From positions 1 through 64,000 of IMG/VR virus record IMGVR_UViG_3300033144_003327: a DNA stretch of 64,000 nt, one strand, 5' to 3'. The position numbers were made by a program, and so were the translations under genes. The notes beneath the pieces are model-generated. The model saw only the letters and a list, made by a program, of their open reading frames with translations. It ran no database searches and had not been told where the DNA came from. Numbering within the stretch: position 1 is the first letter of the stretch; the number at the start of each line of letters is the position of its first letter. This document shows, in pieces, positions 1-64,000 of the stretch. Source of the DNA: a virus.

Positions 1-1
1 C

Positions 2-1312
2 CGGAGACTAGAGCTAGGCAAGACAGATGTCATGCAACGAGGTGACTGGTCAGAAATCAGTAAACTGTGTGGCATACCTTTTAGTGGATACTATGACGCA
101 GATGACGGATCGCTACCCGGTGGGATGCAAGAGGGTGATCGATTCTATTTCCACTACTGTCTCGCTCACGCTAGAATGATTGATCCGATTGTTCATTATA
201 TGCAGTTGCCTATCGATGAACGTGAAGCAATGAATATGATGAAGTACAAAAGATTTTTATTGACTATGAGAGAGTTCAAGAATGATACAGGGATGCTTGA
301 CTTCAGTGACATGCTTGAGCACACTCTGAAGCACGGCCCCGCTACTGAAGTGAAGGTCGCTATCGTTGATGAAGCTCAGGACCTTAGCAAGATCCAGTGG
401 CAATTTGTCGAGACACTGTTCAGCGAAGTGGACGAACTGTATATCGCAGGCGACGACGATCAAGCTATTTATCGTTGGAGTGGTGCTGATCTTGACACGT
501 TCCTCAACCTCCAAGGTGAGCGTAAGGTGTTGGAAAGGTCGTGGCGTCTCCCGCGACAGATTTGGTCGTACTCCAATCAATTTACATCACGTATCAGCAA
601 TAGATATGAAAAGAAGTGGCGATCTGATGACCGTGACGGCGTCGTCAAGTTCTTAGAGGATCCGAAGTACGCGCCAGTGAGCGAGGGCGGCGAGTGGTTG
701 ATACTTGTCAGGAACATATATCAAATGAAAGGGATCGAAGAGCTCTGTGTCAATGGTGGCATACCCTACACAGCGAAAGGACGTGACGCTGTCAAAGAAC
801 CTCACATGCGAGCCATCAAGCATTGGGAGGGGTTACGTAAGGGGATGACAATTGGTAAGGGCGATGCCCAGAACCTCTATAACCATATGCGTGGAACGGT
901 TGACGTCAAAAGAGGTCACAAAGATTTTGAAGGCACTCATGCCGAAGAGTTCACGATGAATTCCCTGCAGGAGCACCACGGCCTGTTAGTGAATCCCGAT
1001 CACAATTGGTGGGACGCCCTGTCTAGGATCCCCATTGATGTGAGAGGCTACTACCGTAGGATCAGACGGAGAGGTGAGCAGATCGTCGGCAAGCCTCGTG
1101 TCAACATTTCAACCATCCACGGAGTGAAGGGCGGCGAAGCTGACAACGTTCTCCTGCTCAACTCGATGGCCTATCGTACACGAAAAGACTATGACAGGAA
1201 CCCCGACGATGAGCATCGAGTGTTCTATGTCGGTGCCACAAGGGCAAAGAAGAATCTCTACTTGGTACGAACTAAGGACAGAAATATATATCCATTCCCA
1301 CGATCGATTTAA
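2..1312 (+). CDS. SF1 (UvrD/Dda-like) DNA helicase, 5'-truncated by window edge
   Basis: Motifs DEAQD (II), AGDDDQAIYRWSGA (III), TIHGVKGGEADNV, VFYVGATRAKKNLYLV (VI); reading frame open to position 2, Walker A not seen so N-terminus lies upstream. Confidence 0.75.
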   Translation, partial: RRLELGKTDVMQRGDWSEISKLCGIPFSGYYDADDGSLPGGMQEGDRFYFHYCLAHARMIDPIVHYMQLPIDEREAMNMMKYKRFLLTMREFKNDTGMLDFSDMLEHTLKHGPATEVKVAIVDEAQDLSKIQWQFVETLFSEVDELYIAGDDDQAIYRWSGADLDTFLNLQGERKVLERSWRLPRQIWSYSNQFTSRISNRYEKKWRSDDRDGVVKFLEDPKYAPVSEGGEWLILVRNIYQMKGIEELCVNGGIPYTAKGRDAVKEPHMRAIKHWEGLRKGMTIGKGDAQNLYNHMRGTVDVKRGHKDFEGTHAEEFTMNSLQEHHGLLVNPDHNWWDALSRIPIDVRGYYRRIRRRGEQIVGKPRVNISTIHGVKGGEADNVLLLNSMAYRTRKDYDRNPDDEHRVFYVGATRAKKNLYLVRTKDRNIYPFPRSI

Positions 1313-1549
1313 CGTTAGAATAGATCTTATGAGGATCCTTGACATGACACAGAGCGAGATCGAGGCAGTCATATTCAATGGCGCAACGACCTGCGAACTT
1401 CGATCTCCTCTCGATTGTTTCACAGAAGAAGAGTTGTGCGCTCTCCCCCGAAGCTCTAATTGGAGCTCATTTGATTTGAAGTTCAAAAGTTGGATGTGGC
1501 AGACAATCGACGGAATCTATTCATACACAGAACCTTATAAGACTAAGAC

Positions 1550-2086
1550 ATGTTCAATCGACTCATCGATCTGATCATAGAGTTCGTTTCACTCTTTCAG
1601 TGCTGGGTATACATTGACCATTATGAACAAGCCGTTATTCTTCGCAGGGGTAAGTTCCACAGAGTTGTAAATCCAGGGTGGCGTTGGATATGGCCGCTGG
1701 CTTTTGAAGACGTGATTGCGGAGAACGTCAAGCCTGAACCGATGTTCCTTGAAGTTCAATCGTTGGTTACCAGGGACAATTACACAGTCAATATCTGCAT
1801 TGGAATTGAGTGGAAAATCGTTGACATATTCCTCTTCGTCCTTGAATTTGAATCATCTCCGACTACCGTCAGCATGTTAGCGAGCGGCGTTGTCACTGAT
1901 CGTGTCATAGGAAAGGCGTGGAACGATATCTCTTGCGAGGATTTTGTCAAGAAGTTACGCGCCCCTATGAACCGCAAGGTTAAGAAGCGAGGCGCTGAAA
2001 TCACTGAAGTTGTCATGATTGACTGTTCAAACGGTGAGTCTATCCGCTACTGGCATGATGGGATAGACATTGACTTGGGTGAATAG
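1550..2086 (+). CDS. SPFH/band-7 (prohibitin-like) domain protein
   Basis: N-terminal hydrophobic segment then YEQAVILRRGKFHRVVNPGWRWIWPL...TRDNYTVNI pattern typical of SPFH domain. Confidence 0.4.
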   Translation: MFNRLIDLIIEFVSLFQCWVYIDHYEQAVILRRGKFHRVVNPGWRWIWPLAFEDVIAENVKPEPMFLEVQSLVTRDNYTVNICIGIEWKIVDIFLFVLEFESSPTTVSMLASGVVTDRVIGKAWNDISCEDFVKKLRAPMNRKVKKRGAEITEVVMIDCSNGESIRYWHDGIDIDLGE

Positions 2087-2121
2087 CGTACAATAGGCGT
2101 ACCTTTTCAGAGGAGAATGAA

Positions 2122-2409
2122 ATGGAGACCATTTTAAACTTTCTACCGGCGATCCTACCGATCGTTATCCCACCACTTGTGGGCGTGGTCCGTAAACAGC
2201 TCGGTGATTTGATTCCAGCGAAGTATATCCCCATGGCCCTTGGCTTAGGTGGTGCCCTAATCGGCGGCCTGGCTGGGTTAGTCGGAGTTGAAGCAGGTGA
2301 CCTTGCCACCGCAGGTATTGATGCCTGGAATGGTGCAATCATCGGTCTTGCCAGTGTCGGTGTACATCAGCTCTACAAGAAGACAACGGAAGAGACGCCA
2401 CCGGCGTAA
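2122..2409 (+). CDS. small Gly-rich membrane protein (holin-like)
   Basis: 95 aa, two or three predicted TM helices with GxxxG repeats (LGLGGALIGGLAGLVGV), charged C-terminus; RBS GAGGAGAATGAAATG. Confidence 0.35.
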   Translation: METILNFLPAILPIVIPPLVGVVRKQLGDLIPAKYIPMALGLGGALIGGLAGLVGVEAGDLATAGIDAWNGAIIGLASVGVHQLYKKTTEETPPA

Positions 2410-2633
2410 AATGAAAATGGAAGCCAGCATTTCACAATTGGAGGACGTCATGACGTAACTGTAATCCTGTAGAGGAGCAATACTCATGGCTAGACCAAGT
2501 GATGGATCCGCCCCGAAGGGCGGGAAGAAGAATCGTAAGCACGGGCGCAACCGAAAATGGTGTGCAGCATACCGCCTACGTGGACAACGTGAAAAAAACA
2601 AAGTGAAAAAAGCCAAGCGAGAAAGGAGAAAGG

Positions 2634-2987
2634 ATGAAAAGCGGAAAGGTTTGGGGGCTCACTGAAGAGCTCTTAGCGAACGGCGTACTAGAGTTTCATA
2701 GAATAGAAGTCAAGGCTGGAGGGTTCTGCTCAAAACATAAGCATCGTTTCAAATGGAACGGGTTCTTTGTCGAGAGTGGCTCCCTCCAGATCCGTGTCTA
2801 CAAAGAAGCGTATGACCTAGAAGACGACACAGTACTCAACGAGGGCGACTTCATGCAGGTCCCTCCAGGCGAGTACCATGAGTTCAGAGCTCTTGAAGAC
2901 ACAGTCGCGTTTGAATTGTACTGGGCTGAATTCAATCACCAGGACATCGTAAGAGAGAACCATGGCGGAGTAGCCAGTGAACGATAA
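2634..2987 (+). CDS. cupin-fold protein (RmlC-like)
   Basis: 117 aa; G(d)FmqvPpGeyHef motif typical of cupin barrel. Confidence 0.45.
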   Translation: MKSGKVWGLTEELLANGVLEFHRIEVKAGGFCSKHKHRFKWNGFFVESGSLQIRVYKEAYDLEDDTVLNEGDFMQVPPGEYHEFRALEDTVAFELYWAEFNHQDIVRENHGGVASER

Positions 2988-3759
2988 GATCGTTTGCACT
3001 GCTATCAACCGAAAGTACTTTCCGGGCCTGGTAGCGTTGTGGCATTCTATCCAAGCCAATTCTCCCGAAGTGGTTTTCGTTGTTCTTGCTCACGGCGATG
3101 AAAAACTCGTGCAAGACATACGCGACCTTGGAATCAAGAACGTGCTGCTGAACACGGGCTTGGATAATACGAACATTCCTACATCGTCCGAGTGGCCGAA
3201 AAAGATTCCCGCGATGTATTCACGCCTCTGGATGCCAGAAATATTCGTTGATGTTGAACGTTCTGTATGGCTTGACGCAGACACAATTGTATTGGATAGT
3301 TTAATACCCCTGTTTAAGATGAACCTTGGAGAGTACCCGATAGCCAGTACGACGTCAACAGATCCGCAGGGGAATCCGCGGTTGGTCCATACTCAAGTTG
3401 ACGGCCTGTCGAAACAAAGAGGAAATTTCCGCGGCGTTACATCAGGCGTGATCGTATTCAATCATCAGTGGTACAAAGAGAAGAGAATACTTGAACAGTG
3501 TCGTGTCATCATGAATGATTGTAAGTTGAACTTGAAGTTCGTTGTCCAGTCAGTCTTGAACATGGCACTAAGAGGTGACTACTATCCTCTTGACGAATGT
3601 TGGCAGGTGATGGGCAATCGTAAGACGATGATTGACAAGCTACCAACCGCGAAGATCGTTCACTACGTCGGATTCCTTCCCTGGGAAGAACAGACCGCAC
3701 CACAACGCATCAGGAACACAGATATCTGGAGAGAATATGCTGGTCGTCACAGCCTGTAA
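2977..3759 (+). CDS. glycosyltransferase family 8-like (nucleotide-diphospho-sugar transferase)
   Basis: N-terminal VCTAINRKYFPG, DxD region LWLDADTIVLD; paralogous to next ORF. Confidence 0.55.
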   Translation: MNDKIVCTAINRKYFPGLVALWHSIQANSPEVVFVVLAHGDEKLVQDIRDLGIKNVLLNTGLDNTNIPTSSEWPKKIPAMYSRLWMPEIFVDVERSVWLDADTIVLDSLIPLFKMNLGEYPIASTTSTDPQGNPRLVHTQVDGLSKQRGNFRGVTSGVIVFNHQWYKEKRILEQCRVIMNDCKLNLKFVVQSVLNMALRGDYYPLDECWQVMGNRKTMIDKLPTAKIVHYVGFLPWEEQTAPQRIRNTDIWREYAGRHSL

Positions 3760-4504
3760 CCGCAGATATTTTCACGGCGCTCGTGTGCTGTGGAACTCGT
3801 TCCAACATCACCACCGGGGCACTGCGGACAGGTTCTGGTGCCTAGCGTTTGGAGACGAAGAACTCGTTAACGATCTCCGACATCTCGGGATGCCTGTCGC
3901 AGATAATCCCGTGTTCCCAAGTGACTGTGTCATGAAGCGAGAGCTTACATGGCTCAATCACAACATGTACGATGACGATGCGATCAAGGCACTGTATTCT
4001 AGACTCATGTTGCCAAACCTTTTCCCTGACAGTGAAAGAGTCCTGTGGGTTGATGCTGATTCGAATTTCATTGGACCGATCTCTGAGCTTGACGATTTCA
4101 ATATGCATGGCAAGGTAATCGCCGGGCCGTTGACAAATAAAGAAGACGGTCTCAAAAAGAGAACAGGTCGAGGTGGTCAACATATCAGGACGGGAACCCT
4201 GCTCTTTGACACACAGAAATTCGTTGAAGGCGACTATATAGAGAAGTGTTTCGACGTTATGCGCCACCACTCAGACTTGATCGATGGGTCAGCATCAGAG
4301 TTCGTTATCAATTACGTCTTTAGAAACCAGGCGGCGGACCTGCCGAAACGGTATTCGTACTCTGCTAAGAGACAGGACGTCGGTAAAGGTGTCAAGCTAA
4401 TCCATTGGAGTATTATGGAGCCGTGGAATGCCAAACATACTGAACCAAAGCCACAGAAGGCTAAGGATCAAGTGGAAAGGTACTGGAAACCGTATGACTA
4501 TTAG
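3737..4504 (+). CDS. glycosyltransferase family 8-like paralog
   Basis: MLVVTACNRRYFHG..., LWVDADSNFIGP DxD motif; start chosen at internal ATG 3737 after upstream gene stop (3759). Confidence 0.55.
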   Translation: MLVVTACNRRYFHGARVLWNSFQHHHRGTADRFWCLAFGDEELVNDLRHLGMPVADNPVFPSDCVMKRELTWLNHNMYDDDAIKALYSRLMLPNLFPDSERVLWVDADSNFIGPISELDDFNMHGKVIAGPLTNKEDGLKKRTGRGGQHIRTGTLLFDTQKFVEGDYIEKCFDVMRHHSDLIDGSASEFVINYVFRNQAADLPKRYSYSAKRQDVGKGVKLIHWSIMEPWNAKHTEPKPQKAKDQVERYWKPYDY

Positions 4505-4513
4505 GAGATCACA

Positions 4514-5425
4514 ATGAAAGTTTTAGTCACAGGCGGGCAGGGTTTCATCGGTAGATACGTTTGTCAAGAGCTGAAGGATCGGGGGCATCAACCCGTCATC
4601 TTTGATAGGTATCATCGACGATTGCTGCCACCGGCCTCGGAATTCTTTCTGGGTGATGTGACAAGTCCTGCTGATTGTGCCGAAGCGTTCGCTCACGTTG
4701 ACGCGTTCATACATCTGGCAGCGGTGTTAGGGACGCAGGAGACGATACAGAACCCGACCCCCGCTGCCCACACGAACATCCTGGGCGGTCTGAATATGCT
4801 AGACGCTGCGGCGCAGTACAAGACGCCTGGCGTCTATATCGGAGTCGGCAACCATTGGATGAACAATACCTACTCAATCACAAAGACAACGATTGAACGA
4901 TTCGTTGACATGTATAACAATGAACGAGGGACGTGCATCAACATCGTACGAGCGATGAATGCCTACGGCCCGAGGCAAGAGCCAGCCCAACCCTACGGCT
5001 CCGCTCGTGTACGAAAGATCACGCCGTCGTTTATATGTAGAGCATTGAACAACGATCCGATTGAAATCTATGGTGACGGGTCACAGATTAGTGATATGGT
5101 GTACGTGGGTGACGTTGCCAAGGCTCTTGTCTTGGCGATGGAGCGAGCAGTGGACGGTATTCGTCTCAATAGAACAGTAGAGATTGGTCCAGCTGTCAGC
5201 AACACCGTTCTTGAAGTCGCCGAAATGATCAAGAGGCTCACCGCCAGCAAGAGTAATATCGTTCACTTGCCGATGCGACCGGGTGAGATACCTCATTCAA
5301 TCGTGAGTGCTGACATTGATACGCTCGAACAGATAAACATGTATCCAGCTGATCTTGCTGATCTTGAGTGGGGCATGGAGCGAACAATTGAATACTATAT
5401 AGGATACCTCCATGCCCACTCCTGA
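4514..5425 (+). CDS. NAD-dependent epimerase/dehydratase (extended SDR)
   Basis: MKVLVTGGQGFIGRYV Rossmann GxxGxxG at N-terminus; YxxxK-type SDR architecture; RBS GGAGATCACAATG. Confidence 0.7.
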   Translation: MKVLVTGGQGFIGRYVCQELKDRGHQPVIFDRYHRRLLPPASEFFLGDVTSPADCAEAFAHVDAFIHLAAVLGTQETIQNPTPAAHTNILGGLNMLDAAAQYKTPGVYIGVGNHWMNNTYSITKTTIERFVDMYNNERGTCINIVRAMNAYGPRQEPAQPYGSARVRKITPSFICRALNNDPIEIYGDGSQISDMVYVGDVAKALVLAMERAVDGIRLNRTVEIGPAVSNTVLEVAEMIKRLTASKSNIVHLPMRPGEIPHSIVSADIDTLEQINMYPADLADLEWGMERTIEYYIGYLHAHS

Positions 5426-6389
5426 GGATATTCAAGTCCATGTTCTTGACATGGAAATCAACGGTGGATGCAATTACAAATGTCAGATGTGTCCCCAGTC
5501 AGTCGGTCGCGAGAAGGCCTTCCTAAAGAAACTTCCGATGAACGTCTTCACGAAAGTGATAGACGATGCGATGCAGTACGGGCTCAAGACGGTTACACTG
5601 CACGGCAGCGGCGAGCCGTCACTGAACAGAGACTTTCCCGACTACGTGAGGGAAGTCAAAGACAGAGGTCTGCAATGTATTTCGTTCACGAATGGGCTCC
5701 GCTTAAGAGAGAAGCTGAGCGAAGAGTTGATCGATGCAGGGATCGACATCCTCCGTCTCTCTTGCATCGGGTATGACAAGCGTACCTACACGAAGTGGAT
5801 GGCTGGCGGTGACTACGACATGGTCCGCGCCAATGCGCAACGATTCGTTGACATGGCTAGGGGAACGGCTACACAGATGCACATCAACCATCTTATCATT
5901 GACCAGGATGATCTCGAATACGAAGTCAGAACGTATAGAAAGAATTGGGGACGGCACACTGGAGCGTTCAGTGAAATCTGGCTCATGCACAATTGGGCCG
6001 ACAGCGATAAGATCGATATCAAATATCTACGGCGAGGCAAAAAGAGATCCTGCGGAAGACCGTTCTCTCCTCTCTTACAGGTCCGCGCTGGCGGACTTGC
6101 CGGTAGGAGAGCCGCCGTGGTTGCCTGCTGTATGGTTCTCGGACAGGACTCCAAGGGCGTCTTGGGACATCTTGACACTGACACCATCGCTGATGTCGTT
6201 AGTTCTGCAGAGTATCACAAACTTCGTCTGGCGCATACGGAAGAAAGATTCAACGACATAGAGGTCTGCAGAAACTGCGACCAGCTTTACGACGTACCAG
6301 AGTCATTGGTCTGGAGCGATATCCCTGGCCGCGCGTACGAGCAATCAAAGAACCTCGCCACTCTTAACTTCGGTGACTACCATAAATGA
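5412..6389 (+). CDS. radical SAM enzyme with Cys-rich (SPASM-like) C-terminal region
   Basis: CNYKCQMC (CxxxCxxC) near N-terminus, GSGEPSL glycine motif, extra Cys pairs near C-terminus (CGRPF, CCMV, CRNCDQ). Confidence 0.65.
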   Translation: MPTPEDIQVHVLDMEINGGCNYKCQMCPQSVGREKAFLKKLPMNVFTKVIDDAMQYGLKTVTLHGSGEPSLNRDFPDYVREVKDRGLQCISFTNGLRLREKLSEELIDAGIDILRLSCIGYDKRTYTKWMAGGDYDMVRANAQRFVDMARGTATQMHINHLIIDQDDLEYEVRTYRKNWGRHTGAFSEIWLMHNWADSDKIDIKYLRRGKKRSCGRPFSPLLQVRAGGLAGRRAAVVACCMVLGQDSKGVLGHLDTDTIADVVSSAEYHKLRLAHTEERFNDIEVCRNCDQLYDVPESLVWSDIPGRAYEQSKNLATLNFGDYHK

Positions 6390-6413
6390 TTTGGGGCTTA
6401 TGTAAAGTGAAGG

Positions 6414-6456
6414 CTTGTGTTCGTGAGTCAAGGCTATACTATTAGAACTGAAGCTA
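6414..6456 (+). promoter_or_regulatory. class-1 conserved promoter-like element (copy 1 of 4)
   Basis: CTTGTGTTCGTGAGTCAAGGCTATACTATTAGAACTGAAG; shared with 23211, 24845, 32118; -35 like TTGTAA / -10 like TACTAT/TATTAA, followed by AGAAAGGAAG RBS. Confidence 0.45.
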
Positions 6457-6480
6457 AATAAACGTTAAGGAGAAAGGAAG

Positions 6481-7224
6481 ATGGCTAAGAAGATGGTAAA
6501 TTTAATCGCGCATTGCGGCGCCAACTACGTAGAGCGAAATGCTCTGTCTGGTCCGGTACTGCCTGCGTCCACAGAAACATTCACGCCTATCGGGCATGAC
6601 TATTTCGTAGACCTGGTTGAAGATCAACTCAACGAACGCAACCTGAAAGTCGTTAACAGCGGTTTCGCTCTCGGCAATGAAGGTTCCAACATGTTTGGTG
6701 TGTTGGAAATCGGTCACGCTAAGAACGATGAGTACGCAACGATTATCGGTCTGCGTAACAGCCATATCAAATGGTTCGCAGCGTCTATCGCATGTGGAAG
6801 CGGCGTGTTCGTATGTGACAATATGGCCTTCAGTGGTGAAGTCACAGTCGGTCGAAAGCATACGTCACTCATTCTTGATGACCTGCCTTCGATTATCAAC
6901 GAGGCAATCGATGGAGTCATCACGTTGAAAGACGAGCAGGCTAATCGTTACGAGGCCTACAAAGGACGCCAGCTGGCAACCAATGAGGCTGAGTTCTTGG
7001 TAATCGAGATGCTGCGCCGGGGTGTTATCAACACCGGTCGCGTCGAGAAGGTCATCGCTGAGTGGGACGCACCCACGCATCGTCAGTTCTCAAAGACTGG
7101 TGACAGCGGTTGGAGAATGTTCAACGCAGCCACCGAGGCGCTGAAGGGATTGTCAATGAATGAGTTGGCACCCCGCACTCGGAACCTGCACACCTTGATG
7201 GACGAGGTCTGCATCGCTGCATAA
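6481..7224 (+). CDS. DUF932-like phage/plasmid protein (tentative)
   Basis: LRNSHIKWFAASIACGSGVFVCDNMAF resembles conserved NSH...G...C.N core of DUF932 family; otherwise uncharacterised. Confidence 0.3.
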   Translation: MAKKMVNLIAHCGANYVERNALSGPVLPASTETFTPIGHDYFVDLVEDQLNERNLKVVNSGFALGNEGSNMFGVLEIGHAKNDEYATIIGLRNSHIKWFAASIACGSGVFVCDNMAFSGEVTVGRKHTSLILDDLPSIINEAIDGVITLKDEQANRYEAYKGRQLATNEAEFLVIEMLRRGVINTGRVEKVIAEWDAPTHRQFSKTGDSGWRMFNAATEALKGLSMNELAPRTRNLHTLMDEVCIAA

Positions 7225-7498
7225 AGAAGTCTAAGGCGAGGCTGCCGTGTTCAGTCCGCATAGGCGATCAGCTGGCACCTTAGGGTAGCGGGGCGCACGG
7301 GCCCTGCCAGCACCAAGACTCGGGACCTACCTGGCAGAAGATTGAAGTCAGAATAGGATCCTATTAAACGGGGCTGGTCCTCCCAAGTAAAATGGACTTA
7401 GGTGGCCCCGACAAGAGCGGGAAGGGGATGGTTCGATAGGATAACTCGACCCAGTAACCGGACACTCAGGGGCCACCCCTTATTCACAAGGTAATGAT

Positions 7499-7792
7499 AT
7501 GTCTGAACTAACAAAAATTATCACCGTCACATGCCCCTCGAATGTTGATTGGGGGCTTGACTTCACGAGTGACAGCGGTGTTGAGTATCACATGACGTTC
7601 TCTTTGGAGCGCGGATACTCATGCAACTGCAAGGGCTTCACATATCGCGGCTGGTGTAAACACGTCAGGGATACGGAACTAACTCTACAGCGGTGTGGCT
7701 GGGGCGAAGATTCCTACGCGAACACTATACGTGATGACGAATTCTGTCCTGAATGTGGGGAGAAGACTCACGCATTCTACATTGGAGTCTAG
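7499..7792 (+). CDS. SWIM zinc-finger protein
   Basis: CNCKGFTYRGWCKH = CxCx(n)CxH SWIM signature; second CPEC pair at C-terminus. Confidence 0.5.
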   Translation: MSELTKIITVTCPSNVDWGLDFTSDSGVEYHMTFSLERGYSCNCKGFTYRGWCKHVRDTELTLQRCGWGEDSYANTIRDDEFCPECGEKTHAFYIGV

Positions 7793-7838
7793 TCTTGTAT
7801 TGACCGCTAGATTTCTGTACAGTGTCATCCAAAGTTAG

Positions 7839-8315
7839 GTGAAAGGAATAATGAGAAAGAAAGACTTAAAAGTGCGCCATTATATTATTGGTCGAGTCAA
7901 CCACAAGGTTGCTATCCTCGGTCACTGCTCGTCAGTTGACAATGCTACACGAGCCTCTATCGTGTTGGACGGGATACCCTGCTCCTTCCATACCGATCTC
8001 TACAACAGCCTAGATGCCGAAGATTTCTGGACCCTGTATGAAGACGTCATGGGAGTGAAATTGAGTAGACAACTCATCACAAACCAGATGGCAATCGATC
8101 TTTGGGACAAGTTAGAGGTGACAAAGATACCACACCTCATAAAACCCGGCGCCAAAAAAGTGCTGCGTGAACTCTACTCCTATCCTGGGATGAGTTGGTC
8201 AAAAGAAGAACTCATGATGTTCGTGGCCGGCGGCAAGTGGGACACGATTAGAACGGGTATGAGTGACATGAAATTTAAAATCAAAAAAGTAAGAGGTCAA
8301 TATGTTCGGCAATAA
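7839..8315 (+). CDS. hypothetical protein
   Basis: 158-aa ORF with RBS GAAAGGAATAATG; no recognisable motif. Confidence 0.3.
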   Translation: MKGIMRKKDLKVRHYIIGRVNHKVAILGHCSSVDNATRASIVLDGIPCSFHTDLYNSLDAEDFWTLYEDVMGVKLSRQLITNQMAIDLWDKLEVTKIPHLIKPGAKKVLRELYSYPGMSWSKEELMMFVAGGKWDTIRTGMSDMKFKIKKVRGQYVRQ

Positions 8316-9015
8316 TCCAATAAGAAAGCAGGACCTATCCTCGCCAAACCAGCTGTGGGTGCAAGAGGTGTTCCCTACCATACAGGGTGAGGGTCCCTTT
8401 GCTGGACTGCCCGCGATATTTGTTCGCCTTGCGGGGTGTAACCTCAGGTGCTGGTGGTGTGACACAGATTTCGAATCGTCTACATGGCGTCCAGACATAC
8501 CCGACCTGGTGCAATCAATTGTCGATGCGGGTGAACACATAAAGACTGACCTTGTCGTACTCACAGGAGGCGAGCCGTTCAGGCAAGACATATCAGAGCT
8601 CGTTCATGAGTTGTTAGGATTGAAGTACCGTGTCCAAATTGAAACAAACGGTATAGCCTGGATCCCAGATTTTGAAAGGTACCTCGTCACTGACAGGTGT
8701 ACCATTGTCGTGTCACCAAAAACGGGACGCGTCCATGACAAGATAGAGATGTATGCCAGGGCATGGAAGTACATCGTCAGTGCAAATGATTGTGACAAGG
8801 AAGATGGCCTCCCTGCTATGAGTACTCAACGCGCAGACAAGAGATTACATCTGGCGCGGCCACCAGAGGATGGCCCTGCAGAGATATACGTTCAGGCGTT
8901 GGACGAGTACGATGAAAAGAAAAACAAAGCGAACAACGATCACGCTGTGAGCCTAGTCAAGAAGTACGGTTACCGATTGAGCTATCAAATTCATAAACAT
9001 CTGGGGTTGCCATGA
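8302..9015 (+). CDS. queE: 7-carboxy-7-deazaguanine synthase QueE (radical SAM)
   Basis: FPTIQGEGPFAGLPAIFVRLAGCNLRCWWCDT matches QueE signature FxxxQGEGxxxGxPxxFxRxxGCNLxCxxCDT. Confidence 0.8.
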   Translation: MFGNNPIRKQDLSSPNQLWVQEVFPTIQGEGPFAGLPAIFVRLAGCNLRCWWCDTDFESSTWRPDIPDLVQSIVDAGEHIKTDLVVLTGGEPFRQDISELVHELLGLKYRVQIETNGIAWIPDFERYLVTDRCTIVVSPKTGRVHDKIEMYARAWKYIVSANDCDKEDGLPAMSTQRADKRLHLARPPEDGPAEIYVQALDEYDEKKNKANNDHAVSLVKKYGYRLSYQIHKHLGLP

Positions 9016-9311
9016 ACCTTAACACGATATCATTTGAAGAGGTTTTGAAATTCTACATGGGGTCGATCAAAGACTCTGGATTCTCTGAAGAACAACTCAG
9101 GGCCGCCGAGTTCGCATTCGTTGCTGGCATGAAAGCGGGGTGCGGCGTACAACAGAACAGGTTGGCCCGGTTAGTGTTAGAGATTCGCATGAAAGGTGAG
9201 GAAGAAAAGAAACGAATCTTCCCTGCGATGGCCGATGTGTGCGCAAAGGTCATGGTTGATTTGGAAAAATTAAATATGGATGTCTTAGGCATCCCCTATG
9301 GGACAGGATGA
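9012..9311 (+). CDS. hypothetical protein embedded in deazaguanine cluster
   Basis: 99-aa ORF translationally coupled (ATGA) between queE and queD. Confidence 0.3.
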   Translation: MNLNTISFEEVLKFYMGSIKDSGFSEEQLRAAEFAFVAGMKAGCGVQQNRLARLVLEIRMKGEEEKKRIFPAMADVCAKVMVDLEKLNMDVLGIPYGTG

Positions 9312-9775
9312 TGGAAACTAGAATCACAGCCACACGCTATCACGACTTCAGTTGTGGCCATAGGGTAGTCGGTCATGAAAGTAAATGTCGTTGGCTCCAC
9401 GGTCATAACTATCGAGTGACATTCAGTGTGGAGGCCGACTTCAATCCAGTCACAGGGCGCGGCAAGTTGGATCACGTTGGCCGTGTCGTTGACTTTAGTG
9501 TCATCAAATCTGAGCTGTGCCAATGGCTCGAAGATAATTGGGATCACCGTTTCCTAATGTGGAGAGAGGATCCGTACCTGAAAATCATTAACGAAGATGA
9601 CATGCCGAGCTGTGGTATCCAACCGGTCCCATTTAATCCAACGGCGGAGAATATGGGTGAGTTCTTGATCAACAATGTAGCACCGTCATTGCTATCGCCC
9701 TACCACGTGAAGTTGGTCAAAGTAATCGTAGAAGAAACGCGGAAGTGTTCCGCAGAGGTATCATTATGCGACTGA
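9308..9775 (+). CDS. queD: 6-carboxy-5,6,7,8-tetrahydropterin synthase QueD
   Basis: CGHRVVGHESKCRWLHGHNY (CxxH...HGH zinc motif of PTPS/QueD family). Confidence 0.8.
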   Translation: MMETRITATRYHDFSCGHRVVGHESKCRWLHGHNYRVTFSVEADFNPVTGRGKLDHVGRVVDFSVIKSELCQWLEDNWDHRFLMWREDPYLKIINEDDMPSCGIQPVPFNPTAENMGEFLINNVAPSLLSPYHVKLVKVIVEETRKCSAEVSLCD

Positions 9776-10173
9776 GAGAGAAGTTCCCCGGTAAAACTAG
9801 ATCCCGTGGGTTGAAGGGAAAGGTTTGCGCGGTAAGTTTGAATTCAACATCAAGTGAAGACTCGATAATACTCAGGATCACACTCAGTGAAGATCTCTTG
9901 AGTGAGATGGGATTGGCACTCGGTATGCGAGTCGATATGGATATTGCCGATGGCGTTGATCCGATAGAGATGCTCATCTACGGTGTGGAGGAGGGCGGCT
10001 GGAAGATCCTAGCCAGCGGTGTAACGGGTGACCATAAACACGGTATGATTGTTCCGGTGCTCGCAGTCAGTACCGCACCAGTCAAGAGTGAACGCGCAGA
10101 GATAAAATCCATCGCGGATTATCGTGTGCGCATTGTCGTACCACTGAAGGTTGCAGAGGCATTACAACTATGA
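9766..10173 (+). CDS. hypothetical protein embedded in deazaguanine cluster
   Basis: 136-aa ORF, ATG 9766 overlaps queD stop; coupled to queC. Confidence 0.3.
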
Positions 10174-10895
10174 ATCAGACAGGAAGGGATATAGACCGAG
10201 CAGTCGTCGTGTACAGTGGCGGCATGGATTCATTCACTGTTCTCCATGAGGCTATAGCACGACACGAAGAAGTCTTCGCAGTGTCGTTCAACTATGGACA
10301 ACGCCACAGCAAGGAACTCTCATTTGCTCACGTGGTTTGTGCGATGTATGACATCCCTCATCGTGTCGTTGACTTGCGAAACGTGAGTGGTTTGATTCAA
10401 GGCTCCTCGTTGACGTCTGACATTGACGTACCCGAAGGTCACTACAGTGAAGAGAATATGAAGGCGACGGTCGTTCCAAATAGGAACATGATTATGATCA
10501 GTTTGGCTGTCGGGTACGCCGTCAGCAAGGACTGCCGTAGTGTCTACGTCGGTGCCCACGCCGGTGATCATGCGATCTACCCGGACTGTCGTAAGGAATT
10601 CTTTGAGGCCTTAAACATGGCGACAGTCATCGCCAACTACACACCAGTCAGCATCTGCACACCATTCATTGATCTTTCCAAAGGCGACATACTAGCGACC
10701 GGAAAGGGACTAGGCCTTGAGGCGAAAGATTATCAACTGACTTGGACTTGCTACAACGGACGCGAACAAGCCTGCGGCAAGTGTGGCGCCTGCGTTGAAC
10801 GGTTGGAGGCGTTTGCTCAATGCGGATGGGACGATCCTCTAGATTACGAAGACCGAGAGTTCTGGGTCGACGCGGTGTCGAGAGCAGGGGTATGA
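10170..10895 (+). CDS. queC: 7-cyano-7-deazaguanine synthase QueC
   Basis: [11 protein letters not shown]-loop, C-terminal CxxC...CxxC zinc site ([11 protein letters not shown]). Confidence 0.85.
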
Positions 10896-11455
10896 GCGGA
10901 TCTCGTAACGGTAGGATGGGGGCGTGCCAATACCTCCTGCGGGCAATCGGTGAAGATCCAAAACGGGGTGGACTTGTTGAGACTCCGCAGCGGTTTGAAA
11001 AAGCGTGGGCCTTCTGGACAAAAGGATACGATGAGGACCCCGAAAAGATAATGAAAGTATTTGAAGACGGAGGAGAAAGTTATGACCAGATGGTCTTGGT
11101 TAGAAATATTCCGGTGTATAGTCATTGTGAGCATCATCTTGCTGCTATCTTTGGCGTGGCTCATGTGGGGTATATCCCAGACGGAAGGATCGTCGGACTC
11201 TCAAAACTCAACAGAGTTGTGGATTGCTTTTCACGCAGACTCCAAGTCCAAGAGCGACTCACTGATCAAATTGCAGGATCCATTCATGATGTACTGTCGC
11301 CAAGAGGAGTTGCTGTCCAACTGGTCTGTCGGCACTTGTGCATGGAAAGCCGTGGAGTCTGTCAACAAGGACACGAAACAGTCACCACCGCCCTTAGAGG
11401 ATTGATGAAGACAGATGAAGGAGCCAAGCGAGAATTCTTAGACCAAGTGAGGTAG
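10892..11455 (+). CDS. folE: GTP cyclohydrolase I FolE
   Basis: [31 protein letters not shown] motifs; start at ATG 10892 overlapping queC stop (ATGA). Confidence 0.8.
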
Positions 11456-11460
11456 AGGCG

Positions 11461-11862
11461 ATGCATAGAGTCATCAGTTGTCTGAAAGAGTTCCACGAGG
11501 CTTTTGGGTTGCCGACGGCAGATGAACCTGGCCTGGTGACGATAGAACGTCGGCACTTGAGGATGAAGCTACTTGAAGACGCCTACCACGAGTACAGGTA
11601 CGCAGCAAGAGCGGATAACTTGCTCAAGGTTGCCGAGTCACTCGCAGACATGGCATACGCTATCGGCGGCGCGGCCCTCGAGTACGGTATACCTATTGAC
11701 AAGATCTTTCTTGAGGTGCATAAGAGCAACATGAGCAAATTGATTGACGGACAACCAAACCTAAGAGAAGACGGGAAGGTGCTGAAGGTTCCCGGATATC
11801 ATAAACCAGACGTCGCGGCTGTGTTGTGCGACGAATTGTATGGAGAAGAAGATGCCCGGTGA
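11461..11862 (+). CDS. MazG-like nucleotide pyrophosphohydrolase
   Basis: 133 aa, EFHEAFGLP...E..E pattern of phage MazG/HisE-like all-alpha NTP-PPase. Confidence 0.6.
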   Translation: MHRVISCLKEFHEAFGLPTADEPGLVTIERRHLRMKLLEDAYHEYRYAARADNLLKVAESLADMAYAIGGAALEYGIPIDKIFLEVHKSNMSKLIDGQPNLREDGKVLKVPGYHKPDVAAVLCDELYGEEDAR

Positions 11863-12430
11863 TGATAAAGACGAGTTCGTGGACCACGTATGGATTACGA
11901 CGTTCACGGACAGGAAGTTCCACCTCCACGGTGATGACCCAGACGACATTGACATGGTTGATATCGCCCACGCCCTGAGTAACCAATGCAGGTTCACAGG
12001 TCACGTGAGACGATTCTATTCAGTGGCGCAGCATTCATGTCTGGTGGCCGACATTGTCCGATTGACGGGCGGCACGTTTGAAGAGGGCCGCTCTGCTCTG
12101 TTGCATGACGCGAGTGAAGCCTACCTTAGCGACTTGGCCGCACCTTTTAAGCGACAGGTCACAGGATACAAAGAAGTTGAACTGAAAATAGAGGCACGTA
12201 TTGAGGCCAAGTATAACCTTGTAGGGAAGACTGATGTCGTCAAGAAAGCTGACTGGCTCGCCTTGTTTGTTGAAGCTGAGAATCTTATCAACGCTGATCC
12301 TACACAGTGGGTCGGCTGGGATGAACACGGTGAAGAAGCCCTGGCACTACGGATAGAAATCATTGCTCAGTTGCCGTATTCAGCAGAGAATCAATTCCTA
12401 GACTACGCCAAGGAATTAGGTATCATATAA
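11840..12430 (+). CDS. HD-domain phosphohydrolase (YfbR-like 5'-deoxynucleotidase)
   Basis: VAQHS ... LLHDASEAYLSDL HD signature. Confidence 0.6.
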   Translation: MEKKMPGDDKDEFVDHVWITTFTDRKFHLHGDDPDDIDMVDIAHALSNQCRFTGHVRRFYSVAQHSCLVADIVRLTGGTFEEGRSALLHDASEAYLSDLAAPFKRQVTGYKEVELKIEARIEAKYNLVGKTDVVKKADWLALFVEAENLINADPTQWVGWDEHGEEALALRIEIIAQLPYSAENQFLDYAKELGII

Positions 12431-13122
12431 TGAGTGCACTCAAAGACAGCGTTGACAAAATTGTCACGACATACTTCACAGCGATTACGCGCAAGCCGTT
12501 CACGTATAAAGGGCAGTCTTATTTCCCTCAAGACGTTCGCGTATCGCCAGGCGTGTTTCGTGGGTATACTTGTCCTACGAATTGTGGTGGGTGTTGTCAT
12601 CGGTTCAGCCTTGACTACCTGCCTATTGAGCCTCGTCCTCCAGGAAACGATAGATTCAGTACGCGATTGGTTGAGTTCAACGGTAAAGAATTTGAAATCT
12701 ATTCTGATACGCAACAAGATCATGACGACCATCACTGCATCAATGTCAACAAAAAAGGTGATGGTCCGCAGGTCGTAGATCCAAAAGTGGGTCTCGGTCG
12801 GTGCCAAATACACGGACACCATCCGTTCACTTGCGACTTTGAGCTGTTAAGATTTTCGCACACTGCTAAACCTGAACGACCAAACTATATCAATCAACGA
12901 TTGTACGGACGCGGCTGGGCCATGCTTCGGGTAGATGGTGAGCGCGGTGCCAAATGTGAAATGATCACAGGTGACCCAACCTGGAGAGCCGATACTCAGA
13001 GAAGAATTGGTAGGTTGATGCACTGGGCAGACTTTTTTGGACTGGATCATTGCCTGCTAGAAATCATCGGTTGGGTGGCGACTGGTCCCCATACTGAACC
13101 ACTATTTATCAAGAACACATGA
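12430..13122 (+). CDS. Cys-cluster protein, CxxxCxxCC (YkgJ/UPF0153-like) - unassigned member of deazaguanine cluster
   Basis: [14 protein letters not shown] then [20 protein letters not shown]; located between HD hydrolase and queF. Confidence 0.35.
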
Positions 13123-13133
13123 AGGAGAATGAA

Positions 13134-13679
13134 ATGAACGACCAAACAAAGGGCCTGAAGGCTCTTGGATCAGGAGAAACGAACTATGAATACGAAGGCG
13201 CGAATGCTGATCTACTCGAAAAGTTCGTTTCCCCGTTCTGGGCGGCACCAAGGGAAGGTGACGACGATAATGACGAGCATCATATCGTTCGCAATCCAGT
13301 CGGAGCGGCCGGTAGTGTGCATATTGAAATCCCGGAGTTTACTTCGCTATGTCCGCTCACTGGTCAACCTGACTTCGCTACCATTATCATTGACTACCTT
13401 CCCCGTGAATGGTGCGTGGAATCTAAGTCTCTCAAACTGTATATTGGTTCGTTTCGTAATTCAGGGGAGTTCCATGAGAGCTGTACCTGTCGAATCATCA
13501 ACGATCTTGTGGCACTGCTAGATCCCTACAAGATCCAGGTCCAGGGCAGGTTCACGCCACGCGGTGGCATTCCTTTTTGGCCTGACGCGCAATGGATACA
13601 CCCTGACGTCCACACAGGTGGGCAGCCAGCACCGAAGTCGCAGATTCTAACACCGGGGCGAAACATCTTGAAAGCGTGA
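13134..13679 (+). CDS. queF: NADPH-dependent 7-cyano-7-deazaguanine reductase QueF
   Basis: [17 protein letters not shown] and [18 protein letters not shown] QueF motifs; start at ATG 13134 seven nt after AAGGAG. Confidence 0.8.
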
Positions 13680-13716
13680 ATTTCGTCTCGCGATGATTAT
13701 CAAATTAAGGATCCTG

Positions 13717-13863
13717 ATGGTATTAAAACTGAAAGAGATATGGGGTGACTGGAAATGCAAACTCTTCCACAAGACCCATTGGAAATGGAACGTAAGCAAG
13801 GATCTTCCCTTTGGAGGTAACTATTGGGAATGTCAAAAATGCGGTAGAGGCTGGCGCGTATGA
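13717..13863 (+). CDS. small zinc-ribbon protein
   Basis: 48 aa, CKLFH...CQKCG; ATGA overlap with downstream dpdA-like gene. Confidence 0.25.
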   Translation: MVLKLKEIWGDWKCKLFHKTHWKWNVSKDLPFGGNYWECQKCGRGWRV

Positions 13864-14783
13864 ATCTTTTCTTCTCAGGTGTTGGCAAAGGAGTTATTGA
13901 AGTTGATGAAAGACTCGGATCTCCCAGATTTCGGTTGTTTTCCTGTCATGGAGCGTATTTCAAATATGCCCAAAAAACGGGACCACTGGTCTCATCAATC
14001 GACGATAATTTTGAAATCATGCTTGACTCCGGAGCCTTTACTGCTTGGACGAAAGGAGATGAGGTTACACTTGACCACCTTATCCGTGACTATTCAACCC
14101 TCATTGAAGACTTTGGATATCCCATCGAAAAGATATGGCTCATCAACCTTGACAAGATTCCTGGCGCGCCGGGTCGAACGGCTAGCGAGGAAGAGGTGGA
14201 AGAAGCAATTAAAATCAGCGATGAGAATTTTAACAGACTAGAGGAGGTGTTCGGTGCGAGAGTCGTCCCGGTTTTTCACCAAAATGAGAATGAAGCCCGG
14301 TTGGCGGTGGTCGCAGACATGGCTCAATATATTTGCATTTCTCCTAGGAACGATCTTGGGGAGCGCCATCGTCGTACATGGTCTCAAGAAGTCCACGCCA
14401 AACTCCCTCCAGGAATCAGAACCCACGGTCTCGCAACCACAGGTTTCCCGATGATGACGAAAGTGCCGTGGCACAGCGTAGATTCCGCGACCTGGATTAT
14501 GATCGCGGCGTATGGACACGTCTATTTCAATCGACGTCTGCAGACGATGAGTATTTCGGACGACAGCCCAAATATCCATGAAGCCGATAAACACTACATG
14601 AATATCATAGATGAACAGAAAGAAGTGATGGAAGGCCTGATGAAAAAGTGGGGATTCACACATGACGGTCTCCGCAGCGATTTTGTTGAGAGGGCGATAT
14701 GGAATAGACTAATGATGAGCGAGTTGTATCGCTCCGTGGGTGATATCCACGTACCAATGCAAGAGGGGTTATTTGAGCTATGA
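13860..14783 (+). CDS. dpdA: DpdA-like 7-deazaguanine DNA transglycosylase (TGT superfamily)
   Basis: LDSGAFTAW resembles TGT catalytic DSGGFQ motif, TIM-barrel-sized 307 aa, no C-terminal TGT zinc motif, sits directly after queF in preQ1 cluster. Confidence 0.55.
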   Translation: MNLFFSGVGKGVIEVDERLGSPRFRLFSCHGAYFKYAQKTGPLVSSIDDNFEIMLDSGAFTAWTKGDEVTLDHLIRDYSTLIEDFGYPIEKIWLINLDKIPGAPGRTASEEEVEEAIKISDENFNRLEEVFGARVVPVFHQNENEARLAVVADMAQYICISPRNDLGERHRRTWSQEVHAKLPPGIRTHGLATTGFPMMTKVPWHSVDSATWIMIAAYGHVYFNRRLQTMSISDDSPNIHEADKHYMNIIDEQKEVMEGLMKKWGFTHDGLRSDFVERAIWNRLMMSELYRSVGDIHVPMQEGLFEL

Positions 14784-14877
14784 AGATGAACATTAAAATT
14801 GGAAACGTGACAGTGAACTGGGTATCGGTAGTTCTCGTGCTCGTGGCATGGGGCGTGATAATGTGGGTATCGTTCGC

Positions 14878-15351
14878 ATGAAGGCTTGGCTGAAAGTAAT
14901 TAAACTGGGCCTTTTTGGCAAGGTTGCGATTAAGATAGCGGCACCGTTCGTGGTGCCGTTCTTGTCACCTGAAGAAAGGATGGATCATCACTGGTTCGGT
15001 GTCAGGGATGCAACTGACGTCGGATACTGGAATATCGCGTTCAGAAACGCGGGCCATAACATGTTCACTAGACCGATGCCCAAATACACGACCACCGGGA
15101 ACACGGACGATCAGACACTTGAAAAACTAGACGGATTCCAATGGCGTTACCGCGTCAGCCTCAGTGGCCAATATGTCAGTTTTCGTATGACTTGGGGAGC
15201 ACCATCCAACAAAGGCAAAAAAGAGTTCTATATCGGGTGGGTGATGAATGAAACGAGTTATATGCGATTGTCCTTCTTCCAGTTTCGCCCAGGAATTTTC
15301 GGATGGATATTTATCGCTTGGTTGATTTACACCCTAACGGTGATTTTCTGA
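14878..15351 (+). CDS. hypothetical protein with C-terminal TM helix
   Basis: ORF 14848..15351, probable start MKAWLK; hydrophobic C-terminus IFGWIFIAWLIYTLTVIF. Confidence 0.3.
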   Translation: MKAWLKVIKLGLFGKVAIKIAAPFVVPFLSPEERMDHHWFGVRDATDVGYWNIAFRNAGHNMFTRPMPKYTTTGNTDDQTLEKLDGFQWRYRVSLSGQYVSFRMTWGAPSNKGKKEFYIGWVMNETSYMRLSFFQFRPGIFGWIFIAWLIYTLTVIF

Positions 15352-15423
15352 TGGCTGAGATACGAACGATCGTACACATTATGACACCATTTAGAGATAC
15401 GCTTGATGACTTGAGGAAAGCCA

Positions 15424-16251
15424 ATGCACGTCGTAATTCACGCAAACAACGTTCCGTGGCAGGTGGAGTACCTGGACCGGTTCATAAAGGGGTTCGAGAA
15501 ACACGGGATGACAGTGGGGACGGTTCCAAATGACGTAGCGATACCTGATGCGATAAACGTCGTCTTCGCCAACAACTCGTGGAAGAAGACAGTCGCTACC
15601 TGTAGCCTGACTGGAATCCCTCTGCTGACAGTCAACCGCTGCTTTTTTGGATCGCGCCACGATATGGTCGCTATAGGGTGGAAGGGGTTCAACGGTGACG
15701 CTGACTTCAGTCTCCAACCGTTCATGCCGGATGACAGGTGGCTGAAACACGGTTTTCAAATGCCTGAATGGCAGGAAGAGAAGGATGGATATGTCTTAAT
15801 CTGTGGTGAATTCAGAGACATGTCTAACTGGTATCGTTCCCTTGACAAAGAGTTGCAGGGGATGAATGTTCGGTTTAGGCCACATCCGTTCACGAACAAA
15901 ATACCCGCGGCGTGGGAACGTGCGCCAGGCAAATTACAGGACGATATCGAAACGGCGCTGGAAGGCGCGCGGGTCTGTATCACGTACGATTCAATCGCAG
16001 GCTGTGACGCAGTACTAGCCGGCGTACCGTCTGTCGCTTACGGCAGAAAGAGCATGGCACGACCAGTCAGTTGTTCCAGCTGGAAGGAGTACTTGGCTGG
16101 CAAGGCACTGCCGAAACGACTGCCGTGGGCGAGCCGGCTCGCATATTGCCAATGGGACCACGAGGAGATTGAAAATGGAGACTTTTGGACACATCTCAGT
16201 TCCGGAAAATCTTATACCCCAGCCGCCATTCGACATTCGGCCCGCCCTTGA
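15424..16251 (+). CDS. hypothetical protein (possible GT-B-type transferase)
   Basis: 275 aa; GYVLICGE...RPHPF...VCITYDSIAGCDAVLAGVPSV resembles C-terminal Rossmann half of GT-B/TagF-like transferases; weak. Confidence 0.3.
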   Translation: MHVVIHANNVPWQVEYLDRFIKGFEKHGMTVGTVPNDVAIPDAINVVFANNSWKKTVATCSLTGIPLLTVNRCFFGSRHDMVAIGWKGFNGDADFSLQPFMPDDRWLKHGFQMPEWQEEKDGYVLICGEFRDMSNWYRSLDKELQGMNVRFRPHPFTNKIPAAWERAPGKLQDDIETALEGARVCITYDSIAGCDAVLAGVPSVAYGRKSMARPVSCSSWKEYLAGKALPKRLPWASRLAYCQWDHEEIENGDFWTHLSSGKSYTPAAIRHSARP

Positions 16252-16498
16252 TCATCCTAATGAAGAGCATGAGCGCAGATGGAAGGATCGTGTATGGTTA
16301 AGGGATGAGGGTCGTTGTACGTGGTGCAGAAAGTTTGAAGAATATGTGAATCGAATAGAGGTACACCATTTGACTTATGAAAGATTCGGACGAGAAGAAC
16401 CAGGAGACGGATGCCTGCTCTGCGACACTTGCCACAGTGCTGTTACACAGGAAACCAGGACGCGGCGGCGGTTGCGGCAAAGCCAAGAAAAGATATGA
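16169..16498 (+). CDS. HNH endonuclease
   Basis: CTWCRK...EVHHLTYERF...CLLCDTCH = CxxC..HH..CxxC HNH signature; start uncertain (overlaps upstream ORF). Confidence 0.6.
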   Translation: MKMETFGHISVPENLIPQPPFDIRPALDHPNEEHERRWKDRVWLRDEGRCTWCRKFEEYVNRIEVHHLTYERFGREEPGDGCLLCDTCHSAVTQETRTRRRLRQSQEKI

Positions 16499-16636
16499 AT
16501 CAGCGAGAGCGGCCAGGTCCCAGCTCTTGAAATACGCCGCCAAAGAAAAGACACCTTTTGGATCGTGGTATTGGTGCAAATACTGCACATCGTATCACGT
16601 GACAAGTAAACCAGCTGATGGGAAGTTTAGACAATT

Positions 16637-17617
16637 ATGAATATGCTTGACACCTTAAACCTGGTCCGCGGCGCAGTCAATGATCGAAATCTCGTGTCAG
16701 TGCTGACTCACTTCTGTATCCACGAGGGACAGATATACGGCAGCAACGGCAAGATGTCGATCCAGGCGCCGTTCCCAATACTGCGTGAAGAGCCGATAAT
16801 CGTCAACGCTGACAAATTCCTGAAAGCGGTTGACAAGTGCGATGGCGATCCGATATTTGAGATCGTCGATGAGCACCTCATACTGAGGAGCAAACGTCGC
16901 AAAGCAAGAAAGATCCGGTTACCTTTGTCAACGGATGTCTACGCGAAACCGATCGTGTCAGGTAAACGGTATGAGCTCGAGGATGGATACCGCGCCGCAA
17001 TCATTAAGGTGAGAGATTTCGTATCAAAGGACGCGTCGCGTCCCTGGGCGATGGGCGTCCTGCACATGAACGATCATCTCTACGCCACCAACAATGTCGT
17101 GTTGGTGCGCACGAAGTATTCGTGGCCGCCCGAGTTTCCAGTATTTGGCCTCCCCGGCTTCACGGTAGATGAACTCTGCAGGATCAGCCTCGGCCTATCG
17201 CCAAAGTATCTCTGGCACGAAGACAATGCAATCGCATTTGAGTTCGAGGATGGAATTTGGCTGAGGTCCGTCTTGTATGCTGCTAATTGGCCAGACGTCG
17301 AGAAGATGATACCCGACATGAAAGATCTTCCAGAGTTGCCGAGTGACATGCGAGAGGTCACTGAGGATTTGGTTCCGTTCAATGAAGATGACAAGTTTCC
17401 CATCGTTCAGTTCAAAGGGCGGACCATAAAAACGTTAGACGGTGGAATGGTAGCGGAGGACGAGTTGGCAGGGGAGGTGGCAGAAGCCGCTTTTCACGCG
17501 ATTCCGCTCCAGATGGTTCTTTCCCAGGCTGAGAGAATGGATCTATCGCCTTATCCAAAGCCATGCCCATGGTTAGGTAGGGGGTTAGAAGGCATAATCA
17601 TAGGAGTTCGTACATGA
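16637..17617 (+). CDS. DNA polymerase sliding clamp (beta-clamp-like), tentative
   Basis: 326 aa immediately upstream of PolA; N-terminal LVRGAVNDRNLVSVLTHFCIHEGQIYGSNGKMSIQAPFP resembles DnaN domain I. Confidence 0.35.
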   Translation: MNMLDTLNLVRGAVNDRNLVSVLTHFCIHEGQIYGSNGKMSIQAPFPILREEPIIVNADKFLKAVDKCDGDPIFEIVDEHLILRSKRRKARKIRLPLSTDVYAKPIVSGKRYELEDGYRAAIIKVRDFVSKDASRPWAMGVLHMNDHLYATNNVVLVRTKYSWPPEFPVFGLPGFTVDELCRISLGLSPKYLWHEDNAIAFEFEDGIWLRSVLYAANWPDVEKMIPDMKDLPELPSDMREVTEDLVPFNEDDKFPIVQFKGRTIKTLDGGMVAEDELAGEVAEAAFHAIPLQMVLSQAERMDLSPYPKPCPWLGRGLEGIIIGVRT

Positions 17618-17788
17618 GCAAATTCAGTAGGTGGTGGTGGGGTTTGGATCTCGGGCCAGATTATTGGCGAGGTTTCAGGCGCCGCATGTTCGTGTACGCC
17701 GTCCTCGGATACATCATATTCTTCATTATCCCTGACATGTGGGAATGGTTCGTGATTAACTTCTCCTACCGTGGCGAGGTTTCATGAG
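17615..17788 (+). CDS. small membrane protein
   Basis: 57 aa, W-rich with TM helix (VYAVLGYIIFFIIP), ATGA overlaps at both ends. Confidence 0.25.
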
Positions 17789-19775
17789 TCGATGGGACTC
17801 TATTGGCGTGGCGTGGGAAACGCCCACCAAAGAGAAGAAGAAAGGCGGGGGATATATCAGCACAGTGAGACCAGCGATACCTGAGACACAGTGGAACAGG
17901 CCAACTGAATTTCCAAATCTATCAGCGGCGAAGATGATTGCAGTTGATTTAGAGACACGCGACCCGCAACTGCTACAAAAAGGCCCGGGTCCTCGACGCA
18001 AGGAGGAAGAAGGCGGGTTCATCGCAGGTATAGCGGTTGGCGTTGGCCCGCGTGATGGCGAACAATGGTACTTCCCGATGCGCCATGAAAGTGGCGGCGC
18101 CAATTTTGATCCAGATATGGTTCTTATGTGGGCCAGGGATCAATTATGCAGGCCTAATCAACCGAAACTAGGTGCCAACCTCATGTACGATTTGGACTGG
18201 CTCCAAGACGCGGACGTCCCTGTAGAAGGCCCGTTTTATGACGTCCAAGTAGCAGAACCCCTAATTGATGAGAACGCTTTCAGTTATGCTCTCGGCAAAC
18301 TGGCTGACAAGTATGTCGGCGAAGGAAAGACCGAAGACGCGATGTACGAGTGGCTCTCTCTCGCATTCGGCGGCCAGCCTACACGTAGAGACCAAGGCGG
18401 AAACATCTGGAGAGCTCCCGCACAACTCGCGGGACCATATGCGGAAAGTGACGTTAGACTACCCTTCCTGATATGGGAAGAACAACAGAAAATAATCAAG
18501 CACGAAAACCTGGAGAAGGTGCTTGATCTGGAGACTCGTTTGATTCCGCTCCTATTGGCGATGAAAATTCGCGGCGTAAGGGTTGACACAAGTCAAGCGG
18601 CTGAACTTGACGAGGTCCTGGTCAAAAAGGCAACCGAATTCAGAGAACGGCTCATGGAATTCAACCTTGATCCCCAGAGCCGAGACTCGTTGGAGGGATA
18701 TTGCAATGAGCGCGGCATAAAATTCAAACGAACACCTGCTGGTAACTCATCATTTCCTGGCAAGTGGTTAGAGAAACATCAAGACGAGAATCTGAATCTA
18801 GCATATCAAGTTAGGAGGTTAGAGAAACATGCGGGTACATTTATTGAAGGAACGGTGCTTGGGAACGCTATTAACAACAGAATTCACGGACAATTCCATC
18901 AACTGCGAAACGATGATTATGGCGCGGTATCAGGAAGATTCAGTAGCTCTAATCCCAATCTCCAAAATATCCCGGCGCGAGACGAAGAGCTTGGGCCTCT
19001 CATTCGCGGACTATTTCTGCCTGAGCCTGATGAGGTTTGGTACTGCGATGATTGGTCGCAAATTGAATACCGGCTCCTCGTTCATTACGCAGTTGGTGAT
19101 GGTGCCGATCGAACCAGACGAAAATATTGCGACGACCCGACGACCGACTTCCACAAATACGTCGCCCAAATAGCCGACATCGATCGCAAAGAGGCGAAGA
19201 ACATCAACTTCGGCCTCGTGTACGGAATGGGCGAGCCGGCAATGGCGGCCAACATGGGAAGGTCACTCAAAGAAATCAAACCGATATTCAACGAATACCA
19301 CAAAGAGCTCCCGTTTGTGAGAGAGACCTACAACAAGGTCCAGAAGAGAGCTGAACGGCGTGGGTACATTCACACTCTTTTCGGTCGCCGACGACGCTTC
19401 AATTTGTGGGAACCGAAGAATTGGAACGAAGCGCGGGCCAACACCGCCAAACCTCACGCGGTAGCGATCGAGAAGTGGGGCGAGCAGTGGATTAAAAGAG
19501 CTGGTGGCCACAAGGCGTTAAACGCTCTACTTCAAGGCGGCGCGGCTGACATCATGAAAGTAGCGATGGTCGACATCTGGGAGAGCGGCGTCTGTGACGT
19601 TCTTGGCGCACCTCTGCTGACTGTCCATGATGAATTGAACTGGTCAGCACCGCAGACAAAAGAAGCGGATGAAGCCCACCAGACTGCTTTAGAAATTATG
19701 GAAACCTGCGTAGACTTGCGCATACCGCTGAAAGTAACGACAGGAAAAGGAGACAGTTGGGGTGCCGCCAAATGA
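17784..19775 (+). CDS. polA: DNA polymerase I family A with 3'-5' exonuclease domain
   Basis: IAVDLETRD (exo I), RKEAKNINFGLVYGMG (motif B), LTVHDELNWS (motif C). Confidence 0.9.
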   Translation: MSRWDSIGVAWETPTKEKKKGGGYISTVRPAIPETQWNRPTEFPNLSAAKMIAVDLETRDPQLLQKGPGPRRKEEEGGFIAGIAVGVGPRDGEQWYFPMRHESGGANFDPDMVLMWARDQLCRPNQPKLGANLMYDLDWLQDADVPVEGPFYDVQVAEPLIDENAFSYALGKLADKYVGEGKTEDAMYEWLSLAFGGQPTRRDQGGNIWRAPAQLAGPYAESDVRLPFLIWEEQQKIIKHENLEKVLDLETRLIPLLLAMKIRGVRVDTSQAAELDEVLVKKATEFRERLMEFNLDPQSRDSLEGYCNERGIKFKRTPAGNSSFPGKWLEKHQDENLNLAYQVRRLEKHAGTFIEGTVLGNAINNRIHGQFHQLRNDDYGAVSGRFSSSNPNLQNIPARDEELGPLIRGLFLPEPDEVWYCDDWSQIEYRLLVHYAVGDGADRTRRKYCDDPTTDFHKYVAQIADIDRKEAKNINFGLVYGMGEPAMAANMGRSLKEIKPIFNEYHKELPFVRETYNKVQKRAERRGYIHTLFGRRRRFNLWEPKNWNEARANTAKPHAVAIEKWGEQWIKRAGGHKALNALLQGGAADIMKVAMVDIWESGVCDVLGAPLLTVHDELNWSAPQTKEADEAHQTALEIMETCVDLRIPLKVTTGKGDSWGAAK

Positions 19776-20622
19776 AATTGTTCCCAATATCTATCTTGGC
19801 GAAACTGGCGTCCTGCTCGCCTCCGGGCCTTCTCTTACAGAAGAGCAAGTGGAATTCATTCGTCCATACCACGAACGTGGCGAAATCCGTGTTTTCGGAC
19901 TCAATGACACCTACAAAATTTGTGACTTTCTCGATGTCTTTTATGCCTGCGACCCAAGGTGGTTCGAAGAGAACCTCGACGTTCTTGAGCATCCGTGTAC
20001 CCAAAAATGGACCCAAGATGAACGCGGTGCGGCGAAGTACAAAATTAACCGTATCAAAGGTAGTGGTGGGAAAGGACTCAGCAAAAAGGAAAATCATATC
20101 AATTTCGGATCCAACAGCGGTTTTCAGTTACTGAATCTGGCATGGCACTATGGCATACGACAATTCATTTTATTGGGATACAACATGGATGTCCCTACAG
20201 GGATGCAACAACATTTCTTCGGAAAACATCCCAAACCACTCAACCAAGGGAACAACTATAGAGGATTCGCGAGATCGTTCGCGCAAATTGAAAAATCCGT
20301 CAGTGACCTGATAATCAATTGTACCTACCCGTCTAAACTGGATTGTTTCAGGAAGATGGAATTAGAGGAAGCACTAAATGGAGAACACAGAAGTCGCGGA
20401 CCTGCTGAGCAAAGCACCCCCGAAAAATCAACCGTATCCGGACCATCCAATATCCCCCATCTTCAAGGGGTATACGGGGGTACTCGTCGCTACTGGACCT
20501 TCGTTAAACAGAGCACAATTAGACCTATTGAGAGAATTGCATACGGAGGACCTGGTCAAGGTCTTCTCGATCAACAATGTCTACCAGGTGTACCCGTGGA
20601 CGGATGTCCATCTGTCATGTGA
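19762..20622 (+). CDS. MptE-like / DUF115 (Maf-like) protein, paralog 1; C-terminal 75 codons overlap paralog 2 out of frame
   Basis: GVLLASGPSL motif, FFGKHPKPL; homology to paralog 2 ends near 20400 but no stop until 20622. Confidence 0.5.
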   Translation: MPPNEIVPNIYLGETGVLLASGPSLTEEQVEFIRPYHERGEIRVFGLNDTYKICDFLDVFYACDPRWFEENLDVLEHPCTQKWTQDERGAAKYKINRIKGSGGKGLSKKENHINFGSNSGFQLLNLAWHYGIRQFILLGYNMDVPTGMQQHFFGKHPKPLNQGNNYRGFARSFAQIEKSVSDLIINCTYPSKLDCFRKMELEEALNGEHRSRGPAEQSTPEKSTVSGPSNIPHLQGVYGGTRRYWTFVKQSTIRPIERIAYGGPGQGLLDQQCLPGVPVDGCPSVM

Positions 20623-21151
20623 CGGCCCGTGGTGGCGATGGTACTGGCCAAAAGAACCTGACCTAAGAAACCTGCCCTGCCCGAAATACACCTGGTACCC
20701 CGAAATTGCGAAAGCGTTCGGAATAGATTACATTAAGGCTATCGTGAAAGATGGCCTGTCAACCGATCCCGGCATCGTTCATATCAATCACGGATCAGGT
20801 CCGATGATGATGAACCTAGCGTACCTTTACGGCATCAGGAATGTGGTCCTGCTAGGCCACGATATGAAATTCGCCCCGGACTACAACGCAGCGAAAAGGG
20901 ATCCTGGATCATTTCCACGACACTATTTCGGTGAGTATCCGAAACCATTACAACATTGGCCTTCGGTCAAAGTAAAACCTGACGGAAAGCTAGAAGGTCT
21001 GATTGAGACGTACAGGAAAATGCCGTTCGATGAGCTCGGTATGACAGTCACGAATTGTACGCCTGAATCAGCATTAGAATTCAATTACATGGATTGGAAG
21101 GAGATGGCAGATGGAATTAGGACCGCATCGTCCGGTACACGGGGAGCCTGA
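20378..21151 (+). CDS. MptE-like / DUF115 (Maf-like) protein, paralog 2
   Basis: GVLVATGPSL, YFGEYPKPL; aligns along length with paralog 1. Confidence 0.5.
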   Translation: MENTEVADLLSKAPPKNQPYPDHPISPIFKGYTGVLVATGPSLNRAQLDLLRELHTEDLVKVFSINNVYQVYPWTDVHLSCDGPWWRWYWPKEPDLRNLPCPKYTWYPEIAKAFGIDYIKAIVKDGLSTDPGIVHINHGSGPMMMNLAYLYGIRNVVLLGHDMKFAPDYNAAKRDPGSFPRHYFGEYPKPLQHWPSVKVKPDGKLEGLIETYRKMPFDELGMTVTNCTPESALEFNYMDWKEMADGIRTASSGTRGA

Positions 21152-21800
21152 TTACAAGTGGTATCACCACAAGTTAAAGGGAGTAGATCGTGAACGATGG
21201 ATGCTACCTCAAGACGAAGGGATGTATCAAAACTCCTTTGGTTTCGTTCTGGACAACATTGAAAGAACCGTTAAACACATCCCCGAAGACGACAGACAAT
21301 TGTGCGTTCAAGCCGGCGGGTGTTTCGGACTCTGGCCCTACCTTTACTCACTCTATTTTGAGGAGGTCGTTACGTACGAGCCCATGCCTGTAAATCTCAA
21401 ATGCCTGAAAAGAAATATCAGCGACAGGAAAAACATCACTGCATTCAGAAATGCTCTCAGTGATAAAGAAGAAATGGTTGACATGACCTATTCCAAACCG
21501 AATTTGAACAGCTACGGCGCGCACCACACGAAGTCTGAGGGTAGAATACAGGCATGGCCATTGGACGAATTCTATTGGGAACGGCTCGATCATCTTCAGT
21601 TGGACGTAGAGGGTGACGAGTTGAAAGTCTTGAAAGGTGCGGAACGGGTCATCGGAGAGTTCACTCCCTTAATCACTCTTGAGGTTAGGAACCTGCCGCA
21701 CATGACGATCCCTGCCGCCCGAGCTGAAACATGGTTGAAAAAGACATTCGGGTACAGGGAAATTGATAGGTTTGCCGGAGATAGGTTGTACTCAGTATGA
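21111..21800 (+). CDS. FkbM-family SAM-dependent methyltransferase
   Basis: VQAGGCFG SAM-binding motif and LQLDVEGDELKVLKGAE FkbM signature. Confidence 0.65.
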   Translation: MELGPHRPVHGEPDYKWYHHKLKGVDRERWMLPQDEGMYQNSFGFVLDNIERTVKHIPEDDRQLCVQAGGCFGLWPYLYSLYFEEVVTYEPMPVNLKCLKRNISDRKNITAFRNALSDKEEMVDMTYSKPNLNSYGAHHTKSEGRIQAWPLDEFYWERLDHLQLDVEGDELKVLKGAERVIGEFTPLITLEVRNLPHMTIPAARAETWLKKTFGYREIDRFAGDRLYSV

Positions 21801-22486
21801 AAGAATCAATGACGAAAGAACAATGGCATAAAACATACGGATGGCAGGAACACAACCATACCTATTGGCCTGCCGATTTCAAGTTCTTATGGCCTAATGG
21901 CGATAAGCTACTCCACGGTGACATACCGACTTTGGCACATTTGGACGAATTTGTGTTTCCTCTCGTACCTGAGAAGCGTGTCGCAGTCCAAGCGGGTGGA
22001 GCTATGGGCATGTGGGCCAAGAGAATGGCCCAAGAATTCGGTGTCGTGTATACGTTTGAGCCAAATCCGCAGAGCTTCTATTGCTGTAGTTTCAATTGCC
22101 CGGAGGAAAATGTCGTGCCTTTCCATGCTGCCTTGGGAGCTGAGCCGGCTCTAATCAAAGTGAGCACGCCGCACCGTGAGCAGAATTACGGGGCCAACCG
22201 TGTCACTGGCGCGGGGCACGTTCCCGTCATGACTATCGACAGTCTAGAGCTTGAGCATTGCGACCTCCTGATGTTAGACATCGAGGGATACGAATTGTTC
22301 GCCTTGCAAGGTGCGTTGGAGACGATTAAGAGATGCAAACCTGTCATCGTTCTGGAGGACAAAGGATGCTCCACAGAGTTCGGATATCAAAAAGGGCGCG
22401 TTGAAAGATTCCTGCAGAGAAAGGCGAAGTACCGAACCCATTCACGATTCCATGGCGATAGGGATGTGATACTATGTCCAGAATGA
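21797..22486 (+). CDS. FkbM-family SAM-dependent methyltransferase (paralog)
   Basis: VQAGGAMG and LLMLDIEGYELFALQGA. Confidence 0.65.
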   Translation: MKESMTKEQWHKTYGWQEHNHTYWPADFKFLWPNGDKLLHGDIPTLAHLDEFVFPLVPEKRVAVQAGGAMGMWAKRMAQEFGVVYTFEPNPQSFYCCSFNCPEENVVPFHAALGAEPALIKVSTPHREQNYGANRVTGAGHVPVMTIDSLELEHCDLLMLDIEGYELFALQGALETIKRCKPVIVLEDKGCSTEFGYQKGRVERFLQRKAKYRTHSRFHGDRDVILCPE

Positions 22487-23208
22487 TCACTCAATCAACG
22501 TTGACCACCAACGGTGTCGATTTAAAAACACCTCCCCTGCCGGTGCCACCGCGCGTCACTTCCGGGCCTTCCCCAGCTCATGTGATCGTGGTGTGCGTCT
22601 GGTGGGGGAGTCAATACGGTGTGGAATATGTCGAGAAGCTGAGGAACTCTGTCGCGAGAAATCTCACGATACCCCATGATTTTCTCTGTGTGACGTCCCA
22701 CGTCGGCCCCGACGGTGTCACACGTATTAGTCCACCACGTGGAGGTGAAGGTTGGTGGCAAAAGGTGAACCTATTCGATCCCCTGATGTTCCCCTCCGGT
22801 GTACGAGTCCTCTATTTAGATTTGGATGTGGTCGTGGTTGGCTCTCTCGATAAGCTCGCCTCATCGAATGAACCATTCTGTATGATTGAGAATTACGGCC
22901 CCAACAAAGGCCACGCCGCGCACAATTCATCGATCATGTTGTGGACGCCCGATGAGAAGACCGCAAGGATCTACAACCTGTTCAGTGATGATGTCCCAAA
23001 ACAGCTACACGGTGACCAGTGTTGGATATGGCGCGTAATGAGAGACGACATAACTGATTTTCATCAGAACATGGCCGTGTCATATAAGTATGAAAAAGCG
23101 TCACCGAATTGGCATCACGCTGACGACAAGACTGCTGTCGTCGTGTTCCACGGGCAGCCAAAGCCCCACCAGGTAAAGGACCAAATGATTGTCCAGAATT
23201 GGCAATGA
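22474..23208 (+). CDS. putative GT-A-fold glycosyltransferase
   Basis: VIVVCVWWGSQYG N-terminal beta-strand and LYLDLDVVVVGSLD DxD-like motif. Confidence 0.35.
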   Translation: MSRMITQSTLTTNGVDLKTPPLPVPPRVTSGPSPAHVIVVCVWWGSQYGVEYVEKLRNSVARNLTIPHDFLCVTSHVGPDGVTRISPPRGGEGWWQKVNLFDPLMFPSGVRVLYLDLDVVVVGSLDKLASSNEPFCMIENYGPNKGHAAHNSSIMLWTPDEKTARIYNLFSDDVPKQLHGDQCWIWRVMRDDITDFHQNMAVSYKYEKASPNWHHADDKTAVVVFHGQPKPHQVKDQMIVQNWQ

Positions 23209-23210
23209 TT

Positions 23211-23250
23211 CCTTGTAATGGTGAGTCAAGGGTATACTATTAAATATGAA
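23211..23250 (+). promoter_or_regulatory. class-1 conserved promoter-like element (copy 2)
   Basis: CCTTGTAATGGTGAGTCAAGGGTATACTATTAAATATGAAG then CACACATAGAAAGGAAG RBS. Confidence 0.45.
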
Positions 23251-23272
23251 GCACACATAGAAAGGAAGATTC

Positions 23273-23932
23273 ATGAATGTACTAGCAACAAAGATATCAG
23301 ATTCATCAGCCAAGTACGGTGAAGACAAGGACTGCACCGTAGTAGCGTTGGCCGTCATACTTGACGGTGATTACCCCCGCGCCCACGCCGCCCTGAAAAA
23401 AGCCGGTCGAAAAGATGGGCGCGGTATGGCATCGTATTTGTGGGAAAAGGTCTACCCAAAGGTAGGGTACGCTCTCGATGTTGTGACGAATAATTTCAAA
23501 AGCAAAACCATTCGCGCTCTTGAAAAAGAGTTGGCCGAATTAGATGACGGACGAAAGTATGTCATCAACGTCAGTGGTCATGTCGCAGCGTGGGACGGCA
23601 AAGAATTAGTTGACTGGACGTCGGGTAGGCTACATCGTATTCAAGAAGTGTTTCATGCTCGTCCGATGAATGAAAAACCTATCCCCGTTAAGGCTCCTGA
23701 GCCCTTCGTCCGAAGCGACCTGACCGATTGTATTTTTATCGAGAAAGGCAGACGGGCCAACCATTACAAAATCATGATTCGTGAAAACGGAGTGATACGT
23801 CATTTAAACGACGCAATGGATTGTTACCATGCGGAATGGAAGGCGGAACACGCCGCACACAGACGAGGCATTGAAGACCTCAGCCACTCCACTCGTGGAG
23901 AGGTAGCAGCCTACCATTGGAACCGGTTTTAA
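23273..23932 (+). CDS. hypothetical protein (possible Cys/His hydrolase)
   Basis: 219 aa; DCTVVALAV ... SGHVAAWDG spacing reminiscent of papain-like Cys-His dyad; weak. Confidence 0.35.
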   Translation: MNVLATKISDSSAKYGEDKDCTVVALAVILDGDYPRAHAALKKAGRKDGRGMASYLWEKVYPKVGYALDVVTNNFKSKTIRALEKELAELDDGRKYVINVSGHVAAWDGKELVDWTSGRLHRIQEVFHARPMNEKPIPVKAPEPFVRSDLTDCIFIEKGRRANHYKIMIRENGVIRHLNDAMDCYHAEWKAEHAAHRRGIEDLSHSTRGEVAAYHWNRF

Positions 23933-23942
23933 GGAGAATACC

Positions 23943-24224
23943 ATGCCAATCTGTTACCAGTGTGACGAAGAAACAACGTACCTATTCGCTGACGCACGTT
24001 GTAAAGACTGCACACGACTCACGCCTGAAGAGGTGGTCGGCAACGTTGCAAAGTATGACCGAAACGAGCGGCGCATCGCCTGCTTGAAGCGAGCCCTGCG
24101 AACATTGGCTGCCGCCCAGCACATGAGAGGCGACATGCTTGAGATAGAAGCTATCATAACGGAGCTAGGTGGCAACGCCCGCGAGGCTCCTCACCGCGCA
24201 ATCATGAAAGGAATAGATCAATGA
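23943..24224 (+). CDS. hypothetical protein with N-terminal CxxC..CxxC zinc ribbon
   Basis: MPICYQCDEE...CKDC. Confidence 0.3.
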   Translation: MPICYQCDEETTYLFADARCKDCTRLTPEEVVGNVAKYDRNERRIACLKRALRTLAAAQHMRGDMLEIEAIITELGGNAREAPHRAIMKGIDQ

Positions 24225-24838
24225 AATTGTACCACGGAACATCAGCCCTGTACCTGGAATCGATTCTGGATCAGGGCATCCAACCACGTCTGACGCGCCC
24301 GTCTAATTGGGAGAAGTGCCCGAGCCGCGAGGACGTCGTGTACCTTACCAATGCCTACGGATTCTTCTACGCAGCAGAGGCCGCAAAAGAGAGCGCCATG
24401 CTCATAGTAGAGGTTGACGTTGACCTGGACGACCTGCTACCGGACGAGGATTGGTTAGAGCAGGTGAGCCGGAAACCAGACGATCTTCCAAGGGATATGC
24501 TCGCCAGGACGTGGGCATATCGTGACGCGCTCGATCAATATGGCGAGTATGCGATAGACAGTCTCGCGGGGCTCGGCAACGCCGCTCACTTGGGACCCAT
24601 CAGCAAGGACCAGATCACGGGGATGGCAGTCATAAGCGATGACGCATTCTCGTTCGCTTTCGATCCAACCATATGTCTGGCCAACTACAGCATCATGGGA
24701 GAGTACTACCGCAACGGCATGAGGTGGCTCTTCGATCCTGACTCTGAGTTGGAGGCGGGCGGGCTGTTCGCGGACAGGAACGCTTTCATCAAAGAACTCC
24801 CAAGAACTCATGTGAAACTCATTTCCGCATTAAGTTAA
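24221..24838 (+). CDS. hypothetical protein, possible ADP-ribosyltransferase-fold (H-Y-E class) protein
   Basis: N-terminal LYHGTS followed by VVYLTNAYGFFYAAE resembles H-x-S/T and Y motifs of ART/DarT/Tpt1-like folds; speculative. Confidence 0.3.
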   Translation: MKLYHGTSALYLESILDQGIQPRLTRPSNWEKCPSREDVVYLTNAYGFFYAAEAAKESAMLIVEVDVDLDDLLPDEDWLEQVSRKPDDLPRDMLARTWAYRDALDQYGEYAIDSLAGLGNAAHLGPISKDQITGMAVISDDAFSFAFDPTICLANYSIMGEYYRNGMRWLFDPDSELEAGGLFADRNAFIKELPRTHVKLISALS

Positions 24839-24844
24839 GAACCG

Positions 24845-24884
24845 CTTGTAACGGTGAGTCAGGTTGTTACTATTAAATATGAAG
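24845..24884 (+). promoter_or_regulatory. class-1 conserved promoter-like element (copy 3)
   Basis: CTTGTAACGGTGAGTCAGGTTGTTACTATTAAATATGAAG then CACATAGAAAGGAAAATGAAATG. Confidence 0.45.
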
Positions 24885-24910
24885 TTAACGCACATAGAAA
24901 GGAAAATGAA

Positions 24911-25306
24911 ATGATTGAAATCAAGCCAGCACCGCGTTCCAATCCAGACGGGTTACCGAACCTGCCTTGGAATATTTGGAAGGACGGTCGCAACACGAAC
25001 GTGAAGCCGAACAAGGAAGAGGCTGAAAGGGCCGCCGGTATTGTCGGCACTATCACGGGCCGTTGTCACGCACAACATGTCATGGAACATTATCCAGAGA
25101 AAGGGAATGGCTACTTTGAAGTCCCGCGTCCACGAGGTGCTCCAGAGCTTGGAGCGAAGATTGAGTACACCTACCTCGACGGATCGAAAGTTGAGGCGCG
25201 GGTGTCAGCGTATTTATCTACTCAGTTCATAATCGAGTATGAAACGCTCACTGGAACGAAGGAAGACGTCGTCCACCCCGGCGAAGACTACAAGGTGGTA
25301 GGATGA
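24911..25306 (+). CDS. hypothetical protein
   Basis: ORF 24854..25306; start placed at ATG after AGAAAGGAAAATGAA RBS. Confidence 0.3.
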   Translation: MIEIKPAPRSNPDGLPNLPWNIWKDGRNTNVKPNKEEAERAAGIVGTITGRCHAQHVMEHYPEKGNGYFEVPRPRGAPELGAKIEYTYLDGSKVEARVSAYLSTQFIIEYETLTGTKEDVVHPGEDYKVVG

Positions 25307-25548
25307 AACGTCAATCACAATTGTCATTCGCCACGCGGTACTACTTGATCGTGGCGTGGAGAGTGTTCAAGATTTCGTTGCCTTGGGCAATCGGCATCGG
25401 TTTAATCTTTGGGCTCGGATATTGGAGCGCATCATGGTAACGGAGAAGGCATTGAAGGAGCGCACCAAGGACACTCTTATACGATATATTGGTGCGCTGA
25501 GAGAGGAATTGTCACTCGTGTACGAAGCGAGGATCAAGGAGAAAGGAA

Positions 25549-25992
25549 ATGACGAACGTAGCAAATAAGGCAGCGGACATCGCCTACCGGGCATATGGCC
25601 GCGCTGGCGTGGACGGTTTCTACCACGCCTGTGAGTTGGCTCGCAAGGTAGCGGACGACAAGCGGGCCAGTACACGGCACGTGGCAATCGCCTACCTGTC
25701 GGGTGTCCTGAAAGACACCACTGTCACAGCCATTGATCTTTTGGAAATGGGTGTCGCCGGTGATGTCGTTAACGGTGTGAAGCGATTGAAACGCCACTAC
25801 GGTGAGTCGTTCATTGACTATATCATTCGAGTCAGCGAGGACCCCGATGCGAGCCTGGTCAAACTTCACGACCTTGAAATCGTTCGCGGTAAGGTCCCGG
25901 TGTCAAACTTTGACGTCGGTCGTCGGTTCTACCGATCCATTGACCTGATGCGCAAATCGATCCGTCGCAACTGCGAGCGGAGAACGATATGA
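25549..25992 (+). CDS. RelA/SpoT-type HD-domain-like protein with degenerate catalytic HD motif
   Basis: AADIAYRAYGRAG..YHACELA..VAIAYLSGVLKDTTVT..GVKRL..VKLHDLE aligns with SpoT AHxGQ..HPLxVA..AALLHDVVEDT..GVxKL..LADRLHNM, but HD replaced by SG. Confidence 0.35.
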   Translation: MTNVANKAADIAYRAYGRAGVDGFYHACELARKVADDKRASTRHVAIAYLSGVLKDTTVTAIDLLEMGVAGDVVNGVKRLKRHYGESFIDYIIRVSEDPDASLVKLHDLEIVRGKVPVSNFDVGRRFYRSIDLMRKSIRRNCERRTI

Positions 25993-26273
25993 GCCGCGCC
26001 GAGGCTGCCGCCGCACTGCATTACCTTATCAAGATGCGACCTGGCTCAATGACCAGGAACGGCTGTACTGTCTATGGCTTTGGTGGGCGCGAAGTGTACA
26101 TCGGATCGGGGCATCACATGTTTCGTCGTTTCGAGATTACTGTGATTAAGGAGAAAGCCCAAGGGCTGTCTATCCTTGACATGGCCGGCATAGAAAAGGC
26201 TGCTCGCAACGTTTGCAAGTTCAATTCTAATAGTGTAAACAGTGTTAAATATGAGCATACTTGTACGTCATGA
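25989..26273 (+). CDS. hypothetical protein
   Basis: 94-aa ORF coupled to upstream gene. Confidence 0.25.
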   Translation: MSRAEAAAALHYLIKMRPGSMTRNGCTVYGFGGREVYIGSGHHMFRRFEITVIKEKAQGLSILDMAGIEKAARNVCKFNSNSVNSVKYEHTCTS

Positions 26274-26441
26274 CGCACCGCCGAACACCGTCACCCACCT
26301 CGGGTGCAAGGTCGCGATTAGGACCCTGCTGGAGAGGCGCGGGCGGAGTTGGGTTCCAATGGTGCAACACATTACGCTCGAAGGACCAGAACAGAAGGTG
26401 TCGGAAATCCGGCCCACCCACTAGAAAGTAAGGAGAACGAA

Positions 26442-26876
26442 ATGGAAGAGAAGTTGCTCGTTAGAGCCGTCCCAAAATCTGCTATGCAGAAGATTCGTCA
26501 GTACACGAGCCTCCGGGCATTCGCTGAATTGGGACCAGATGGACATCCCATCAAGTATTTTATTCAAAGCGACGGCGTGGCACGTAGAGCGAAACCGAGG
26601 CCCAGTAGGACTACAGGTCGGGGTGGTAATTCCCCTGTCATTTCAGGTGCTACGTTTTTGGTTACTCAACCAGGTGCTGTTAAACAACCTTTTAATCGTA
26701 GCTCAAAATGCGGTCGAGCGTGGAGAGTCGTGAGGAACTTATTGAGTAATGATACTCATACACGGTCATATCTAGCGACTCATGTAGCCGACGAACTCAA
26801 TATCTCTTACAACGAGGCGAACAGCATAATGAGTGAGTTCTGCCAGCGCAAGAAACTGTTGGTGCCGCAACCATGA
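26442..26876 (+). CDS. hypothetical protein with C-terminal winged-helix-like segment
   Basis: start after GTAAGGAGAACGAA RBS; C-terminal SYLATHVADELNISYNEANSIMSEF HTH-like. Confidence 0.3.
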   Translation: MEEKLLVRAVPKSAMQKIRQYTSLRAFAELGPDGHPIKYFIQSDGVARRAKPRPSRTTGRGGNSPVISGATFLVTQPGAVKQPFNRSSKCGRAWRVVRNLLSNDTHTRSYLATHVADELNISYNEANSIMSEFCQRKKLLVPQP

Positions 26877-27072
26877 GCCTGGACTACAAGGTATTGAGTG
26901 TTGACGAGCTTCTGCATTATGGATCACTGGGCGAAATTGAGGGCCTGGACGCCGGCATCGCTGAACAACTGAAAAGGGAAATCGAACCTGATGACGATTG
27001 TGAAGGAGTTCGTACTAAACTTGCGGAGGCTGAAGATTGCCTTGAAGAAATTGCCAGGATGGCAGGAGGATA

Positions 27073-27414
27073 ATGATGGGAATTTGGGACAAACTAAAAC
27101 AGTGGGCAGGGAAAGACAAGAATGTCGCCCCTTCCAAAGCGTTAAAGAACGAAACGATTTCGTACGACGGTGCCAAGGTGTCGCCCACGAAGAAGTATTG
27201 CAACGGGAAAGAGCGCGGGCGGGCTCGTGCGATGCACCGGTTCAATGCAAGGCAGAACAGATCCGCACGGCGGAAGGTAAACGAGCAGTCGCCTTATCTA
27301 TCGTTCCAACAATTGGATGCGATAAAAAGACTCCACGGTAGGCGGGCAGGGCTGGCGTTGGCGGGTCTTGTTCGTAAACAGGAGATGACTTTCCGGGAGG
27401 CGATGGACTCATGA
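27073..27414 (+). CDS. hypothetical basic protein
   Basis: 113 aa, Arg/Lys-rich. Confidence 0.25.
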   Translation: MMGIWDKLKQWAGKDKNVAPSKALKNETISYDGAKVSPTKKYCNGKERGRARAMHRFNARQNRSARRKVNEQSPYLSFQQLDAIKRLHGRRAGLALAGLVRKQEMTFREAMDS

Positions 27415-27681
27415 TGATTCGATTCAGGAACGCGACCATCTGGCTGTGCATAGGCATGGTCCTCGCTTGGAACGACTGGGCCGTGGTGCAGGAAGCCATC
27501 GCGCTGGTACAATCGTGAGACCACTCTTCTCGCTTAGGGACATGACAATCGTGTTCCTTGGGGTTGTTGTGGTACTGCTATTGATGTCCTGGGCCTACGA
27601 CCAAGGCGTCGTTGACACCGACTCCTGGTACGAAGAAGAGTCCTGGGATTGCATTGAAACTGAAATGGAGCCCTGTGCGAC

Positions 27682-28875
27682 ATGATAATATTTGAGAACA
27701 ATGAAGAGATTGACGTTCGCGCGATAAAGACATTTGGCGTCAACGTCAAAGACAACGACGAAGCCATCGGCTATTTTGGCACGGGCCTGAAGTATGCGAT
27801 CGCAGTTATCTTGCGAGCCGGCTGCACGATAACCATCTGGTCTGGCATGACTGAATACGTGTTTGATACTATGCCAACTGAGATACGCGGCAAGCCTTTC
27901 CACATCGTTCGCATGAATGGTGAGGAATTAGGCTTCAGCACAGAGCTCGGAAAGAACTGGGAAATGTGGATGGCCTACCGTGAATTGCACTGTAACTGTA
28001 CTGATGAGGGCGGAAAACCACGTGAGAGTAACCTGAGCAGGCCGCTGCCCAAGGAAGGCGCCACATTGGTTACGGTCAAAGGTATGGCGTTTGAGAACGC
28101 ATTCAAAGATCGCCATTCCATTATCCTTGACAAGAAATTACTCGAGACCGGTGACCGGGTGACCGCACACGAAGGCAAATCAAACGGCATCTTCTACAAG
28201 AACATTCGTGTACATGAACTTGTCATGGTTGAGTCATTGATGACATATAATTTGACAGGTGACGTTGAACTGACTGAAGACCGGACATTGAAGTATCGAC
28301 ACCACGCGGACTACCCAATTATAGAATTGATCCTGAAAAACAACAACAAGGAGTTCATTCGTGAAGTGTTGTGTGCGCCGCGCGGGTTCTATGAGTACGA
28401 GATCGATTACCGCACCGGTATCCACGCGCCAGGGAAGACCTTCCTGGAGGCGGCAGGCGAGTTGCGTGAAGAGTTGTTCGATCAGGAGATGAACGGTTCA
28501 GCTATCAGTTTACATAAAGAGCACGTCATGAAATCAGTGCTACCGACAGACTCGGTCAAACTTAATGATGTCCAAGAGACGCAGTTAACCAAGGCCAAGA
28601 CATTCGTAAACGATATCCTGAGGTGCGATATGCACGCCTACCCGATTATCGTCCTTAACACGCTCGGTCGGAATATGCTGGGCCGTGCCGACGACGGAAA
28701 GATATACATCGCATTGGCGACTTTTGAACAAGGTACCAAATGGGTCGCGGCTGCACTCTACGAAGAATATACTCACCTGTTCGATGGCGTCAAAGATGAG
28801 ACGTTCGAGCAGAAAATAATCTACCTGACGAAGGTTTTGTCGTTGGGTGAGCAAATAAACGGAGAACCTTTATGA
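27682..28875 (+). CDS. hypothetical protein (397 aa)
   Basis: largest non-structural unknown; N-terminal GYFGTGLKYAIAVILRAG glycine motif of uncertain family. Confidence 0.35.
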   Translation: MIIFENNEEIDVRAIKTFGVNVKDNDEAIGYFGTGLKYAIAVILRAGCTITIWSGMTEYVFDTMPTEIRGKPFHIVRMNGEELGFSTELGKNWEMWMAYRELHCNCTDEGGKPRESNLSRPLPKEGATLVTVKGMAFENAFKDRHSIILDKKLLETGDRVTAHEGKSNGIFYKNIRVHELVMVESLMTYNLTGDVELTEDRTLKYRHHADYPIIELILKNNNKEFIREVLCAPRGFYEYEIDYRTGIHAPGKTFLEAAGELREELFDQEMNGSAISLHKEHVMKSVLPTDSVKLNDVQETQLTKAKTFVNDILRCDMHAYPIIVLNTLGRNMLGRADDGKIYIALATFEQGTKWVAAALYEEYTHLFDGVKDETFEQKIIYLTKVLSLGEQINGEPL

Positions 28876-29434
28876 CATACGTATTGTGGGGCATTGCTAC
28901 ACTGTTTTTCTTTGCAAGTTTTGGAACTGACGGCAAACAATCCGACACCTGCTTAATGGCGGCGGGGCTGTTCGCAATCGCAGCAAGGATGGGATGAAAA
29001 GAGAGGATGGCATGCTTGAACTCACTCGTGACGAGGTTATCTACTTGTGGCAGGAGGCCCATGGCGTGCCGTTCCCGAAGAACTTAGAAATTGGCAGGGC
29101 GGCCGAAGCATGTCTGCTGACCCTTGGCGCCGGAAAGATAGAGAGGATGTTGGACAATGACAGTGATCAGTGTTGATGTTAGACCTAAGCGGTTAGCTGA
29201 TGACTCGTGGACGTTATACGAATTCACGATTACAGATGAGATTGTCAACACTAGACATGGAAGAATAAATAGAGGGACGCGTCGTGTCTGGCCAGAAGCT
29301 AAACAAGAGAATGGCCGCGGCAAGAAGTTCCCGACACAGAAGAAGGCCATGCTGTTCTTTCTAGAATTTAAGGAAGACTTTTCGATAGCGAAAGGATCCC
29401 TGTTGCAAAAGAGATTAAAAAGGATGAAGTTGAT

Positions 29435-29746
29435 ATGAAGAAAAGAGATAAGGAAGCACAGTTCGCCACCGCGTGGGTGGCTGACGATCGACAGATACTC
29501 TGCTACGTCTGGCACGAGGAGGCGATGGGATACTACGTCGTGCACTTGAGCCAAGACCCGACATTGCGGCTGGCTTTCAACGTCGAGTTTGAGGGACCTG
29601 AAAAGGCCTGGACATATTTTGAGGGATTGAGATCCTCTCGTGATGAGGCTCGTCAATTAGTCGAGAACATCTTTGAAGGTTTATTTGAAGCGAAGGGGAA
29701 AGAGTACGCGGAAGAAGAGGTTCCGAGTGATGCCCCGTTATCTTGA
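29435..29746 (+). CDS. hypothetical protein
   Basis: 103-aa ORF, RBS AAAAGGATGAAGTTGATATG. Confidence 0.25.
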   Translation: MKKRDKEAQFATAWVADDRQILCYVWHEEAMGYYVVHLSQDPTLRLAFNVEFEGPEKAWTYFEGLRSSRDEARQLVENIFEGLFEAKGKEYAEEEVPSDAPLS

Positions 29747-29783
29747 TCAAGAACGGTGTATGTGCGGGGAGATTACTAACAAA

Positions 29784-30398
29784 ATGGAGATGGAAATGAG
29801 GACCGAAGAAGAAGAACAGGAAGGATTTTGGGGATACATTATATTGATCGTGATATTCTTGATATTTGCGATACCTGCGTTCGCGACTACGCCAAAGAAG
29901 AACCCAGAGGTGGTTGTTGACGTCGAACAGGATCAGCACCAACGGCAAGAGCAGGATCAGCAGCAAGACCAATCGCAATCACAGGTCACTGACTTGAGTC
30001 AGGCCAATGCGCAGAGCGTGACGTTTACGTCGCCGGACGACATCACCGTCAGGAATACGCCGTCCATTGCGCCACCGTCGGTGTACCCAACGGTGACGTG
30101 TTACACAGGAGTCTCTGGTGGGATATCGGTGGCAGGCTTTGGTGGATCCCTGGGTAAAGGCAAGATAGATCCCGCCTGCGTGATGCGTGAAGAGATACGA
30201 CTCGCCAGTGGTTTAGGCATGATGACCCAGGCGCGGAAGCTATTCTGCAATCGGCCGCACATCATCGAGGCGTTCGGTTCTGTAGAGGCTTGCCTGGACG
30301 ACGGGTTCAGCGTCAAACGTGTACCAGACAGTTGGACGACGGAAGAAGCTGACGAACGATGCGAACGGAAAGAAGAGGCATGTAAGGCATTCAAATGA
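29784..30398 (+). CDS. membrane-anchored protein with Gln-rich linker and Cys-containing C-terminal domain
   Basis: acidic N-term, TM helix YIILIVIFLIFAIPAFA, QDQHQRQEQDQQQDQSQSQ linker, 6 Cys in C-domain. Confidence 0.3.
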   Translation: MEMEMRTEEEEQEGFWGYIILIVIFLIFAIPAFATTPKKNPEVVVDVEQDQHQRQEQDQQQDQSQSQVTDLSQANAQSVTFTSPDDITVRNTPSIAPPSVYPTVTCYTGVSGGISVAGFGGSLGKGKIDPACVMREEIRLASGLGMMTQARKLFCNRPHIIEAFGSVEACLDDGFSVKRVPDSWTTEEADERCERKEEACKAFK

Positions 30399-30832
30399 GT
30401 GAATCCAACCTCTGGAATCGTCTCCGTACCAATATGGTAGGCAAGTATTGGGCGGAGGCGACGCGCCATGAAGACAAACTACAGCGGGGTATCGCCGACG
30501 TATCGTTCTGCCAAAACGGCGCTGGAGGTTGGATGGAGTTGAAGCATGTCAGTGACTGGCCTGCACGGCGTACGACAACCGTCAAGATTCCTCATTACTC
30601 GATTGACCAGAAAGAATTCTTGACGAAGAAAGGCAAGGCCATGGGCAATACTTGGCTCTTCATCCAAATAGGCAGCGACTTCGTGCTGTATGACCACATT
30701 GGTGCGCAGCACGTTGGCGAGTTAACCAAAGAACAGATGGTAGGGAACGTTTACTGCTATGCCTACTGGAGAGGGAAATTAGATTACAGTCAGTTCGCTC
30801 GGGCACTTGTGATCGGGGCTCAGAGTAGATGA
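30395..30832 (+). CDS. PD-(D/E)xK-fold nuclease-like protein
   Basis: IADVSF ... GWMELKH = D...(E)xK restriction-endonuclease-like core. Confidence 0.35.
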   Translation: MSESNLWNRLRTNMVGKYWAEATRHEDKLQRGIADVSFCQNGAGGWMELKHVSDWPARRTTTVKIPHYSIDQKEFLTKKGKAMGNTWLFIQIGSDFVLYDHIGAQHVGELTKEQMVGNVYCYAYWRGKLDYSQFARALVIGAQSR

Positions 30833-31022
30833 GTCATCAACGACTTGAAAAGCTGAAGCGTGACGTCTTCGATCAGATCGATGAGTTTGAGGACAAGACG
30901 GGTCTGTGTGTGGAGAAGATAACGACGACACATGACTGGACGTTGGTCCCCGACCCCGCCCGCAGGAACAGAGAAATACAAGTGAAACGATTGAAGACGA
31001 TCACGATTGAGGTGAATGAGAT

Positions 31023-31478
31023 ATGAACATTGAAGAAAAGATAATAGAATCGAATCGCATTGAAGGGATCAATCGCCCACCTAGAAAGGCTGAGATTGAA
31101 GAGTTCAAACGATTCATAAGGCTAGACGTGATTACGATAGAGGAGTTAGAAAGGTTTGTCGGCGTCTACCAGCCTGGGGCAAAACTCCGCAGTAGGCCAG
31201 GCGACGATTGTCGTGTCGGATCACATCACCCGATAGGCGGCGGCCCTGAGCTCCTACTTGTGTTGACTGAATTATTGACTGAAATTGAAAATAAAACGAT
31301 TCATCCTTTTCATGCTCACATCACCTACGAAACGATTCATCCGTTTATGGACTGCAACGGCAGGTCGGGGCGGATGTTGTGGTACTGGATGATGGCGCAG
31401 CGGTGGGGCGCGGTGTCAACTGACATCGGATTTCTCCATCGGTTCTATTATCAAACATTACATGCGATCCAGAAATGA
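31023..31478 (+). CDS. Fic/Doc-family protein with variant Fic motif
   Basis: HPFMDCNGRSGR vs canonical HPFx(D/E)GNGRxxR (G to C at one position). Confidence 0.55.
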   Translation: MNIEEKIIESNRIEGINRPPRKAEIEEFKRFIRLDVITIEELERFVGVYQPGAKLRSRPGDDCRVGSHHPIGGGPELLLVLTELLTEIENKTIHPFHAHITYETIHPFMDCNGRSGRMLWYWMMAQRWGAVSTDIGFLHRFYYQTLHAIQK

Positions 31479-31771
31479 GAGGCGTCGTTCAAATTATCCG
31501 ATGCAAAGACCATCTGTCAATCGGTGAGCACAATGCGGACGTGGGCAAACAACACGTCATCGCCGTTTGCGACGACGGGACGCTGTGGCACGGCATGATG
31601 TCTTACGACTACAAAGATGAGTTCACTACAACGGAGAAGGATTTAATAGTACAATGGACCCAACTAAACACACCACCCGACGGCGATCACTTGCCAAAGG
31701 ATACGCGGGGTAGGTGGGACAAAATTGAGGAACAGATTCGTGAAGAAGATGATTCAAATATCACTGACTGA
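31475..31771 (+). CDS. hypothetical protein
   Basis: 98-aa ORF coupled to fic. Confidence 0.25.
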   Translation: MRGVVQIIRCKDHLSIGEHNADVGKQHVIAVCDDGTLWHGMMSYDYKDEFTTTEKDLIVQWTQLNTPPDGDHLPKDTRGRWDKIEEQIREEDDSNITD

Positions 31772-32096
31772 CGCTGAACGTCTGTTTGCGGCGCGCCGTA
31801 CTGGAGACGAGAACCAACAAGCGGTCGCGGCGTCTGCAGGATTCCACCAGACGGCAATCTCCAAAATGGAGAAAGGAGAGATCCCTGTGAATCCGAGATT
31901 GATAAAGAGATTTCGTGATGACGATGATCTTCCCGACTACATCTATTTGTCGTTAGTGCGGCGCAGGTATCAATTCAAATTGGCTGAGGCGGCTGTGCAA
32001 TGCGGCATTGCCACCCACCGTTTGGGTGACATGGAACGTGGCCGCGTGGATCCTGATCCAGCATACGTGTCGTGGTTGGAATCCTTAATGAAATGA
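31725..32096 (+). CDS. XRE-family helix-turn-helix transcriptional regulator (two HTH-like segments)
   Basis: QQAVAASAGFHQTAISKMEKGE and FKLAEAAVQCGIATHRLGDMERGR. Confidence 0.5.
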   Translation: MRNRFVKKMIQISLTDAERLFAARRTGDENQQAVAASAGFHQTAISKMEKGEIPVNPRLIKRFRDDDDLPDYIYLSLVRRRYQFKLAEAAVQCGIATHRLGDMERGRVDPDPAYVSWLESLMK

Positions 32097-32117
32097 TTTT
32101 CAAGTTATGTTAAGAAA

Positions 32118-32159
32118 CCATTGTAACGATGAGTGAGGCTGTTACTATTATATATGAAG
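32118..32159 (+). promoter_or_regulatory. class-1 conserved promoter-like element (copy 4)
   Basis: CCATTGTAACGATGAGTGAGGCTGTTACTATTATATATGAAG then CACACAGAAAGGAAGAG RBS. Confidence 0.45.
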
Positions 32160-32541
32160 TTAACACACACAGAAAGGAAGAGATAAAATGGACAAATTAG
32201 ACATGGCATATTTCTTGGCACGTATTTCGTTCCGCAAAGGAAAGAACACGTTGCACGGCGAAACTGTCGCGGAGTGGACTAGCTATTACTTGACATTCAC
32301 TCACGCAGAATTGAAAAGTGAGGTGGCTTCTTATGGCTGCTAAAATGGAATTACGAAAGTTAAACAAAATGTCGTTCGTCGAGTACGAATGTGGCGCCTA
32401 CTACTACGATGAGCGAGAAGCTCTCGTTTGTGCGCCGATGAACGCTGACGACACTGTTGCATATGAGGATGAAATCATCGTCGCCGACTTTGATATACCT
32501 TTGTCTGCAGAGATTTTGAATCGAATAGAGGCGTTACTGTC

Positions 32542-32853
32542 ATGAACGACAATCCAGCAGATTTCAACAACGACCACACGGCACATTGTGATCGTTGCAA
32601 TTCCCGCCAAATGGGAACGGAGTTCTACTGCAACGACGCCATGGGCATGGCAACGCCTGTCTTGTGGGTTTGTCATCGTTGTGAGAACCCGCCGGCACTG
32701 GTGCGCGTCTATCGCGAGATTGTTCGTCGCGCCACCAACGCTTTCAACAAGGCGAAGTATTACGCGACGACGACGCCAGAGTATCGTGCCAAACGTCGCG
32801 CGCGGATGGAGCAAGCCCGTGGACGGATTGCCGCGCGGAGGGCTGCCCAATGA
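32542..32853 (+). CDS. zinc-ribbon protein with basic C-terminal tail
   Basis: HCDRCN ... CHRCEN. Confidence 0.25.
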   Translation: MNDNPADFNNDHTAHCDRCNSRQMGTEFYCNDAMGMATPVLWVCHRCENPPALVRVYREIVRRATNAFNKAKYYATTTPEYRAKRRARMEQARGRIAARRAAQ

Positions 32854-33272
32854 AGATTGGCATAACAGGAACACGTCGCGGCGCATCTACGGCACAGCTG
32901 GCGGCGTTGGAGGCTTGGTTCACTGACTGTCGTGCCGACGAGTTGCACCACGGTGACTGCCGCGGTGTTGATGAGGTCGTTGCCAAAATGGCTCGCCGCC
33001 ATAAGGTGCGCATCGTGTCGCATCCACCCAACATCGGTACATCGAGGGCCTACGTGCCCAGCGATGTCTATTTCAAGGTCTTGCCCTACATTGAACGCAA
33101 CCATGTTATCGTTGATATGACAGATGGTCTGATTGTCGTTCCTAACAGTCCGGCCGAACTTATACGAAGTGGTACTTGGGCGACTTGTCGCTACGCTAGG
33201 TCCAAAGGAAAACGGATCTGGATCATTTATCCAGATGGAACCTGGGAATACGAGGGCGATCATGAAACATAG
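32850..33272 (+). CDS. SLOG/DUF2493-like Rossmann-fold protein
   Basis: MKIGITGTRRG ... HHGDCRGVDEVV resembles DprA/SLOG-type phage nucleotide-binding domain. Confidence 0.35.
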   Translation: MKIGITGTRRGASTAQLAALEAWFTDCRADELHHGDCRGVDEVVAKMARRHKVRIVSHPPNIGTSRAYVPSDVYFKVLPYIERNHVIVDMTDGLIVVPNSPAELIRSGTWATCRYARSKGKRIWIIYPDGTWEYEGDHET

Positions 33273-33660
33273 AGCGGTGAAATTTGTGGTTACGGCGGTG
33301 CTGCTAGGGTCTCTAACGATTCAGGCAGATCCAATCAAGACTTGGTTCTGGGATGCTCCGACTGAGTACGAGAACGGCTCATTGATCCCAGGAGGCGACC
33401 TGATTAACTTCAGGTTGTACTGTGGGATGATAGAGGGCGGTCCGTATCCAGCGAGCAAGATATTTGAGATGCAGGTGGCGCCGTCTATAGAAGACATGGA
33501 CTTCGTCGTCGCAGGTCTTCCAGGGATGTATTACTGCGTATCGACTGTGGAGTCGCTCGCGCACATGACGATTTCTGGAGACTCTAATGAGGTCAATTTT
33601 ACTGTAGCGCCGGGCCAATTGGGATTTGTGCCGAAGCCACCGGTGCTGCACATCCAGTAA
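33262..33660 (+). CDS. secreted protein with signal peptide
   Basis: MKHRAVKFVVTAVLLGSLTIQA signal peptide; ATG 33262 in frame of ORF 33133..33660. Confidence 0.3.
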   Translation: MKHRAVKFVVTAVLLGSLTIQADPIKTWFWDAPTEYENGSLIPGGDLINFRLYCGMIEGGPYPASKIFEMQVAPSIEDMDFVVAGLPGMYYCVSTVESLAHMTISGDSNEVNFTVAPGQLGFVPKPPVLHIQ

Positions 33661-33696
33661 GGAAAGGATCAGGTTGTACTTAAAGGAGAAAGGAAG

Positions 33697-34185
33697 ATGT
33701 CTACTGAAAGGAAAGGAATGGGAACGTTCGGAGTCTTGACACTGTTGTTTATCGGTGGCTTGGCTTGGATGACGATTGAAAACGCTGTGTCGGAGTTTAG
33801 ATTTCCAGGTGCGGTGGTCGAGAGCGGCATCCACGCCAGCGACGACTGTTACGAACAGGACTCTGCTAACTGGCGCGTCGGCTTGTTTGGCGTCAATCAA
33901 GAGTCGATCCGCGACACTGACTGCGAGAAAAGAGAGGCTGCGCGATTAGCATCCGAGGCTGGTATGCCTGAGGTTTCAAAACGGATCATCTGCGGTTTGG
34001 CCGGCTCCATTGCGACGTTTGGCGACGCGGAAAGGTGCATGGCCCAGGTCGGTAACGCCACGACGGTTATCGTTGAGGTTGCCGACCGCGGCGTCTACTG
34101 CGACAAGCGATCCAAGAAGTGGTATAAACGGCTCACATTCAGGGTCAAGCACAATTACCGGAAGTGTATGCGAGGTGAGGTATGA
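33697..34185 (+). CDS. membrane-anchored Cys-containing protein
   Basis: N-terminal TM FGVLTLLFIGGLAWMTI; RBS AAAGGAGAAAGGAAGATG. Confidence 0.3.
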   Translation: MSTERKGMGTFGVLTLLFIGGLAWMTIENAVSEFRFPGAVVESGIHASDDCYEQDSANWRVGLFGVNQESIRDTDCEKREAARLASEAGMPEVSKRIICGLAGSIATFGDAERCMAQVGNATTVIVEVADRGVYCDKRSKKWYKRLTFRVKHNYRKCMRGEV

Positions 34186-34445
34186 AACTCTCCGGAACGG
34201 CGGCAGGATTTTGGATCGCCGTCACAATTATCGTGGTTGTGGGCATCGGGTTTGCTCCAGGTTATGTAAAACCAGAGCGATACGCAGAGAGATGCGTAGA
34301 GTCGCATTCGGTGATTGTGGATGGTACGTGGGTAGGGTGCGTCGGAGACAGCCAGACAGCAGGCAATCTGTGGATCCCGCCAAATGGCCCTGCCCCGATG
34401 GCTGACATAAAAGAACTGGATGATTCTTGGATGGACGGATCATGA
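34182..34445 (+). CDS. small membrane protein
   Basis: TM AAGFWIAVTIIVVVGIGF. Confidence 0.25.
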   Translation: MKLSGTAAGFWIAVTIIVVVGIGFAPGYVKPERYAERCVESHSVIVDGTWVGCVGDSQTAGNLWIPPNGPAPMADIKELDDSWMDGS

Positions 34446-34693
34446 AGACGATCGATGAACAACTGACGGAACTGAAAGAGTGGAGCGGCCAGGGATATTA
34501 CGCGGCGGCGGAGGAACAGATGGCTGGCGAGGCGGCTGCGACGATTGAATTGTTGCTGAAGGAAATAGAGCGCCTGCGTGGTGCAAGGAAGGATGATTGC
34601 GTTGACTTTTTTAGGTGGTGGTGGAATCAACCGGGAAATGATACGGAAGCTGGCTATGACACATGGTTAGCACTAAAGCAGGAGGAATCATGA
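34442..34693 (+). CDS. small RLRG/QEES paralog 1
   Basis: IERLRGARKD, ends ALKQEES with embedded GGAGGA RBS for next gene. Confidence 0.4.
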   Translation: MKTIDEQLTELKEWSGQGYYAAAEEQMAGEAAATIELLLKEIERLRGARKDDCVDFFRWWWNQPGNDTEAGYDTWLALKQEES

Positions 34694-34980
34694 GTAAAGA
34701 ATTTATGAGGGCTGACCGGGACAGGTGGCAGGCTATGGCAAATGATTTGAAAACCCAGAACAAGCGCCTGCGTGGTGAGCGGGACTTGTTGTGTCAAGTG
34801 CTTGAGCGTGGCGGGATTGACTCATCAGCAATTCTTGCCAGTCAAGACGATGGGGGGTTATGGCTTGACGAGAACAAGCGCCTGCGTGGTTTGCTGGATA
34901 GAACCTACGAGTTAGCCAACCACAACAGCGTGGATTGCTATAAGTGCGCAGAGGTAGCGGCACTGCAGGAGGAATCATGA
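34690..34980 (+). CDS. small RLRG/QEES paralog 2 (two RLRG motifs)
   Basis: KRLRGERDLL and KRLRGLLDRT; ends ALQEES; ATGA-coupled. Confidence 0.4.
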   Translation: MSKEFMRADRDRWQAMANDLKTQNKRLRGERDLLCQVLERGGIDSSAILASQDDGGLWLDENKRLRGLLDRTYELANHNSVDCYKCAEVAALQEES

Positions 34981-35207
34981 GTGATAAATATATAGCTCAT
35001 AAAGATTGCGGTATTCACGCTACATATGAGCAGAACCCCTGTCCTCACTGTAAACATGAGCGCCAGCAACAGGAAATCCTATGCCTGCGTGGTGAGGTCG
35101 AACTCTATAAGGCCGTGTATGACGCTGCCCACAAGATCGTCAAGGGCGAACAGTGGAGTCAAGTGCCATTGAAAGAGGCTGTGGATGCTTTGCAGGAGGA
35201 ATCATGA
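34977..35207 (+). CDS. small RLRG/QEES paralog 3
   Basis: CPHCKHE zinc knuckle, LCLRGEVEL, ends ALQEES. Confidence 0.4.
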   Translation: MSDKYIAHKDCGIHATYEQNPCPHCKHERQQQEILCLRGEVELYKAVYDAAHKIVKGEQWSQVPLKEAVDALQEES

Positions 35208-35449
35208 GTAAATTACAGAATGAGGGCATCATTAACTGGCTCAAAGCCACGGAGGATGATGCTATGGGTATGGAGTCTGGCGACAGGGCAATGGCGTATG
35301 CTGCCCGCCAACTGATTCTGGACTCACTTGAGGAAATAGAGCGCCTGCGTGGTGATCTTGCAGATGCGGAGCAGCGATTTCAGTTTATGTCCGATCAGGT
35401 AGAGGCCAAATGCAAAATCATTGAGGCACTAAAGCGGGAGGAATCATAA
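35204..35449 (+). CDS. small RLRG/QEES paralog 4
   Basis: IERLRGDLADAE, ends ALKREES. Confidence 0.4.
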   Translation: MSKLQNEGIINWLKATEDDAMGMESGDRAMAYAARQLILDSLEEIERLRGDLADAEQRFQFMSDQVEAKCKIIEALKREES

Positions 35450-35631
35450 TGTGGCGGATATTCAAGTTGCGGGTTTGCTTAATTGGTTGGTGGTATCACC
35501 GTGTGTGGGTCGGAAATTGCCTATATAAGCAGGAATGGATTGAGTTATATGAGGATATGCCAAACCCGAAAGAGGCATATGAGGAAGGCTGGTGCCGTGA
35601 ATAGCAAAGCACTAAAGCAGGAGGAATCATA

Positions 35632-35925
35632 ATGTGTGATGGACCGATGACATGGGATGAACTGGCGCACGAACATACGCTACAGAAAAAGGAAATAGTG
35701 CGCCTGCGTGGTGTCATCGCTGCGTGGTATGCCTACTGGCCTGAGCCGTGGGGTGAAGGCAGGGACGGTTTTGAAATGCAGGAGTTTGGCGAGAAGCATG
35801 GTATCCTAATTGCGGAAGAAAAGACTACGCCATGTGGTGAGGGGTGCAATTGCACTGAGTTTTTTGGTGACAACGAAACAGTGACTTGTTACCGACTCAA
35901 GCCAGAATTTGTGGAAGGTGCATGA
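35632..35925 (+). CDS. small RLRG paralog 5
   Basis: preceded by GCACTAAAGCAGGAGGAATCATAATG junction; IVRLRGVIAAW. Confidence 0.4.
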   Translation: MCDGPMTWDELAHEHTLQKKEIVRLRGVIAAWYAYWPEPWGEGRDGFEMQEFGEKHGILIAEEKTTPCGEGCNCTEFFGDNETVTCYRLKPEFVEGA

Positions 35926-36085
35926 AGAAGACTGATTTGGAAATGGATGTGGAGAAGAAATGGCCTAGGGTCATGTTGCTCGTATGTTTACATGGCAAGG
36001 CGAAGGTTTACGCGGCGCTTGACGCAATGAAATCGCAGGCGCTGGCCAATGGTTTACGCAAGAAAGTAGATAGGATGGTGGTGAA

Positions 36086-36310
36086 ATGAAAGCAAAATGG
36101 ATAGACCCAGAACAGCAGAAGCCCAAGGTCAAGGTACGGTTGCCACCGTGCTCAGCTAAGAGAACAACGACCTATTGGCGTGATCAACACGGGGACAATA
36201 TGTGCGCGAAGAGTGCCATCGTCAATATAGACGGCAAGGATTACTGTCATCAACACGGCTCTGGCATTGCTCTCAGGTATTTGGTGGCGGGTACGTTGCC
36301 GAAAACGTAA
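36086..36310 (+). CDS. small zinc-ribbon protein
   Basis: CSAKR...C..., CHQHG. Confidence 0.3.
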   Translation: MKAKWIDPEQQKPKVKVRLPPCSAKRTTTYWRDQHGDNMCAKSAIVNIDGKDYCHQHGSGIALRYLVAGTLPKT

Positions 36311-36333
36311 CGCGTTATTAAAAGGAGAAAGGA

Positions 36334-36576
36334 ATGACGTTTAAAATGAATCCAACGAAAGAGTATGTGCGGGAGATTGTCGCGTTCGCGAATGAGCAGG
36401 GTCCCGACGTTTTGGCGATCACTCCGAGCAAGGCTGTTACGCTACACGTTGTCGCTCGCCGGAAGGGCAAGGTACTTTTCAAAATGGATAAGGTGCAATT
36501 GGCGAAGGGGCAGGAGTTTCAGCTGACTGACTTCACTTTGAATATATCGGTCGGTGACATAGGGAAGGACGACTAA
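36334..36576 (+). CDS. hypothetical protein
   Basis: 80 aa, RBS AAAGGAGAAAGGAATG. Confidence 0.3.
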   Translation: MTFKMNPTKEYVREIVAFANEQGPDVLAITPSKAVTLHVVARRKGKVLFKMDKVQLAKGQEFQLTDFTLNISVGDIGKDD

Positions 36577-36782
36577 TGAATCATATTTATTTGTCAAGGA
36601 GGAATCTGCTGACCTTGCTCAATAAGCTGGCGCGGACTGGGAGTGCTCGGACTATCATCAAGAACGACACGGTGCATCCTGAATATCCGTGCACGACTGT
36701 GACGATGGTTACGGCTGTGGCAGACGAGGACTATTACGATGGGAGGGCGGCTGGCGTTGTTCATCCAGCGGACTTGCCGTAA
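36576..36782 (+). CDS. hypothetical protein
   Basis: 68 aa, ATGA-coupled. Confidence 0.25.
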   Translation: MNHIYLSRRNLLTLLNKLARTGSARTIIKNDTVHPEYPCTTVTMVTAVADEDYYDGRAAGVVHPADLP

Positions 36783-36783
36783 T

Positions 36784-36830
36784 GTGCCCTAGGACACACT
36801 TTGATTGATTCAGACTGCTATACTATGAGC
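36784..36830 (+). promoter_or_regulatory. class-2 intergenic element (copy 1): palindrome GTGCCCTAGGACAC + TATACT
   Basis: same motif as at 39167, 39492, 40208, 41062; followed by GAAAGGAAAAGGAAAACGAAATG. Confidence 0.45.
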
Positions 36831-36855
36831 TTGTAGAAAGGAAAAGGAAAACGAA

Positions 36856-37002
36856 ATGAGCAATCTAAACAAATTTTTGAAATCACTTGGACCGGATGCT
36901 TTGGATCGTGAAGACAATCGTACAGAGAAAGAGAAAGAAGAAGCTCGTCGTGAGGATATGCAAGAACAACGTGACGAATTGAAAACGGATCGCAGGGCCT
37001 AG
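36856..37002 (+). CDS. small acidic/basic protein (48 aa)
   Basis: below ORF-track threshold; strong RBS and class-2 element upstream. Confidence 0.25.
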   Translation: MSNLNKFLKSLGPDALDREDNRTEKEKEEARREDMQEQRDELKTDRRA

Positions 37003-37019
37003 AGAAAGGTGATTTGCGA

Positions 37020-37435
37020 GCTTAGGGTGATGTACGCATAACAAACTGAAATGACTTTTTTTATTTTAGGGAATATCCTGGTTTTATACCCTATGGGACT
37101 AGTTCCTATATAAATCAACACACGATAGAGCCTAGCAATAATTTACTTTAGCCTAAGGTACCTATATAACTGATTATCTTGGTGTAACTCAGCTTGGAAT
37201 TATCAGTTATGTTGTAGGTATGGTAATGTGGTAGAGCCTAGTGGTAGATGATTTGTGAGTAACAGGGATTCTTGTTCTGGTGCCGCGCGCATGTGAAGTT
37301 CACTTTTTATTTTTTTGAATTTGAGTCGTTACGTGTATAGGGCCTAAGTTCTGTCTCTTGGTGGATCGTTTTGGATTTGGGTCAGGGTGTGTTATCGTTG
37401 GTTTCCTGCTTATCTAGCTGAGGGAATCACTAGCG
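37020..37435. promoter_or_regulatory. AT-rich non-coding region upstream of terS with GCCTA(A)G repeats (candidate pac/late-regulatory region)
   Basis: ~415 nt with no ORF; repeats AGAGCCTAG x2, AGCCTAAGG, GGGCCTAAG; TATATAA boxes. Confidence 0.3.
37293..37316 (+). terminator. weak hairpin + T-run
   Basis: GTGAAGTTCAC followed by TTTTTATTTTTTT. Confidence 0.3.
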
Positions 37436-38029
37436 ATGGAAGCTCAAGAAGAACTGTTATCTGTCTCCGATCCGCAGGAGCCGGGCTTTAGGTGGACCCT
37501 AAAGAAGAAGAGGTTTGTTTCTAACTTCGTAAGGAATAACGGAAACGGCGCCAAGGCTGCTGTTGATGCGGGTTACACTGATCCGTCAGCGACAGGCCGT
37601 CTGCTTCAGCAAACGCTGGTTCGTCAGGCCATACATGACGAGCTCCGTGCCTGTCTACAAAAAGAGGGCGAAAATTCTGAGACAATAATCGCGAGATGGG
37701 CCAATATGGCTCAGGCCAATTTGGCTGACTATTTCAAAATGGATCAGGAGGGAGAATTGACGTTGGTGGACCTGACTCTCCTGACAAAAGATCAACAACT
37801 CAGGCTCAAGAAGATCACTGCTACGAGAAACCAGTACGGTCAGAACATCACTGTTGAGTTGCACGATGTCTTGAAAGCGAATGACCGATTGGCGGAGATT
37901 CACAATCTGTTGAAAGCTGAGCAAGGCTTCCTACCTCCTGATCAAACTGCCGCCGAAATACGCGACGCGATCAAGAAGATGGATGCTGTAGACGGGATAG
38001 AACGTCCCGCTGACGTCACTCTTCAATAG
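37436..38029 (+). CDS. terS: terminase small subunit (Terminase_2/P27-like)
   Basis: LKKKRFVSNFVRNNGNGAKAAVDAGYTDPSATGRLLQQ matches Terminase_2 N-terminal HTH pattern (LtpKQ..F..eYl..gNataAa..AGYs..tA). Confidence 0.7.
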   Translation: MEAQEELLSVSDPQEPGFRWTLKKKRFVSNFVRNNGNGAKAAVDAGYTDPSATGRLLQQTLVRQAIHDELRACLQKEGENSETIIARWANMAQANLADYFKMDQEGELTLVDLTLLTKDQQLRLKKITATRNQYGQNITVELHDVLKANDRLAEIHNLLKAEQGFLPPDQTAAEIRDAIKKMDAVDGIERPADVTLQ

Positions 38030-38040
38030 CCTCGCATTAT

Positions 38041-38620
38041 GTTAGATTACATAATACGCCTGAACTCCCTAGTGATTTAACATAACGTCTTAACATAATC
38101 TCGTTCATCAATTTGAGAGAAAAAGCGCTCCGCGTTCTCTTTCCCACGTTCGTGAAAAATACGCTCCGCGTTCTCTTTCTACAAAAACCGCTCCGCGTTC
38201 TCTTTCATATTCTCGTTGAGAGAGAGTCATTGGGATTACATAATGTCTTAACATAATCCGACTTAACATAATGTCTTAACATAATCCGATTGAGAGAGAA
38301 TCAGACTCAGTCTCATCATCATGATGTCTCACGATTTAACATAATGTCTCAACGAGAGAGGGCCTGTGGATAACTTATGCACAACTGTGGATAACTTTTG
38401 ATTTAACATAATCCTCAAACGAGAGCCAGAAGGACTCTTAACATAATGTCTTAACATAATCCCAGAAGTCTGAGAGATCATTATGTTTAATCAATGAGTC
38501 ATTTAACATAATGTCTTAACATAATCCTGAAACGAGTCCCAGACTCTCTTCGATCATGATCAGATAGAGAATGGTGGCGCACCCTCCCTCCTCCGTACCC
38601 GGCTTAGGTTTTACATAATG
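38041..38620. repeat. iteron array with two DnaA boxes (putative replication origin)
   Basis: ~13 copies of TTAACATAATGTC/TTAACATAATCC in 5 clusters; 3 copies of 18-bp CGCTCCGCGTTCTCTTTC (38125, 38162, 38189); two perfect DnaA boxes TGTGGATAA (=TTATCCACA) at 38366-38374 and 38386-38394; 10-bp IR TTACATAATG/CATTATGTAA near 38607. Confidence 0.55.
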
Positions 38621-38684
38621 ACGAACCTTTTAGAGGAACGACATTATGTAAAGTGTGATCAGCAACCCGGCCAGCGCGGCCCGT

Positions 38685-38987
38685 TTACTTAACAAAACGT
38701 GTCGCGATAATTTGTGCCGCTGCGCCAATTTCGTAATTGCTTATTTTGCTGTTGCGTCGAATCACTTCGCCGTCGTAAATTAACTGCATGGCCAATTCCA
38801 ACGTTGCACTATGCTGCTCCGCATATTCAACATTTTCAAAAAGGTCCGGCAAACACCCACCGACGTCGGCGGAGTATTCTTCGACTACTAATTCCGTAAG
38901 TGACAATTCCATTTTAAATATTCCTTTCGTGTAGTGTGAATATGCATAGTAACACAATTCCAACTCACTACAAGCGGTTTTTAACAT
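38685..38987 (-). CDS. hypothetical protein (minus strand, next to origin-like repeats)
   Basis: 100-aa ORF in otherwise non-coding stretch; one of very few credible minus-strand genes. Confidence 0.25.
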   Translation of the reverse strand: MLKTACSELELCYYAYSHYTKGIFKMELSLTELVVEEYSADVGGCLPDLFENVEYAEQHSATLELAMQLIYDGEVIRRNSKISNYEIGAAAQIIATRFVK

Positions 38988-39166
38988 AACGCCAAAATGA
39001 TTTGATTTAACATAATCCTGAAACGACTCCCAGATTGACTTAACATAATTGGACGGATCTCTCGCATTTTCTCGGGTAGACCTATACCTTGGTATTGGGA
39101 AGATTTGCGCGCCGTCAGCGTGGAATGAGTAATAATTTGCTCACAATTGCAGTGATATGCTATAAT

Positions 39167-39235
39167 GTGCCCTAGGACACAGTATGTCTCACTCAATCAT
39201 ATACAATGTGATTACACACTTAGGAAAGGAAAACG
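39167..39235 (+). promoter_or_regulatory. class-2 intergenic element (copy 2), preceded by consensus TATAAT at 39161
   Basis: GTGCCCTAGGACAC then degenerate hairpin, ACACTTAGGAAAGGAAAACGAAATG. Confidence 0.45.
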
Positions 39236-39237
39236 AA

Positions 39238-39486
39238 ATGAACGACACATACAAATCAGCTGAAACGGTTATACGTGGTTTCAAAGTAGAGCTGGAGATT
39301 GAAGGTGACGGCGACGACATAGTGTCCAGCTGTTTTGTTTACACCCCGGATCAAAATTACGGCAGCTCACTTGCACTGCTCATGGCCGAAGGTTTCATCG
39401 AACACGACAACGGATACGATGTGAAACGCATAAGGGACTACGTCCGCAACGAAATTGAAGATTGGGCACTGGAAAACGGATATTGA
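39238..39486 (+). CDS. small early-type protein
   Basis: 82 aa, acidic. Confidence 0.3.
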   Translation: MNDTYKSAETVIRGFKVELEIEGDGDDIVSSCFVYTPDQNYGSSLALLMAEGFIEHDNGYDVKRIRDYVRNEIEDWALENGY

Positions 39487-39491
39487 AAAAC

Positions 39492-39560
39492 GTGCCCTAG
39501 GACACAGTATAGCTGACTCATTCAGCTATACTGTGATTACACACTTAGGAAAGGAAATTA
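39492..39560 (+). promoter_or_regulatory. class-2 intergenic element (copy 3)
   Basis: GTGCCCTAGGACAC + perfect hairpin CAGTATAGCTGA-CTCAT-TCAGCTATACTG (39505-39533) containing TATACT. Confidence 0.5.
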
Positions 39561-39562
39561 AA

Positions 39563-39808
39563 ATGTCATCACCGAAAATGGTCAGTTACGTAACAAGCAA
39601 GCCGGATTGCCAAGCAATGATCAAAGCATTGCGCGCCGCCGGGCAGGATGTAATCAAAGATTCGCTGGGCGGCTACCACGCCAGCATGTACCAGTACGCT
39701 ACGAAGGACGGCGTGCGCACTGGAAAAGAGAGGCAAATCAAACTGTTCACAGCACTGCCGGGCCGCAACGGATATTTAGTTCGCCGCGTCGAAAATTTGT
39801 TCTCGTAG
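39563..39808 (+). CDS. small early-type protein
   Basis: 81 aa. Confidence 0.3.
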   Translation: MSSPKMVSYVTSKPDCQAMIKALRAAGQDVIKDSLGGYHASMYQYATKDGVRTGKERQIKLFTALPGRNGYLVRRVENLFS

Positions 39809-39873
39809 GTCTTGGGCTGGGCATTGCACTAGCAGTGCCCAGCGTTGGACACACACACAGAAAGGAAAACGAA

Positions 39874-40206
39874 ATGAACATAACACCACTTGAAGCGTTG
39901 GCCCTCAACCACTACGCATTTGACGAAATGAATCCCGTCAACGGTGCGCGGCCGGAAAGCGCTGACGATGTACACTGCTACGTTTGGATCGACGAGCTGG
40001 CGCCCCACTTGGACATTAGCATGTCGGCAGCGAAGGGCGTAGTCAGCTCACTTGTTAAAAAGGGGCTGGTGCAAGTTTCCAGCGACGAAGACCCGCAGGA
40101 GAGGGGGCTTAACTTTACTGAAGAGGGCTACCGCGTTTGGTGCACAATTGCCGACGCAGAGGACATTGCCGTCAGCTGGGAAATCAAAAACGCACATTGC
40201 GAGTAA
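39874..40206 (+). CDS. small winged-helix-like protein
   Basis: start after CACACAGAAAGGAAAACGAAATG; MSAAKGVVSSLVKKGLVQV recognition-helix-like. Confidence 0.3.
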   Translation: MNITPLEALALNHYAFDEMNPVNGARPESADDVHCYVWIDELAPHLDISMSAAKGVVSSLVKKGLVQVSSDEDPQERGLNFTEEGYRVWCTIADAEDIAVSWEIKNAHCE

Positions 40207-40207
40207 C

Positions 40208-40275
40208 GTGCCCTAGGACACAGTATAGCTGACTCATTCAGCTATACTGTGATTAACAAGTAAGCACACACAGGA
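40208..40275 (+). promoter_or_regulatory. class-2 intergenic element (copy 4)
   Basis: GTGCCCTAGGACAC + identical 12-bp-stem hairpin (40221-40249). Confidence 0.5.
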
Positions 40276-40353
40276 AAGCAAAATGTTAATTATCCAAAAA
40301 GTCATCAGCAAGTCAACTGGCAAAATCGTCACCATCAAATTGTGGGTGTCGTA

Positions 40354-40566
40354 ATGCTAATCAAAACCAAGTACACGTTCCAAACGCCCGGCGAGCACGT
40401 TGCCGCACTTGCACTGCTACAGCAGCAACCAGCCGCCCGCTACATTATTGACCGTTTGGAAATAACAGTCATCGCCCACATGCCGACAGTACGCTTGTTC
40501 AATGTTTCGCTAGTGCAAGCGCACATCACATATTTTAGAGGCGCCGAGCGCCCAGTGGAGAAATGA
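40354..40566 (+). CDS. small hypothetical protein
   Basis: ORF 40342..40566. Confidence 0.25.
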   Translation: MLIKTKYTFQTPGEHVAALALLQQQPAARYIIDRLEITVIAHMPTVRLFNVSLVQAHITYFRGAERPVEK

Positions 40567-40796
40567 AAATGAGCAGTCAATACATCACACACATAAGCCC
40601 GTTCACGCATATGTGCGAGGACTTGGATTGGTTCAAAGGAAATGGTTTTTACGTTTGCACGCCAGCCCTCAGTTCTGACGGAACAGGTTTGCAGCAACGC
40701 TGGGACGGCCCGTTTGTTGACGTCCAAGCCGCACGTTTGGAGTATGGCAATATTCGCTGCCACACACCAGCCCTCGGCAGCAGGAGTGGAGGATAA
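40563..40796 (+). CDS. small hypothetical protein
   Basis: 77 aa, ATGA-coupled. Confidence 0.25.
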   Translation: MKMSSQYITHISPFTHMCEDLDWFKGNGFYVCTPALSSDGTGLQQRWDGPFVDVQAARLEYGNIRCHTPALGSRSGG

Positions 40797-41008
40797 TGAG
40801 AAACGGATATTTGGAAAGACAGGACGAGGTGGTGGCCAAAATTAAATGGCGCATTGCTGCATTGGAGGAAGCCCGCATTGAGTGGGTACAGCAAGCCAAC
40901 GAAAGTAACAGCTGGAACGAGAACGGTGAACTGACCGAGGCTTGCGCTAACGAACGGGAGCAGGATGGCTTGCGCTACGCACTAGCACTGCTGGAGCGGA
41001 CGAAATGA
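40796..41008 (+). CDS. small hypothetical protein (coiled-coil-like)
   Basis: 70 aa. Confidence 0.25.
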   Translation: MRNGYLERQDEVVAKIKWRIAALEEARIEWVQQANESNSWNENGELTEACANEREQDGLRYALALLERTK

Positions 41009-41061
41009 ATTTTCCCAACCTTTCCGCGCTGGAAATATGGTTGCGGTGGAATAGCTAATCT

Positions 41062-41130
41062 GTGCCCTAGGGCACAGTATGGTTCACTCATTCAGCTATA
41101 ATGTGATTGAACAGTTAGCAAACACACACA
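41062..41130 (+). promoter_or_regulatory. class-2 intergenic element (copy 5, perfect palindrome GTGCCCTAGGGCAC)
   Basis: perfect 14-bp palindrome + degenerate hairpin + CACACACAAAGGAAAGGAACATG. Confidence 0.45.
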
Positions 41131-41435
41131 AAGGAAAGGAACATGGAAACTTTAAAAATCGAAACAATTACTCTCGTCGGCGAAAGCGTAACAGTAACCG
41201 AAGAAATCGTCTACGTTGAAAAAGTAATTTTGGAGGAAGTGTAAAATGGTCATCATCGCATTTTCATTCGCACTGTTTTTCGTATACGCAGTAATTTTTG
41301 AGTAAGGCTTGGGTGGTGCATTGCACTAGCAGTGCACCACGTTGGACTTACACACACAGAAAGGAAAATTGAAATGGAATATTACAGCATTGAAGATTAC
41401 CACTTTTGGACGTGGATTGATTCGTGGGGTGACTT

Positions 41436-41618
41436 ATGAGCACTGTGGTAGAGACAATCGACTGCACCCCAACGTGGGAAGCGGCAACACGGATTTACAT
41501 CGCAGTGTTGCGCAACCCAGACGCTGGCCTGGAAGCTCAAGCCGCCGCCGAAGAGGACCTCCTTGCACTAGCAAAGGCAATGGACGGAATTAAATCATCT
41601 AGGGAGGCTCAATCATGA
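41436..41618 (+). CDS. small hypothetical protein
   Basis: 60 aa; preceded by 21-codon mini-ORF with ATGA coupling. Confidence 0.25.
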   Translation: MSTVVETIDCTPTWEAATRIYIAVLRNPDAGLEAQAAAEEDLLALAKAMDGIKSSREAQS

Positions 41619-41929
41619 GTAACATGAGCTACTGCCGGTTTGAAAATACGTACAGGGACCTCGTGGATTGTCAAGAGGCGCTGGACGAGCTGGGCAACAG
41701 CTACAGCATCCAATGTCAAATGAAGGCCAAAACCAAAGAGCTGGAGGCAGCCCACGCAGCGGATGATGTAGACCTGGTCGATAAGTTGGGATGCGAAGTG
41801 GACGACCTCCGTGACCAGCTGGGCGCACTCAGTGAAAGTGAGCACCAGTACGCTGTGCAGTTGCTTTTACTGTGCCAAGAGATGGTGGACCAGTTTGACC
41901 CGGACGACATTATTGCGGAGGACGGATAA
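41615..41929 (+). CDS. small acidic hypothetical protein
   Basis: 104 aa. Confidence 0.3.
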   Translation: MSNMSYCRFENTYRDLVDCQEALDELGNSYSIQCQMKAKTKELEAAHAADDVDLVDKLGCEVDDLRDQLGALSESEHQYAVQLLLLCQEMVDQFDPDDIIAEDG

Positions 41930-42052
41930 TGTACCAGGTACTAGATAGCCAGGGGCGTGTAGCTACTACGCACGCCACCCTGGCCAGTGCTCAAGCGTGG
42001 ATTGTCATAGTCGGCACTGCCGATAAGCAGTACACGATACAGGAGGTGCCCA

Positions 42053-42253
42053 GTGCATAACCACTCTATCACCACCGTGTATGATGATGGTACCCAGCTG
42101 TCTATGCAGTGCACTAGCACAGAAGACAATGCGGATCAGCGTACAGCAGTACACCTTAAAGACAGGCAACGTGATGCACAGCGTACAGACCTTGGTATAC
42201 TGCACTACGTGGTGACGTTTAACCACGAGGTACATGTACTGATACAGGATTAA
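42053..42253 (+). CDS. small hypothetical protein
   Basis: 66 aa. Confidence 0.25.
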   Translation: MHNHSITTVYDDGTQLSMQCTSTEDNADQRTAVHLKDRQRDAQRTDLGILHYVVTFNHEVHVLIQD

Positions 42254-42299
42254 CCTAGTGTGTGTGTGCTTAGGCAGTACTGTATAGACATACAGTACT

Positions 42300-42560
42300 G
42301 TCTTTTTTTATCTACGGCTCTTAACATAACGTTATTACATAATACGAGCCTCTCTATCTCTCTTATTTAACATAACGTAGTTACATAATACCATCCTCTC
42401 TATCTCTCTATCTCTTAACATAATGTAGATCATAGATAGTCATGATCATCTATCAGATAGAGAGACAGATCATAGAGAGATTATGTTAAGACGTTATGTA
42501 ATCTCGTATTATGTAAAGACATTATGTTAAGATTACATAACGTTATTACATAAGCCCCAC
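42300..42560. repeat. second iteron region: imperfect large palindrome with TTAACATAA / TTATGTTAA in opposite orientations
   Basis: TTAACATAACG / TTACATAATAC repeats on left, TTATGTTAAGA / TTATGTAA on right, CTCTCTATCTCTCT tracts, centre near GATAGTCATGATCATCTATC. Confidence 0.45.
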
Positions 42561-42643
42561 CACCCCACCACCACGAATTTCATTTAATGTACCCAAGATC
42601 GCGGAGACAGTACTCAGCGATCAGTATTGACCACCAGACGGTA

Positions 42644-42820
42644 TTAAAACCTGAGTGATGCTTTGTCCGGTGGCCTCTTAGGATCATGATCGACAATCTT
42701 GACTGATTGGAACCCGCCCAAAACCAGGGCATCGGCTTTGGCGGACGCCGCCTCCATCGCCATGTTCTTCCCGAACCTCATCCGGCCACTTAGGCCAATG
42801 GCAGTAACATCGTATCGCAT
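42644..42820 (-). CDS. small protein (58 aa) on minus strand with phage-consensus RBS
   Basis: reverse complement reads GAAGATAAGGAGAAAGGAAG-ATG CGA TAC ...; RBS identical to consensus of + strand genes; not in ORF track (<60 aa). Confidence 0.35.
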   Translation of the reverse strand: MRYDVTAIGLSGRMRFGKNMAMEAASAKADALVLGGFQSVKIVDHDPKRPPDKASLRF

Positions 42821-42961
42821 CTTCCTTTCTCCTTATCTTCAGTTTTAATAGTAACACAATCACTCAGCCATACAACCACTTCGTTACATAATCCCCAAAT
42901 GAACTAGCGATATGAGCGAGACAGATGTATCATCAGGAAAAGCCAGCCACACGGTATTAAA

Positions 42962-44386
42962 ATGTCACTAAGACTTGACCACGAAACAGAATTAACCAGT
43001 CGCTGGACCCCTATGCGGTATCATGCGGAGCAATCCCGTCTCTGCAGAAGCCAGGCCAGGTTCAAAGTCGTACCCGCCGGACGCCGTAGTGGCAAGACAG
43101 AGAGAGCCAAACGTCAAGTCGTGAAAGCGGCCTTGAGTTCCACAGGACCGAGTCCAGCTTATTTTTGCGCGGCACCAGTCAGAGATCAAGCGAAGAGAAT
43201 CTATTGGGATGATCTAAAACTCCTGGTAGGTCAGCGATACATGATGCGGCGCCCGAGTGAGAGCGAGCTCACAATTTGGACAGTAAACGGTGCGAAGATT
43301 GTCGTGATTGGAATGGACAGGCCGGAGAGGATCGAGGGAACACCTTGGGACGGTGGGATTCTAGATGAGTACGGAAACATGAAAGAGACGGCGTGGATGG
43401 AGAACGTACGGCCAGCATTGGCGGACCGGATGGGGTGGTGCTGGTTGATCGGAGTGCCCGAGGGTAGGAACCACTATTACGAGAGATATCGGTTCGCTCA
43501 GGGACCAGGGAATGTCAAGAACGGAGGTGAGTGGGACGCGTTTACTTGGTTCAGTTCTGATATCCTGACGCCGGAGGAGATAGCTGCGGCCCGCGCGGAC
43601 CTCGACCTACTAACCTACCAGCAGGAATACGAGGCGTCGTTCATTAACTTCACGGGTCAGTGTTATTACCCGTTTGATGAAAAAGTCCACTGCACAAACC
43701 TGAAACAGAATTACAATCCGAATAGGGACCTGATCATCTGTTTCGACTTCAACGTCGATCCCGGCGTGGCAGTCATCTGTCAGGAAATGGCATACCCGCG
43801 CATCATCCTACCCATCAAAGGCCTGAAGGTAGACAACAGGACGATGTTCCGCGACAGTGTCATCGACGTGGCACCCGCGGGCACGGCAGCGATTGGTGAA
43901 GTCCATATTCCAAGAAATAGCAATACCCGGGCCGTATGCCGTAAACTAATTCACGATTGGGCCGAGCACCAAGGAAGAATTTTGATTTATGGTGACGCGA
44001 CGGGCGGAGGTAGGAGTACCACGTCGGACCAACCAGGTGAGAATGATTGGGATATCGTCAAGAATGAACTCTATGGATTCTTCGGAGCAACACGAGTGTT
44101 GATGCACGTACCAGGCAAGAACCCGACAGAGCGATCACGAGTGAACTCGATGAATACGAGATTAAGGACGGGCGATGATACGATACGTCTGATGGTAGAT
44201 CCTGCAGAATGCCCCAGCCTGGTACATGACCTTGAGGGCGTGAGACTCTTGGAAGGCGGAAGCGGCGAGATTGATAAGAAGGCAGACCCAAAATTGACCC
44301 ACTTGACCGACGCTCTCGGATATTACATCGTGGCAGAGTTCCCGGTCAGGCAGGAAGTGTTCAGCATCAACGAATTGAGGGCATGA
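42962..44386 (+). CDS. terL: terminase large subunit
   Basis: Walker A VVPAGRRSGKTE near N-terminus, nuclease-domain acidic residues downstream; 474 aa. Confidence 0.85.
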   Translation: MSLRLDHETELTSRWTPMRYHAEQSRLCRSQARFKVVPAGRRSGKTERAKRQVVKAALSSTGPSPAYFCAAPVRDQAKRIYWDDLKLLVGQRYMMRRPSESELTIWTVNGAKIVVIGMDRPERIEGTPWDGGILDEYGNMKETAWMENVRPALADRMGWCWLIGVPEGRNHYYERYRFAQGPGNVKNGGEWDAFTWFSSDILTPEEIAAARADLDLLTYQQEYEASFINFTGQCYYPFDEKVHCTNLKQNYNPNRDLIICFDFNVDPGVAVICQEMAYPRIILPIKGLKVDNRTMFRDSVIDVAPAGTAAIGEVHIPRNSNTRAVCRKLIHDWAEHQGRILIYGDATGGGRSTTSDQPGENDWDIVKNELYGFFGATRVLMHVPGKNPTERSRVNSMNTRLRTGDDTIRLMVDPAECPSLVHDLEGVRLLEGGSGEIDKKADPKLTHLTDALGYYIVAEFPVRQEVFSINELRA

Positions 44387-44387
44387 C

Positions 44388-46184
44388 GTGGCGCACAAGA
44401 AAGCACCTGTAGCGAAACCGAACGACGAATACAATGTGATGTCGTTGTTTTGGCATTTAACAGCCAGCCTCCGTGGTGGCACGCCAGCGATGCGCGGCGC
44501 CGGGCGGACGTACCTGCCCCAGGAGCCCGCTGAGAGTGAAGAGGCATACAAGAACCGTGCGCTGAGATCAGTCCTGACAAACCTTTACAAGAAGACAGCT
44601 GATAAGCTGGTGGGCAAGCCTTTGAAGAAAGGGGTGAAACTTTTAGAAGACGTCCCGCCAGAGATACGCAAGTTTGAGCCGAACATCGATAACCAGGGCA
44701 CCAATCTCAACGTATTTGCGAGAAACGTATTAGATTCCGCGGTTGACGACGGGGTGACCCACATTCTCGTTGATTTCAGCGATACTCAGAGCGTAGACGG
44801 TGAGTTCCCAGACGGAAGCCTGACATTGGCGCAAGAACAGAGGCTCGGAGTGCGGCCATACGCGCGACACGTCAGGGCCGCGGACTTGATAGGTTGGAAA
44901 AGTGAGCTCGTCAACAACAGTAAGGTCCTGACTCAGATCAGAATACAAGAGTTCGTGAAAGTGCAGGATCCGGATGATGAGTTCTCCCAAATCATGGTTG
45001 AAAGAATTCGGGTGGTGGAGCCTTTCCTGCAGAGGGTCTACGAGAGACAGACGAAAGAGAACGTCGGTGATGATAAGGATGAATACGTCCTAATTGAAGT
45101 GAAACCGACGACCATGCCTGTCATACCGTTAGTAACTTTCTACACTAATAAGAAAGGATTCATGCAAGGTGAGCCACTCTTGCTGGACATCGCGTACCTG
45201 AACGTGGCGCATTGGCAGAGTGACAGTGATCAACGTAACATTCTACACATCGCGCGGATTCCCATACTGTTCGCGACTGGTTTTGGCGATGACGACAGTC
45301 AAATCACGATAGAAATCGGTTCTAATACCTTCGCGAGAGCCCCGAAGGGCGCGACGTTGAGTTACGTGGAACATACGGGCAAGGGCATTGAGGCGGGAGC
45401 AAAAGACCTCAAGGATCTAGAAGAAAGAATCGTCCTCTTAGGAATGGAGATGTTGACGAAGCGACCACAGGGTAACGTGACGGCAACAGCACGGTCCATG
45501 GATCAGGTAGAAGCGGATAGCATCATTGGGCTAATCGCTAAAGAATTAGAAAACGCCATGGATGCGATGTTAGACTTGTTCGGAAGATGGTTGAACCTGG
45601 GCGTTGACTCCGGCGGCAGGACCGAAGTGTTTAAAGACTTCGGAATCGAGAGCGAAGATCTACAGGATGTTGAAATACTCCTTAGAGCTCGCATGGCCGG
45701 TGAAATTAGTCAGACAACGTTCTGGGATGAGATAAAACGTAGAGGACTCTTGAGTGACAGTTTTGATCCGCGCACGGAAATCGACCTCCTTGATATCGAG
45801 TCGGGTGGGTCGGTCAACATCACGGACAGCGGCCAAGGTGAGGATCCTGAAGAAGGGCTTCCAGGGGCGGCGCCTGAAAGACGCAACCGCGTCGGGGATA
45901 CCACTGCGGAAACCGACGGGCATACGCACGTCCTTCAAAGCGGGGACGTAACGGACACCGTCACAAATGAAGATGGTGAAAGTCACTCACATACGTGGGA
46001 CGAGCTAGGCATTAGAACATCAGTCGAAGATGCACATTCGCATCTTTTAGTCGTTAGAGCTGCCGCCGGCAGCCATGTAGGAGCAGAGGAAGATGAGCCA
46101 GAAGACAGTAGTGAAGGGGAGCAACCGCCAGGCCAGGCGCCAACCGGGTCAAGCCAGCAAAACAATCAATCGTCGGGCGCCTAG
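44388..46184 (+). CDS. portal protein (tentative)
   Basis: 598 aa directly after terL; acidic, His-rich C-terminal tail. Confidence 0.5.
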   Translation: MAHKKAPVAKPNDEYNVMSLFWHLTASLRGGTPAMRGAGRTYLPQEPAESEEAYKNRALRSVLTNLYKKTADKLVGKPLKKGVKLLEDVPPEIRKFEPNIDNQGTNLNVFARNVLDSAVDDGVTHILVDFSDTQSVDGEFPDGSLTLAQEQRLGVRPYARHVRAADLIGWKSELVNNSKVLTQIRIQEFVKVQDPDDEFSQIMVERIRVVEPFLQRVYERQTKENVGDDKDEYVLIEVKPTTMPVIPLVTFYTNKKGFMQGEPLLLDIAYLNVAHWQSDSDQRNILHIARIPILFATGFGDDDSQITIEIGSNTFARAPKGATLSYVEHTGKGIEAGAKDLKDLEERIVLLGMEMLTKRPQGNVTATARSMDQVEADSIIGLIAKELENAMDAMLDLFGRWLNLGVDSGGRTEVFKDFGIESEDLQDVEILLRARMAGEISQTTFWDEIKRRGLLSDSFDPRTEIDLLDIESGGSVNITDSGQGEDPEEGLPGAAPERRNRVGDTTAETDGHTHVLQSGDVTDTVTNEDGESHSHTWDELGIRTSVEDAHSHLLVVRAAAGSHVGAEEDEPEDSSEGEQPPGQAPTGSSQQNNQSSGA

Positions 46185-46499
46185 CCCTGCGGTGAATGGT
46201 GGCAGCGGTAGTGGCAACCAGGGCAGTAACATGACTGGTGCCGGATCAAACGCAGGACCTATCGGTAGCGCATAGCGTGGCACGCCGCGCACGATTAGGC
46301 GTCAGCAGTCTTACCCGACAGCGGATAAAACCGCTTAGGCGTGTCGGAAAGAACACATTCAGGTCGTTCTCCGGCACGCCTAATTTCCGCGCAGGACGTC
46401 AAAGAGTCAAATTCGCAAGAAAGAGACGACCTTTCAGAGCCCTTAGGAGGTAGTCGTGGCCCAGTACAAGAAACGCCGTAAAGGCAAAAAGAAAAAGAG

Positions 46500-46826
46500 G
46501 TGAGTGTCAATGAAGATATCAGAGATGACCTCGTTGCCCATGACATCGATCTCCGCAGAGTCGACGGTGATGTTCGGAATAGAATTGACAAACGTCTCGA
46601 GGTGCTTGGTAGAGAACTTTCCGGAATCATCGCTCGTCACGACCCTAACGGAGCCGTTCGTAAGCGTACACGCGAAAAACGCACCGTTGAACTTCAAAAA
46701 GATGCTCGCCAAACCATTAACGAAGCCTTTAGAGAGATCCATGCGATGCTTCGGGCAGCCCTTAAGGGGGTCGCCCGTCTCGAATCTACCGTTGTTGTAG
46801 ACGCGATCTCGGAGAGTTTGCCATGA
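46500..46826 (+). CDS. hypothetical protein
   Basis: 108 aa, Arg-rich. Confidence 0.25.
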   Translation: MSVNEDIRDDLVAHDIDLRRVDGDVRNRIDKRLEVLGRELSGIIARHDPNGAVRKRTREKRTVELQKDARQTINEAFREIHAMLRAALKGVARLESTVVVDAISESLP

Positions 46827-47131
46827 AACAAAGTACGAAAGTCGCCGGCGGAGTCGCCGGCATTGGTGCGGCCCTCGCGATGGTGCTTAGCATTTTTTCA
46901 CTAGATGCGCGATACATGAAAGATGCCATCGCAGATGAGGAACATCTGAAAGAGGCTACAAGCCGCGAAGCAGCAAGCGTTGACGTGAATATTAAAGTCC
47001 TGATCCTCGAGATCCAAGTCTTGAGCACGATAGTCGCTCCCACCCCTGTTGAACGAGTTCGTCTCGATAACGCCAAACTTCAATTGGCAGCGTACCTAGA
47101 ACGGCAGGGTGAACTTGCAAAGCCTAAATAA
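46823..47131 (+). CDS. hypothetical protein with N-terminal TM helix
   Basis: VAGGVAGIGAALAMVLSIF. Confidence 0.25.
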   Translation: MKQSTKVAGGVAGIGAALAMVLSIFSLDARYMKDAIADEEHLKEATSREAASVDVNIKVLILEIQVLSTIVAPTPVERVRLDNAKLQLAAYLERQGELAKPK

Positions 47132-47241
47132 TCTCATGGCGCAGGTAGCGGGATTTCTTATCCCGACGTGGACGGCATTTGTCGTTCTCACAGTTGCGGT
47201 CTTCATCACAGGATGGTCAGTTAGGCAATGGATAATCTGGT

Positions 47242-48027
47242 ATGGGCGACATAATAGATTCGGAAGACAACGAGATACCCGCCAGTCTGGCAAGTGCGAT
47301 TGCGATTGCCACTCTGGTCGAGGGAGCAAGGACTAGCCTTTGGAAGAGACGACTCTCTCAAACCCTGCTGAACGATATGATGGACGCTATCAGAGAATCG
47401 CTGGCAAATGGAGAGAACGTCAGTCAGGCTATTACTCGGGTCGTGGGCGGGAACGTCGAAGGCGTCCCAGTTACCGGAGCCCTTCAGAAGGTTCAACGAC
47501 AGACCTCGACGATAGTCAGCACAGCAATCGCGGCGATCTCAAACGCAGCACGCCTGGCGACGTTTCAGAAGAACACTGATGTCATCAAAGGATTACAACA
47601 GGTCAGCACTCTTGACAACAGGACGAGCAGAATTTGCATCTCGTACAGCGGGCAAGCGTGGGACGTTGAAACTTTGGAGCCCATCCTTGGCTCCACCTTA
47701 CCTTTCAACAACGGACCACCAAGGCACTTCAACTGTCGGTCGACACTCATACCGGTTCTTCGATCCTGGGAAGAGTTAGGCATACCCGTCACATCGTTGT
47801 CAGTTGGTCAACGTGCCAGCATGGATGGCGCACTCCCTGGAAACATCACTCTTGATCAATGGTTGCGAGGTAAGAGCAACCGTTTCCAAGATAACCTATT
47901 AGGACCCGCAAGAGCAAGGTTGTGGAGAGGCGGTAGGATAACGTTGACACAGTTAGTAGACATGCGGGGTAACCCTATGACGTTGGAACAACTAAGAGAC
48001 AAGATTGGGCGTCGGCGTCAAAGATAG
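47242..48027 (+). CDS. head morphogenesis protein (Mu F / SPP1 gp7 family)
   Basis: PPRHFNCRST matches conserved PxxHxNCRC motif of the family. Confidence 0.6.
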   Translation: MGDIIDSEDNEIPASLASAIAIATLVEGARTSLWKRRLSQTLLNDMMDAIRESLANGENVSQAITRVVGGNVEGVPVTGALQKVQRQTSTIVSTAIAAISNAARLATFQKNTDVIKGLQQVSTLDNRTSRICISYSGQAWDVETLEPILGSTLPFNNGPPRHFNCRSTLIPVLRSWEELGIPVTSLSVGQRASMDGALPGNITLDQWLRGKSNRFQDNLLGPARARLWRGGRITLTQLVDMRGNPMTLEQLRDKIGRRRQR

Positions 48028-48090
48028 TTGTATTTCCTGAATCGTATTATGTAAAATCTTTTCAGTCAGCGAGAAGCTGTCTCGGCAATT

Positions 48091-48930
48091 ATGGAGGGAA
48101 TCCTTATGCCACTTGAAGCCACAGTTAGTTCATTAGAAGGTTTGAGCGAAGAAGTCTCACAACTCTACTCCGAGAAGGAGGGAGGAGGTTTCCAGCTTGC
48201 ATTACTGTCCAACTATGTCAGCAAAGAGGACGTTGAAGACACAGGTGGATTGAAATCAGCTCTTACTAAAGAACGTGATAACGTTCGAGAGTTGACAAGA
48301 AAGAACCAAGCGATATCGGAAAAGTTCGCTGGGTTCGACGTTGAAGAATTCAACGAGATGAAGAAGCATCAGCAAGACGCTGAAGAAGCTGAATCTGAAA
48401 AGAAAGGTGAATGGGACAAACTGAGGGATCAGATGCGTACCCAACAGAACGAAGCACTCGGTAAAAAGGACACCGAGATTGTTCGTTTGAAAAAGGAATT
48501 AGAGCGTCATTTAATCGACGCTCAAGCCACCGGGGCTATAAACGAGGAGGATGGAAACGTGATGCTTCTACTTCCACATGTTAAGTCTCTGGTGAAGCTG
48601 GTTGAAGAGGACGGGGCCTACAAGCCCCAAGTCGTAGACGCCTCCGGTAGCCCACGGGTAGATGCCGATGGTAATCCTCTTTCAATTAAGGCCCTGGTTA
48701 GCGAGATGCGAACCCAGGATGGTTTTGCAGGAGCCTTTAAAGGCACCGGTGCCGCAGGTGGTGGGACACCCCCAGCGGATGGTGGCGAAGGGAATTCTGC
48801 AGCCAACGGTGGTGGGACGCCTCCGGGAAACAGTGTCGAAGGAAAGCCGCGTTCAACGATGTCGCCACGCGAAAAGGTGGATTACATCAACGAACATGGC
48901 AACGACAAGTTTATGGCGTTGCCCGATTAG
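48091..48930 (+). CDS. scaffolding protein
   Basis: coiled-coil Glu/Lys-rich 279 aa between MuF-like and capsid genes, Gly-rich C-terminus. Confidence 0.5.
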   Translation: MEGILMPLEATVSSLEGLSEEVSQLYSEKEGGGFQLALLSNYVSKEDVEDTGGLKSALTKERDNVRELTRKNQAISEKFAGFDVEEFNEMKKHQQDAEEAESEKKGEWDKLRDQMRTQQNEALGKKDTEIVRLKKELERHLIDAQATGAINEEDGNVMLLLPHVKSLVKLVEEDGAYKPQVVDASGSPRVDADGNPLSIKALVSEMRTQDGFAGAFKGTGAAGGGTPPADGGEGNSAANGGGTPPGNSVEGKPRSTMSPREKVDYINEHGNDKFMALPD

Positions 48931-48973
48931 CTTTCCTTCATAGATTTTTATCTGAGTCTAGGAGGACTTAACC

Positions 48974-50029
48974 ATGCCAGCAGGTGGACGTCAACAGTGG
49001 GCCGGCAGCGGTGCCGCTGGTCATTTACCCCAAGGTCTTATCTACCCGGAGCTCGTACATTCCGGCCTAAGTGAAACTTTGGTCCAAAACACAGATGCCT
49101 TTAACGAAGCATCTCGCAACACGATTCGTCTTGTCACGTCAAGACGTCGCGGTGACTTTGCTCAAGAGTCATTCTTCAAGAACGTCAGTAACATTGTCCA
49201 GCGCAGGCTGGTCAGTTCTACGTCTCCTGAGAATCAGGCCGCAACGCCTTCCAACGTGCCGATGGACGAGCACATCTCAGTCAAGCTGAACCGACGTATC
49301 GGTCCTATTGACCAGACGTTCGATTCGTTCCGCAAACTCGGTGATGACGTTGACCTGGAAGTTTTATCCTTCCTGCTCGGCGGACAGATCGCGAAAGCGG
49401 TACAGGTCGATCAGCTGGAGGCTGGACTCACTGCATTGGTTGCCGCACTTAGCAATCAGGCAGGCGTGCTCGTTGATATCGGACCTGGCGCTTCACCACA
49501 GGCTACTATCCAGACCACGACTCTTGTCGACGGTTTGAATACGTTCGGTGACGCAGCAGGTCGTATCAGTATGTGGGTGATGCACTCAAAGGTGTATTTT
49601 GATCTTGTCAAAGAACAGATCAACGCCAACATCGACGGCGTGTCAAACTTCAACGTGGCGCAGGCTACGCCAATCACGTTGAATCGCCCAGTGCTTGTTA
49701 CTGACAGCGCAGCATTGATTGCCGCTGCACCGGTAGTGTCTCCGGACGTTGGTGCAAGGTACATCACGCTTGGCCTAACCGAAAACGCCGTTACGCTTGA
49801 AGACAGCGAAGAAGAGCTGTTGTATACGGACGTTATCACAGGTAACGAAAATATCGTTGCTCGTCTGCAAGGTGAGTTCGCTTACAATGTAGGCTGCAAG
49901 GGCTTCCGATATGATCCGGCCAACGGCGGCGTTAACCCTGATGATACGGCGCTCGGAACAGGCACCAACTGGGATGTTGTCATGGACAGCACGAAAGATC
50001 TCGGTGGTTGCGTAATCCGTACGCTCTAA
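48974..50029 (+). CDS. major capsid protein (tentative)
   Basis: 351 aa following scaffold, followed by strong terminator; RBS CTAGGAGGACTTAACCATG. Confidence 0.5.
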   Translation: MPAGGRQQWAGSGAAGHLPQGLIYPELVHSGLSETLVQNTDAFNEASRNTIRLVTSRRRGDFAQESFFKNVSNIVQRRLVSSTSPENQAATPSNVPMDEHISVKLNRRIGPIDQTFDSFRKLGDDVDLEVLSFLLGGQIAKAVQVDQLEAGLTALVAALSNQAGVLVDIGPGASPQATIQTTTLVDGLNTFGDAAGRISMWVMHSKVYFDLVKEQINANIDGVSNFNVAQATPITLNRPVLVTDSAALIAAAPVVSPDVGARYITLGLTENAVTLEDSEEELLYTDVITGNENIVARLQGEFAYNVGCKGFRYDPANGGVNPDDTALGTGTNWDVVMDSTKDLGGCVIRTL

Positions 50030-50046
50030 ACAGCAGAGGGAGAAGT

Positions 50047-50076
50047 AAGGGGTGAGGCAACTCACCCCTTCTCTTT
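50047..50076 (+). terminator. intrinsic terminator after capsid gene
   Basis: perfect 10-bp stem AAGGGGTGAG/CTCACCCCTT, loop GCAA, then CTCTTT. Confidence 0.55.
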
Positions 50077-50095
50077 AGACAATGAGGTATTAGAA

Positions 50096-50683
50096 ATGGC
50101 TGAAGGAAAACCAGTAGAACAACCAGCATCCGTTATCTACTTTCGTGAAGACAGTGGAACAATGGCCAAGGGCCTTGGTTTACGTATAAGAGATCAAGGT
50201 GCTCTCACAAGGCTCGTTTGGGCACACCTGTTCAAAGGACCAGACCAAATAATTGACAACGCAGGCGCTGTCGTTATTGAAACCGCTGCTCCCAACGCGT
50301 CATTGATTGCTAGAAGCTACGAACGATTTGCCCACGATGTGGAGATACACTATGTTGACTCAGACGGAAAATTTGTCGAAGAACCCGATAATATCAGAGA
50401 AGAACGTCGAGCCAACTCCGTTATTCAAACGGATACCATCGTCGATCCCAAAGCGGCACTCGCTAGTCTTGCAGCCGCGGAGCCAGAACCTGAGCCTGAG
50501 CCTGATCCACCAAAATTCGAACCAGCGAACGAGCAAGATCCTGCTGGTGAGGTCAGCGGCGAAGATGGTCCATCCGAACCTGAAGTCAGTGATACAGTTG
50601 GGGGTGACGGGGTCAGTGAAGGAACTGAACACGATAGCGGAGTACGTAGCGAAGAGGTTCCGTCGACCAACGATAGCGATTGA
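50096..50683 (+). CDS. hypothetical virion-module protein with acidic Pro/Glu-rich tail
   Basis: 195 aa; AAAEPEPEPEPDPPKFEP low-complexity C-terminus. Confidence 0.3.
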   Translation: MAEGKPVEQPASVIYFREDSGTMAKGLGLRIRDQGALTRLVWAHLFKGPDQIIDNAGAVVIETAAPNASLIARSYERFAHDVEIHYVDSDGKFVEEPDNIREERRANSVIQTDTIVDPKAALASLAAAEPEPEPEPDPPKFEPANEQDPAGEVSGEDGPSEPEVSDTVGGDGVSEGTEHDSGVRSEEVPSTNDSD

Positions 50684-51052
50684 TTCGTTCGAAGGGTTTG
50701 AATCATCTGTACTTGACGGGAAGAATATAGCGACGCGGGGCCACTACCGTACCCCGCCGTCGGTTCACTCATTCGTAGAGTTGAGAAAAAACCTTCCCGA
50801 AATCGTTGATCCTATAGCCTTCGTGCATATCTGGAATCAGAGTTTAATCGAAAATCTGGTGCCTTATTTCGATCACATCGTTGATGACACCGTTGTTGTC
50901 GGTAGCATTGACGCACTGCAAGAGTTGGGTGAGAAGGCAAATCTTGAATATAGACCATTGTGCTATTTCAATGAATTTGTTGCTGTCAGAGTAATCTCGT
51001 CGTAGACTTAGGTTGATGACTATGTCGTCAGAAAAAGCCAAGAGGTATTGTC

Positions 51053-51334
51053 ATGAAAACTGAATTTTCTGCGTATAAAGAATTGGTTCTCGATGAAGAT
51101 GAGAACGGCGGGACCTGGATCGGTCGTATTTACAAACGAAAGGGTCCGGCTACAATGCTCGCCACCGCAAGTGGTAGCGCGAAAGATTTAGAAGCGGCAA
51201 GAGACGCCGCAGTAGAATGGGCTGACGCGGAACTTGAGAAGTACCGTATCGCGCCGGCACCAGTATCGTCCTTGGACGCTAAGAGGGCAAAGAGCGGTCG
51301 AGATATTGTCGGCATAATTCGTAAGACATTTTAA
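51053..51334 (+). CDS. hypothetical protein
   Basis: 93 aa. Confidence 0.3.
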   Translation: MKTEFSAYKELVLDEDENGGTWIGRIYKRKGPATMLATASGSAKDLEAARDAAVEWADAELEKYRIAPAPVSSLDAKRAKSGRDIVGIIRKTF

Positions 51335-51346
51335 CGAGGGAAGATC

Positions 51347-51781
51347 ATGGCTTTAGGATTCACAGCAGTATTACAACGCAACAGGCTGGATGAAATCACA
51401 GCCTTGATTAACGCAGTCGCAGATGGTTTGATTCGCATCTACAGCAATGGCAGACCGCTGAACGCAGACACTGCGATCACAGTCCCATCTCCGTTGCCTG
51501 TGCTATTGGCTGAACTGACGTTCGCCACCGCGAGTTTCCCGGCAGCATCGGGCACTCCAGGATCGATGACGGCCAACGCCATCGCGCCGGACACTTCGGC
51601 GGATGCGACAGGTGTCGCCACGTGGTTTAGGGTCAGCGATTCATCTGGCGCAGCCGTGTTTGACGGCGACGCGGGTATCGCTGGTTCGCCAACACCTGAC
51701 CTGGTCTTGAACTCCGCAACCATTAACTCTGGTGTGCAGGTTTCAATCAGCTCATTTGTTATAACCGCTGGTAACCAGTAA
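51347..51781 (+). CDS. hypothetical structural protein
   Basis: 144 aa Ala/Ser/Thr-rich. Confidence 0.3.
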   Translation: MALGFTAVLQRNRLDEITALINAVADGLIRIYSNGRPLNADTAITVPSPLPVLLAELTFATASFPAASGTPGSMTANAIAPDTSADATGVATWFRVSDSSGAAVFDGDAGIAGSPTPDLVLNSATINSGVQVSISSFVITAGNQ

Positions 51782-51791
51782 GAATTAGGAC

Positions 51792-51826
51792 GGCGCGCTT
51801 CATCTGGAGCGCGCCTCCTTTCAATT
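51792..51826 (+). terminator. hairpin terminator
   Basis: GGCGCGCT-tcatctgg-AGCGCGCC then TCCTTTCAATT. Confidence 0.45.
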
Positions 51827-51867
51827 CGCCTCTTGGCGTTGCCTCTAGGTGACACAGGAGGTTTGGA

Positions 51868-52149
51868 ATGCCCTGTTCCGGGAATTCAAGTGATCATTGC
51901 TGTTGGGTCAGCGGCAACCCGTGTGCGTTGCTCATAGAAAATCACGTAGATGAAACGGGCTACCTTCGCAGGTGGGCTTGTTCGCTGCGGGCCAAACTAG
52001 GCAATTGGGATGATGTAATCGTGCATCCGGATTATTTAGAAGCAACCAAAGGTGCGTGGACTAACGGCCTGAACTGTCGTGATTGGCCTGATGGTGAAGG
52101 TGCGAACCACGGCACCTGTGAGGATATGCGTTGCAGGGTGATTAGCTGA
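51868..52149 (+). CDS. Cys-rich small protein (9 Cys/93 aa)
   Basis: MPCSGNSSDHCCW...CALL...CSL...CRDW...CEDMRC. Confidence 0.3.
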   Translation: MPCSGNSSDHCCWVSGNPCALLIENHVDETGYLRRWACSLRAKLGNWDDVIVHPDYLEATKGAWTNGLNCRDWPDGEGANHGTCEDMRCRVIS

Positions 52150-53663
52150 TGGCTTTTTTTGACATCACAGTAACAGCCCAATCCGGACGCGCCGCCGGTA
52201 ACACTGGTAGCAGTAGTTTTTCTGAGCCGGGTGATTTTGATGGCGCGACGATTGACAGTGTCGCTATTATTGGCTCCCCTAACACTGTCACTTCTGATGG
52301 TGTTACCGACGATACCATAGGTGTTCGTTTCTGGATTGAAACAACTGGCGGTGGCGCAGATGTTTACGGCAGTAGCGGTTCGGATGCTGCATCCCTTTGC
52401 TTTGCTTCAGTAGGAGATTCAGCTTCTAGTGACATTATAACAGATGGAGCATCACCCAGCCCCGGTCCAACTATTGCAGTCGGAGCAGATTGGACCCGCG
52501 TAGGTTTCGCAATTAACTACAGCGCCAACATGAAGGATGATGGCGAGACTGTCTCTTGGTCAGCCTTCACCATCCGCGTTACTTATACCCCGATTCCTCC
52601 ACCAGACCTTCAGCAAGAACACTATCGTTTCGCTACGCCTATTACTGGCGCTGCGCATGAAGCATGGACGCTGGTTGGTAGTGAAGATACTAGTTTTGAG
52701 ATTGTTCTGGATGATGATTATGCGCTGATTGTTAAGCTAGGAAATGACGGGTCCGCCTCCGGCTTTCAAGGTTGGCAACTTGAATACAATGTTGATGGTG
52801 GTGGGTGGAATGCTGTCATTGATTCATCTAGCAATGTCCGTCTCACGGCATCTGGCGATGTAGATGGCGCGTTATCTGGGACTGAACGATTAACAGCATC
52901 AGCAAGAACTTTTCAGGCTAGCATCTTAGAAGAATTCGGCGGTGCCGCACTATCCTCAATATCAAACGCTGATAGTGACGTTGAACGTTACTATGCAATA
53001 ACGTTCCGCTCAGTGGACTTGAGTGGTGGGGAATCAATCCAGTTCAGAGTTACGACAACGGAGTCGGTCACTTATGACATAACGCCGACCGCAACTGTCC
53101 CGGGCGGCGTACACACCGTCACCGTCTCTGGCACAATCACAGAGAACCTATCCCCGGCTGGCTCATTGGAATCGCAAGTCCTTGGAAGTCCCGAACTCAC
53201 GATTATCCTGACGTTAGATGGCACGACGTGGGTCCCTGCAAGCGGCTCGCCGAACTTTGATGACAATCGACAGGCAATCATTGACGGCTTTGATTCGGAT
53301 GGCATAGAGAAACGAGGATGGAACACCGAGATTCGCGATGCATTAAACGTCGCGAACGTCGTGCGAACGTCTGACACTGTCGTCACGATCACGCTGGACG
53401 CGACAGATATCGGTGATTATTCGATCATCACTGACGAGACAATCACCTTCACACTTGAGCCATCAACACACATAGACGCAAGCGCATCCCCGTTCGACAC
53501 TGGTGTACCTCCGTTCACGATCACCGCAGAATGCAGTGAAGTGCTCCCGCCCGATGCTATAGTCACACAGCAAAACCTGTCCGGTGTCGTTGGCGACATC
53601 GACGAACCAGTCGTGTCCCCGGAAGGCTCCGACTGGTTAATTTTCGATCCACCTCCACTGTAG
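52149..53663 (+). CDS. structural protein (fibre/decoration-like), 504 aa
   Basis: Thr/Ser/Gly/Asp-rich, beta-rich composition. Confidence 0.4.
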   Translation: MAFFDITVTAQSGRAAGNTGSSSFSEPGDFDGATIDSVAIIGSPNTVTSDGVTDDTIGVRFWIETTGGGADVYGSSGSDAASLCFASVGDSASSDIITDGASPSPGPTIAVGADWTRVGFAINYSANMKDDGETVSWSAFTIRVTYTPIPPPDLQQEHYRFATPITGAAHEAWTLVGSEDTSFEIVLDDDYALIVKLGNDGSASGFQGWQLEYNVDGGGWNAVIDSSSNVRLTASGDVDGALSGTERLTASARTFQASILEEFGGAALSSISNADSDVERYYAITFRSVDLSGGESIQFRVTTTESVTYDITPTATVPGGVHTVTVSGTITENLSPAGSLESQVLGSPELTIILTLDGTTWVPASGSPNFDDNRQAIIDGFDSDGIEKRGWNTEIRDALNVANVVRTSDTVVTITLDATDIGDYSIITDETITFTLEPSTHIDASASPFDTGVPPFTITAECSEVLPPDAIVTQQNLSGVVGDIDEPVVSPEGSDWLIFDPPPL

Positions 53664-53672
53664 GAAATTAAA

Positions 53673-53978
53673 ATGGCTTTCAAGGTCGAGAGAGAAAACA
53701 CAAGACTCCAAGACATCCAAGTCGGTGCGCAGAACTACAACACAGGCGAGCAGGCGTTCCGAGCGGCTATGGGGAACATGACCAAGTTCATCACTGATCA
53801 TTGGGATGCGGCGAACGGCATCGCCAATCGTGACGGTCCGATGAACGACGCGAAGTTCAAGGTCTACGTTAACCGACGTCCGGGAACGGCAGAGATAAAC
53901 CTGCGTTATGACTACGGTTTCGGATCTCCTGAAGTGTGGGAAACGAATAACATCTTTTGGCGGATCCTTGAGGTTTAA
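53673..53978 (+). CDS. hypothetical protein
   Basis: 101 aa. Confidence 0.3.
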   Translation: MAFKVERENTRLQDIQVGAQNYNTGEQAFRAAMGNMTKFITDHWDAANGIANRDGPMNDAKFKVYVNRRPGTAEINLRYDYGFGSPEVWETNNIFWRILEV

Positions 53979-53981
53979 GTC

Positions 53982-55460
53982 ATGCCAATTTTAGATATCA
54001 TACGGACAGTAGGTGATCGTGTAGCCAGCACTGCTTCAGGTTGGGTGAGAACACACGCGATCGGCATCGGCGGAAACACTGTGCATTCTGACGGCACAGC
54101 AGAATTTTTCTGTATTACGACGGGAATTTTCGGTGGGGACAGCACTGTCACAAATGATTACGAACTGGTGCTGCGGGATGGCGACACCGACATTGAACAC
54201 ACAAGATGTTTGTTGGAACCTCCAGTGGCAAGCACCACTTTTCTCGGGGCACATTATGCCTTCGGGACGAAAATTACAAAATTGCGGACGTCGCCGCGGA
54301 CGTCGCCGCTTCCTGATATCGCATTGTGGATGAGAGTATCGACAGCTGATCGAGTTGCAAGCTGTGTGGTTGACTCGTGGCTCATTCCACTTGATGATTT
54401 AGTAGAGGGGCAAGACTGGTTGTCAGCTGAAACCTCCCCAGTAGGGAACGCGCCTCAAACATACACAGACGGGGCAAGCATACAATTGCCGGGGGGCATC
54501 TCTCCCGAAGACGATTGGGTCATTTTTGCTACAACACATTGGCTTGTTGATAGCACAAACGCTGATATGTCAATGAGAATAGTTGACGGTGACGAGTCTC
54601 CGGAGGGGCATCACACAGAGGCGCGTTTTGAAGGCGAGGACACCAGTAATCAGCATTCTTTCATGACCACAAAACTCACGAAAGGATCTCCGGCAGGATC
54701 TCCGGAGAAAGTGGTTAAAGTTCAATATAAAAATAGTGCGAATAACAATGATTGCGACCACACAGAAATCTTCGCGCTACGATTGAATATATTCAAAAAT
54801 TACATGATAGATCAGACCGCTGTTGGCGCACCGTTGAACACGTTTGGTGGACCGTTCAGTCCAACGCCTCCAGATGCAGACCCACTTGTCACTGAGTTCG
54901 ATATAGTCGGCATTACAGCGAGCCCGGATACGCAATTTATGACGATGGCTTTTGGAAGATTCACGGGCACTGACGACAATAATCAAAGAGAAATCCTGTC
55001 GCGAGTTTTCGACCAGATCGGTTCTCCCAGTCGTGCGGCACAATCGCCCTATTCATTAGAACTCTCGCCGCAACATTTTCAATCAGCTGGTGACTTCACT
55101 ATTGGACAGATGGGAAATAACGCCAGTACTGAACTGCATCCGGTGTTTAAAATAAGTCGTAAAGATTCTTTGGATTCCGGGCAGTTTGATCAGACACTGA
55201 CGACGATGTCCGTTCCGAGTGTCGCTAATGTCGGCGATCCCGTCGCGGAAGATGTTGATTTTTGGCATTGCACGTTCGGTCGTGAGCTTGCAGAAGGCGT
55301 CCCGTCTCCACAATCTCCGCAGGGCGGCGGCGGATCCCCAACGCCTGTATCCCTCACCTCTGACGACTTCCGTTTCAGAGAGAACGACGGCAGCGAGTCA
55401 GCCGCAACGTGGATCGCAGCGCAGGACACTGACATCACGAGGCCGCAGGGGCAAACGTAA
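53982..55460 (+). CDS. structural protein, 492 aa
   Basis: ATGA-coupled to giant repeat gene. Confidence 0.4.
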   Translation: MPILDIIRTVGDRVASTASGWVRTHAIGIGGNTVHSDGTAEFFCITTGIFGGDSTVTNDYELVLRDGDTDIEHTRCLLEPPVASTTFLGAHYAFGTKITKLRTSPRTSPLPDIALWMRVSTADRVASCVVDSWLIPLDDLVEGQDWLSAETSPVGNAPQTYTDGASIQLPGGISPEDDWVIFATTHWLVDSTNADMSMRIVDGDESPEGHHTEARFEGEDTSNQHSFMTTKLTKGSPAGSPEKVVKVQYKNSANNNDCDHTEIFALRLNIFKNYMIDQTAVGAPLNTFGGPFSPTPPDADPLVTEFDIVGITASPDTQFMTMAFGRFTGTDDNNQREILSRVFDQIGSPSRAAQSPYSLELSPQHFQSAGDFTIGQMGNNASTELHPVFKISRKDSLDSGQFDQTLTTMSVPSVANVGDPVAEDVDFWHCTFGRELAEGVPSPQSPQGGGGSPTPVSLTSDDFRFRENDGSESAATWIAAQDTDITRPQGQT

Positions 55461-58400
55461 TGGCCGCTGATACCTTTTTCCGGTTACGCATAGGCGTCCG
55501 CAACGACGGCGGAGCGATAGACCAGACGTATACGTTGCAAGTGAGCGACGATGTTGGTGGCAGTTGGACGGATGTAACCGACTCTTCGGACACTTGTCGA
55601 TTGGTAGCAGTCGGATCCCCGGCGTACTTCGCAGACCTTGATGCAACGACAGAACAGCTCGCAGGATCGGGAACATTCATCGCGGGTGAGATGATCGAGG
55701 GCACCGGTACGGCTGTCACCAGTTCGGTACTCCTGCAACTCGGCGAAGAGACAGAATTCGAATTTTTGCTGGAGGCGCACAACAACATACAAGGCGCGAC
55801 GCTCTCATTTCGTTTGGTGGGAAGTGTAACGTCTCCGATAGCGGTGCCACAGACAGTTGTCCCGGACTACACGATCGACAGCAGTGCCGCAGAGACAATC
55901 TGTGATGTATCTTTCCCGACACCGGCTGTTGCGCCGTACTTTGAAAGTGATTCACCCGAAACGCCGAAACAGGTGTTCAAATGGGAGCTGCGAAAAGATA
56001 GTCTGAACTCGGGCACCGGAACACCGACTGCTGATTTCTTCCTGTATGAAGGCGGCGTACTTCGGGAGACATTAACGCAGGGCGTTTCAATAACCGATGC
56101 CGTGCGGCAGATCGTGACAGTCACATGGGATGCGAAAAACCTTGTTGATCCTACAGGCGCAGATGTTGAAGCCCGGATGCGTGGCAACGTCGGCGGGAGT
56201 GGCGTTCAACAAAGAACCGTTGAAGTTGGCGCCGTTGAGTGGTGTGTAGAGCACGCCTTACCGACAGCGAATGTCACTGGCACCGTCAACGTAACGCTCG
56301 GCGACGATACGCTTGCCGCATCCGGTGATCGGTCATTCCTTGGCACTGTTGCAGTAACGCTGGGTGATGACACCCTAGTCGCAGCGGGCGGAATTGAAGT
56401 TTCAGGATCCGTTGCCGTAACGCTTGGCGACGACACTCTCGTCGCAGCAGGGACGCCAGAGATAATTGGCACCGTCGCTGTAACCGAAGGTGATGACACC
56501 CTCGCGGGCGCGGGCGAGCTTGAATACATCGGCACCGTCGCAGCAACCCTCGGAGATGACACGCTGGTTGCGGCTGGCGAGCTGGAAGTATCCGGCACCG
56601 TCGCAGCGACAACGTTAGACGATACTCTCGCGGGCGCGGGCGAACAAGACAACCGTGGAACAGTAGCGTCCACAACGTTAGATGATACGCTTGCCGCAAC
56701 AGCCATCGCCGCGATTACCGGAACCGTCGCAGCAACAACGTTAGACGACACGCTAGTCGCTACTGGTGCACAAGACAATCAAGGAACCGTCGCAGCAACA
56801 ACGTTAGACGACACGCTCGTAGCTTCGGCCGAACAAGACAACCGCGGAACCGTTGCAACGACAACGTTAGACGACACGCTAGTCGCCGCCGCGTCAACGG
56901 GAGACGTAACCGGAACCGTTGCAACGACAACGTTAGACGACACGCTCGTTGGATCAGCTGAGCAAGACAACCGCGCAACAGTCGCAGCGACAACGCTAGA
57001 TGACACGCTAGTCGCCGCCGGTCTCACTGGTGATATACTCGGTACCGTTGCAGCGACGACTCTCGATGACACGCTTGTCGCGGCAGGTGAGCAAGACAAC
57101 CGCGCAACAGTCGCAGCGACAACGTTAGACGACACGCTTGTCGCAGCCGGTGACATTGAAGTCGTCGGCGATGTTGACGTCAATCTTGATGCCACCGAAG
57201 GTGATGACACGCTTGTCGCAGCCGGTGATCTTGAATATGTAGGTACTGTCGCAACAACGACGTTAGACGATATTCTTGTCGCCGCAGCCGAACAAGACAA
57301 CCGTGGAACAGTAGCGTCCACAACGTTAGACGACACGCTCGCCGCTGCCGGTGCAATAGAAGTTGACGGCACGGTCGCAGTTACCCTGGGCGACGACACT
57401 CTTGTCGCAGCCGGTGACGTAGCTTCAGAGACCACTGGAACAGTCGCAACCACGACCCTTGACGACACTCTTGTCGCTTCTGGTGAACAAGACAACCGCG
57501 GAACAGTCGCAGCGACGACGTTAGACGATATTCTTGTCGCAGCCGGGTTGACAGGTGACGTAACAGGTACCGGTAGTGTTACATTAGGTGACGACACGCT
57601 CGTCGCTTCTGGTGAACAAGACAACCGCGGTACCGTTGCAGCGACGACGTTAGACGATACGCTTGCGGCGACCGGTAGTGTTGATGTCGTCGGTGACGTA
57701 GACGTCAATCTTGATGCTACTGAAGGCGACGACACGCTCGTTGCCGCTGGTGACCTTGAATACGTAGGTTCTAGTGCAGTCACATTAGGTGATGATACTC
57801 TTGTCGCAGCCGGTGCCCTTGAATACATCGGCACCGTTGCATCCACGACCCTTGACGATACTCTCGCGGCCGCAGGATTGACAGGAGACATACTCGGTAC
57901 CGTCAGCGTAACGTTGGGTGATGATACTCTTGTCGCTTCGGCTGAACAAGACAACCGGGGTACTGTCGCAGCGACAACGCTAGACGATACTCTAGTCGCA
58001 GCTGGTGTTAACGGGACTGATGCGACAGTCGCAGCGACGTTGGGTGACGACACACTCGCGGGTGCCGCCGAACAAGACAACCGCGGAACAGTCGCAGCGA
58101 CAACGCTAGACGATACTCTAGTCGCAGCTGGTGAACAAGACAACCGGGGTACTGTCGCAGCGACAACGCTAGACGATACTCTAGTCGCTTCTGGTACAAC
58201 GGGTGACGTGACTGGCACCGCTAGTGTCACGTTAGGTGACGACACGCTCGCCGGATCAGCCGAACAAGACAACCGGGGTACTGTCGCAGCGACATTAGGT
58301 GATGACACTCTCGTCTCCGACGGTGACGTTGAAGTCGTCGGCGATATTGACGTCGATCTCGATGCTACTGAAGGCGATGATACTCTTGTCGCAGTCGGCG

Positions 58401-60367
58401 AACAAGATAACCGAGCGACAGTCGCAGCAACATTAGGAAATGACACGCTTGCGGCGACTGGAGGCCAAGGCCTAGACGGCGCCGTAAACACAACAACGTT
58501 GGATGACACTCTTGTCGCGGCGGCAACGACAGGCGACATACTAGGTACCGTTGCTGTCACGTTAGGTGATGACACTCTTGCCGCTTCAGCTGAACAAGAC
58601 AACCGCGGAACAGTCGCGGCAACGACGTTAGACGATACTCTAGTTGCCACCGGTGACGTTGAGGTCATCGGTGATGTAGACGTTAACCTAGATGCCACTG
58701 AAGGTGATGACACGCTCGTTGCAGTCGGTGATCTTGAATACATTGGATCGGTCGCAGCAACGACGTTAGACGATACTCTAGCCAGTTCAGCTGAACAAGA
58801 CAACCGCGGTACTGTCGCGGCAACAACTCTTGATGATACTCTAGTCGCTTCAGGAGCGACGGGAGACGTAGCGGGCACAGTCGCAGTCACGTTAGGTGAC
58901 GATACTCTAGCCAGTTCAGCCGAGCAAGATAACCGCGGTACTGTCGCAGCAACGACGTTAGACGATACTCTAGCCGCCGCCGGTGATGTTGAAGTCATCG
59001 GCGACATTGATGTCAACCTTGATGCTACAGAAGGTGATGATACTCTCGTCGCAGCTGGTGACCTTGAATACATTGGCACTGTAGCATCCACGACCCTTGA
59101 CGACACGCTAGTCGCTTCGGCTGAACAAGATAACCGTGGAACTGTTGCCGCCACAACGCTTGATGACACGCTCGTCGCATCAGGCGAGGTAGCCGGCGAC
59201 ATAACAGGATCGGTCAGCGTAACGCTAGAAGATGACACGCTAGTCGCTTCGGCTGAACAAGATAACCGTGGAACTGTTGCCGCCACAACGCTTGATGACA
59301 CGCTTGTCGCATCAGGGTCAACTGGAGACGTATCGGGAACCACCTCTGTAACGTTAGGTGACGACACGCTCGTTGCAACCGGTAGCGTTGAAGTCATCGG
59401 CGACATTGATGTCAACCTTGATGTCACTGAAGGTGACGACACGCTCGTTGCAACCGGTAGCGTTGAAGTCGTCGGAGATGTCAACGTTGACCTTGACGTT
59501 ACTGAAGGTGATGACACCCTAGTTTCATCTGGTGCTATTGACAATCAGGGAACAGTCGCAGCGACAACGTTAGACGACACGCTCATCGCTTCAGCATCAC
59601 AAGGCCTAGACGGCGCAGTCAATGCAACGCTGGGAGATGACACCCTTGTAGCCTCAGGTGAACAAGACAACCGCGCAACGGTTGCCGTCACATTAGAAGA
59701 TGACATCCTTGTAGCGTCTGGCGCAACAATTGTCTCCGGCACACTGAGTGTTACACTTGAGAACGACACTCTTGCTGCGTCTGGCTTAGCTGAGTTTGTC
59801 GGAACGCTATCAGTCACGCTAGAAGACGATGTCCTAGTCGCTTCAGCTGACCTTGAATACATAGCGGCAGCAGATATCACACTCGGAGATGACACCCTTT
59901 CTGCAGACGCTGCGATAGACATCCAGGGAACGGTCACCGCAACACTTGACGATGATACCACAGTCATTGCAGGTGTATCTGGCAACCCAGTCACAGGAAC
60001 CGCCGCCGCAACACTTGACGATGATACCACAGTCATATCTTCTGATCAGGCAGTAATCGGCTCTATTAGTCAAATACTCGATGACGATATTGGCGCAGCT
60101 AATGGCTCACTTGAGGTCATTGGTCTCGTAACCAACACTCTTGAAGATGACGTATCAGCATTCTTTGGTGAGATACAACTCTCTGGAACCATCGGTGTCG
60201 TACTGGAACGCGACACCGCAGTGGTTGGTACAGTGGTTGGTTTCTTTGAAAACTTCGTTGATATCACAGGCAAGGTCACAACGCGAGTCGTTATCAACGG
60301 ACAAGTCGTAACTGAGACTGAGATAATCGGTGAAGTCGTGACCCAAGTCGAAGTAGAAGCGGGATGA
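55460..60367 (+). CDS. giant (1635 aa) tandem-repeat structural protein (fibre-like)
   Basis: 270-aa unique N-terminus then dozens of ~20-aa repeats (GTVAATTLDDTLVAAGEQDNR / TLGDDTLVAAGDLEYIG variants); no in-frame stops over 4.9 kb. Confidence 0.6.
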   Translation: MAADTFFRLRIGVRNDGGAIDQTYTLQVSDDVGGSWTDVTDSSDTCRLVAVGSPAYFADLDATTEQLAGSGTFIAGEMIEGTGTAVTSSVLLQLGEETEFEFLLEAHNNIQGATLSFRLVGSVTSPIAVPQTVVPDYTIDSSAAETICDVSFPTPAVAPYFESDSPETPKQVFKWELRKDSLNSGTGTPTADFFLYEGGVLRETLTQGVSITDAVRQIVTVTWDAKNLVDPTGADVEARMRGNVGGSGVQQRTVEVGAVEWCVEHALPTANVTGTVNVTLGDDTLAASGDRSFLGTVAVTLGDDTLVAAGGIEVSGSVAVTLGDDTLVAAGTPEIIGTVAVTEGDDTLAGAGELEYIGTVAATLGDDTLVAAGELEVSGTVAATTLDDTLAGAGEQDNRGTVASTTLDDTLAATAIAAITGTVAATTLDDTLVATGAQDNQGTVAATTLDDTLVASAEQDNRGTVATTTLDDTLVAAASTGDVTGTVATTTLDDTLVGSAEQDNRATVAATTLDDTLVAAGLTGDILGTVAATTLDDTLVAAGEQDNRATVAATTLDDTLVAAGDIEVVGDVDVNLDATEGDDTLVAAGDLEYVGTVATTTLDDILVAAAEQDNRGTVASTTLDDTLAAAGAIEVDGTVAVTLGDDTLVAAGDVASETTGTVATTTLDDTLVASGEQDNRGTVAATTLDDILVAAGLTGDVTGTGSVTLGDDTLVASGEQDNRGTVAATTLDDTLAATGSVDVVGDVDVNLDATEGDDTLVAAGDLEYVGSSAVTLGDDTLVAAGALEYIGTVASTTLDDTLAAAGLTGDILGTVSVTLGDDTLVASAEQDNRGTVAATTLDDTLVAAGVNGTDATVAATLGDDTLAGAAEQDNRGTVAATTLDDTLVAAGEQDNRGTVAATTLDDTLVASGTTGDVTGTASVTLGDDTLAGSAEQDNRGTVAATLGDDTLVSDGDVEVVGDIDVDLDATEGDDTLVAVGEQDNRATVAATLGNDTLAATGGQGLDGAVNTTTLDDTLVAAATTGDILGTVAVTLGDDTLAASAEQDNRGTVAATTLDDTLVATGDVEVIGDVDVNLDATEGDDTLVAVGDLEYIGSVAATTLDDTLASSAEQDNRGTVAATTLDDTLVASGATGDVAGTVAVTLGDDTLASSAEQDNRGTVAATTLDDTLAAAGDVEVIGDIDVNLDATEGDDTLVAAGDLEYIGTVASTTLDDTLVASAEQDNRGTVAATTLDDTLVASGEVAGDITGSVSVTLEDDTLVASAEQDNRGTVAATTLDDTLVASGSTGDVSGTTSVTLGDDTLVATGSVEVIGDIDVNLDVTEGDDTLVATGSVEVVGDVNVDLDVTEGDDTLVSSGAIDNQGTVAATTLDDTLIASASQGLDGAVNATLGDDTLVASGEQDNRATVAVTLEDDILVASGATIVSGTLSVTLENDTLAASGLAEFVGTLSVTLEDDVLVASADLEYIAAADITLGDDTLSADAAIDIQGTVTATLDDDTTVIAGVSGNPVTGTAAATLDDDTTVISSDQAVIGSISQILDDDIGAANGSLEVIGLVTNTLEDDVSAFFGEIQLSGTIGVVLERDTAVVGTVVGFFENFVDITGKVTTRVVINGQVVTETEIIGEVVTQVEVEAG
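56270..60130 (+). repeat. ~60-bp tandem repeat array inside giant structural gene
   Basis: recurrent GGAACAGTCGCAGCGACAACGTTAGACGACACGCTCGTCGC-type units. Confidence 0.7.
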
Positions 60368-60411
60368 TAAACTGTAGTATAATTCTGGATGAATATTCTT
60401 GGAGTATGTGA

Positions 60412-60789
60412 ATGGCCATTAAAGCTGATCTTGGAGGGAACCCTGTTTACTTCTCAGGAGACACTCTTAAAATCCAAGTCACTGTGAAAGATGGCGATGC
60501 CTCTCCGCAAGTGTCACCGGAACCGCCCCTTGATTTGACGTTGGTGACGACAGTTACGTGGGTTCTTGCTAGGGCACAAGGACGAGCACCGATACTCACG
60601 AAGACTAATGGATCGCCCGACGGCATAACTATCATCGATGCCGTGAACGGCAGGCTTGACATTCAACTTGATAACGCTGACACGGCTAACTTGAAAGGAA
60701 CGTTCTATCACGAGTTACAGATTGAACCTGGACCCAGCACAGCTCTATACGGCGCCTTCGTCATACAAGACGACTCCGCTCCACCTTAA
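60412..60789 (+). CDS. hypothetical beta-rich protein (Ig-like?)
   Basis: 125 aa. Confidence 0.3.
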   Translation: MAIKADLGGNPVYFSGDTLKIQVTVKDGDASPQVSPEPPLDLTLVTTVTWVLARAQGRAPILTKTNGSPDGITIIDAVNGRLDIQLDNADTANLKGTFYHELQIEPGPSTALYGAFVIQDDSAPP

Positions 60790-60796
60790 GGATTGA

Positions 60797-61390
60797 ATGA
60801 TGACTTTGGTTATTGAAGACGGCACCCAAGGGGTCAGCAGCCCAACGCCTAATTCGTATGTGACAACGGAAGAACTAACGACCTTCACTACTGATAGAGG
60901 TTTATTCGATGTCGCTGATTCTGGTGATGGCGAGCAAGAGTCTGCCTTGTTGAAAGCCGCTGATTATATGACGCAGAAATATCGACTGGTTTGGAAGGGT
61001 TCACGTGTCCAGGCATTCCAACCGATGGATTGGCCCCGTCGTGGTGTCGACGTCCCTGATTTCTTTGATCCGTTTTTCAAACAAACGAATGTCCCCATCA
61101 GCTTCCAGGACACTCTTTTCATCCCTGAAGATGTAGTTCCTCAAGAAGTAAAGACAGCTCAGATGTTACTCGCCATTGCGACGTACAGTGGTGACGTCAG
61201 TACGGGTAACCTGCAACCCAGCCTAAGTCGTACAACGAAACGAGAAAAATTAGGTACGTTGGAGGTTGAGTACATGGGTGCGGATGATGGTCATACGAGG
61301 GTAACGGTAACCTACTGGGATTCAAAGCATACGATTGAACCCTTCCTGCTAGCCAGTCATCCGTTCACAGGTCAGATGGTACGCTCATGA
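60797..61390 (+). CDS. head-tail connector (gp6-like adaptor), tentative
   Basis: YVTTEELTTFTTDRG...ESALLKAADYMTQKY resembles Phage_connect_1/gp6-like N-terminal pattern. Confidence 0.45.
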   Translation: MMTLVIEDGTQGVSSPTPNSYVTTEELTTFTTDRGLFDVADSGDGEQESALLKAADYMTQKYRLVWKGSRVQAFQPMDWPRRGVDVPDFFDPFFKQTNVPISFQDTLFIPEDVVPQEVKTAQMLLAIATYSGDVSTGNLQPSLSRTTKREKLGTLEVEYMGADDGHTRVTVTYWDSKHTIEPFLLASHPFTGQMVRS

Positions 61391-61782
61391 CACAGTTCGA
61401 TGATCTCTTTGCAGCCGCTGGTGGAGTAGCAGAGAGACTTCATAACCAGTTTGGCACTAATGCTATCTTGCGACGTGAGTCAAAGGTGTACGATCCTATT
61501 GAGGGCAAGAACACCGTAACCACAACAGACTTCTCGATTAAGATCACACCACCCATCGCTGGCGTCGATACCGTTGGCGCGTATCGTAAAGATGTCATTC
61601 AAAGTACGACGGTCCCTATTAACGAGATAACCGTCTCATTCGCGGCTGTCGGGCTTTCTATAGAGCCCAATGCAACGACGGATAAACTCGTCTATCGTGG
61701 CAGTGTCTACCAGATAGTGCGAGTCTTGCCGGTAGTCAGTGGTGATGATATCGCGATGTGGCAAGTGCAGGCAAAACAATGA
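61387..61782 (+). CDS. head-tail joining (head closure) protein
   Basis: ILRRESKVYDPIEGKN...KLVYRGSVYQIVRV...DIAMWQVQA matches Phage_H_T_join pattern (..R...D..g.....t.R..R..y.I..v....rr..l.l). Confidence 0.5.
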   Translation: MTQFDDLFAAAGGVAERLHNQFGTNAILRRESKVYDPIEGKNTVTTTDFSIKITPPIAGVDTVGAYRKDVIQSTTVPINEITVSFAAVGLSIEPNATTDKLVYRGSVYQIVRVLPVVSGDDIAMWQVQAKQ

Positions 61783-62243
61783 CAATAGGACGCATCAAAG
61801 TAACGAACGGTCGCCAATTTGATTTGGTTCTGAATGATTTTGGCAAGAATGTCGTACCCAAACAACATCTGAAGTTCCAAAAGAAGGTTGCTTTTAAAGT
61901 CTTGTCCAGCGTAGTTCTGAGGACCCCAGTTGGCAACCCGAGCCTGTGGGCACCCTCATCCCTACCGCCACCACCTGGATACGTCGGTGGCAGAGCGAGA
62001 GGCGGATGGCAGGTGTCGTTAAATGTTCCAAGAGAAGCCGACCTTGAAAACGTAGATCCAAATGGCAGCAAGACTATCGCAGCAGGGGTAGGTGCCATGT
62101 CAAGTGCGAGACCGTTTGGCATAATATGGGTTTCAAACAATACGCCGTATATTCAGCCGTTGGAAGTCGGATGGAGTAGCCAAGCTCCCACGGGTATGGT
62201 ACGTGTCGCTCTCGCTGAAATCGCAACGTTTGGGGGAGTGTAA
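61779..62243 (+). CDS. HK97 gp10-like tail-component/neck protein
   Basis: VSNNTPYIQPLEVGWSSQAPTGMVRVALAE resembles gp10-family NvpYA.a.EyGh...P.G motif. Confidence 0.5.
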   Translation: MTIGRIKVTNGRQFDLVLNDFGKNVVPKQHLKFQKKVAFKVLSSVVLRTPVGNPSLWAPSSLPPPPGYVGGRARGGWQVSLNVPREADLENVDPNGSKTIAAGVGAMSSARPFGIIWVSNNTPYIQPLEVGWSSQAPTGMVRVALAEIATFGGV

Positions 62244-62665
62244 TGGGATTTGACGCAACATCATCAGTCATTAGATCAAGGTTCAATACGCAGTGGCCTG
62301 GTCTTCAACCTAATGTTCCGTTCCAGCTTGATAACCAGGGACAGAACGAAGAAGACTTTCCGACACGTGATGAGCCCTGGGTTCGCTTGACCATTTTAGA
62401 CGGCGATGCTGCACAAGTTGAGATGGGCAACACGAGACGTTGGCGTAGACCGGGCGTCGTAGAGGTGCAGATCTTTGTTCCTGCGGGTGATGGCGACGGT
62501 CGTTCAGCCGAACTTGCAGATAGTGTGCGTGATATATTTGAAGGGCGTACAATCAGTGGAGTCATCTTCCGAGCTACGAGTCGGCAGAGAGTTGGACGTG
62601 GAAGAGATGCTGCGTGGATGCAGTGGAACGCAACGACTCCTTTCCAAGCAGATGAGTTGAGGTAA
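62243..62665 (+). CDS. tail terminator-like protein
   Basis: 140 aa; WPGLQPNVPF...WVRLTILDG...RPGVVEVQIFVPAGDG pattern of tail-terminator/DUF3168-like proteins. Confidence 0.35.
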   Translation: MGFDATSSVIRSRFNTQWPGLQPNVPFQLDNQGQNEEDFPTRDEPWVRLTILDGDAAQVEMGNTRRWRRPGVVEVQIFVPAGDGDGRSAELADSVRDIFEGRTISGVIFRATSRQRVGRGRDAAWMQWNATTPFQADELR

Positions 62666-62680
62666 CCGAGGGAATTAGTC

Positions 62681-63913
62681 ATGTCAGACGCTTCAAGTAC
62701 ACAATTATTCTATAGGCCTGAGACTACGTGGGGTGAAGACCCAACCGTAGCTTCACCCCAAGCGCCGCTTCGTGAATTTAGATTTACGAATGAGTCATTA
62801 AACTTCACAGCCAACACTGAAGTGTCGGAAGAGATACGAAGTGATCGCCAGGTAGCTGACATCATACGTACTGGCGTGGAGAGTGGCGGTGATGTCGGAA
62901 TCGAGTTCAGCTTCTCGGCCCACGACGATTTGTTTGAAGGCGCGCTCTATAACAACTGGACAGCCGTTCAAGATTCGAACACAGTGTCACCACTGGCTAC
63001 GACATTCCTTGTGGCAGGCTCCCCTGACGGAACAACCATTTCAGTTGGATCACCGACAGCCGGCGAGATTGCTTTCCTAGACGGTCTTACAGTCGGCGCG
63101 TTCATTGAGCTGACCGAATCAATTGCTTCGCCGACTAATAACGGATTCACTCGTGTTACGGCTAACAGCGGCGCCGGTTCAATTACAGTCAGTCCAGCGA
63201 TCCCCGGCATCGGACAAGACACGTTCCGTATTCGTGAAAGTCATTTACGGAACGGAACAACGTTGAAATCATTCCTGCTCGAAAAGTCGTTTACTGACAT
63301 CGGTGAGTTCATTAGTTTCAGTGGTATGCGAGTCGGTAACGCTCAGTTGAACATTGCGCCAGGAAGCATCTTGAACGGACAATTCAGCTTCCAGGGTGAG
63401 ACAGCAACCGCACAGTCAGCCAGTATCATTGCTGGAGCGATATCGCCGGAGACTGTACCCGTTGCTGCTAACGATGTATTCAACGCGATTGACAACATCG
63501 GCGACATACTCATAGACGGTGTTGAAGATCCTACCGTCTGCTTCACAGAGGTATCGTTCACGATTGAGAACAACCTTCGCAACCAACCCTGTATCGGTCA
63601 GTTAGAAAACAGCGGTATTGGTGTCGGACGAACGAACGTCACAGGCACGTTGTCTGCCTACTTCGTGAATCGTAACCTGTATGATTCCTATCTAAACTTT
63701 GACACCGTGTCGTTGTCGTTCACAGTAACGCTCGGTGGTAATACCTACTTGTTTGATTTTCCATCGTTCAAGTTCACGAACGGAGAAGTCGTGGCCGGCG
63801 GAAATGATCAAGACGTGCTTGTCACAATGGAGTTCACAGCGAAACGTGATCCGACGCTGGGCTTCACGATGGGCATCAACCGCTTTGGTACAATACCAAC
63901 GCTAGTGCAATAA
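62681..63913 (+). CDS. major tail protein or tail sheath protein
   Basis: 410 aa, first large gene after connector/terminator set; RBS GAGGGAATTAGTCATG. Confidence 0.35.
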   Translation: MSDASSTQLFYRPETTWGEDPTVASPQAPLREFRFTNESLNFTANTEVSEEIRSDRQVADIIRTGVESGGDVGIEFSFSAHDDLFEGALYNNWTAVQDSNTVSPLATTFLVAGSPDGTTISVGSPTAGEIAFLDGLTVGAFIELTESIASPTNNGFTRVTANSGAGSITVSPAIPGIGQDTFRIRESHLRNGTTLKSFLLEKSFTDIGEFISFSGMRVGNAQLNIAPGSILNGQFSFQGETATAQSASIIAGAISPETVPVAANDVFNAIDNIGDILIDGVEDPTVCFTEVSFTIENNLRNQPCIGQLENSGIGVGRTNVTGTLSAYFVNRNLYDSYLNFDTVSLSFTVTLGGNTYLFDFPSFKFTNGEVVAGGNDQDVLVTMEFTAKRDPTLGFTMGINRFGTIPTLVQ

Positions 63914-63947
63914 TACCCATTAGTGGGTACACATTGGAGGCCACGAT

Positions 63948-64000
63948 ATGGATCTTTCTCAGTTAGAGACTGACCGAACGCTTGAGATTGAAGGTGTTTG
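63948..64000 (+). CDS. start of next tail-module gene (3'-truncated by window)
   Basis: ATG 63948 preceded by GGAGG; MDLSQLETDRTLEIEGV... Confidence 0.25.
   Translation, partial: MDLSQLETDRTLEIEGV

Follow-up and report, generated by a model that had tools for sequence, protein, structure and literature searches.

The closest described precedents for the repeats analysed here come from the modular theory of Susskind and Botstein and the HK620 and lambdoid gene-boundary sequences of Clark et al. 2001 (summarised in PMC3029335), where short identity patches edging unrelated modules were proposed to permit swaps by general recombination enzymes. Such boundary or linker sequences could not be found at most mosaic boundaries (PMC3029335), and a clean multi-copy case is therefore unusual. 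In the window, by which we mean the whole 64,000-nucleotide stretch of viral DNA analysed (positions 1 to 64,000 of IMG/VR record IMGVR_UViG_3300033144_003327), a tandem array of small genes carries two classes of short repeats, a junction at gene ends and a core in mid-gene. The junction islands are located at gene boundaries, as in the boundary model, and the islands are high-identity stretches with a non-homologous flank that coincide with module switch points. Unlike the lambdoid boundary sequences, however, the second class is intragenic, in frame and internal to a predicted helix, and it is present six times in one tandem array.

Other known systems share only some of these properties. 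The Ea22/Ead proteins (IPR025153) are small early-region proteins in which a short variable N-part is followed by a central coiled coil and interchangeable mosaic C-domains (PMC10834534). The array proteins likewise combine high sequence diversity with a preserved architecture, in which long central helices are predicted and N- and C-modules exchanged, but they are shorter (76-97 aa for those with a core vs 182 aa), lie outside the exo-xis early region of a lambdoid temperate phage and have no Ead_Ea22 profile match. A Pfam search with 10 relatives (E<=0.1) also gave no Ead_Ea22 match, and no Pfam, NCBIfam or PHROG model was found for the relatives. Conserved in-frame motifs part variable segments in the T-even gp38 adhesins as well, where they are known as glycine-rich motifs or GRMs (Tetart et al. 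1996/1998; Trojet et al. 2011, PMC3157838). In gp38 the GRMs make up the structural core of a single adhesin domain, and exchange is seen between phages, whereas the array motif is a helix segment shared by tandem paralogues and its copies in one genome match exactly, synonymous sites included. Finally, the start-associated sequences (SAS) of Cluster K mycobacteriophages have a 13-bp consensus, GGGATAGGAGCCC, 3-7 bp upstream of starts (PMC3203893). The array junction resembles SAS in being asymmetric, in its Shine-Dalgarno (SD) core AGGAG just upstream of ATG, in sometimes including the stop of the upstream gene and in its non-structural region. However, its sequence, GCAGGAGGAATCAT(G/A)A, has the AGGAG core alone in common with the SAS consensus, and SAS are spread over half a genome before unrelated families, whereas the junction is confined to the array and reaches into a shared coding tail.

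A tandem array of six small genes

The array is preceded by helicase, DNA polymerase, clamp and 7-deazaguanine genes and by glycosyl- and methyltransferases, and is followed by terS-like and TerL genes, the terS-like gene lying about 1.5 kb past the array. No integrase, exo-xis or lysogeny genes were seen in this genomic context, and the phage is apparently a lytic, non-lambdoid environmental siphovirus. MW202621, the phage with the most similar TerL (56% identity), carries nothing like the array. A scan of 40 window ORFs recognised no recombinase gene. The array consists of the following genes:

g1, 34442 to 34693, + strand: 83 aa; diverged g4-type N-module, linker, C-module 'RKDDCVDFFRWWWNQPGNDTEAGYDTWL' and ALKQEES tail
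g2, 34690 to 34980, + strand: 96 aa; two in-frame cores 114 nt apart (KRLRG ... KRLRG), QEES end
g3, 34977 to 35207, + strand: 76 aa; Cys/His zinc-ribbon-like N-module, C-L-R-G core, QEES end
g4, 35204 to 35449, + strand: 81 aa; N-module 'IINWLKATEDDAMGMESGDRAM', linker, its own C-module, REES end
g5, 35449 to 35604, + strand: 51 aa; Trp-rich, without a core, unrelated to the other array genes
g6, 35632 to 35925, + strand: 97 aa; short unique N-part, linker, conserved Cys-rich C-module (WPEPW...DGFEMQEFGEKHGI...)

The start of g1 is likely the ATG at 34442, which overlaps the stop of the upstream gene, rather than the TTG at 34427. The original prediction had described five paralogs. The N-modules of g1 and g4 are indeed homologous, but for the rest the proteins are patchworks in which mostly unrelated N- and C-modules meet at a shared segment, and a sixth gene, the unrelated and core-less g5, was missing from that account. 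Gene calling on an independent contig from another sample (L003) recovered g5 as well.

Core and junction islands

The exact core GCCTGCGTGGT occurs six times within 1.3 kb (34572, 34766, 34880, 35083, 35343 and 35702, all + strand), compared with 0.04 copies expected, and a count of six was reached in 0 of 100 shuffles. No copy exists anywhere else in the 64-kb window, and the scan of the window for enrichment of the motif found none beyond the array. All six cores are inside genes and in one codon phase (xGC CTG CGT GGT). Five encode R-L-R-G while the core of g3 encodes C-L-R-G (TGC), and the claim of an R-L-R-G always spelled with identical codons thus holds for the five copies and fails for that of g3. 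The 14-mer GCGCCTGCGTGGTG is exact in four of the six copies, as had been noted, but the islands extend further than was thought, up to 24-25 nt for the core and 28 nt for the junction. In g1, g4 and g6 the island of core identity covers 24-25 nt (GA[AG]GAAATAG[AT]GCGCCTGCGTGGTG), and the core pair of g2 is identical over 20 nt (34757-34776 vs 34871-34890, 100%). The island extents are nested and heterogeneous (11, 12, 14, 20 and 24-25 nt), with a single sharp right edge in common, and the spacing of the cores is irregular (114-359 bp). The core copies are:

Core island 1, in g1, 34559 to 34583, + strand: AGGAAATAGAGCGCCTGCGTGGTG, K-E-I-E-R-L-R-G; 24/24 nt identical to g4, 24/25 to g6
Core island 2, first copy in g2, 34757 to 34777, + strand: AGAACAAGCGCCTGCGTGGTG
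Core island 3, second copy in g2, 34871 to 34890, + strand: AGAACAAGCGCCTGCGTGGT
Core island 4, in g3, 35083 to 35094, + strand: GCCTGCGTGGTG, (C)-L-R-G
Core island 5, in g4, 35331 to 35354, + strand: GGAAATAGAGCGCCTGCGTGGTG
Core island 6, in g6, 35689 to 35713, + strand: AGGAAATAGTGCGCCTGCGTGGTG
Seventh CTGCGTGGT copy, 35720 to 35728, + strand: 16 nt past core 6, out of frame (A-A-W-Y)

About 0.005 copies of this 9-mer would be expected in the array. A 10-nt reverse complement, CGCAGGCGCT, is located at 36034-36043, 110 nt downstream of the array.

The junction GCAGGAGGAATCATGAG is exact in three copies, and two variants end in ATAATG; all five matches (up to 3 mismatches allowed) are confined to 34678-35633 of the 64-kb window. 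The junction islands, about 17-28 nt long, comprise the final codons A-L-K-Q-E-E-S, a strong SD and the overlapping stop and start, with AGGAGG 5 nt ahead of the ATG and an ATGA overlap. Their identity reaches 9-10 nt upstream of the SD and also into the next gene. The copies are:

Junction g1/g2, 34669 to 34698, + strand: AGCACTAAAGCAGGAGGAATCATGAGTAAA; tail ALKQEES, SD AGGAGG, ATGA stop/start overlap
Junction g2/g3, 34964 to 34982, + strand: TGCAGGAGGAATCATGAGT
Junction g3/g4, 35191 to 35212, + strand: A at 35194, where contig L003 has the G of the g4/g5 copy
Junction g4/g5 (type B), 35426 to 35453, + strand: GCACTAAAGCGGGAGGAATCATAATGTG
Orphan junction, 35608 to 35636, + strand: out-of-frame 'ALKQEES' remnant between g5 and g6, giving g6 its SD and start

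Gene g5 is thus flanked by a 28-nt direct junction repeat (35426-35453 vs 35609-35636, 96% identical). A QEES end had been ascribed to every gene; it is present in g1, g2 and g3, is replaced by REES in g4, and is absent from g5 and g6.

In a self-comparison of the array, islands of 19-28 nt stand out with 95-100% identity, compared with 37% in the aligned flanks, and the left flank of the g3 core is 76% identical to that of the g6 core over 42 nt. Cores 3-6 and the junctions are reproduced on contig L003 with 2 SNPs in 2005 nt, and since this contig is independent, an assembly artefact can be excluded. The predicted invariant core in six copies is confirmed. One of the two SNPs turns the g3/g4 junction into the state of the g4/g5 copy, a single event that suggests a conversion-like change.

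Codon usage in the window is flat: CTG makes up 20% of Leu codons, CGT and CGC 20% and 18% of Arg codons, and GGT 31% of Gly codons. Peptide constraint can therefore not freeze the third positions, and six identical L-R-G codon sets have a probability of about 1e-10 given this usage. Elsewhere in the window L-R-G is encoded just twice, as CTC CGT GGT and as TTG CGA GGT. That the 14-mer is simply the way in which this genome spells R-L-R-G, the refutation which the original prediction had itself proposed, is contradicted by the flat usage, this probability and the differing codons at the other sites, found no evidence in its favour and has virtually no chance of being correct. The comparison of g1 with g4 points in the same direction. 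Nucleotides are identical at 44/48 positions inside the islands vs 67/183 outside, and identical residues use the same codon in 13/13 cases inside (including the rare ATA and CTA) vs 5/13 outside. Synonymous sites are hence saturated outside the islands and frozen inside. The codon-level invariance is real and calls for an explanation beyond the peptide motif. From these contrasts, the islands are either 'younger' than the genes carrying them or constrained beyond them.

Searches for a regulatory or structural role of the motif were negative. Core+junction, extended core and extended junction each gave 0 matches in scans of IMG/VR, and the plain 14-mer gave single background matches there, never clustered and none in an EIERLRG context. 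The array motif has no Rfam match (E<=1). The six 71-nt core contexts fold differently (z-scores -1.05 to +1.08) and have no shared RNA fold. Self-comparison found no inverted repeat, and the array shows no excess of promoter or terminator signals, no skew change and no adjacent AT-rich block. Sub-k-mers of the motif are at background frequency across the 64 kb, without genome-wide over-representation or strand bias.

Module exchange in relatives

AlphaFold models of g1 (pLDDT 94.9, helices 4-61 and 68-82) and g4 (pLDDT 93.5, helices 3-18 and 25-80) place R-L-R-G within one long continuous helix, where a joint would preserve the helical register. As modelled, the array proteins are small, all-alpha and modular, with the N- and C-module borne on one long helix. 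A ubiquitin-like LRLRGG tail or protease site was considered for the motif, and is ruled out by the single Gly and the position inside a predicted helix.

In metagenomic relatives, exhaustive HMMER searches found over 30 different N-parts preceding the g1 C-module, and about 9 different C-parts following the g4 N-module, each reached via EIERL/RIAELE-type helix segments. The g6-type C-module is also paired with many N-modules in metagenomic relatives, and the module switch point there is always the E-I-x-R-L-R-G segment. Orthologues of g6 show 55-77% identity from E-I-x-R-L-R on, whereas the parts N-terminal to that point are unrelated.

No annotated family accounts for these proteins. Pfam (E<=1) gave no significant match for g1-g6, only sub-threshold generic coiled-coil families, and nothing significant was found with PHROGs, NCBIfam and PADLOC for all array proteins or in a PDB profile search and a BFVD fold search with g1. 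Neither the region nor g1 or g6 has a match among GenBank phages, whether searched as DNA or as protein. With g4 as query, a word-indexed protein search returned g4 itself only, a profile search of genome contigs with the g1 C-module detected no prophage copy, and a metagenome profile search with the g6 alignment gave one short, uninformative locus only. A match of g4 to a viral contig (L002) was spurious. Exact look-ups placed g4, g5 and g6 on the source contig and L003 only, with no record for g1 and g2. The array defines a family of modular helical phage proteins that is new and carries no annotation; that they act as host-directed accessory proteins is a guess.

Related phages spell the same peptide differently (CGC CTA CGT GCA, CGT CTG CGT GGA and CGG TTA CGT GGC); it is the peptide and not the DNA that phages have in common here. 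In some of the related phages CGC and CTG are among the commoner codon choices. Several lineages have islands of their own: L013 carries a 27-30-nt junction three times, L017 a 32-nt junction twice, and L025 islands of 23-24 nt. L004, L013 and L014 have islands of 19-28 nt in common at 92-100% identity, while their only long homology is 73-79% identical. Between the window and both L004 and L013, nucleotide homology sets in at 35692, with base 1 of the g6 linker. Moreover, L005 is 100% identical to L004 for 6413 nt and then diverges inside a 24-nt island, a breakpoint based on 17 nt of divergent sequence at the contig end.

Origin and maintenance of the islands

We consider it fairly likely that the islands are in-frame recombination linkers ('boundary sequences') that preserve the helical register, combined with a junction cassette for translational coupling. 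The core encodes a helix segment, (K/E)-E-I-x-R-L-R-G, at the very point where this protein family switches between N- and C-modules, and patches of exact identity would act as in-frame joints with patches in the same genome, in a sister genome or in a co-infecting relative. We infer that recombination at the islands, and not a binding factor, generates and maintains them; on the same kind of reasoning, the pathway would be unequal crossing-over, double-crossover cassette exchange, short-tract conversion or template switching. In this way any N-module could be fused to any C-module, and whole genes could be inserted, deleted or duplicated, while each exchange would leave frame and helical register intact and the next gene translationally coupled. 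Since new joints always derive from existing ones, the patches would remain identical. In the array itself, the double core of g2, the position of g5 between junction repeats, the orphan junction between g5 and g6 and the nested island extents with their common right edge may be indirect footprints of such events.

Island length speaks partly for and partly against this interpretation. The minimal pairing segment is reported as 23-27 bp for Red-beta and 31-34 bp for RecA (PMC3945230). Islands of 20-28 nt, near the Red-beta length and under that of RecA, agree with linkers, but at 11-14 nt some, such as that of g3, are shorter than any length known to pair efficiently, which speaks against them. 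Other observations also limit the interpretation. A crossover within a patch does not itself homogenise patches, and six perfect 11-mers would still need conversion, serial descent from one linker or selection. The absence of a recognised recombinase gene among the window ORFs scanned counts against linkers too. No recombinant of the window phage itself was observed, the comparison consisting of one near-identical second contig.

The islands could instead be passive relics, without a role, of recent tandem duplications of one ancestral gene followed by very fast divergence of everything except the constrained helix and the SD/start. The tandem layout, the common architecture and the weak homology of g1 and g4 over most of their length agree with such relics, and the translational function of the junction (SD, ATGA overlap) constrains part of it. 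Nevertheless, this seems unlikely, as most flanking modules are unrelated and each has separate homologues elsewhere, and as synonymous sites, under flat codon usage, are saturated outside the islands but identical in all 13 cases inside. Junction identity also goes beyond the SD in both directions, and the islands of related phages (92-100%) are better conserved than their conserved gene (73-79%). A recognition site in DNA or mRNA for a phage or host factor, where selection acts on the nucleotides of the core, and perhaps of the junction, and coding is merely tolerated, is rather unlikely; candidates would be a repressor or 'stoperator'-like block, a translational regulator, an sRNA target or a nuclease site. 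Six perfect copies in one orientation, synonymous positions included, would suit such a site, as would the reverse complement downstream of the array; the sharp right edge common to all six and the out-of-frame 9-mer at 35720 also fit sequence-specific recognition, and the SAS offer a precedent of conserved SD-containing repeats without known function (PMC3203893). On the other hand, binding-site repeats would be expected to have frame-independent, intergenic or genome-wide copies, whereas the six full cores share one codon phase and one architectural position and have no copy outside the array in 64 kb, with sub-k-mers at background. The extent of identity also varies by copy from 11 to 25 nt, orthologous and paralogous peptide copies in related phages vary synonymously, the 14-mer has only single background matches in IMG/VR, and there is no Rfam match, shared fold, inverted repeat or excess of promoters and terminators. 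A general protein-binding site or RNA motif, as listed in the original prediction, is thus unlikely from the window, from IMG/VR, from Rfam and folding and from the codons of relatives, and among its listed mechanisms the recombination hotspot is the one favoured by the evidence.

In-frame iterons are known, for example, from lambda gene O. The direct repeats all point the same way, in an array some 1.5 kb ahead of the terS-like gene, and might accordingly mark a replication origin, a packaging site or Chi-like sites of recombination protection. We regard this as very improbable, because the irregular spacing of 114-359 bp is unlike that of iterons, no AT-rich block or skew change is adjacent, the genome-wide over-representation and strand bias of Chi are lacking, and every copy is in frame at a module joint. 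It is also quite unlikely that core and junction are dedicated 'adaptors' for the exchange of cassettes, a phage counterpart of exon shuffling. Related phages would then, as a community, keep a small vocabulary of exact in-frame adaptors, helix-internal ones and SD/stop-start ones, half-modules and whole genes would be the mobile cassettes, and selection for being exchangeable would keep the adaptors identical, possibly together with a phage factor that targets their sequence. If true, small host-directed proteins would be diversified by a programmed mechanism, and not as a side effect of general recombination.

Read as recombination linkers, the islands bear on the debate over phage mosaicism, in which homologous recombination at short linkers is opposed to random illegitimate joining followed by selection. 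The array displays linkers plainly and in multiple copies, intragenic ones that preserve frame and helix register alternating with gene-boundary ones that preserve coupling, and several unrelated environmental phages show this design in other sequences. It therefore offers a testable system for the share of short-homology recombination in the domain shuffling of phage accessory genes.

Islands of identity in the gene array

The ORFs of the array are read as six translationally coupled genes (g1-g6), most of which carry a short identical DNA repeat mid-gene, the core, and a second repeat with SD and stop/start sequence at their ends, the junction.

Array genes (cores all on the + strand)
34442-34693, g1, one core
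34690-34980, g2, two cores
34977-35207, g3, one core
35204-35449, g4, one core
35449-35604, g5, unrelated gene without a core
35632-35925, g6, one core

The six-copy invariance of the core claimed in the original prediction is real: GCCTGCGTGGT occurs at 34572, 34766, 34880, 35083, 35343 and 35702, all on the + strand (expected count in the window 0.04; six copies reached by no shuffle), and was not found elsewhere in the 64-kb window. Four cores contain the exact 14-mer GCGCCTGCGTGGTG, while the junction GCAGGAGGAATCATGAG is present in three exact copies and two ATAATG variants. The proposed 11-nt core and 14-mer were confirmed, but the islands, as we call these stretches of exact or near-exact nucleotide identity, are longer, with 24-25 nt common to g1, g4 and g6 (GA[AG]GAAATAG[AT]GCGCCTGCGTGGTG), 20 nt to the two g2 cores and 19-28 nt to the junction copies. 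All six cores share a sharp right edge after GGT(G), their left extents are nested, and the in-frame cores of g2 are spaced 114 nt apart.

The codon phase is identical in all cores (xGC CTG CGT GGT), and so are the L-R-G codons, but the peptide is not always R-L-R-G as had been stated, for g3 encodes C-L-R-G beside R-L-R-G in the five other copies. Nor does every gene end in QEES: this holds for g1, g2 and g3, but g4 ends in REES, and a fifth ALKQEES copy is an orphan lying out of frame in the g5-g6 interval. A 28-nt direct junction repeat brackets g5 (35426-35453 and 35609-35636, 96% identical), and its second copy is this orphan tail, whose sole remaining role is to provide g6 with its SD and start.

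L003, an independent contig of 2005 nt obtained from a different sample, has cores 3-6 as well as the junctions and differs from the window by no more than two SNPs; an assembly artefact is therefore excluded as the source of the pattern. At one SNP (window 35194, L003 position 371) the g3/g4 junction of L003 reads GCGGGAGG, as in the g4/g5 copy, in place of GCAGGAGG; this single event is suggestive of conversion between junction copies.

A seventh CTGCGTGGT lies at 35720-35728, 16 nt past core 6 (chance expectation within the array ~0.005 copies). This copy, out of frame, encodes A-A-W-Y, where orthologues read AKWY or VKWY with other codons, and it could be a footprint of slippage or microhomology. 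In the gene immediately downstream of the array, CGCAGGCGCT at 36034-36043 is the exact reverse complement of AGCGCCTGCG, 10 nt found in four cores; pairing with the cores within a polycistronic mRNA is conceivable, and so is chance (expectation for such a 10-mer, ~0.3 per strand of the window).

Genomic setting

The window holds most of a ~66-kb environmental siphovirus-like phage genome, with almost all genes on the + strand, genes for replication and a set for 7-deazaguanine DNA modification. An uncultured Manatee Spring phage has a TerL 56% identical to the one encoded here. A search of genome contigs with the C-terminal half of g1 turned up no prophage copy from which to assign a host. 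Nearly all small genes from 30395 to 36310 overlap their neighbour by ATGA or a similar stop/start, which points to one long translationally coupled operon extending into the array. The 7-deazaguanine (queuosine/archaeosine-type) genes span 8302-14783, and the phage DNA probably carries modified G residues.

Modification and packaging genes
8302-9015, QueE-like
10170-10895, QueC-like
10820-11455, GTP cyclohydrolase
13119-13679, second cyclohydrolase-like gene
13860-14783, tRNA-guanine-transglycosylase/DpdA-like gene
37436-38029, terS-like gene
42962-44386, TerL

The packaging module has an unusual layout, with ~5 kb of small ORFs between the terS-like gene and TerL, where 38000-39200 shows lower GC, negative GC skew and minus-strand ORFs. 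Family-8 glycosyltransferase genes and paralogous methyltransferase genes each occur as an adjacent pair (2977-4504 and 21111-22486); these, with a sialyltransferase-like gene and a further glycosyltransferase nearby, may modify DNA or surface sugars.

Codon choice and nucleotide signals

Codon bias is effectively excluded as the cause of core identity, because codons are used almost evenly in the window (Leu: CTG 20%; Arg: CGT 20%, CGC 18%; Gly: GGT 31%), the probability of one codon set at six L-R-G sites is ~1e-10, and the only two other L-R-G sites in the window ORFs use different codons. In the most similar pair, g1 and g4 (36% amino-acid identity), identical residues share the same codon in 13/13 cases inside the two islands and 5/13 outside, and nucleotide identity is 44/48 and 67/183, respectively; synonymous sites are therefore frozen in the islands and saturated in the flanks. 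The rare ATA and CTA are among the frozen codons.

The enrichment of the 14-mer that the original prediction had proposed to look for did not appear: outside the array neither the core nor its sub-k-mers exceed background frequency on either strand, and IMG/VR gave single 14-mer matches per contig, none in an EIERLRG context. Neither the longer forms of core and junction nor the combined core-junction pattern had any IMG/VR match, and Rfam gave none at E<=1. The six 71-nt core contexts fold differently (z-scores -1.05 to +1.08), and in the array we found no inverted repeats, no excess of promoter- or terminator-like sites and no compositional or skew feature. Origin, pac and Chi readings are effectively excluded.

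Modular proteins and recombination joints

The array proteins have no match in Pfam, PHROGs, NCBIfam or PADLOC, and the array region, g1 and g6 none among GenBank phages. A g1+g4 profile recovered 55 small metagenomic proteins in an exhaustive HMMER search. The C-terminal half of g1 (RKxDCVDFFRWWWNQPGTNxEQGYDxW) is found behind dozens of differing N-terminal parts, always preceded by a helix segment (e.g. EIERLRA, RIAELEA, RIEQLEG). Conversely, the N-terminal half of g4 (AIxNWLxATADDAMGMEPGDRxM) is followed by ~9 differing C-terminal parts, with similarity stopping at EIERL, and g6 orthologues (55-77% identity) conserve E-I-x-R-L-R-G/A through the C-terminus behind completely different N-terminal parts. 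AlphaFold places R-L-R-G within a long continuous helix in both g1 (pLDDT 94.9; helix 4-61, then a back-folding helix 68-82) and g4 (pLDDT 93.5; helix 3-18, loop, helix 25-80); in these models the core is an in-register helix joint rather than a flexible hinge. Among relatives, Pfam gave sub-threshold matches to generic coiled-coil families and nothing more; fold and PDB searches were uninformative.

In the DNA of g6 orthologues and other family members (loci L004-L018 and L024-L027), the motif peptide is encoded as CGC CTA CGT GCA, CGT CTG CGT GGA, CGG TTA CGT GGC or CGC CTG CAA GCC, and it is, judging from these sequences, the peptide and not the DNA that is conserved across phages. The window aligns with L004 and L013 at the nucleotide level (75-78% identity) from 35692 onward, where the linker encoding E-I-x-R-L-R-G begins. 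Related loci have repeats of their own: a 27-30-nt junction in three copies in L013 (AGAGCAGGAGAGTGATGATGAGTGACC), a 32-nt junction in two copies in L017, and in L025 a 24-nt repeat in frame within a single gene, plus one of 23 nt that recurs at the ends of two genes. Between L004, L013 and L014 the only long homology in these loci is 73-79% identical, yet islands of 19-28 nt in genes that are not orthologous (GCAGCCACAGAGCAGGAG, AAGCCAGAGTCGAGG, GAGATCGAGCGCCTGACTGCT) agree at 92-100% identity. L004 and L005, two strains of one related phage population, show 100% identity along 6413 nt, and their divergence sets in within a repeated 24-nt island, ACTCGCAGCCACAGAGCAGGAGGA (L004 5-28 and 509-532; L005 1-40). 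Several independent assemblies end in the same region, within ~600 bp upstream of the g6 orthologue. A 117-aa gene at L004 285-638 has an internal junction-type island (LAATEQEE), continues in frame into a small zinc-ribbon segment and then a further acidic tail, as if two former array genes had been joined by read-through at a junction island.

The best-supported reading, which we hold to be rather probable, is that cores and junctions are short-homology recombination joints. The islands so discussed (20-28 nt) are near the minimal efficient pairing segment reported for Red-beta (23-27 bp) and under that for RecA (31-34 bp; PMC3945230); no recombinase was recognised among the window ORFs scanned. 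Their identity would be kept by serial descent of new joints from old, by short-tract conversion or by selection on exchangeable cassettes. That the islands are a passive relic of duplication would fit the tandem arrangement, but seems unlikely beside the saturated flanks and the islands shared between related phages. A DNA or RNA binding site particular to this lineage would account for the frozen codons of the core, and is judged quite improbable given the background frequencies, differing folds and other codons in related phages.

Boundary sequences, proposed to underlie phage mosaicism, are noted to be seldom visible (PMC3029335); the concept is the same here, but the array adds a second linker class, inside genes. 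Ea22 (PMC10834534) likewise has a variable N-part, a central coiled coil and a mosaic C-terminal domain, although the array proteins do not match its profile and lie in another genomic context. The nearest precedent for conserved in-frame motifs where chimeras form is given by the glycine-rich motifs of gp38 (PMC3157838), which differ in protein and motif type, while Cluster K start-associated sequences (PMC3203893) resemble the junction in position and SD content but not in consensus or distribution. As recombination joints, the junction would be a gene-boundary linker that also holds the SD and stop/start overlap, and the core an intragenic linker that would let any N-terminal half fuse to any C-terminal half in frame and in helical register. 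The array proteins belong to a family of helical, modular phage proteins that lacks annotation.

What the first reader, a model, noticed from the sequence alone, without database searches (positions are those of the whole stretch)
39167..41130. Recurrent intergenic element: 14-bp palindrome GTGCCCTAGGACAC followed by a 12-bp-stem hairpin carrying TATACT
Five copies (36784, 39167, 39492, 40208, 41062) each sit 40-60 nt upstream of a small gene. Two copies have a perfect hairpin CAGTATAGCTGA-CTCAT-TCAGCTATACTG. The palindrome looks like an operator for a dimeric regulator, and the hairpin overlaps a -10-like TATACT. Together they may form a regulated early promoter, or an RNase III/terminator-antiterminator site dividing a polycistronic transcript.
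Basis: seen in the sequence. Interest (0 to 1): 0.55.

Follow-up and report, generated by a model that had tools for sequence, protein, structure and literature searches.

The report
Repeated regulated promoter cassette in phage
An uncultured phage carries five copies of an intergenic module, each a 14-bp palindrome placed exactly 21 bp upstream of a -10 promoter box, which most likely form a small set of protein-regulated promoters driving unknown small genes; this is a fairly ordinary kind of phage control element, though the sequence is new.

Summary
GTGCCCTAGGRCAC occurs five times (36784, 39167, 39492, 40208, 41062), always intergenic and on the + strand. Four copies start 1-5 nt after a stop codon. 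All lie 57-67 nt before a strong RBS and ATG.

Across the copies the palindrome is 13-14/14 identical. A TAnnnT hexamer (TATACT, TACAAT or TATAAT) lies exactly 21 nt downstream in every copy, with no indels. The spacer between them has drifted to 10-18/21 identity. No -35 hexamer is present. The dyad centre falls at about -41 from the inferred start, which is the geometry of class II activator sites, and with its flanks it reads TGTGC-N6-GCACA, resembling a CRP site.

The 12-14 bp hairpin is stable only in copies 3 and 4, which are one recent 50-nt duplicate. It is decayed in the other three copies. The RNase III or terminator reading is therefore not supported for the family.

Best reading: operator-controlled, -35-less promoters arranged as PeSL-like cassettes in a variable island of small genes. 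A MarR-like winged-helix gene at 39874 lies inside the island and is a candidate regulator. No homologous element was found in any relative or collection searched. Verdict: new member of a known kind, modest interest.

The parts
36784..36797 (+). Copy 1 palindrome GTGCCCTAGGACAC, 1 nt after the TAA stop at 36780-36782
36819..36824 (+). Copy 1 -10-like TATACT, preceded by TGC (extended -10 form). Inferred TSS near 36831. Serves the 48-aa gene 36856-37002.
   Evidence: the TSS is an inference
39158..39166 (+). Perfect extended -10 promoter-like TGCTATAAT abutting the copy 2 palindrome. The palindrome would cover about +1 to +14 of this promoter.
   Evidence: sequence reading; inference
39167..39180 (+). 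Copy 2 palindrome, the first of the cluster, downstream of the divergent control region
39202..39207 (+). Copy 2 -10-like TACAAT at the same column as in the other copies. Serves the 82-aa gene 39238-39486.
39492..39505 (+). Copy 3 palindrome, 5 nt after the TGA stop at 39484-39486
39503..39535 (+). Copy 3 perfect hairpin: 14-bp stem and 5-nt loop, containing the -10-like TATACT at 39527-39532. Serves the 81-aa gene 39563-39808.
40208..40221 (+). Copy 4 palindrome, 1 nt after the TAA stop at 40204-40206
40219..40251 (+). Copy 4 hairpin, identical to that of copy 3, with TATACT at 40243-40248. Serves the 23-codon micro-ORF 40283-40354 and the coupled genes 40354-41008.
41060..41077 (+). Copy 5: perfect 18-bp palindrome CTGTGCCCTAGGGCACAG (core 41062-41075)
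41097..41102 (+). Copy 5 -10-like TATAAT (consensus). Serves the 33-aa gene 41143-41244.
39874..40206 (+). 110-aa MarR-like winged-helix protein, a candidate regulator, encoded between the identical copies 3 and 4
39816..39843 (+). Type B intercistronic hairpin 1: 12-bp stem with ACUA loop. A separate element class in the same cluster.
41313..41340 (+). Type B hairpin 2. It differs from hairpin 1 by three compensatory pair changes.
42272..42310 (+). Intrinsic terminator (14-bp stem plus a run of seven T) closing the small-gene cluster

Best explanation
Each copy is a compact promoter cassette with this layout: upstream stop codon, 14-18 bp dyad ([T/C]GTGC-CCTAGG-[A/G]CACA), 21 nt, a -10 hexamer (TATACT, TACAAT or TATAAT), GTGATT(A), a 20-30 nt leader, a strong RBS and the ATG.

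The dyad is the binding site of a dimeric DNA-binding protein. It occupies about -48 to -35, centred at about -40.5 to -41.5, where the missing -35 hexamer would be. The five promoters therefore form one small regulon controlling about 16 small genes, mostly without homologues, at 36.8-42.3 kb.

I favour activation in class II geometry, as for CRP/FNR-type, Mu Mor/C or lambda cI at PRM. At copy 2 the same bound protein would sit on +1 of an adjacent extended -10 promoter, so it could switch that promoter off. Repression by the same site is the close second.

The 14-bp hairpin of copies 3 and 4 is a lineage-specific add-on. At most it attenuates read-through in the manner of PeSLs. It is not the core of the element.

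Shown: the copies, the conservation pattern, the fixed spacing, the absence of a -35, hairpin stability in only one lineage, and the MarR-like fold of the gene at 39874. Inferred: the transcription start sites, protein binding, the identity of the regulator and the sign of regulation.
For: There are five copies, all intergenic and co-oriented with the genes.

Block conservation: the palindrome is 13-14/14 identical in all pairs. The spacer is 10-18/21. The -10 hexamer keeps T1, A2 and T6 in all copies at the same column.

Copy 1 has lost 9 of 21 spacer positions relative to copy 3, yet keeps 14/14 of the palindrome and 6/6 of the -10. At 57% identity the chance of this is 0.57^14, about 4e-4, for the palindrome and about 0.03 for the hexamer (my arithmetic).

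The 47-nt core has no indels, while the leader does.

The sigma-70 two-hexamer scan finds nothing in the elements. The position 17 nt upstream of the -10 reads ACAGTA. In the same genome, class I promoters keep TTGTAA-16-TACTAT, so the host polymerase does appear to use a -35.

As an RNA the palindrome is weak, -3.3 to -4.2 kcal/mol in four copies, so sequence rather than structure is what is conserved.

The CRP logo is two TGTGA elements in inverted repeat separated by 6 bp, and class II sites overlap the -35 (PMC12360894). That paper also lists experimentally bound CRP sites with TGTGC or GCACA half-sites.

The protein at 39874 models as a MarR-type wHTH: pLDDT 73.5, nearly all of the top 50 Foldseek hits against PDB are MarR-family regulators, and the family profile matches MarR chains at E=0.0014.
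Against: There are no transcript data, so every TSS is inferred.

The five copies are paralogues in one genome. Gene conversion could mimic selection, and copies 3 and 4 are clearly a recent duplicate.

No homologous element was found in any relative or collection searched. Cross-species conservation therefore cannot be used.

The dyad centre is one bp closer to the -10 than the canonical -41.5.

No CRP/FNR-type protein turned up among the window ORFs that were scanned. That scan covered about 40 ORFs, not all of them.

The candidate MarR-like protein is acidic (7 K+R against 20 D+E), and MarR proteins are mostly repressors. Its only close homologue, in a Tara phage, sits behind an ordinary TTGACA-17-TATATT promoter with no such palindrome.
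Confidence: 0.55

Rival explanations
1. Repressor operator or roadblock, stoperator-like. The dyad binds a phage repressor, for example the MarR-like protein at 39874 acting on its own cluster. This repressor shuts off weak -10-only promoters, blocks read-through at each gene junction, and turns the small-gene cluster off after early expression.
For: Four copies lie 1-5 nt after stop codons in short intergenic gaps, all in one orientation. Stoperators of Cluster A mycobacteriophages are described in this way (PMC9283540).

The copy 2 dyad covers +1 of an extended -10 promoter.

The candidate regulator has a MarR fold, and that family consists mostly of autorepressors (family behaviour is from general knowledge).

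A dyad at -48 to -35 would also occlude RNAP.
Against: No -35 element is present, and only copy 1 has the TGn extension. The promoters to be repressed therefore look too weak to need repression, unless the host RNAP ignores the -35. The phage's class I promoters do keep a -35.

There are only 5 sites within 4.3 kb, not a genome-wide network.

No integrase or immunity cassette was seen among the ORFs scanned.
Confidence: 0.25
2. RNA-level element. The hairpin, with or without the palindrome, acts in a polycistronic transcript as an RNase III or processing site, a terminator-antiterminator or an mRNA stabiliser.
For: Copies 3 and 4 fold into a 14-bp stem, with dG of about -21 kcal/mol for the hairpin alone and z-scores of -6.3 and -4.8 for the intergenic stretches.

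82.9% of alignment cells can pair, against 13-41% in the slid controls.

The same cluster contains two genuine structured hairpins of another type, with three compensatory changes between them. RNA structure is therefore used in this cluster.
Against: Copies 1, 2 and 5 do not fold better than shuffles, with z-scores of +0.4, +0.2 and -1.2. Their constrained stems are +10.1, +4.4 and -5.7 kcal/mol.

There is only one double-sided change. 190 of 500 shuffles reach the observed percentage paired, and 61 of 500 reach the covariation score.

There is no U-tract.

The best-conserved block, the palindrome, is a poor RNA hairpin.

There is no Rfam match.
Confidence: 0.07
3. Recombination cassette, PeSL-like, as the main significance. 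The repeated about 50-nt modules are substrates for homologous recombination that shuffles, duplicates or deletes the small genes. Regulatory activity would be secondary. This reading is compatible with the best explanation.
For: The layout of stop codon, stem-loop, promoter, SD and ATG, with the stem-loop overlapping the -10, matches the description of PeSLs (PMC2839356; PMC4122927).

Copies 3 and 4 are identical direct repeats 716 bp apart, flanking two genes.

The cluster lies in a variable region between TerS and TerL. Relatives fill this region differently.

The cluster is bracketed by iteron arrays.
Against: No variant genome is available that shows an exchange at these sites. The only other assembly is 99.9% identical.

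Strong conservation of the palindrome relative to the spacer points to protein recognition, not merely to homology for recombination.
Confidence: 0.08
4. Promoter for a phage single-subunit (T7-like) RNA polymerase. TAGGGCACAGTAT resembles the K11 and SP6 promoter cores (TAGGGCACACTATAG and TAGGTGACACTATAG, recalled from memory).
For: This is sequence reading only.
Against: No ORF of RNAP size or family was found. The ORFs of 400 aa or more are a UvrD helicase, PolA, TerL, the portal, two unassigned ORFs in the structural-gene region without Pfam hits, one unscanned 410-aa ORF and a 1635-aa repeat protein.

No T7-RNAP motifs appear in the six-frame translation.

The roughly 2.4 kb of genome missing from the window is too small for such a gene and must also hold the start of the helicase gene.

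The resemblance does not hold in copies 1-4 downstream of position -5.
Confidence: 0.02

Closest known systems
PeSL (promoter-early stem-loop) cassettes of T4-type phages RB49/phi1, PST and nt-1 (Arbiol et al. 2010, PMC2839356; Comeau et al. 2014, PMC4122927)
   Same: Both are repeated intergenic modules about 50-80 nt long that begin at the upstream stop codon and end at the SD and ATG. Both combine a promoter with a stem-loop that can overlap the -10. Both are concentrated in a variable region full of small genes without homologues. In both, near-identical copies flank genes as direct repeats.
   Different: This is a different phage type: a genome of about 66 kb with PolA and 7-deazaguanine modification genes. 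The -35 box is absent and a strictly conserved 14-bp palindrome stands in its place. The stem-loop is intact in only one lineage (two copies) and is not a G/C-tract terminator. No recombination products have been observed.
Class II activator-dependent promoters (CRP/FNR family sites centred near -41.5; definition and CRP logo in PMC12360894)
   Same: A dyad overlaps or replaces the -35, with a good -10 hexamer. GTG-N8-CAC matches the CRP half-site geometry, and the central CTAG is shared with the CRP consensus. TGTGC and GCACA half-sites occur in experimentally bound CRP sites.
   Different: Both half-sites have C/G where CRP prefers A/T. The centre is at about -40.5, one bp off the canonical position. 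The host is unknown. No CRP-family gene was found in the part of the phage that was scanned. Activation is untested.
Stoperators of Cluster A mycobacteriophages (PMC9283540)
   Same: Both are short conserved sites in small intergenic gaps next to stop codons, co-oriented with transcription and recognised by a phage regulator.
   Different: Stoperators are asymmetric, are bound by a monomeric repressor, number in the dozens across the genome and belong to temperate phages. Here there are five palindromic sites in 4.3 kb, each with its own -10, and no lysogeny module was seen among the ORFs scanned.
Mu Mor/C-dependent middle and late promoters (from general knowledge, not tested here)
   Same: Both are -35-less promoters with a dyad bound by a small phage-encoded dimeric activator just upstream of the -35 position.
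   Different: No Mor/C-family protein was detected among the scanned ORFs. The Mu sites are centred at about -43.5 and have a different sequence.

Membership tests
Sigma-70-type promoter | -10 hexamer close to TATAAT with A2 and T6 | tested here: met
   The hexamers are TATACT, TACAAT, TATACT, TATACT and TATAAT, at the same alignment column in all five copies.
Sigma-70-type promoter | -35 hexamer close to TTGACA, 16-18 nt upstream of the -10 | tested here: not met
   The scan finds no two-hexamer promoter in any element. The position reads ACAGTA or ACACTT. The only GACA-containing hexamer (AGGACA) is 22 nt away.
Sigma-70-type promoter | Mapped primary transcript 5' end | not testable with these tools
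   No RNA data are available for this uncultured phage.
Class II (CRP/FNR-type) activator-dependent promoter | Activator dyad overlapping the -35 position, centred near -41.5 | tested here: met
   The dyad centre is 28 nt upstream of the first base of the -10 hexamer in all five copies. That places it at -40.5 to -41.5, depending on the true TSS (definition from PMC12360894).
Class II (CRP/FNR-type) activator-dependent promoter | CRP-type site TGTGA-N6-TCACA | tested here: inconclusive
   The site reads [T/C]GTGC-CCTAGG-[A/G]CACA, which matches 12 of 16 positions of the consensus as I recall it. GTG and CAC are kept, but the A/T at position 5 is replaced by C/G in both halves.
Class II (CRP/FNR-type) activator-dependent promoter | A cognate activator exists and stimulates transcription | not testable with these tools
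   No cNMP-binding or HTH_Crp protein appears among the roughly 40 window ORFs scanned with Pfam. The host is unknown.
PeSL cassette | Intergenic module running from the upstream stop codon to the SD and ATG of the next gene | tested here: met
   definition
PeSL cassette | Strong sigma-70 promoter with both -35 and -10 boxes | tested here: not met
   Only a -10 is present.
PeSL cassette | Stable stem-loop inside or next to the promoter | tested here: inconclusive
   A stable stem-loop is present in copies 3 and 4 (dG -21). It is marginal in copy 5 (-5.7) and absent in copies 1 and 2.
PeSL cassette | Located in a hyperplastic region of small novel genes, with copies mediating gene shuffling | tested here: inconclusive
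   The region between TerS and TerL differs among relatives. The genes have no PHROG or Pfam family apart from the gene at 39874 and a partial match for 41615. Copies 3 and 4 are identical direct repeats. No recombinant genome is available.
Stoperator (Cluster A mycobacteriophage) | Many asymmetric 13-14 bp sites spread over the genome, bound by the immunity repressor | tested here: not met
   There are five sites, all within 36784-41075, and they are (near-)palindromic. Allowing up to 3 mismatches finds only two more matches, both in coding sequence. No lysogeny genes were found among the ORFs scanned.
Intrinsic terminator | G+C-rich stem followed by a U-tract | tested here: not met
   No + strand terminator call falls in the elements. 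No T-run follows either the palindrome or the hairpin.
RNase III or other processing hairpin, conserved RNA structure | Stem maintained across copies, with compensatory changes | tested here: not met
   only one double-sided change. Shuffles match the observed pairing in 190 of 500 cases. Three of the four independent copies do not fold.
Any Rfam family | Match at the gathering threshold | tested here: not met
   There are 0 matches in the whole window.
T7-like ssRNAP promoter | Cognate single-subunit RNAP encoded by the phage | tested here: not met

The most novel reading that the evidence does not exclude
The elements would be self-contained mobile regulatory cassettes outside the T4-like phages. 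In this reading a MarR-like regulator gene (39874) travels between two identical copies of its own operator-promoter. The palindrome-plus-promoter modules both wire newly acquired small genes into one regulon and serve as the recombination points that bring those genes into an island inserted in the phage's iteron (origin or packaging) region.
Probability: 0.12. Interest if true: 0.55.

Novelty: new member of a known kind. Interest (0 to 1): 0.3.

Why it matters
If confirmed, the five sites define a phage-specific regulon and a candidate orthogonal operator, promoter and regulator set. The promoter core is short, about 50 nt, and portable.

It would also give a handle on when and how a block of about 16 small genes of unknown function is expressed.

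It would extend the PeSL idea, in which repeated regulatory cassettes act as units of gene shuffling, from T4-type myoviruses to an unrelated lineage of environmental phages with PolA and 7-deazaguanine genes.

None of this overturns current understanding. Repeated, regulator-controlled promoters are common in phage genomes.

Tried and rejected
1. Homologues elsewhere. The exact 19-mer in IMG/VR hits only one coding sequence, present in three contigs, which is a chance match. The pattern of palindrome plus -10 hits only unrelated terminator-like palindromes in the metagenome collection and in the GTDB genomes. The right-half pattern has 0 hits in IMG/VR. The type B loop pattern gives only chance coding hits. 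Megablast of the region against GenBank phages finds nothing. An nhmmer profile of the core, run against all 66 sequences fetched (726 kb), finds only the window and its twin contig L042.

2. Relatives. The TerL relatives (34 loci, at most 63% identity) and the TerS relatives (L043 at 74%, L045-L052 at about 55%) share the iterons, the class I promoters and the ACACAC...AGGAG leader. They have no such palindrome and no other recurrent palindrome.

3. Regulator by co-occurrence. The only close homologue of the gene at 39874 (P0012, in a Tara phage) has no such site nearby.

4. Sigma-54 reading (GG-N10-GC). The spacing fits only copies 3 and 4, and in a different register from copy 5, so I rejected it from sequence reading.

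5. LexA box. Copy 5 reads CTGT-N10-ACAG, which is the wrong spacing, and the flanks are absent in the other copies, so I rejected it.

6. ssRNAP promoter (K11/SP6-like). No RNAP gene is present.

7. The palindrome as a terminator. Its dG is only -3.3 to -4.2 kcal/mol in four copies, and there is no U-tract.

8. Restriction-site idea. CCTAGG occurs 7 times against 15 expected, and 5 of the 7 are in the elements. This is uninformative.

9. The AF2 model of the basic 81-aa protein (39563) has pLDDT 52.6 and is unusable.

10. Attempts to fetch the missing genome end through two window proteins failed because the proteins are not on record.
Full report
CONTEXT

The window is most of the genome of an uncultured tailed phage. 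The TerS protein is on record on a 66,419-bp contig. An independent 6.5-kb contig from JGI sample 3300033388 is 99.92% identical to 36819-43322.

Nearly all genes are on the + strand. Recognisable functions are:
- a UvrD-type helicase, a family A DNA polymerase (17784) and a clamp-like processivity factor;
- a 7-deazaguanine DNA-modification set: QueE-, QueC-, QueF- and TGT/DpdA-like proteins;
- an XRE-type HTH protein (31740);
- TerS (37436), TerL (42962) and the portal (44388).

No GenBank phage is similar at the DNA level. The best TerL match is 56% identical.

THE OBSERVATION

GTGCCCTAGGACAC occurs exactly at 36784, 39167, 39492 and 40208. The perfect palindrome GTGCCCTAGGGCAC occurs at 41062. 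No shuffle reaches the observed count.

All five copies are intergenic and on the + strand. Copies 1, 3, 4 and 5 start 1-5 nt after a stop codon. Each copy is followed 57-67 nt later by an RBS of the AGGAAAGGAAA type and an ATG.

Copies 3 and 4 are identical for about 50 nt. They contain a perfect 14-bp stem with a 5-nt loop, and TATACT lies in the 3' arm. The description in the finding is therefore correct.

WHAT IS CONSERVED AND WHAT IS NOT

The alignment of the five copies has no gap from the palindrome to seven bases past the hexamer. Indels appear only in the leader.

Block identities:
- palindrome: 13-14/14 in every pair;
- 21-nt spacer: 10-18/21;
- hexamer: TATACT, TACAAT, TATACT, TATACT and TATAAT, so T1, A2 and T6 are invariant;
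- the following GTGATT(A/G): conserved in four copies.

Copy 1 is the informative one. Relative to copy 3 its spacer is only 12/21 identical, yet the palindrome is 14/14 and the hexamer 6/6. Two blocks, the dyad and the -10-like hexamer, together with their spacing, are therefore what is maintained.

The hairpin is not maintained. Of the 14 stem positions, copies 1, 2 and 5 keep 6+2, 9+1 and 10+2 WC+GU pairs. Their constrained energies are +10.1, +4.4 and -5.7 kcal/mol, against -21.0 for copies 3 and 4. Their full intergenic folds do not differ from shuffles, with z-scores of +0.37, +0.19 and -1.17.

Pair counting shows residual dyad symmetry: 82.9% of cells pair, against 13-41% in the slid controls. 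There is only one double-sided change, and the pairing level is matched by 190 of 500 column shuffles. This looks like the decay of an ancestral inverted repeat, not selection for a stem.

As an RNA the palindrome itself is weak: -3.3 to -4.2 kcal/mol in four copies and -12.2 in copy 5. Nothing in the element is followed by a U-tract. Rfam has no match anywhere in the window.

PROMOTER ANATOMY

No -35-like hexamer lies 16-18 nt upstream of the hexamer. That position reads ACAGTA.

The phage does have a second, different promoter class with a clear -35: TTGTAA-16-TACTAT(TAAAT) at 6414, 23212, 24845 and 32120. This class is conserved in the TerS relatives L043, L045 and L049. The host polymerase evidently uses a -35, so the palindrome elements look like promoters that need help.

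The centre of the dyad lies 28 nt upstream of the first base of the hexamer in all copies. That is about -40.5 to -41.5, covering -48 to -35. [quoted passage not shown]

With one flanking base on each side the site reads [T/C]GTGC-CCTAGG-[A/G]CACA. Copy 5 is a perfect 18-bp palindrome, CTGTGCCCTAGGGCACAG. [quoted passage not shown] The table in that paper lists bound sites with TGTGC or GCACA halves.

I treat this as a lead and not as a membership call. No CRP-family protein was found among the roughly 40 ORFs scanned, and the host is unknown.

Copy 2 has an extra feature. A perfect extended -10 (TGCTATAAT, 39158-39166) abuts the palindrome, so a protein on the dyad would sit on +1 of that promoter. 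One protein could therefore repress the upstream promoter and activate, or also repress, the downstream one.

CANDIDATE REGULATOR

The 110-aa product of 39874 gives sub-threshold TrmB and MarR Pfam hits.

It belongs to a family with 144 representative sequences. The profile of that family matches MarR chains in the PDB at E=0.0014.

Its AlphaFold model has pLDDT 73.5 and pTM 0.71. It shows helix-turn-helix plus wing topology, and nearly all of the top 50 Foldseek hits against PDB are MarR-family regulators, with TM about 0.5-0.64.

MarR proteins are dimers that bind (pseudo)palindromes (general knowledge). The gene lies between the two identical copies 3 and 4.

Nothing ties it to the dyad directly. 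It is acidic, and its one close homologue, in a Tara phage, has no such site nearby. The XRE protein at 31740 is the other obvious candidate.

GENOMIC SETTING

Copies 2-5 punctuate a 3.1-kb run of about 16 small genes (39238-42253). Only two of these have any family match.

The run is closed by a strong intrinsic terminator at 42272. It is bracketed by arrays of the iteron TTAACATAAT, with 15 exact copies confined to 38090-39049 and 42415-42530.

In relatives, the interval between TerS and TerL holds iterons and only one to three genes, without these elements. The cluster therefore looks like a lineage-specific island.

Two other junctions in the cluster (39816-39843 and 41313-41340) carry a different hairpin with a 12-bp stem and an ACUA loop. 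Its two copies differ by three compensatory pair changes, and its dG is about -30 kcal/mol. That hairpin, and not the palindrome element, is the convincing RNA structure in this region.

COMPARISON WITH KNOWN SYSTEMS

The closest described analogue in layout is the PeSL of T4-type phages. These are repeated cassettes running from the upstream stop codon through a sigma-70 promoter to the SD and ATG. [quoted passage not shown] They are concentrated in hyperplastic regions of small novel genes and mediate shuffling by recombination (PMC2839356; PMC4122927).

The present element shares the layout, the setting and the direct-repeat arrangement. It fails the defining -35/-10 promoter criterion. It has a strictly conserved palindrome instead, keeps the stem-loop in only one lineage, and occurs in an unrelated phage.

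Stoperators (PMC9283540) share the position next to a stop codon and the co-orientation. They are asymmetric, numerous and belong to temperate phages.

Mechanistically, the best fit is an activator-dependent promoter in class II geometry. A repressor operator is the close rival.

SEARCH FOR RELATIVES OF THE ELEMENT

All searches were negative or returned chance hits. They comprised exact and gapped pattern scans of IMG/VR, the metagenome collection and GTDB genomes, plus an nhmmer profile over every locus fetched.

The argument therefore rests on four independent paralogous copies in one genome. This is its main weakness.

VERDICT

The hairpin, RNase III or terminator half is not supported for the family.

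This is a new sequence family of a familiar kind: repeated, regulator-controlled phage promoter cassettes. Interest is modest, at 0.3.

My confidence that these are protein-regulated promoters is 0.55. Within that, I put activation at about 0.55-0.6 and repression at about 0.4-0.45.

Noticed in passing
window 38090-39049 and 42415-42530; also L043, L045, L049: The iteron TTAACATAAT occurs 15 times exactly, only in two arrays that bracket the small-gene cluster between TerS and TerL. The same motif is conserved in all TerS relatives. Its reverse complement, TTATGTTAA, also sits just upstream of the class I promoters at about 6395 and about 32107. It is probably the site of a replication, packaging or transcription protein.
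   Followed up: partly
window 38125-38202 and 38365-38394: There are three GCTCCGCGTTCTC repeats (CCGCTCCAGAG in relatives) and two DnaA-box-like TGTGGATAA motifs 21 bp apart, inside the iteron region. This suggests a replication origin next to TerS.
   Followed up: no
window 39816-39843 and 41313-41340: A second intercistronic element class: a hairpin with a 12-bp stem and an ACUA loop (dG about -30, z about -5 to -6), placed directly after stop codons. Its two copies differ by three compensatory base-pair changes, and there is no U-tract. It is likely a genuine RNA structure, acting as a processing site or stabiliser.
   Followed up: partly
window 6414, 23212, 24845, 32120 (+ strand); 42843-42853 (- strand): A conserved class I promoter family, TTGTAA-16-TACTAT(TAAAT), with a conserved GTGAGTCA in the spacer. 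It is shared with relatives L043, L045 and L049.
   Followed up: partly
window 37003-37435: A 433-nt non-coding stretch upstream of TerS carries TAGAGCCTAG repeats (37126 and 37232, plus GGGCCTAAG near 37341). The repeats are conserved in L043 and L049. It may be a pac site or a late-control region.
   Followed up: no
window 8302-14783 and 19762-23208: A gene set for 7-deazaguanine DNA modification (QueE-, QueC-, QueF- and TGT/DpdA-like) plus glycosyl- and methyltransferases. The phage DNA is probably hypermodified.
   Followed up: no
window 34520-35925: A tandem array of small paralogous genes shares an (E)RLRG motif and a C-terminal (Q/K/R)EES*. The C-terminus is encoded by a repeated junction, GCAGGAGGAATCATG, so the RBS of each gene lies in the end of the previous one.
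   Followed up: no
window 55460-60367: A 1635-aa ORF is built largely from about 63-nt (21-aa) tandem repeats, with dozens of copies. It is probably a fibre or adhesin.
   Followed up: no
window 42272-42310: A strong intrinsic terminator (14-bp stem plus TTTTTTT) separates the small-gene cluster from the second iteron array and TerL.
   Followed up: no
window 41066-41081 (copy 5) and the equivalent positions in the other copies: TAGGGCACAGTAT resembles the core of the K11 and SP6 single-subunit RNAP promoters as recalled from memory. No such polymerase is encoded in the window, so I treat this as coincidence.
   Followed up: yes

Follow-up and report, generated by a model that had tools for sequence, protein, structure and literature searches.

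Genes and word arrays between terS and terL

The window, meaning the whole 64,000-nucleotide stretch of DNA that was analysed, has all of its genes on the plus strand except for two small ORFs. It encodes a UvrD-like helicase, a family-A DNA polymerase and several glycosyltransferases, followed by a portal protein and structural genes, and it has a full 7-deazaguanine module (FolE, QueD, QueE, QueC, and QueF-like and DpdA-like proteins). The genes for the small and large terminase subunits, terS and terL, are separated by 4.9 kb. This gap holds two untranslated arrays of a short repeated word, R1 and R2, and the order of its features is terS, R1, g75, three further words (38982-39050), a cassette of small genes, a terminator, R2, the motif M2, g58 and terL (Table 1). 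Owing to this layout of genes and terminator, both R1 and R2 lie in convergent, transcription-free gaps.

Table 1. Coordinates of the features discussed in the text (window positions).
Feature	Position	Strand	Remarks
word-bearing promoter outside the cassette	6398..6442	+	same architecture as the g58 promoter
two-HTH XRE-type protein	31725-32096		candidate binder; conserved, word-bearing promoter downstream
word-bearing promoter	32105..32148	+	directly after the two-HTH XRE-type gene
terS, small terminase	37436..38029	+	PF03592
R1, sister array	38030..38660	.	18 words, mostly +
g75, 75-aa ORF	38685..38912	-	transcribed toward R1
g75 word-bearing promoter	38946-38989	-	
early-type cassette	39158..42253	+	~12 small genes
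intrinsic terminator	42272..42303	+	strong, closes the cassette; conserved in L114
R2 imperfect palindrome	42319..42532	.	~214 bp; inverted-repeat pairs I1-I13, ssDNA fold, GC minimum
R2 left arm	42322..42425	+	five words T(T/A)ACATAA(T/C); repeat family D1
R2 centre	42426..42480	.	GATC x3, GATAG/CTATC, GA tracts
R2 right arm	42481..42530	-	four words = two 13-bp dimers, mirror of left
R2 terminal word pair	42533..42554	+	ATTACATAAcgttATTACATAAg
M2, C-rich motif	42555..42574	+	CCCCACCACCCCACCACCAC, then GAATTT; upstream of terL in all word-bearing relatives
g58, 58-aa ORF	42644..42820	-	strong Shine-Dalgarno; transcribed toward R2
g58 word-bearing promoter	42848..42891	-	TTATGTAAC-N8-TTGTAT-N16-TACTAT
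terL, large terminase	42962..44386	+	PHROG 2, E = 1.9e-31

The cassette starts with an extended -10 promoter-like sequence (TGcTATAAT, 39158-39166), and its genes are set apart by repeated hairpin-plus-leader units. In Pfam and PHROG searches with all of the cassette ORFs, the sole match was a weak wHTH in the 110-aa g3, encoded at 39874-40206. Rfam and tRNA scans of the region gave no match. Transposon ends were considered and rejected, as there is no transposase or recombinase gene in 38030-42960 and no matching terminal inverted repeats are found at the edges of the block. The hairpin-plus-leader units belong to two families, one with four members (39154-39240, 39479-39565, 40195-40281, and 41049-41135) and one with two (39805-39859 and 41302-41356) that show compensatory stem changes. 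Folding z-scores for both families range from -3.5 to -5.9, and the units resemble sites of RNase III processing or shuffling cassettes of the T4 PeSL kind.

R2 is an AT-rich array of about 240 bp (42319-42556) with eleven copies of tTTWACATAAt, a word 10-11 bp long that takes the form T(T/A)ACATAA(T/C) in R2. Read from the left, the array has five plus-strand words, four minus-strand words, and a further two in the plus orientation (starts at 42322, 42335, 42368, 42381, 42416, 42533, and 42546 for plus, and at 42481, 42494, 42509, and 42522 for minus). The start-to-start spacings are 13, 33, 13, 35, 65, 13, 15, 13, 11, and 13 bp, and the majority of the words form dimers at 13-bp spacing. The left arm is made of two 46-bp units, each with one such dimer and a CTCTCTATCTCTCT tract, and then a lone word. 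The complement of these CT tracts, AGATAGAGAGA, is found to the right of the centre, and the centre around which the words are arranged is rich in GATC (42428, 42444, and 42468) and GATAG. As single-stranded DNA the palindrome folds into one long hairpin of 214 nt with an energy of -42.2 kcal/mol, compared to -16.6 +/- 3.3 for shuffled sequences (z = -7.8). R2 has the lowest GC content of the window at scales of 60, 100, and 200 bp, and the lowest nearest-neighbour stability as well.

The word is enriched about 60-fold in the window and is clustered. TTAACATAA occurs 20 times versus 0.34 expected from shuffles, and TTACATAA occurs 15 times versus 1.34. The degenerate form T[TA]ACATAA is found 36 times, with 31 of these within 38037-42884. 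The first-pass annotation had described a second word-repeat region forming a large imperfect palindrome with CT-dinucleotide tracts around its centre, and the eleven words in both orientations, the fold, and the tracts agree with this. It had also placed the region just upstream of terL; the region is indeed upstream, but the array ends 400 bp before the terL start codon (42962), with the minus-strand ORF g58 between them. A CRISPR array was rejected because the units are 10-13 bp long, occur in both orientations, and have low-complexity spacers, unlike CRISPR repeats of 28-37 bp with unique spacers of similar length.

The g58 ORF lies between two copies of GGTATTAAA (42640 and 42953). In related phages these copies are only about 75-95 bp apart, so g58 is a small lineage-specific insertion before terL. 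GGTATTAAA is found three times in the window, always in intergenic DNA. A longer pattern, GATG(T/A)(A/T)TATCA-N17-GGTATTAAA, occurs before terL (42925-42961) and before the DpdA-like gene (13690-13727), and it may mark a second class of promoter, late or middle.

R1 starts 8 bp past the terS stop codon and is 4.3 kb from R2. Its words extend across 38037-38657, confirming the earlier claim that R2 uses the same word family as 38041-38620. In a comparison of the two arrays the longest common stretch is 23 nt and inverted (38080 versus 42477), while ATCAGATAGAGA is common to the R2 centre and the right end of R1 (38559) in direct orientation. R1 also has three copies of CGCTCCGCGTTCTCTTTC (38126, 38162, and 38189), a trio of DnaA boxes (38365-38394), GATC pairs, and the C-rich motif M1 (38577-38591). 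The trio, TGTGGATAA c TTATGCACA ac TGTGGATAA, includes the only DnaA boxes in the 64 kb, and there are none in R2. GATC sites are clustered at two places, the centre of R2 and the right end of R1. Among related phages, only L108 has a DnaA trio (~760-795) with the same layout as that of R1 and with perfect and imperfect boxes swapped, and L110/L111 have a single perfect box within a different word array upstream of terS (L110 ~9600-9612). Three of the five lineages that carry the word have no DnaA box.

A second origin was one of the proposals of the first-pass annotation. It is possible, though doubtful, that R1 and R2 together make up a replication origin or control locus of the iteron or bipartite type, each contributing one half. 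A phage initiator would bind the word in both clusters, pair them, and open the AT-rich palindrome, and R2 would be the unwinding or copy-control cluster, comparable to incA of P1, incC of F, crr of P4, or the second cluster of boxes in a bipartite oriC. The DnaA boxes of R1, L108, and L110/L111 point to this function, as do the GATC clusters, the low GC content and stability of R2, and the position of two clusters of one word in transcription-free gaps at a distance of 4.3 kb. A second control cluster is found in the iteron replicons P1 (incC-repA-incA) and F (incB-repE-incC), and P4 has ori and crr. These systems likewise have two clusters of the same word a few kilobases apart, in both orientations, with DnaA boxes and GATC in one of them, and the binding protein is expected to act by pairing the clusters. 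However, no initiator gene (Rep, O, alpha, or DnaD-like) was found beside or between R1 and R2, and the intervening genes are not conserved. Plasmid iterons are phased units of 19-22 bp (17-22 bp for tandem, helically phased iterons), whereas the word is 10-11 bp long with irregular spacings of 13-46 bp (13, 15, 28, and 46 bp). The lack of DnaA boxes in R2 and in three lineages also argues against an origin, as does the nearest lineage, L114, with only three words at the R2 position. In addition, isolated words are found at several unrelated promoters, which is unusual for a plasmid-type initiator.

The word as a promoter element

The word is part of a promoter family. Five words outside the arrays led to the consensus TTATGTWAA-N7-8-TTGTRN-N16-TACTAT, a sigma-70-type promoter with a weak -35 in which the word occupies about -53 to -45. 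The pattern TTATGTWA-N7-10-TTGNNN-N15-17-TAYWAT has four matches in the window versus 0.00 expected, two of them plus-strand (6398 and 32105) and two minus-strand (38989 and 42891). The minus-strand pair are the promoters of g75 and g58, whose leftward transcription leads into R1 and R2, respectively. An alignment over about 70 bp can be made of six family members, which are paralogous copies of one cassette. Therefore within the window the word could be hitch-hiking, and it is the relatives only that argue for constraint. The same layout is found in L090 (2831 and 5507), L098 (1340, 7456, 7514, and 7732), and L106, and in these phages the core hexamers have diverged. A weak -35 combined with a conserved element near -50 is the usual layout of a factor-dependent promoter, suggesting that the word-bearing promoters are factor-dependent. 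The term iteron, used in the first-pass annotation, is too narrow, because the word is an upstream element of promoters elsewhere in the genome.

Candidates for the protein that would bind the word are the two-HTH XRE-type protein and TerS, and a host factor is conceivable. The XRE-type protein is 62% identical in L090, and in both phages a word-bearing promoter follows its gene. In an alignment of TerS sequences the HTH has no special conservation among the word-bearing lineages, and there is no discriminating signal. An HeH-like protein of 111-114 aa, encoded in the cassettes of related phages, has no homologue in the window and is therefore excluded as the common binder. Among the consensus sites for IHF, Fur, TyrR, OmpR/PhoB, and CtrA, we know of none that fits the word and its spacing.

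Our leading reading, which we hold tentatively, is that R2 is a multi-site array for a sequence-specific DNA-binding protein and has a regulatory or architectural role. One protein would recognise tTTWACATAAt, and R2 would be a dense cluster of its sites. Since the word has a fixed place in a promoter family, this protein would be a transcription factor at those promoters, either an activator or a repressor. The arrays, R1 after terS and R2 after the cassette terminator, occupy the non-transcribed gaps that flank the cassette. As the protein accumulated it would coat R1 and R2, and it may bridge them. The coated arrays would separate the cassette from the late operon for the terminase and structural proteins, acting as a roadblock to read-through and to the leftward transcripts of g58 and g75. 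In addition, they would buffer the supply of free protein to promoters that carry the word, among them a conserved word-M2-word island that precedes terL.

We rank a regulatory or architectural role first because, among the functional clues, only the link to promoters is direct and at the same time shared by all lineages. The word is identical in five lineages while the flanks, spacing, copy number, and cassette genes differ, and the island upstream of terL is kept in all of them. The four matches to the promoter pattern include two far outside the arrays and the two that drive g75 and g58, and the gaps that hold R1 and R2 are convergent and bounded by terminators. The labile copy number and spacing suit a role that depends on density and not one that requires exact geometry; coating of the DNA, a roadblock, a loop joining R1 to R2, and buffering of a factor are examples. 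On the other hand, binding is predicted from the sequence, and the window promoters are paralogous, with the chance of hitch-hiking that this brings. The DnaA trio in R1 of two lineages and the perfect box in the terS-adjacent array of a third are not predicted for a pure transcription-factor array. The least stable DNA of the window and the GATC-rich centre in R2 are origin-like, and the arrays touch both terminase genes, which is the usual place of pac or cos sites. Finally, the terS-adjacent arrays of distant relatives use other words, which are not at promoters.

Looping operator clusters are comparable in part. In lambda OL/OR and in the phi29 p4/p6 complex of the early-late switch, as here, one word is found at promoters and in clusters flanking a block of genes, and a comparable nucleoprotein complex over many sites could act as a switch or an insulator between early and late transcription. 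In contrast to those systems, R2 and R1 have many more sites (11 and 18 per cluster), mostly not beside a promoter, and no repressor or lysogeny module is evident in the window. The arrays might also be decoys that titrate a phage transcription factor. Each new genome copy would bring about 30 densely placed sites, and as copies multiplied the factor would be drawn away from the word-bearing promoters, which would set the timing of the early-to-late switch. We consider this unlikely; if true, it would mean a replication-counting device made from promoter-derived words and located between both terminase genes.

The terS-terL interval in related phages

The arrays do not correspond to known plasmid, host, or prophage elements, since no DNA or dimer match beyond chance was found. 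A megablast search with 41000-45000 against GenBank phages and PLSDB plasmids gave no match. An exact scan for the word dimer gave zero matches in IMG/VR, and in GTDB genomes it gave 38 single matches in unrelated taxa, which were treated as chance. The 34 IMG/VR loci with related TerL proteins are too distant to be informative. By protein searches, the window belongs to a 66.4-kb JGI metagenome contig, and a 6.5-kb contig from a second sample is 99.9% identical over 36819-43322.

Comparison of related phages indicates that R2 is the terL-side boundary of a hypervariable early-gene cassette. In L082-L088 (TerL 63-64% identical) terS overlaps terL and the word is absent, and terS and terL are also adjacent in MW202621 and L001. 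The five closest lineages, which form a subclade with the window (TerL 69-83% and TerS 54-74% identical), all have the same word. In this subclade the terS-terL gap is 1.2-4.9 kb and contains arrays of the identical word around small genes, and in no relative do these genes have homology to the window cassette. The robust conclusion is that R2 is a real, selected cluster of putative sites for a sequence-specific DNA-binding protein and the edge of this cassette on the side of terL. The suggestion in the first-pass annotation that R2 could be the boundary of an inserted module is thus supported.

The word is constant, but the copy number, spacing, orientation, and flanks of the arrays differ in every lineage. 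Periods of 13, 17, and 26-30 bp are found, and copy numbers range from 3 to at least 16. L098 covers the full interval, with a 3.2-kb spacer between terS and terL that has about 29 words, seven of them at a 17-bp period. L090-L092 end, and L078 and L081 begin, in at least 14 direct copies of the word with CT-rich spacers. Array sizes are three words in L114, eleven in the window, and six in L074, L076, and L098. L114 is the nearest lineage (TerL 83%), and since it has only three words at the R2 position, the large palindrome is a recent, lineage-specific expansion of a small conserved element. Absence from close relatives, which had been named beforehand as evidence against the proposals for R2, is thus seen in part: the region is present in L114 with three words, but it is missing from distant relatives with the canonical terS-terL arrangement. 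The features kept across the lineages are the word, M1, M2, and an island of word-M2-word-GAGCCTGGAGAC-GGTATTAAA before terL. In the relatives this conserved island ends about 130 bp before terL.

The variability of the cassette raises the question of whether the words are only a scaffold for recombination. They would promote exchange of cassettes by homologous or slipped recombination, in the manner of boundary sequences in mosaic phages or of T4 PeSL cassettes, and R2 would have no function beyond that of the few words linked to promoters. The wholly different cassette content between flanks that retain the word, the fast change in array size (three, eleven, and six words), and the assembly breaks at this region in many samples are all consistent with such a scaffold. 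It is nevertheless quite unlikely to be the whole explanation. A 10-bp word is too short for homologous recombination, the strict conservation of the word next to diverging spacers points to recognition by a protein, and the arrays are located in transcription-free gaps beside the conserved motifs M1 and M2.

Word arrays next to terS are not limited to the subclade. In the wider clade, lineage-specific arrays adjoin terS in L086, L082, and L110-L112, and the terS-adjacent arrays of the more distant relatives use other words, none of which was seen at promoters. In L086, where the word of the window is absent, CTTAYAGACTGAAG is repeated seven times with purine-rich spacers at a distance of 600-800 bp upstream of terS (8630-8850), the same design of a word plus low-complexity spacer with a different word. 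A second word family, CGCTCCGCGTTCTCTTTC and CCGCTCCAGA..GTTCTCGCTCTTG, is found in R1 (38126-38206) and not in R2. The corresponding positions in other phages are L098 5740-5800 and 7085-7130, L108 480-580, L082 9005-9234, and L110 9529-9640. The family is similar to the GTTCTCG-TTTGTTCTC arrays found immediately before terS in relatives whose terS and terL are adjacent, and it may be an ancestral terS-linked site.

The proximity of the arrays to the terminase genes also suggests a role in packaging, another proposal of the first-pass annotation, which we regard as somewhat unlikely. The arrays would be recognition sites for TerS, and R2 or R1 would hold an end of the genome, whether a pac site, a cos site, or the border of a long direct terminal repeat. 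A terminal repeat would cover the cassette, making it the first DNA into the cell, and R1 with its DnaA boxes could act like the injection-stop region of phage T5. In favor of this, R1 begins 8 bp past terS and the word island of the relatives ends close to terL, lineage-specific arrays adjoin terS across the wider clade, the words are in both orientations around a centre as at known pac and cos sites, the cassette is about 6.5% of the 66.4-kb contig, and the architecture is close to that of first-step-transfer repeat regions 2 and 3 of T5. Known terminase recognition sites include the R sites of lambda cosB, SPP1 pacL and pacR, and the hexamers of P1 pac with GATC. Like these, R2 adjoins terminase genes and has short words on either side of a centre, which is GATC-rich as in P1 pac. 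The known sites differ from R2 in having 3-7 words, and they are not known to recur at promoters elsewhere; moreover, 4.3 kb lie between R2 and terS.

Several observations do not fit a genome end at the arrays. The contig and L089, the latter from JGI 3300033388, are continuous from terS through R1, the cassette, and R2 to terL. The contig ends of the relatives scatter over more than 1.5 kb and do not coincide at a single nucleotide, a pattern in keeping with assemblies broken by repeats and strain diversity. The word is also at promoters 6 and 32 kb away, and is therefore not confined to the packaging region. Words of the GTTCTC type, like those of the terS-adjacent arrays in the wider clade, are in R1 only. 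The HTH of TerS shows no special conservation in the lineages with the word, and no comparable arrays are present in phage Iggy, for which a terminal repeat of 1,091 bp has been mapped upstream of terS.

Repeat-rich untranslated regions near early and terminase genes are already known in phages, and those of T5 are the best described. First-step-transfer repeat regions 2 and 3 of T5 are two untranslated repetitive regions with common inverted units that flank poorly conserved small ORFs (10.1101/866236). They carry clustered DnaA boxes, short direct repeats, and palindromes, and they are conserved while the neighbouring genes are not (10.1101/866236). R1 and R2 are similar in being untranslated repeat regions with inverted units, and the regions compared are 1.9-4.3 kb apart, with variable small early ORFs between them. 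However, the T5 regions are in a 10-kb terminal repeat far from the terminase genes, whereas R1 and R2 are between terS and terL. In T5 the DnaA boxes are paired in both units, and here they are in R1 only and in some lineages only. No A1, A2, or Dmp-like genes were detected in the window cassette, and the T5 words are not known as promoter elements. The unusual features here are the split of terS from terL, the use of one word in promoters and arrays, and the recurrence of DnaA boxes.

In four relatives one word lies in the loop of an intrinsic-terminator hairpin (L076 ~455-490, L078 ~1685-1720, L098 ~8485-8520, and L074 ~1250-1285). The stem sequences vary by lineage and the pairing is kept. 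An action of R2 at the RNA level is conceivable but highly improbable. The leftward g58 transcript would pass through R2 and give a long hairpin RNA, serving as an RNase III substrate or an antisense regulator of the cassette. The orientation of g58 into R2 with no minus-strand terminator predicted between them, the strong fold of R2, and the covarying terminator stems around the word in relatives are compatible with this. Against it, there is no Rfam match, the direct arrays of the relatives are incapable of forming such hairpins, the palindrome is not kept in L114, and in promoters the word acts at the DNA level.

If the regulatory or architectural reading is confirmed, these arrays would be a cis-element system for a clade of uncultivated siphophages that modify their DNA with 7-deazaguanine. 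One 10-bp word would be both a promoter element and the unit of large arrays that fence a hot-swappable early-gene cassette between terS and terL. The word would provide a handle for finding this cassette in metagenomes, and the cassette is a likely store of host-takeover or anti-defence genes. It would also explain why assemblies of these phages break at this region, and would add a second, independent system beside T5 for the question of why DnaA boxes and thickets of repeats adjoin early genes. Should R2 prove to be an operator, origin, or pac site of the ordinary kind, its value would be mainly in annotation.

The terminator that closes the cassette has the stem TACTGTATAGACATACAGTA (42278-42297; ~222-241 in L114). 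It includes the only CTGT-N8-ACAG of the window (42280-42295), which is the pattern of LexA boxes in gamma- and beta-proteobacteria. This could be a clue to the host or a coincidence of the palindromic stem. Elsewhere in the window (2977-4504, 8302-14783, and 19762-23208), the genes for 7-deazaguanine biosynthesis and insertion have neighbours that encode three GT8 glycosyltransferases, two sialyltransferase-like proteins, and two FkbM methyltransferases, a set of predicted functions that hints at further modification of DNA or of surface glycans.
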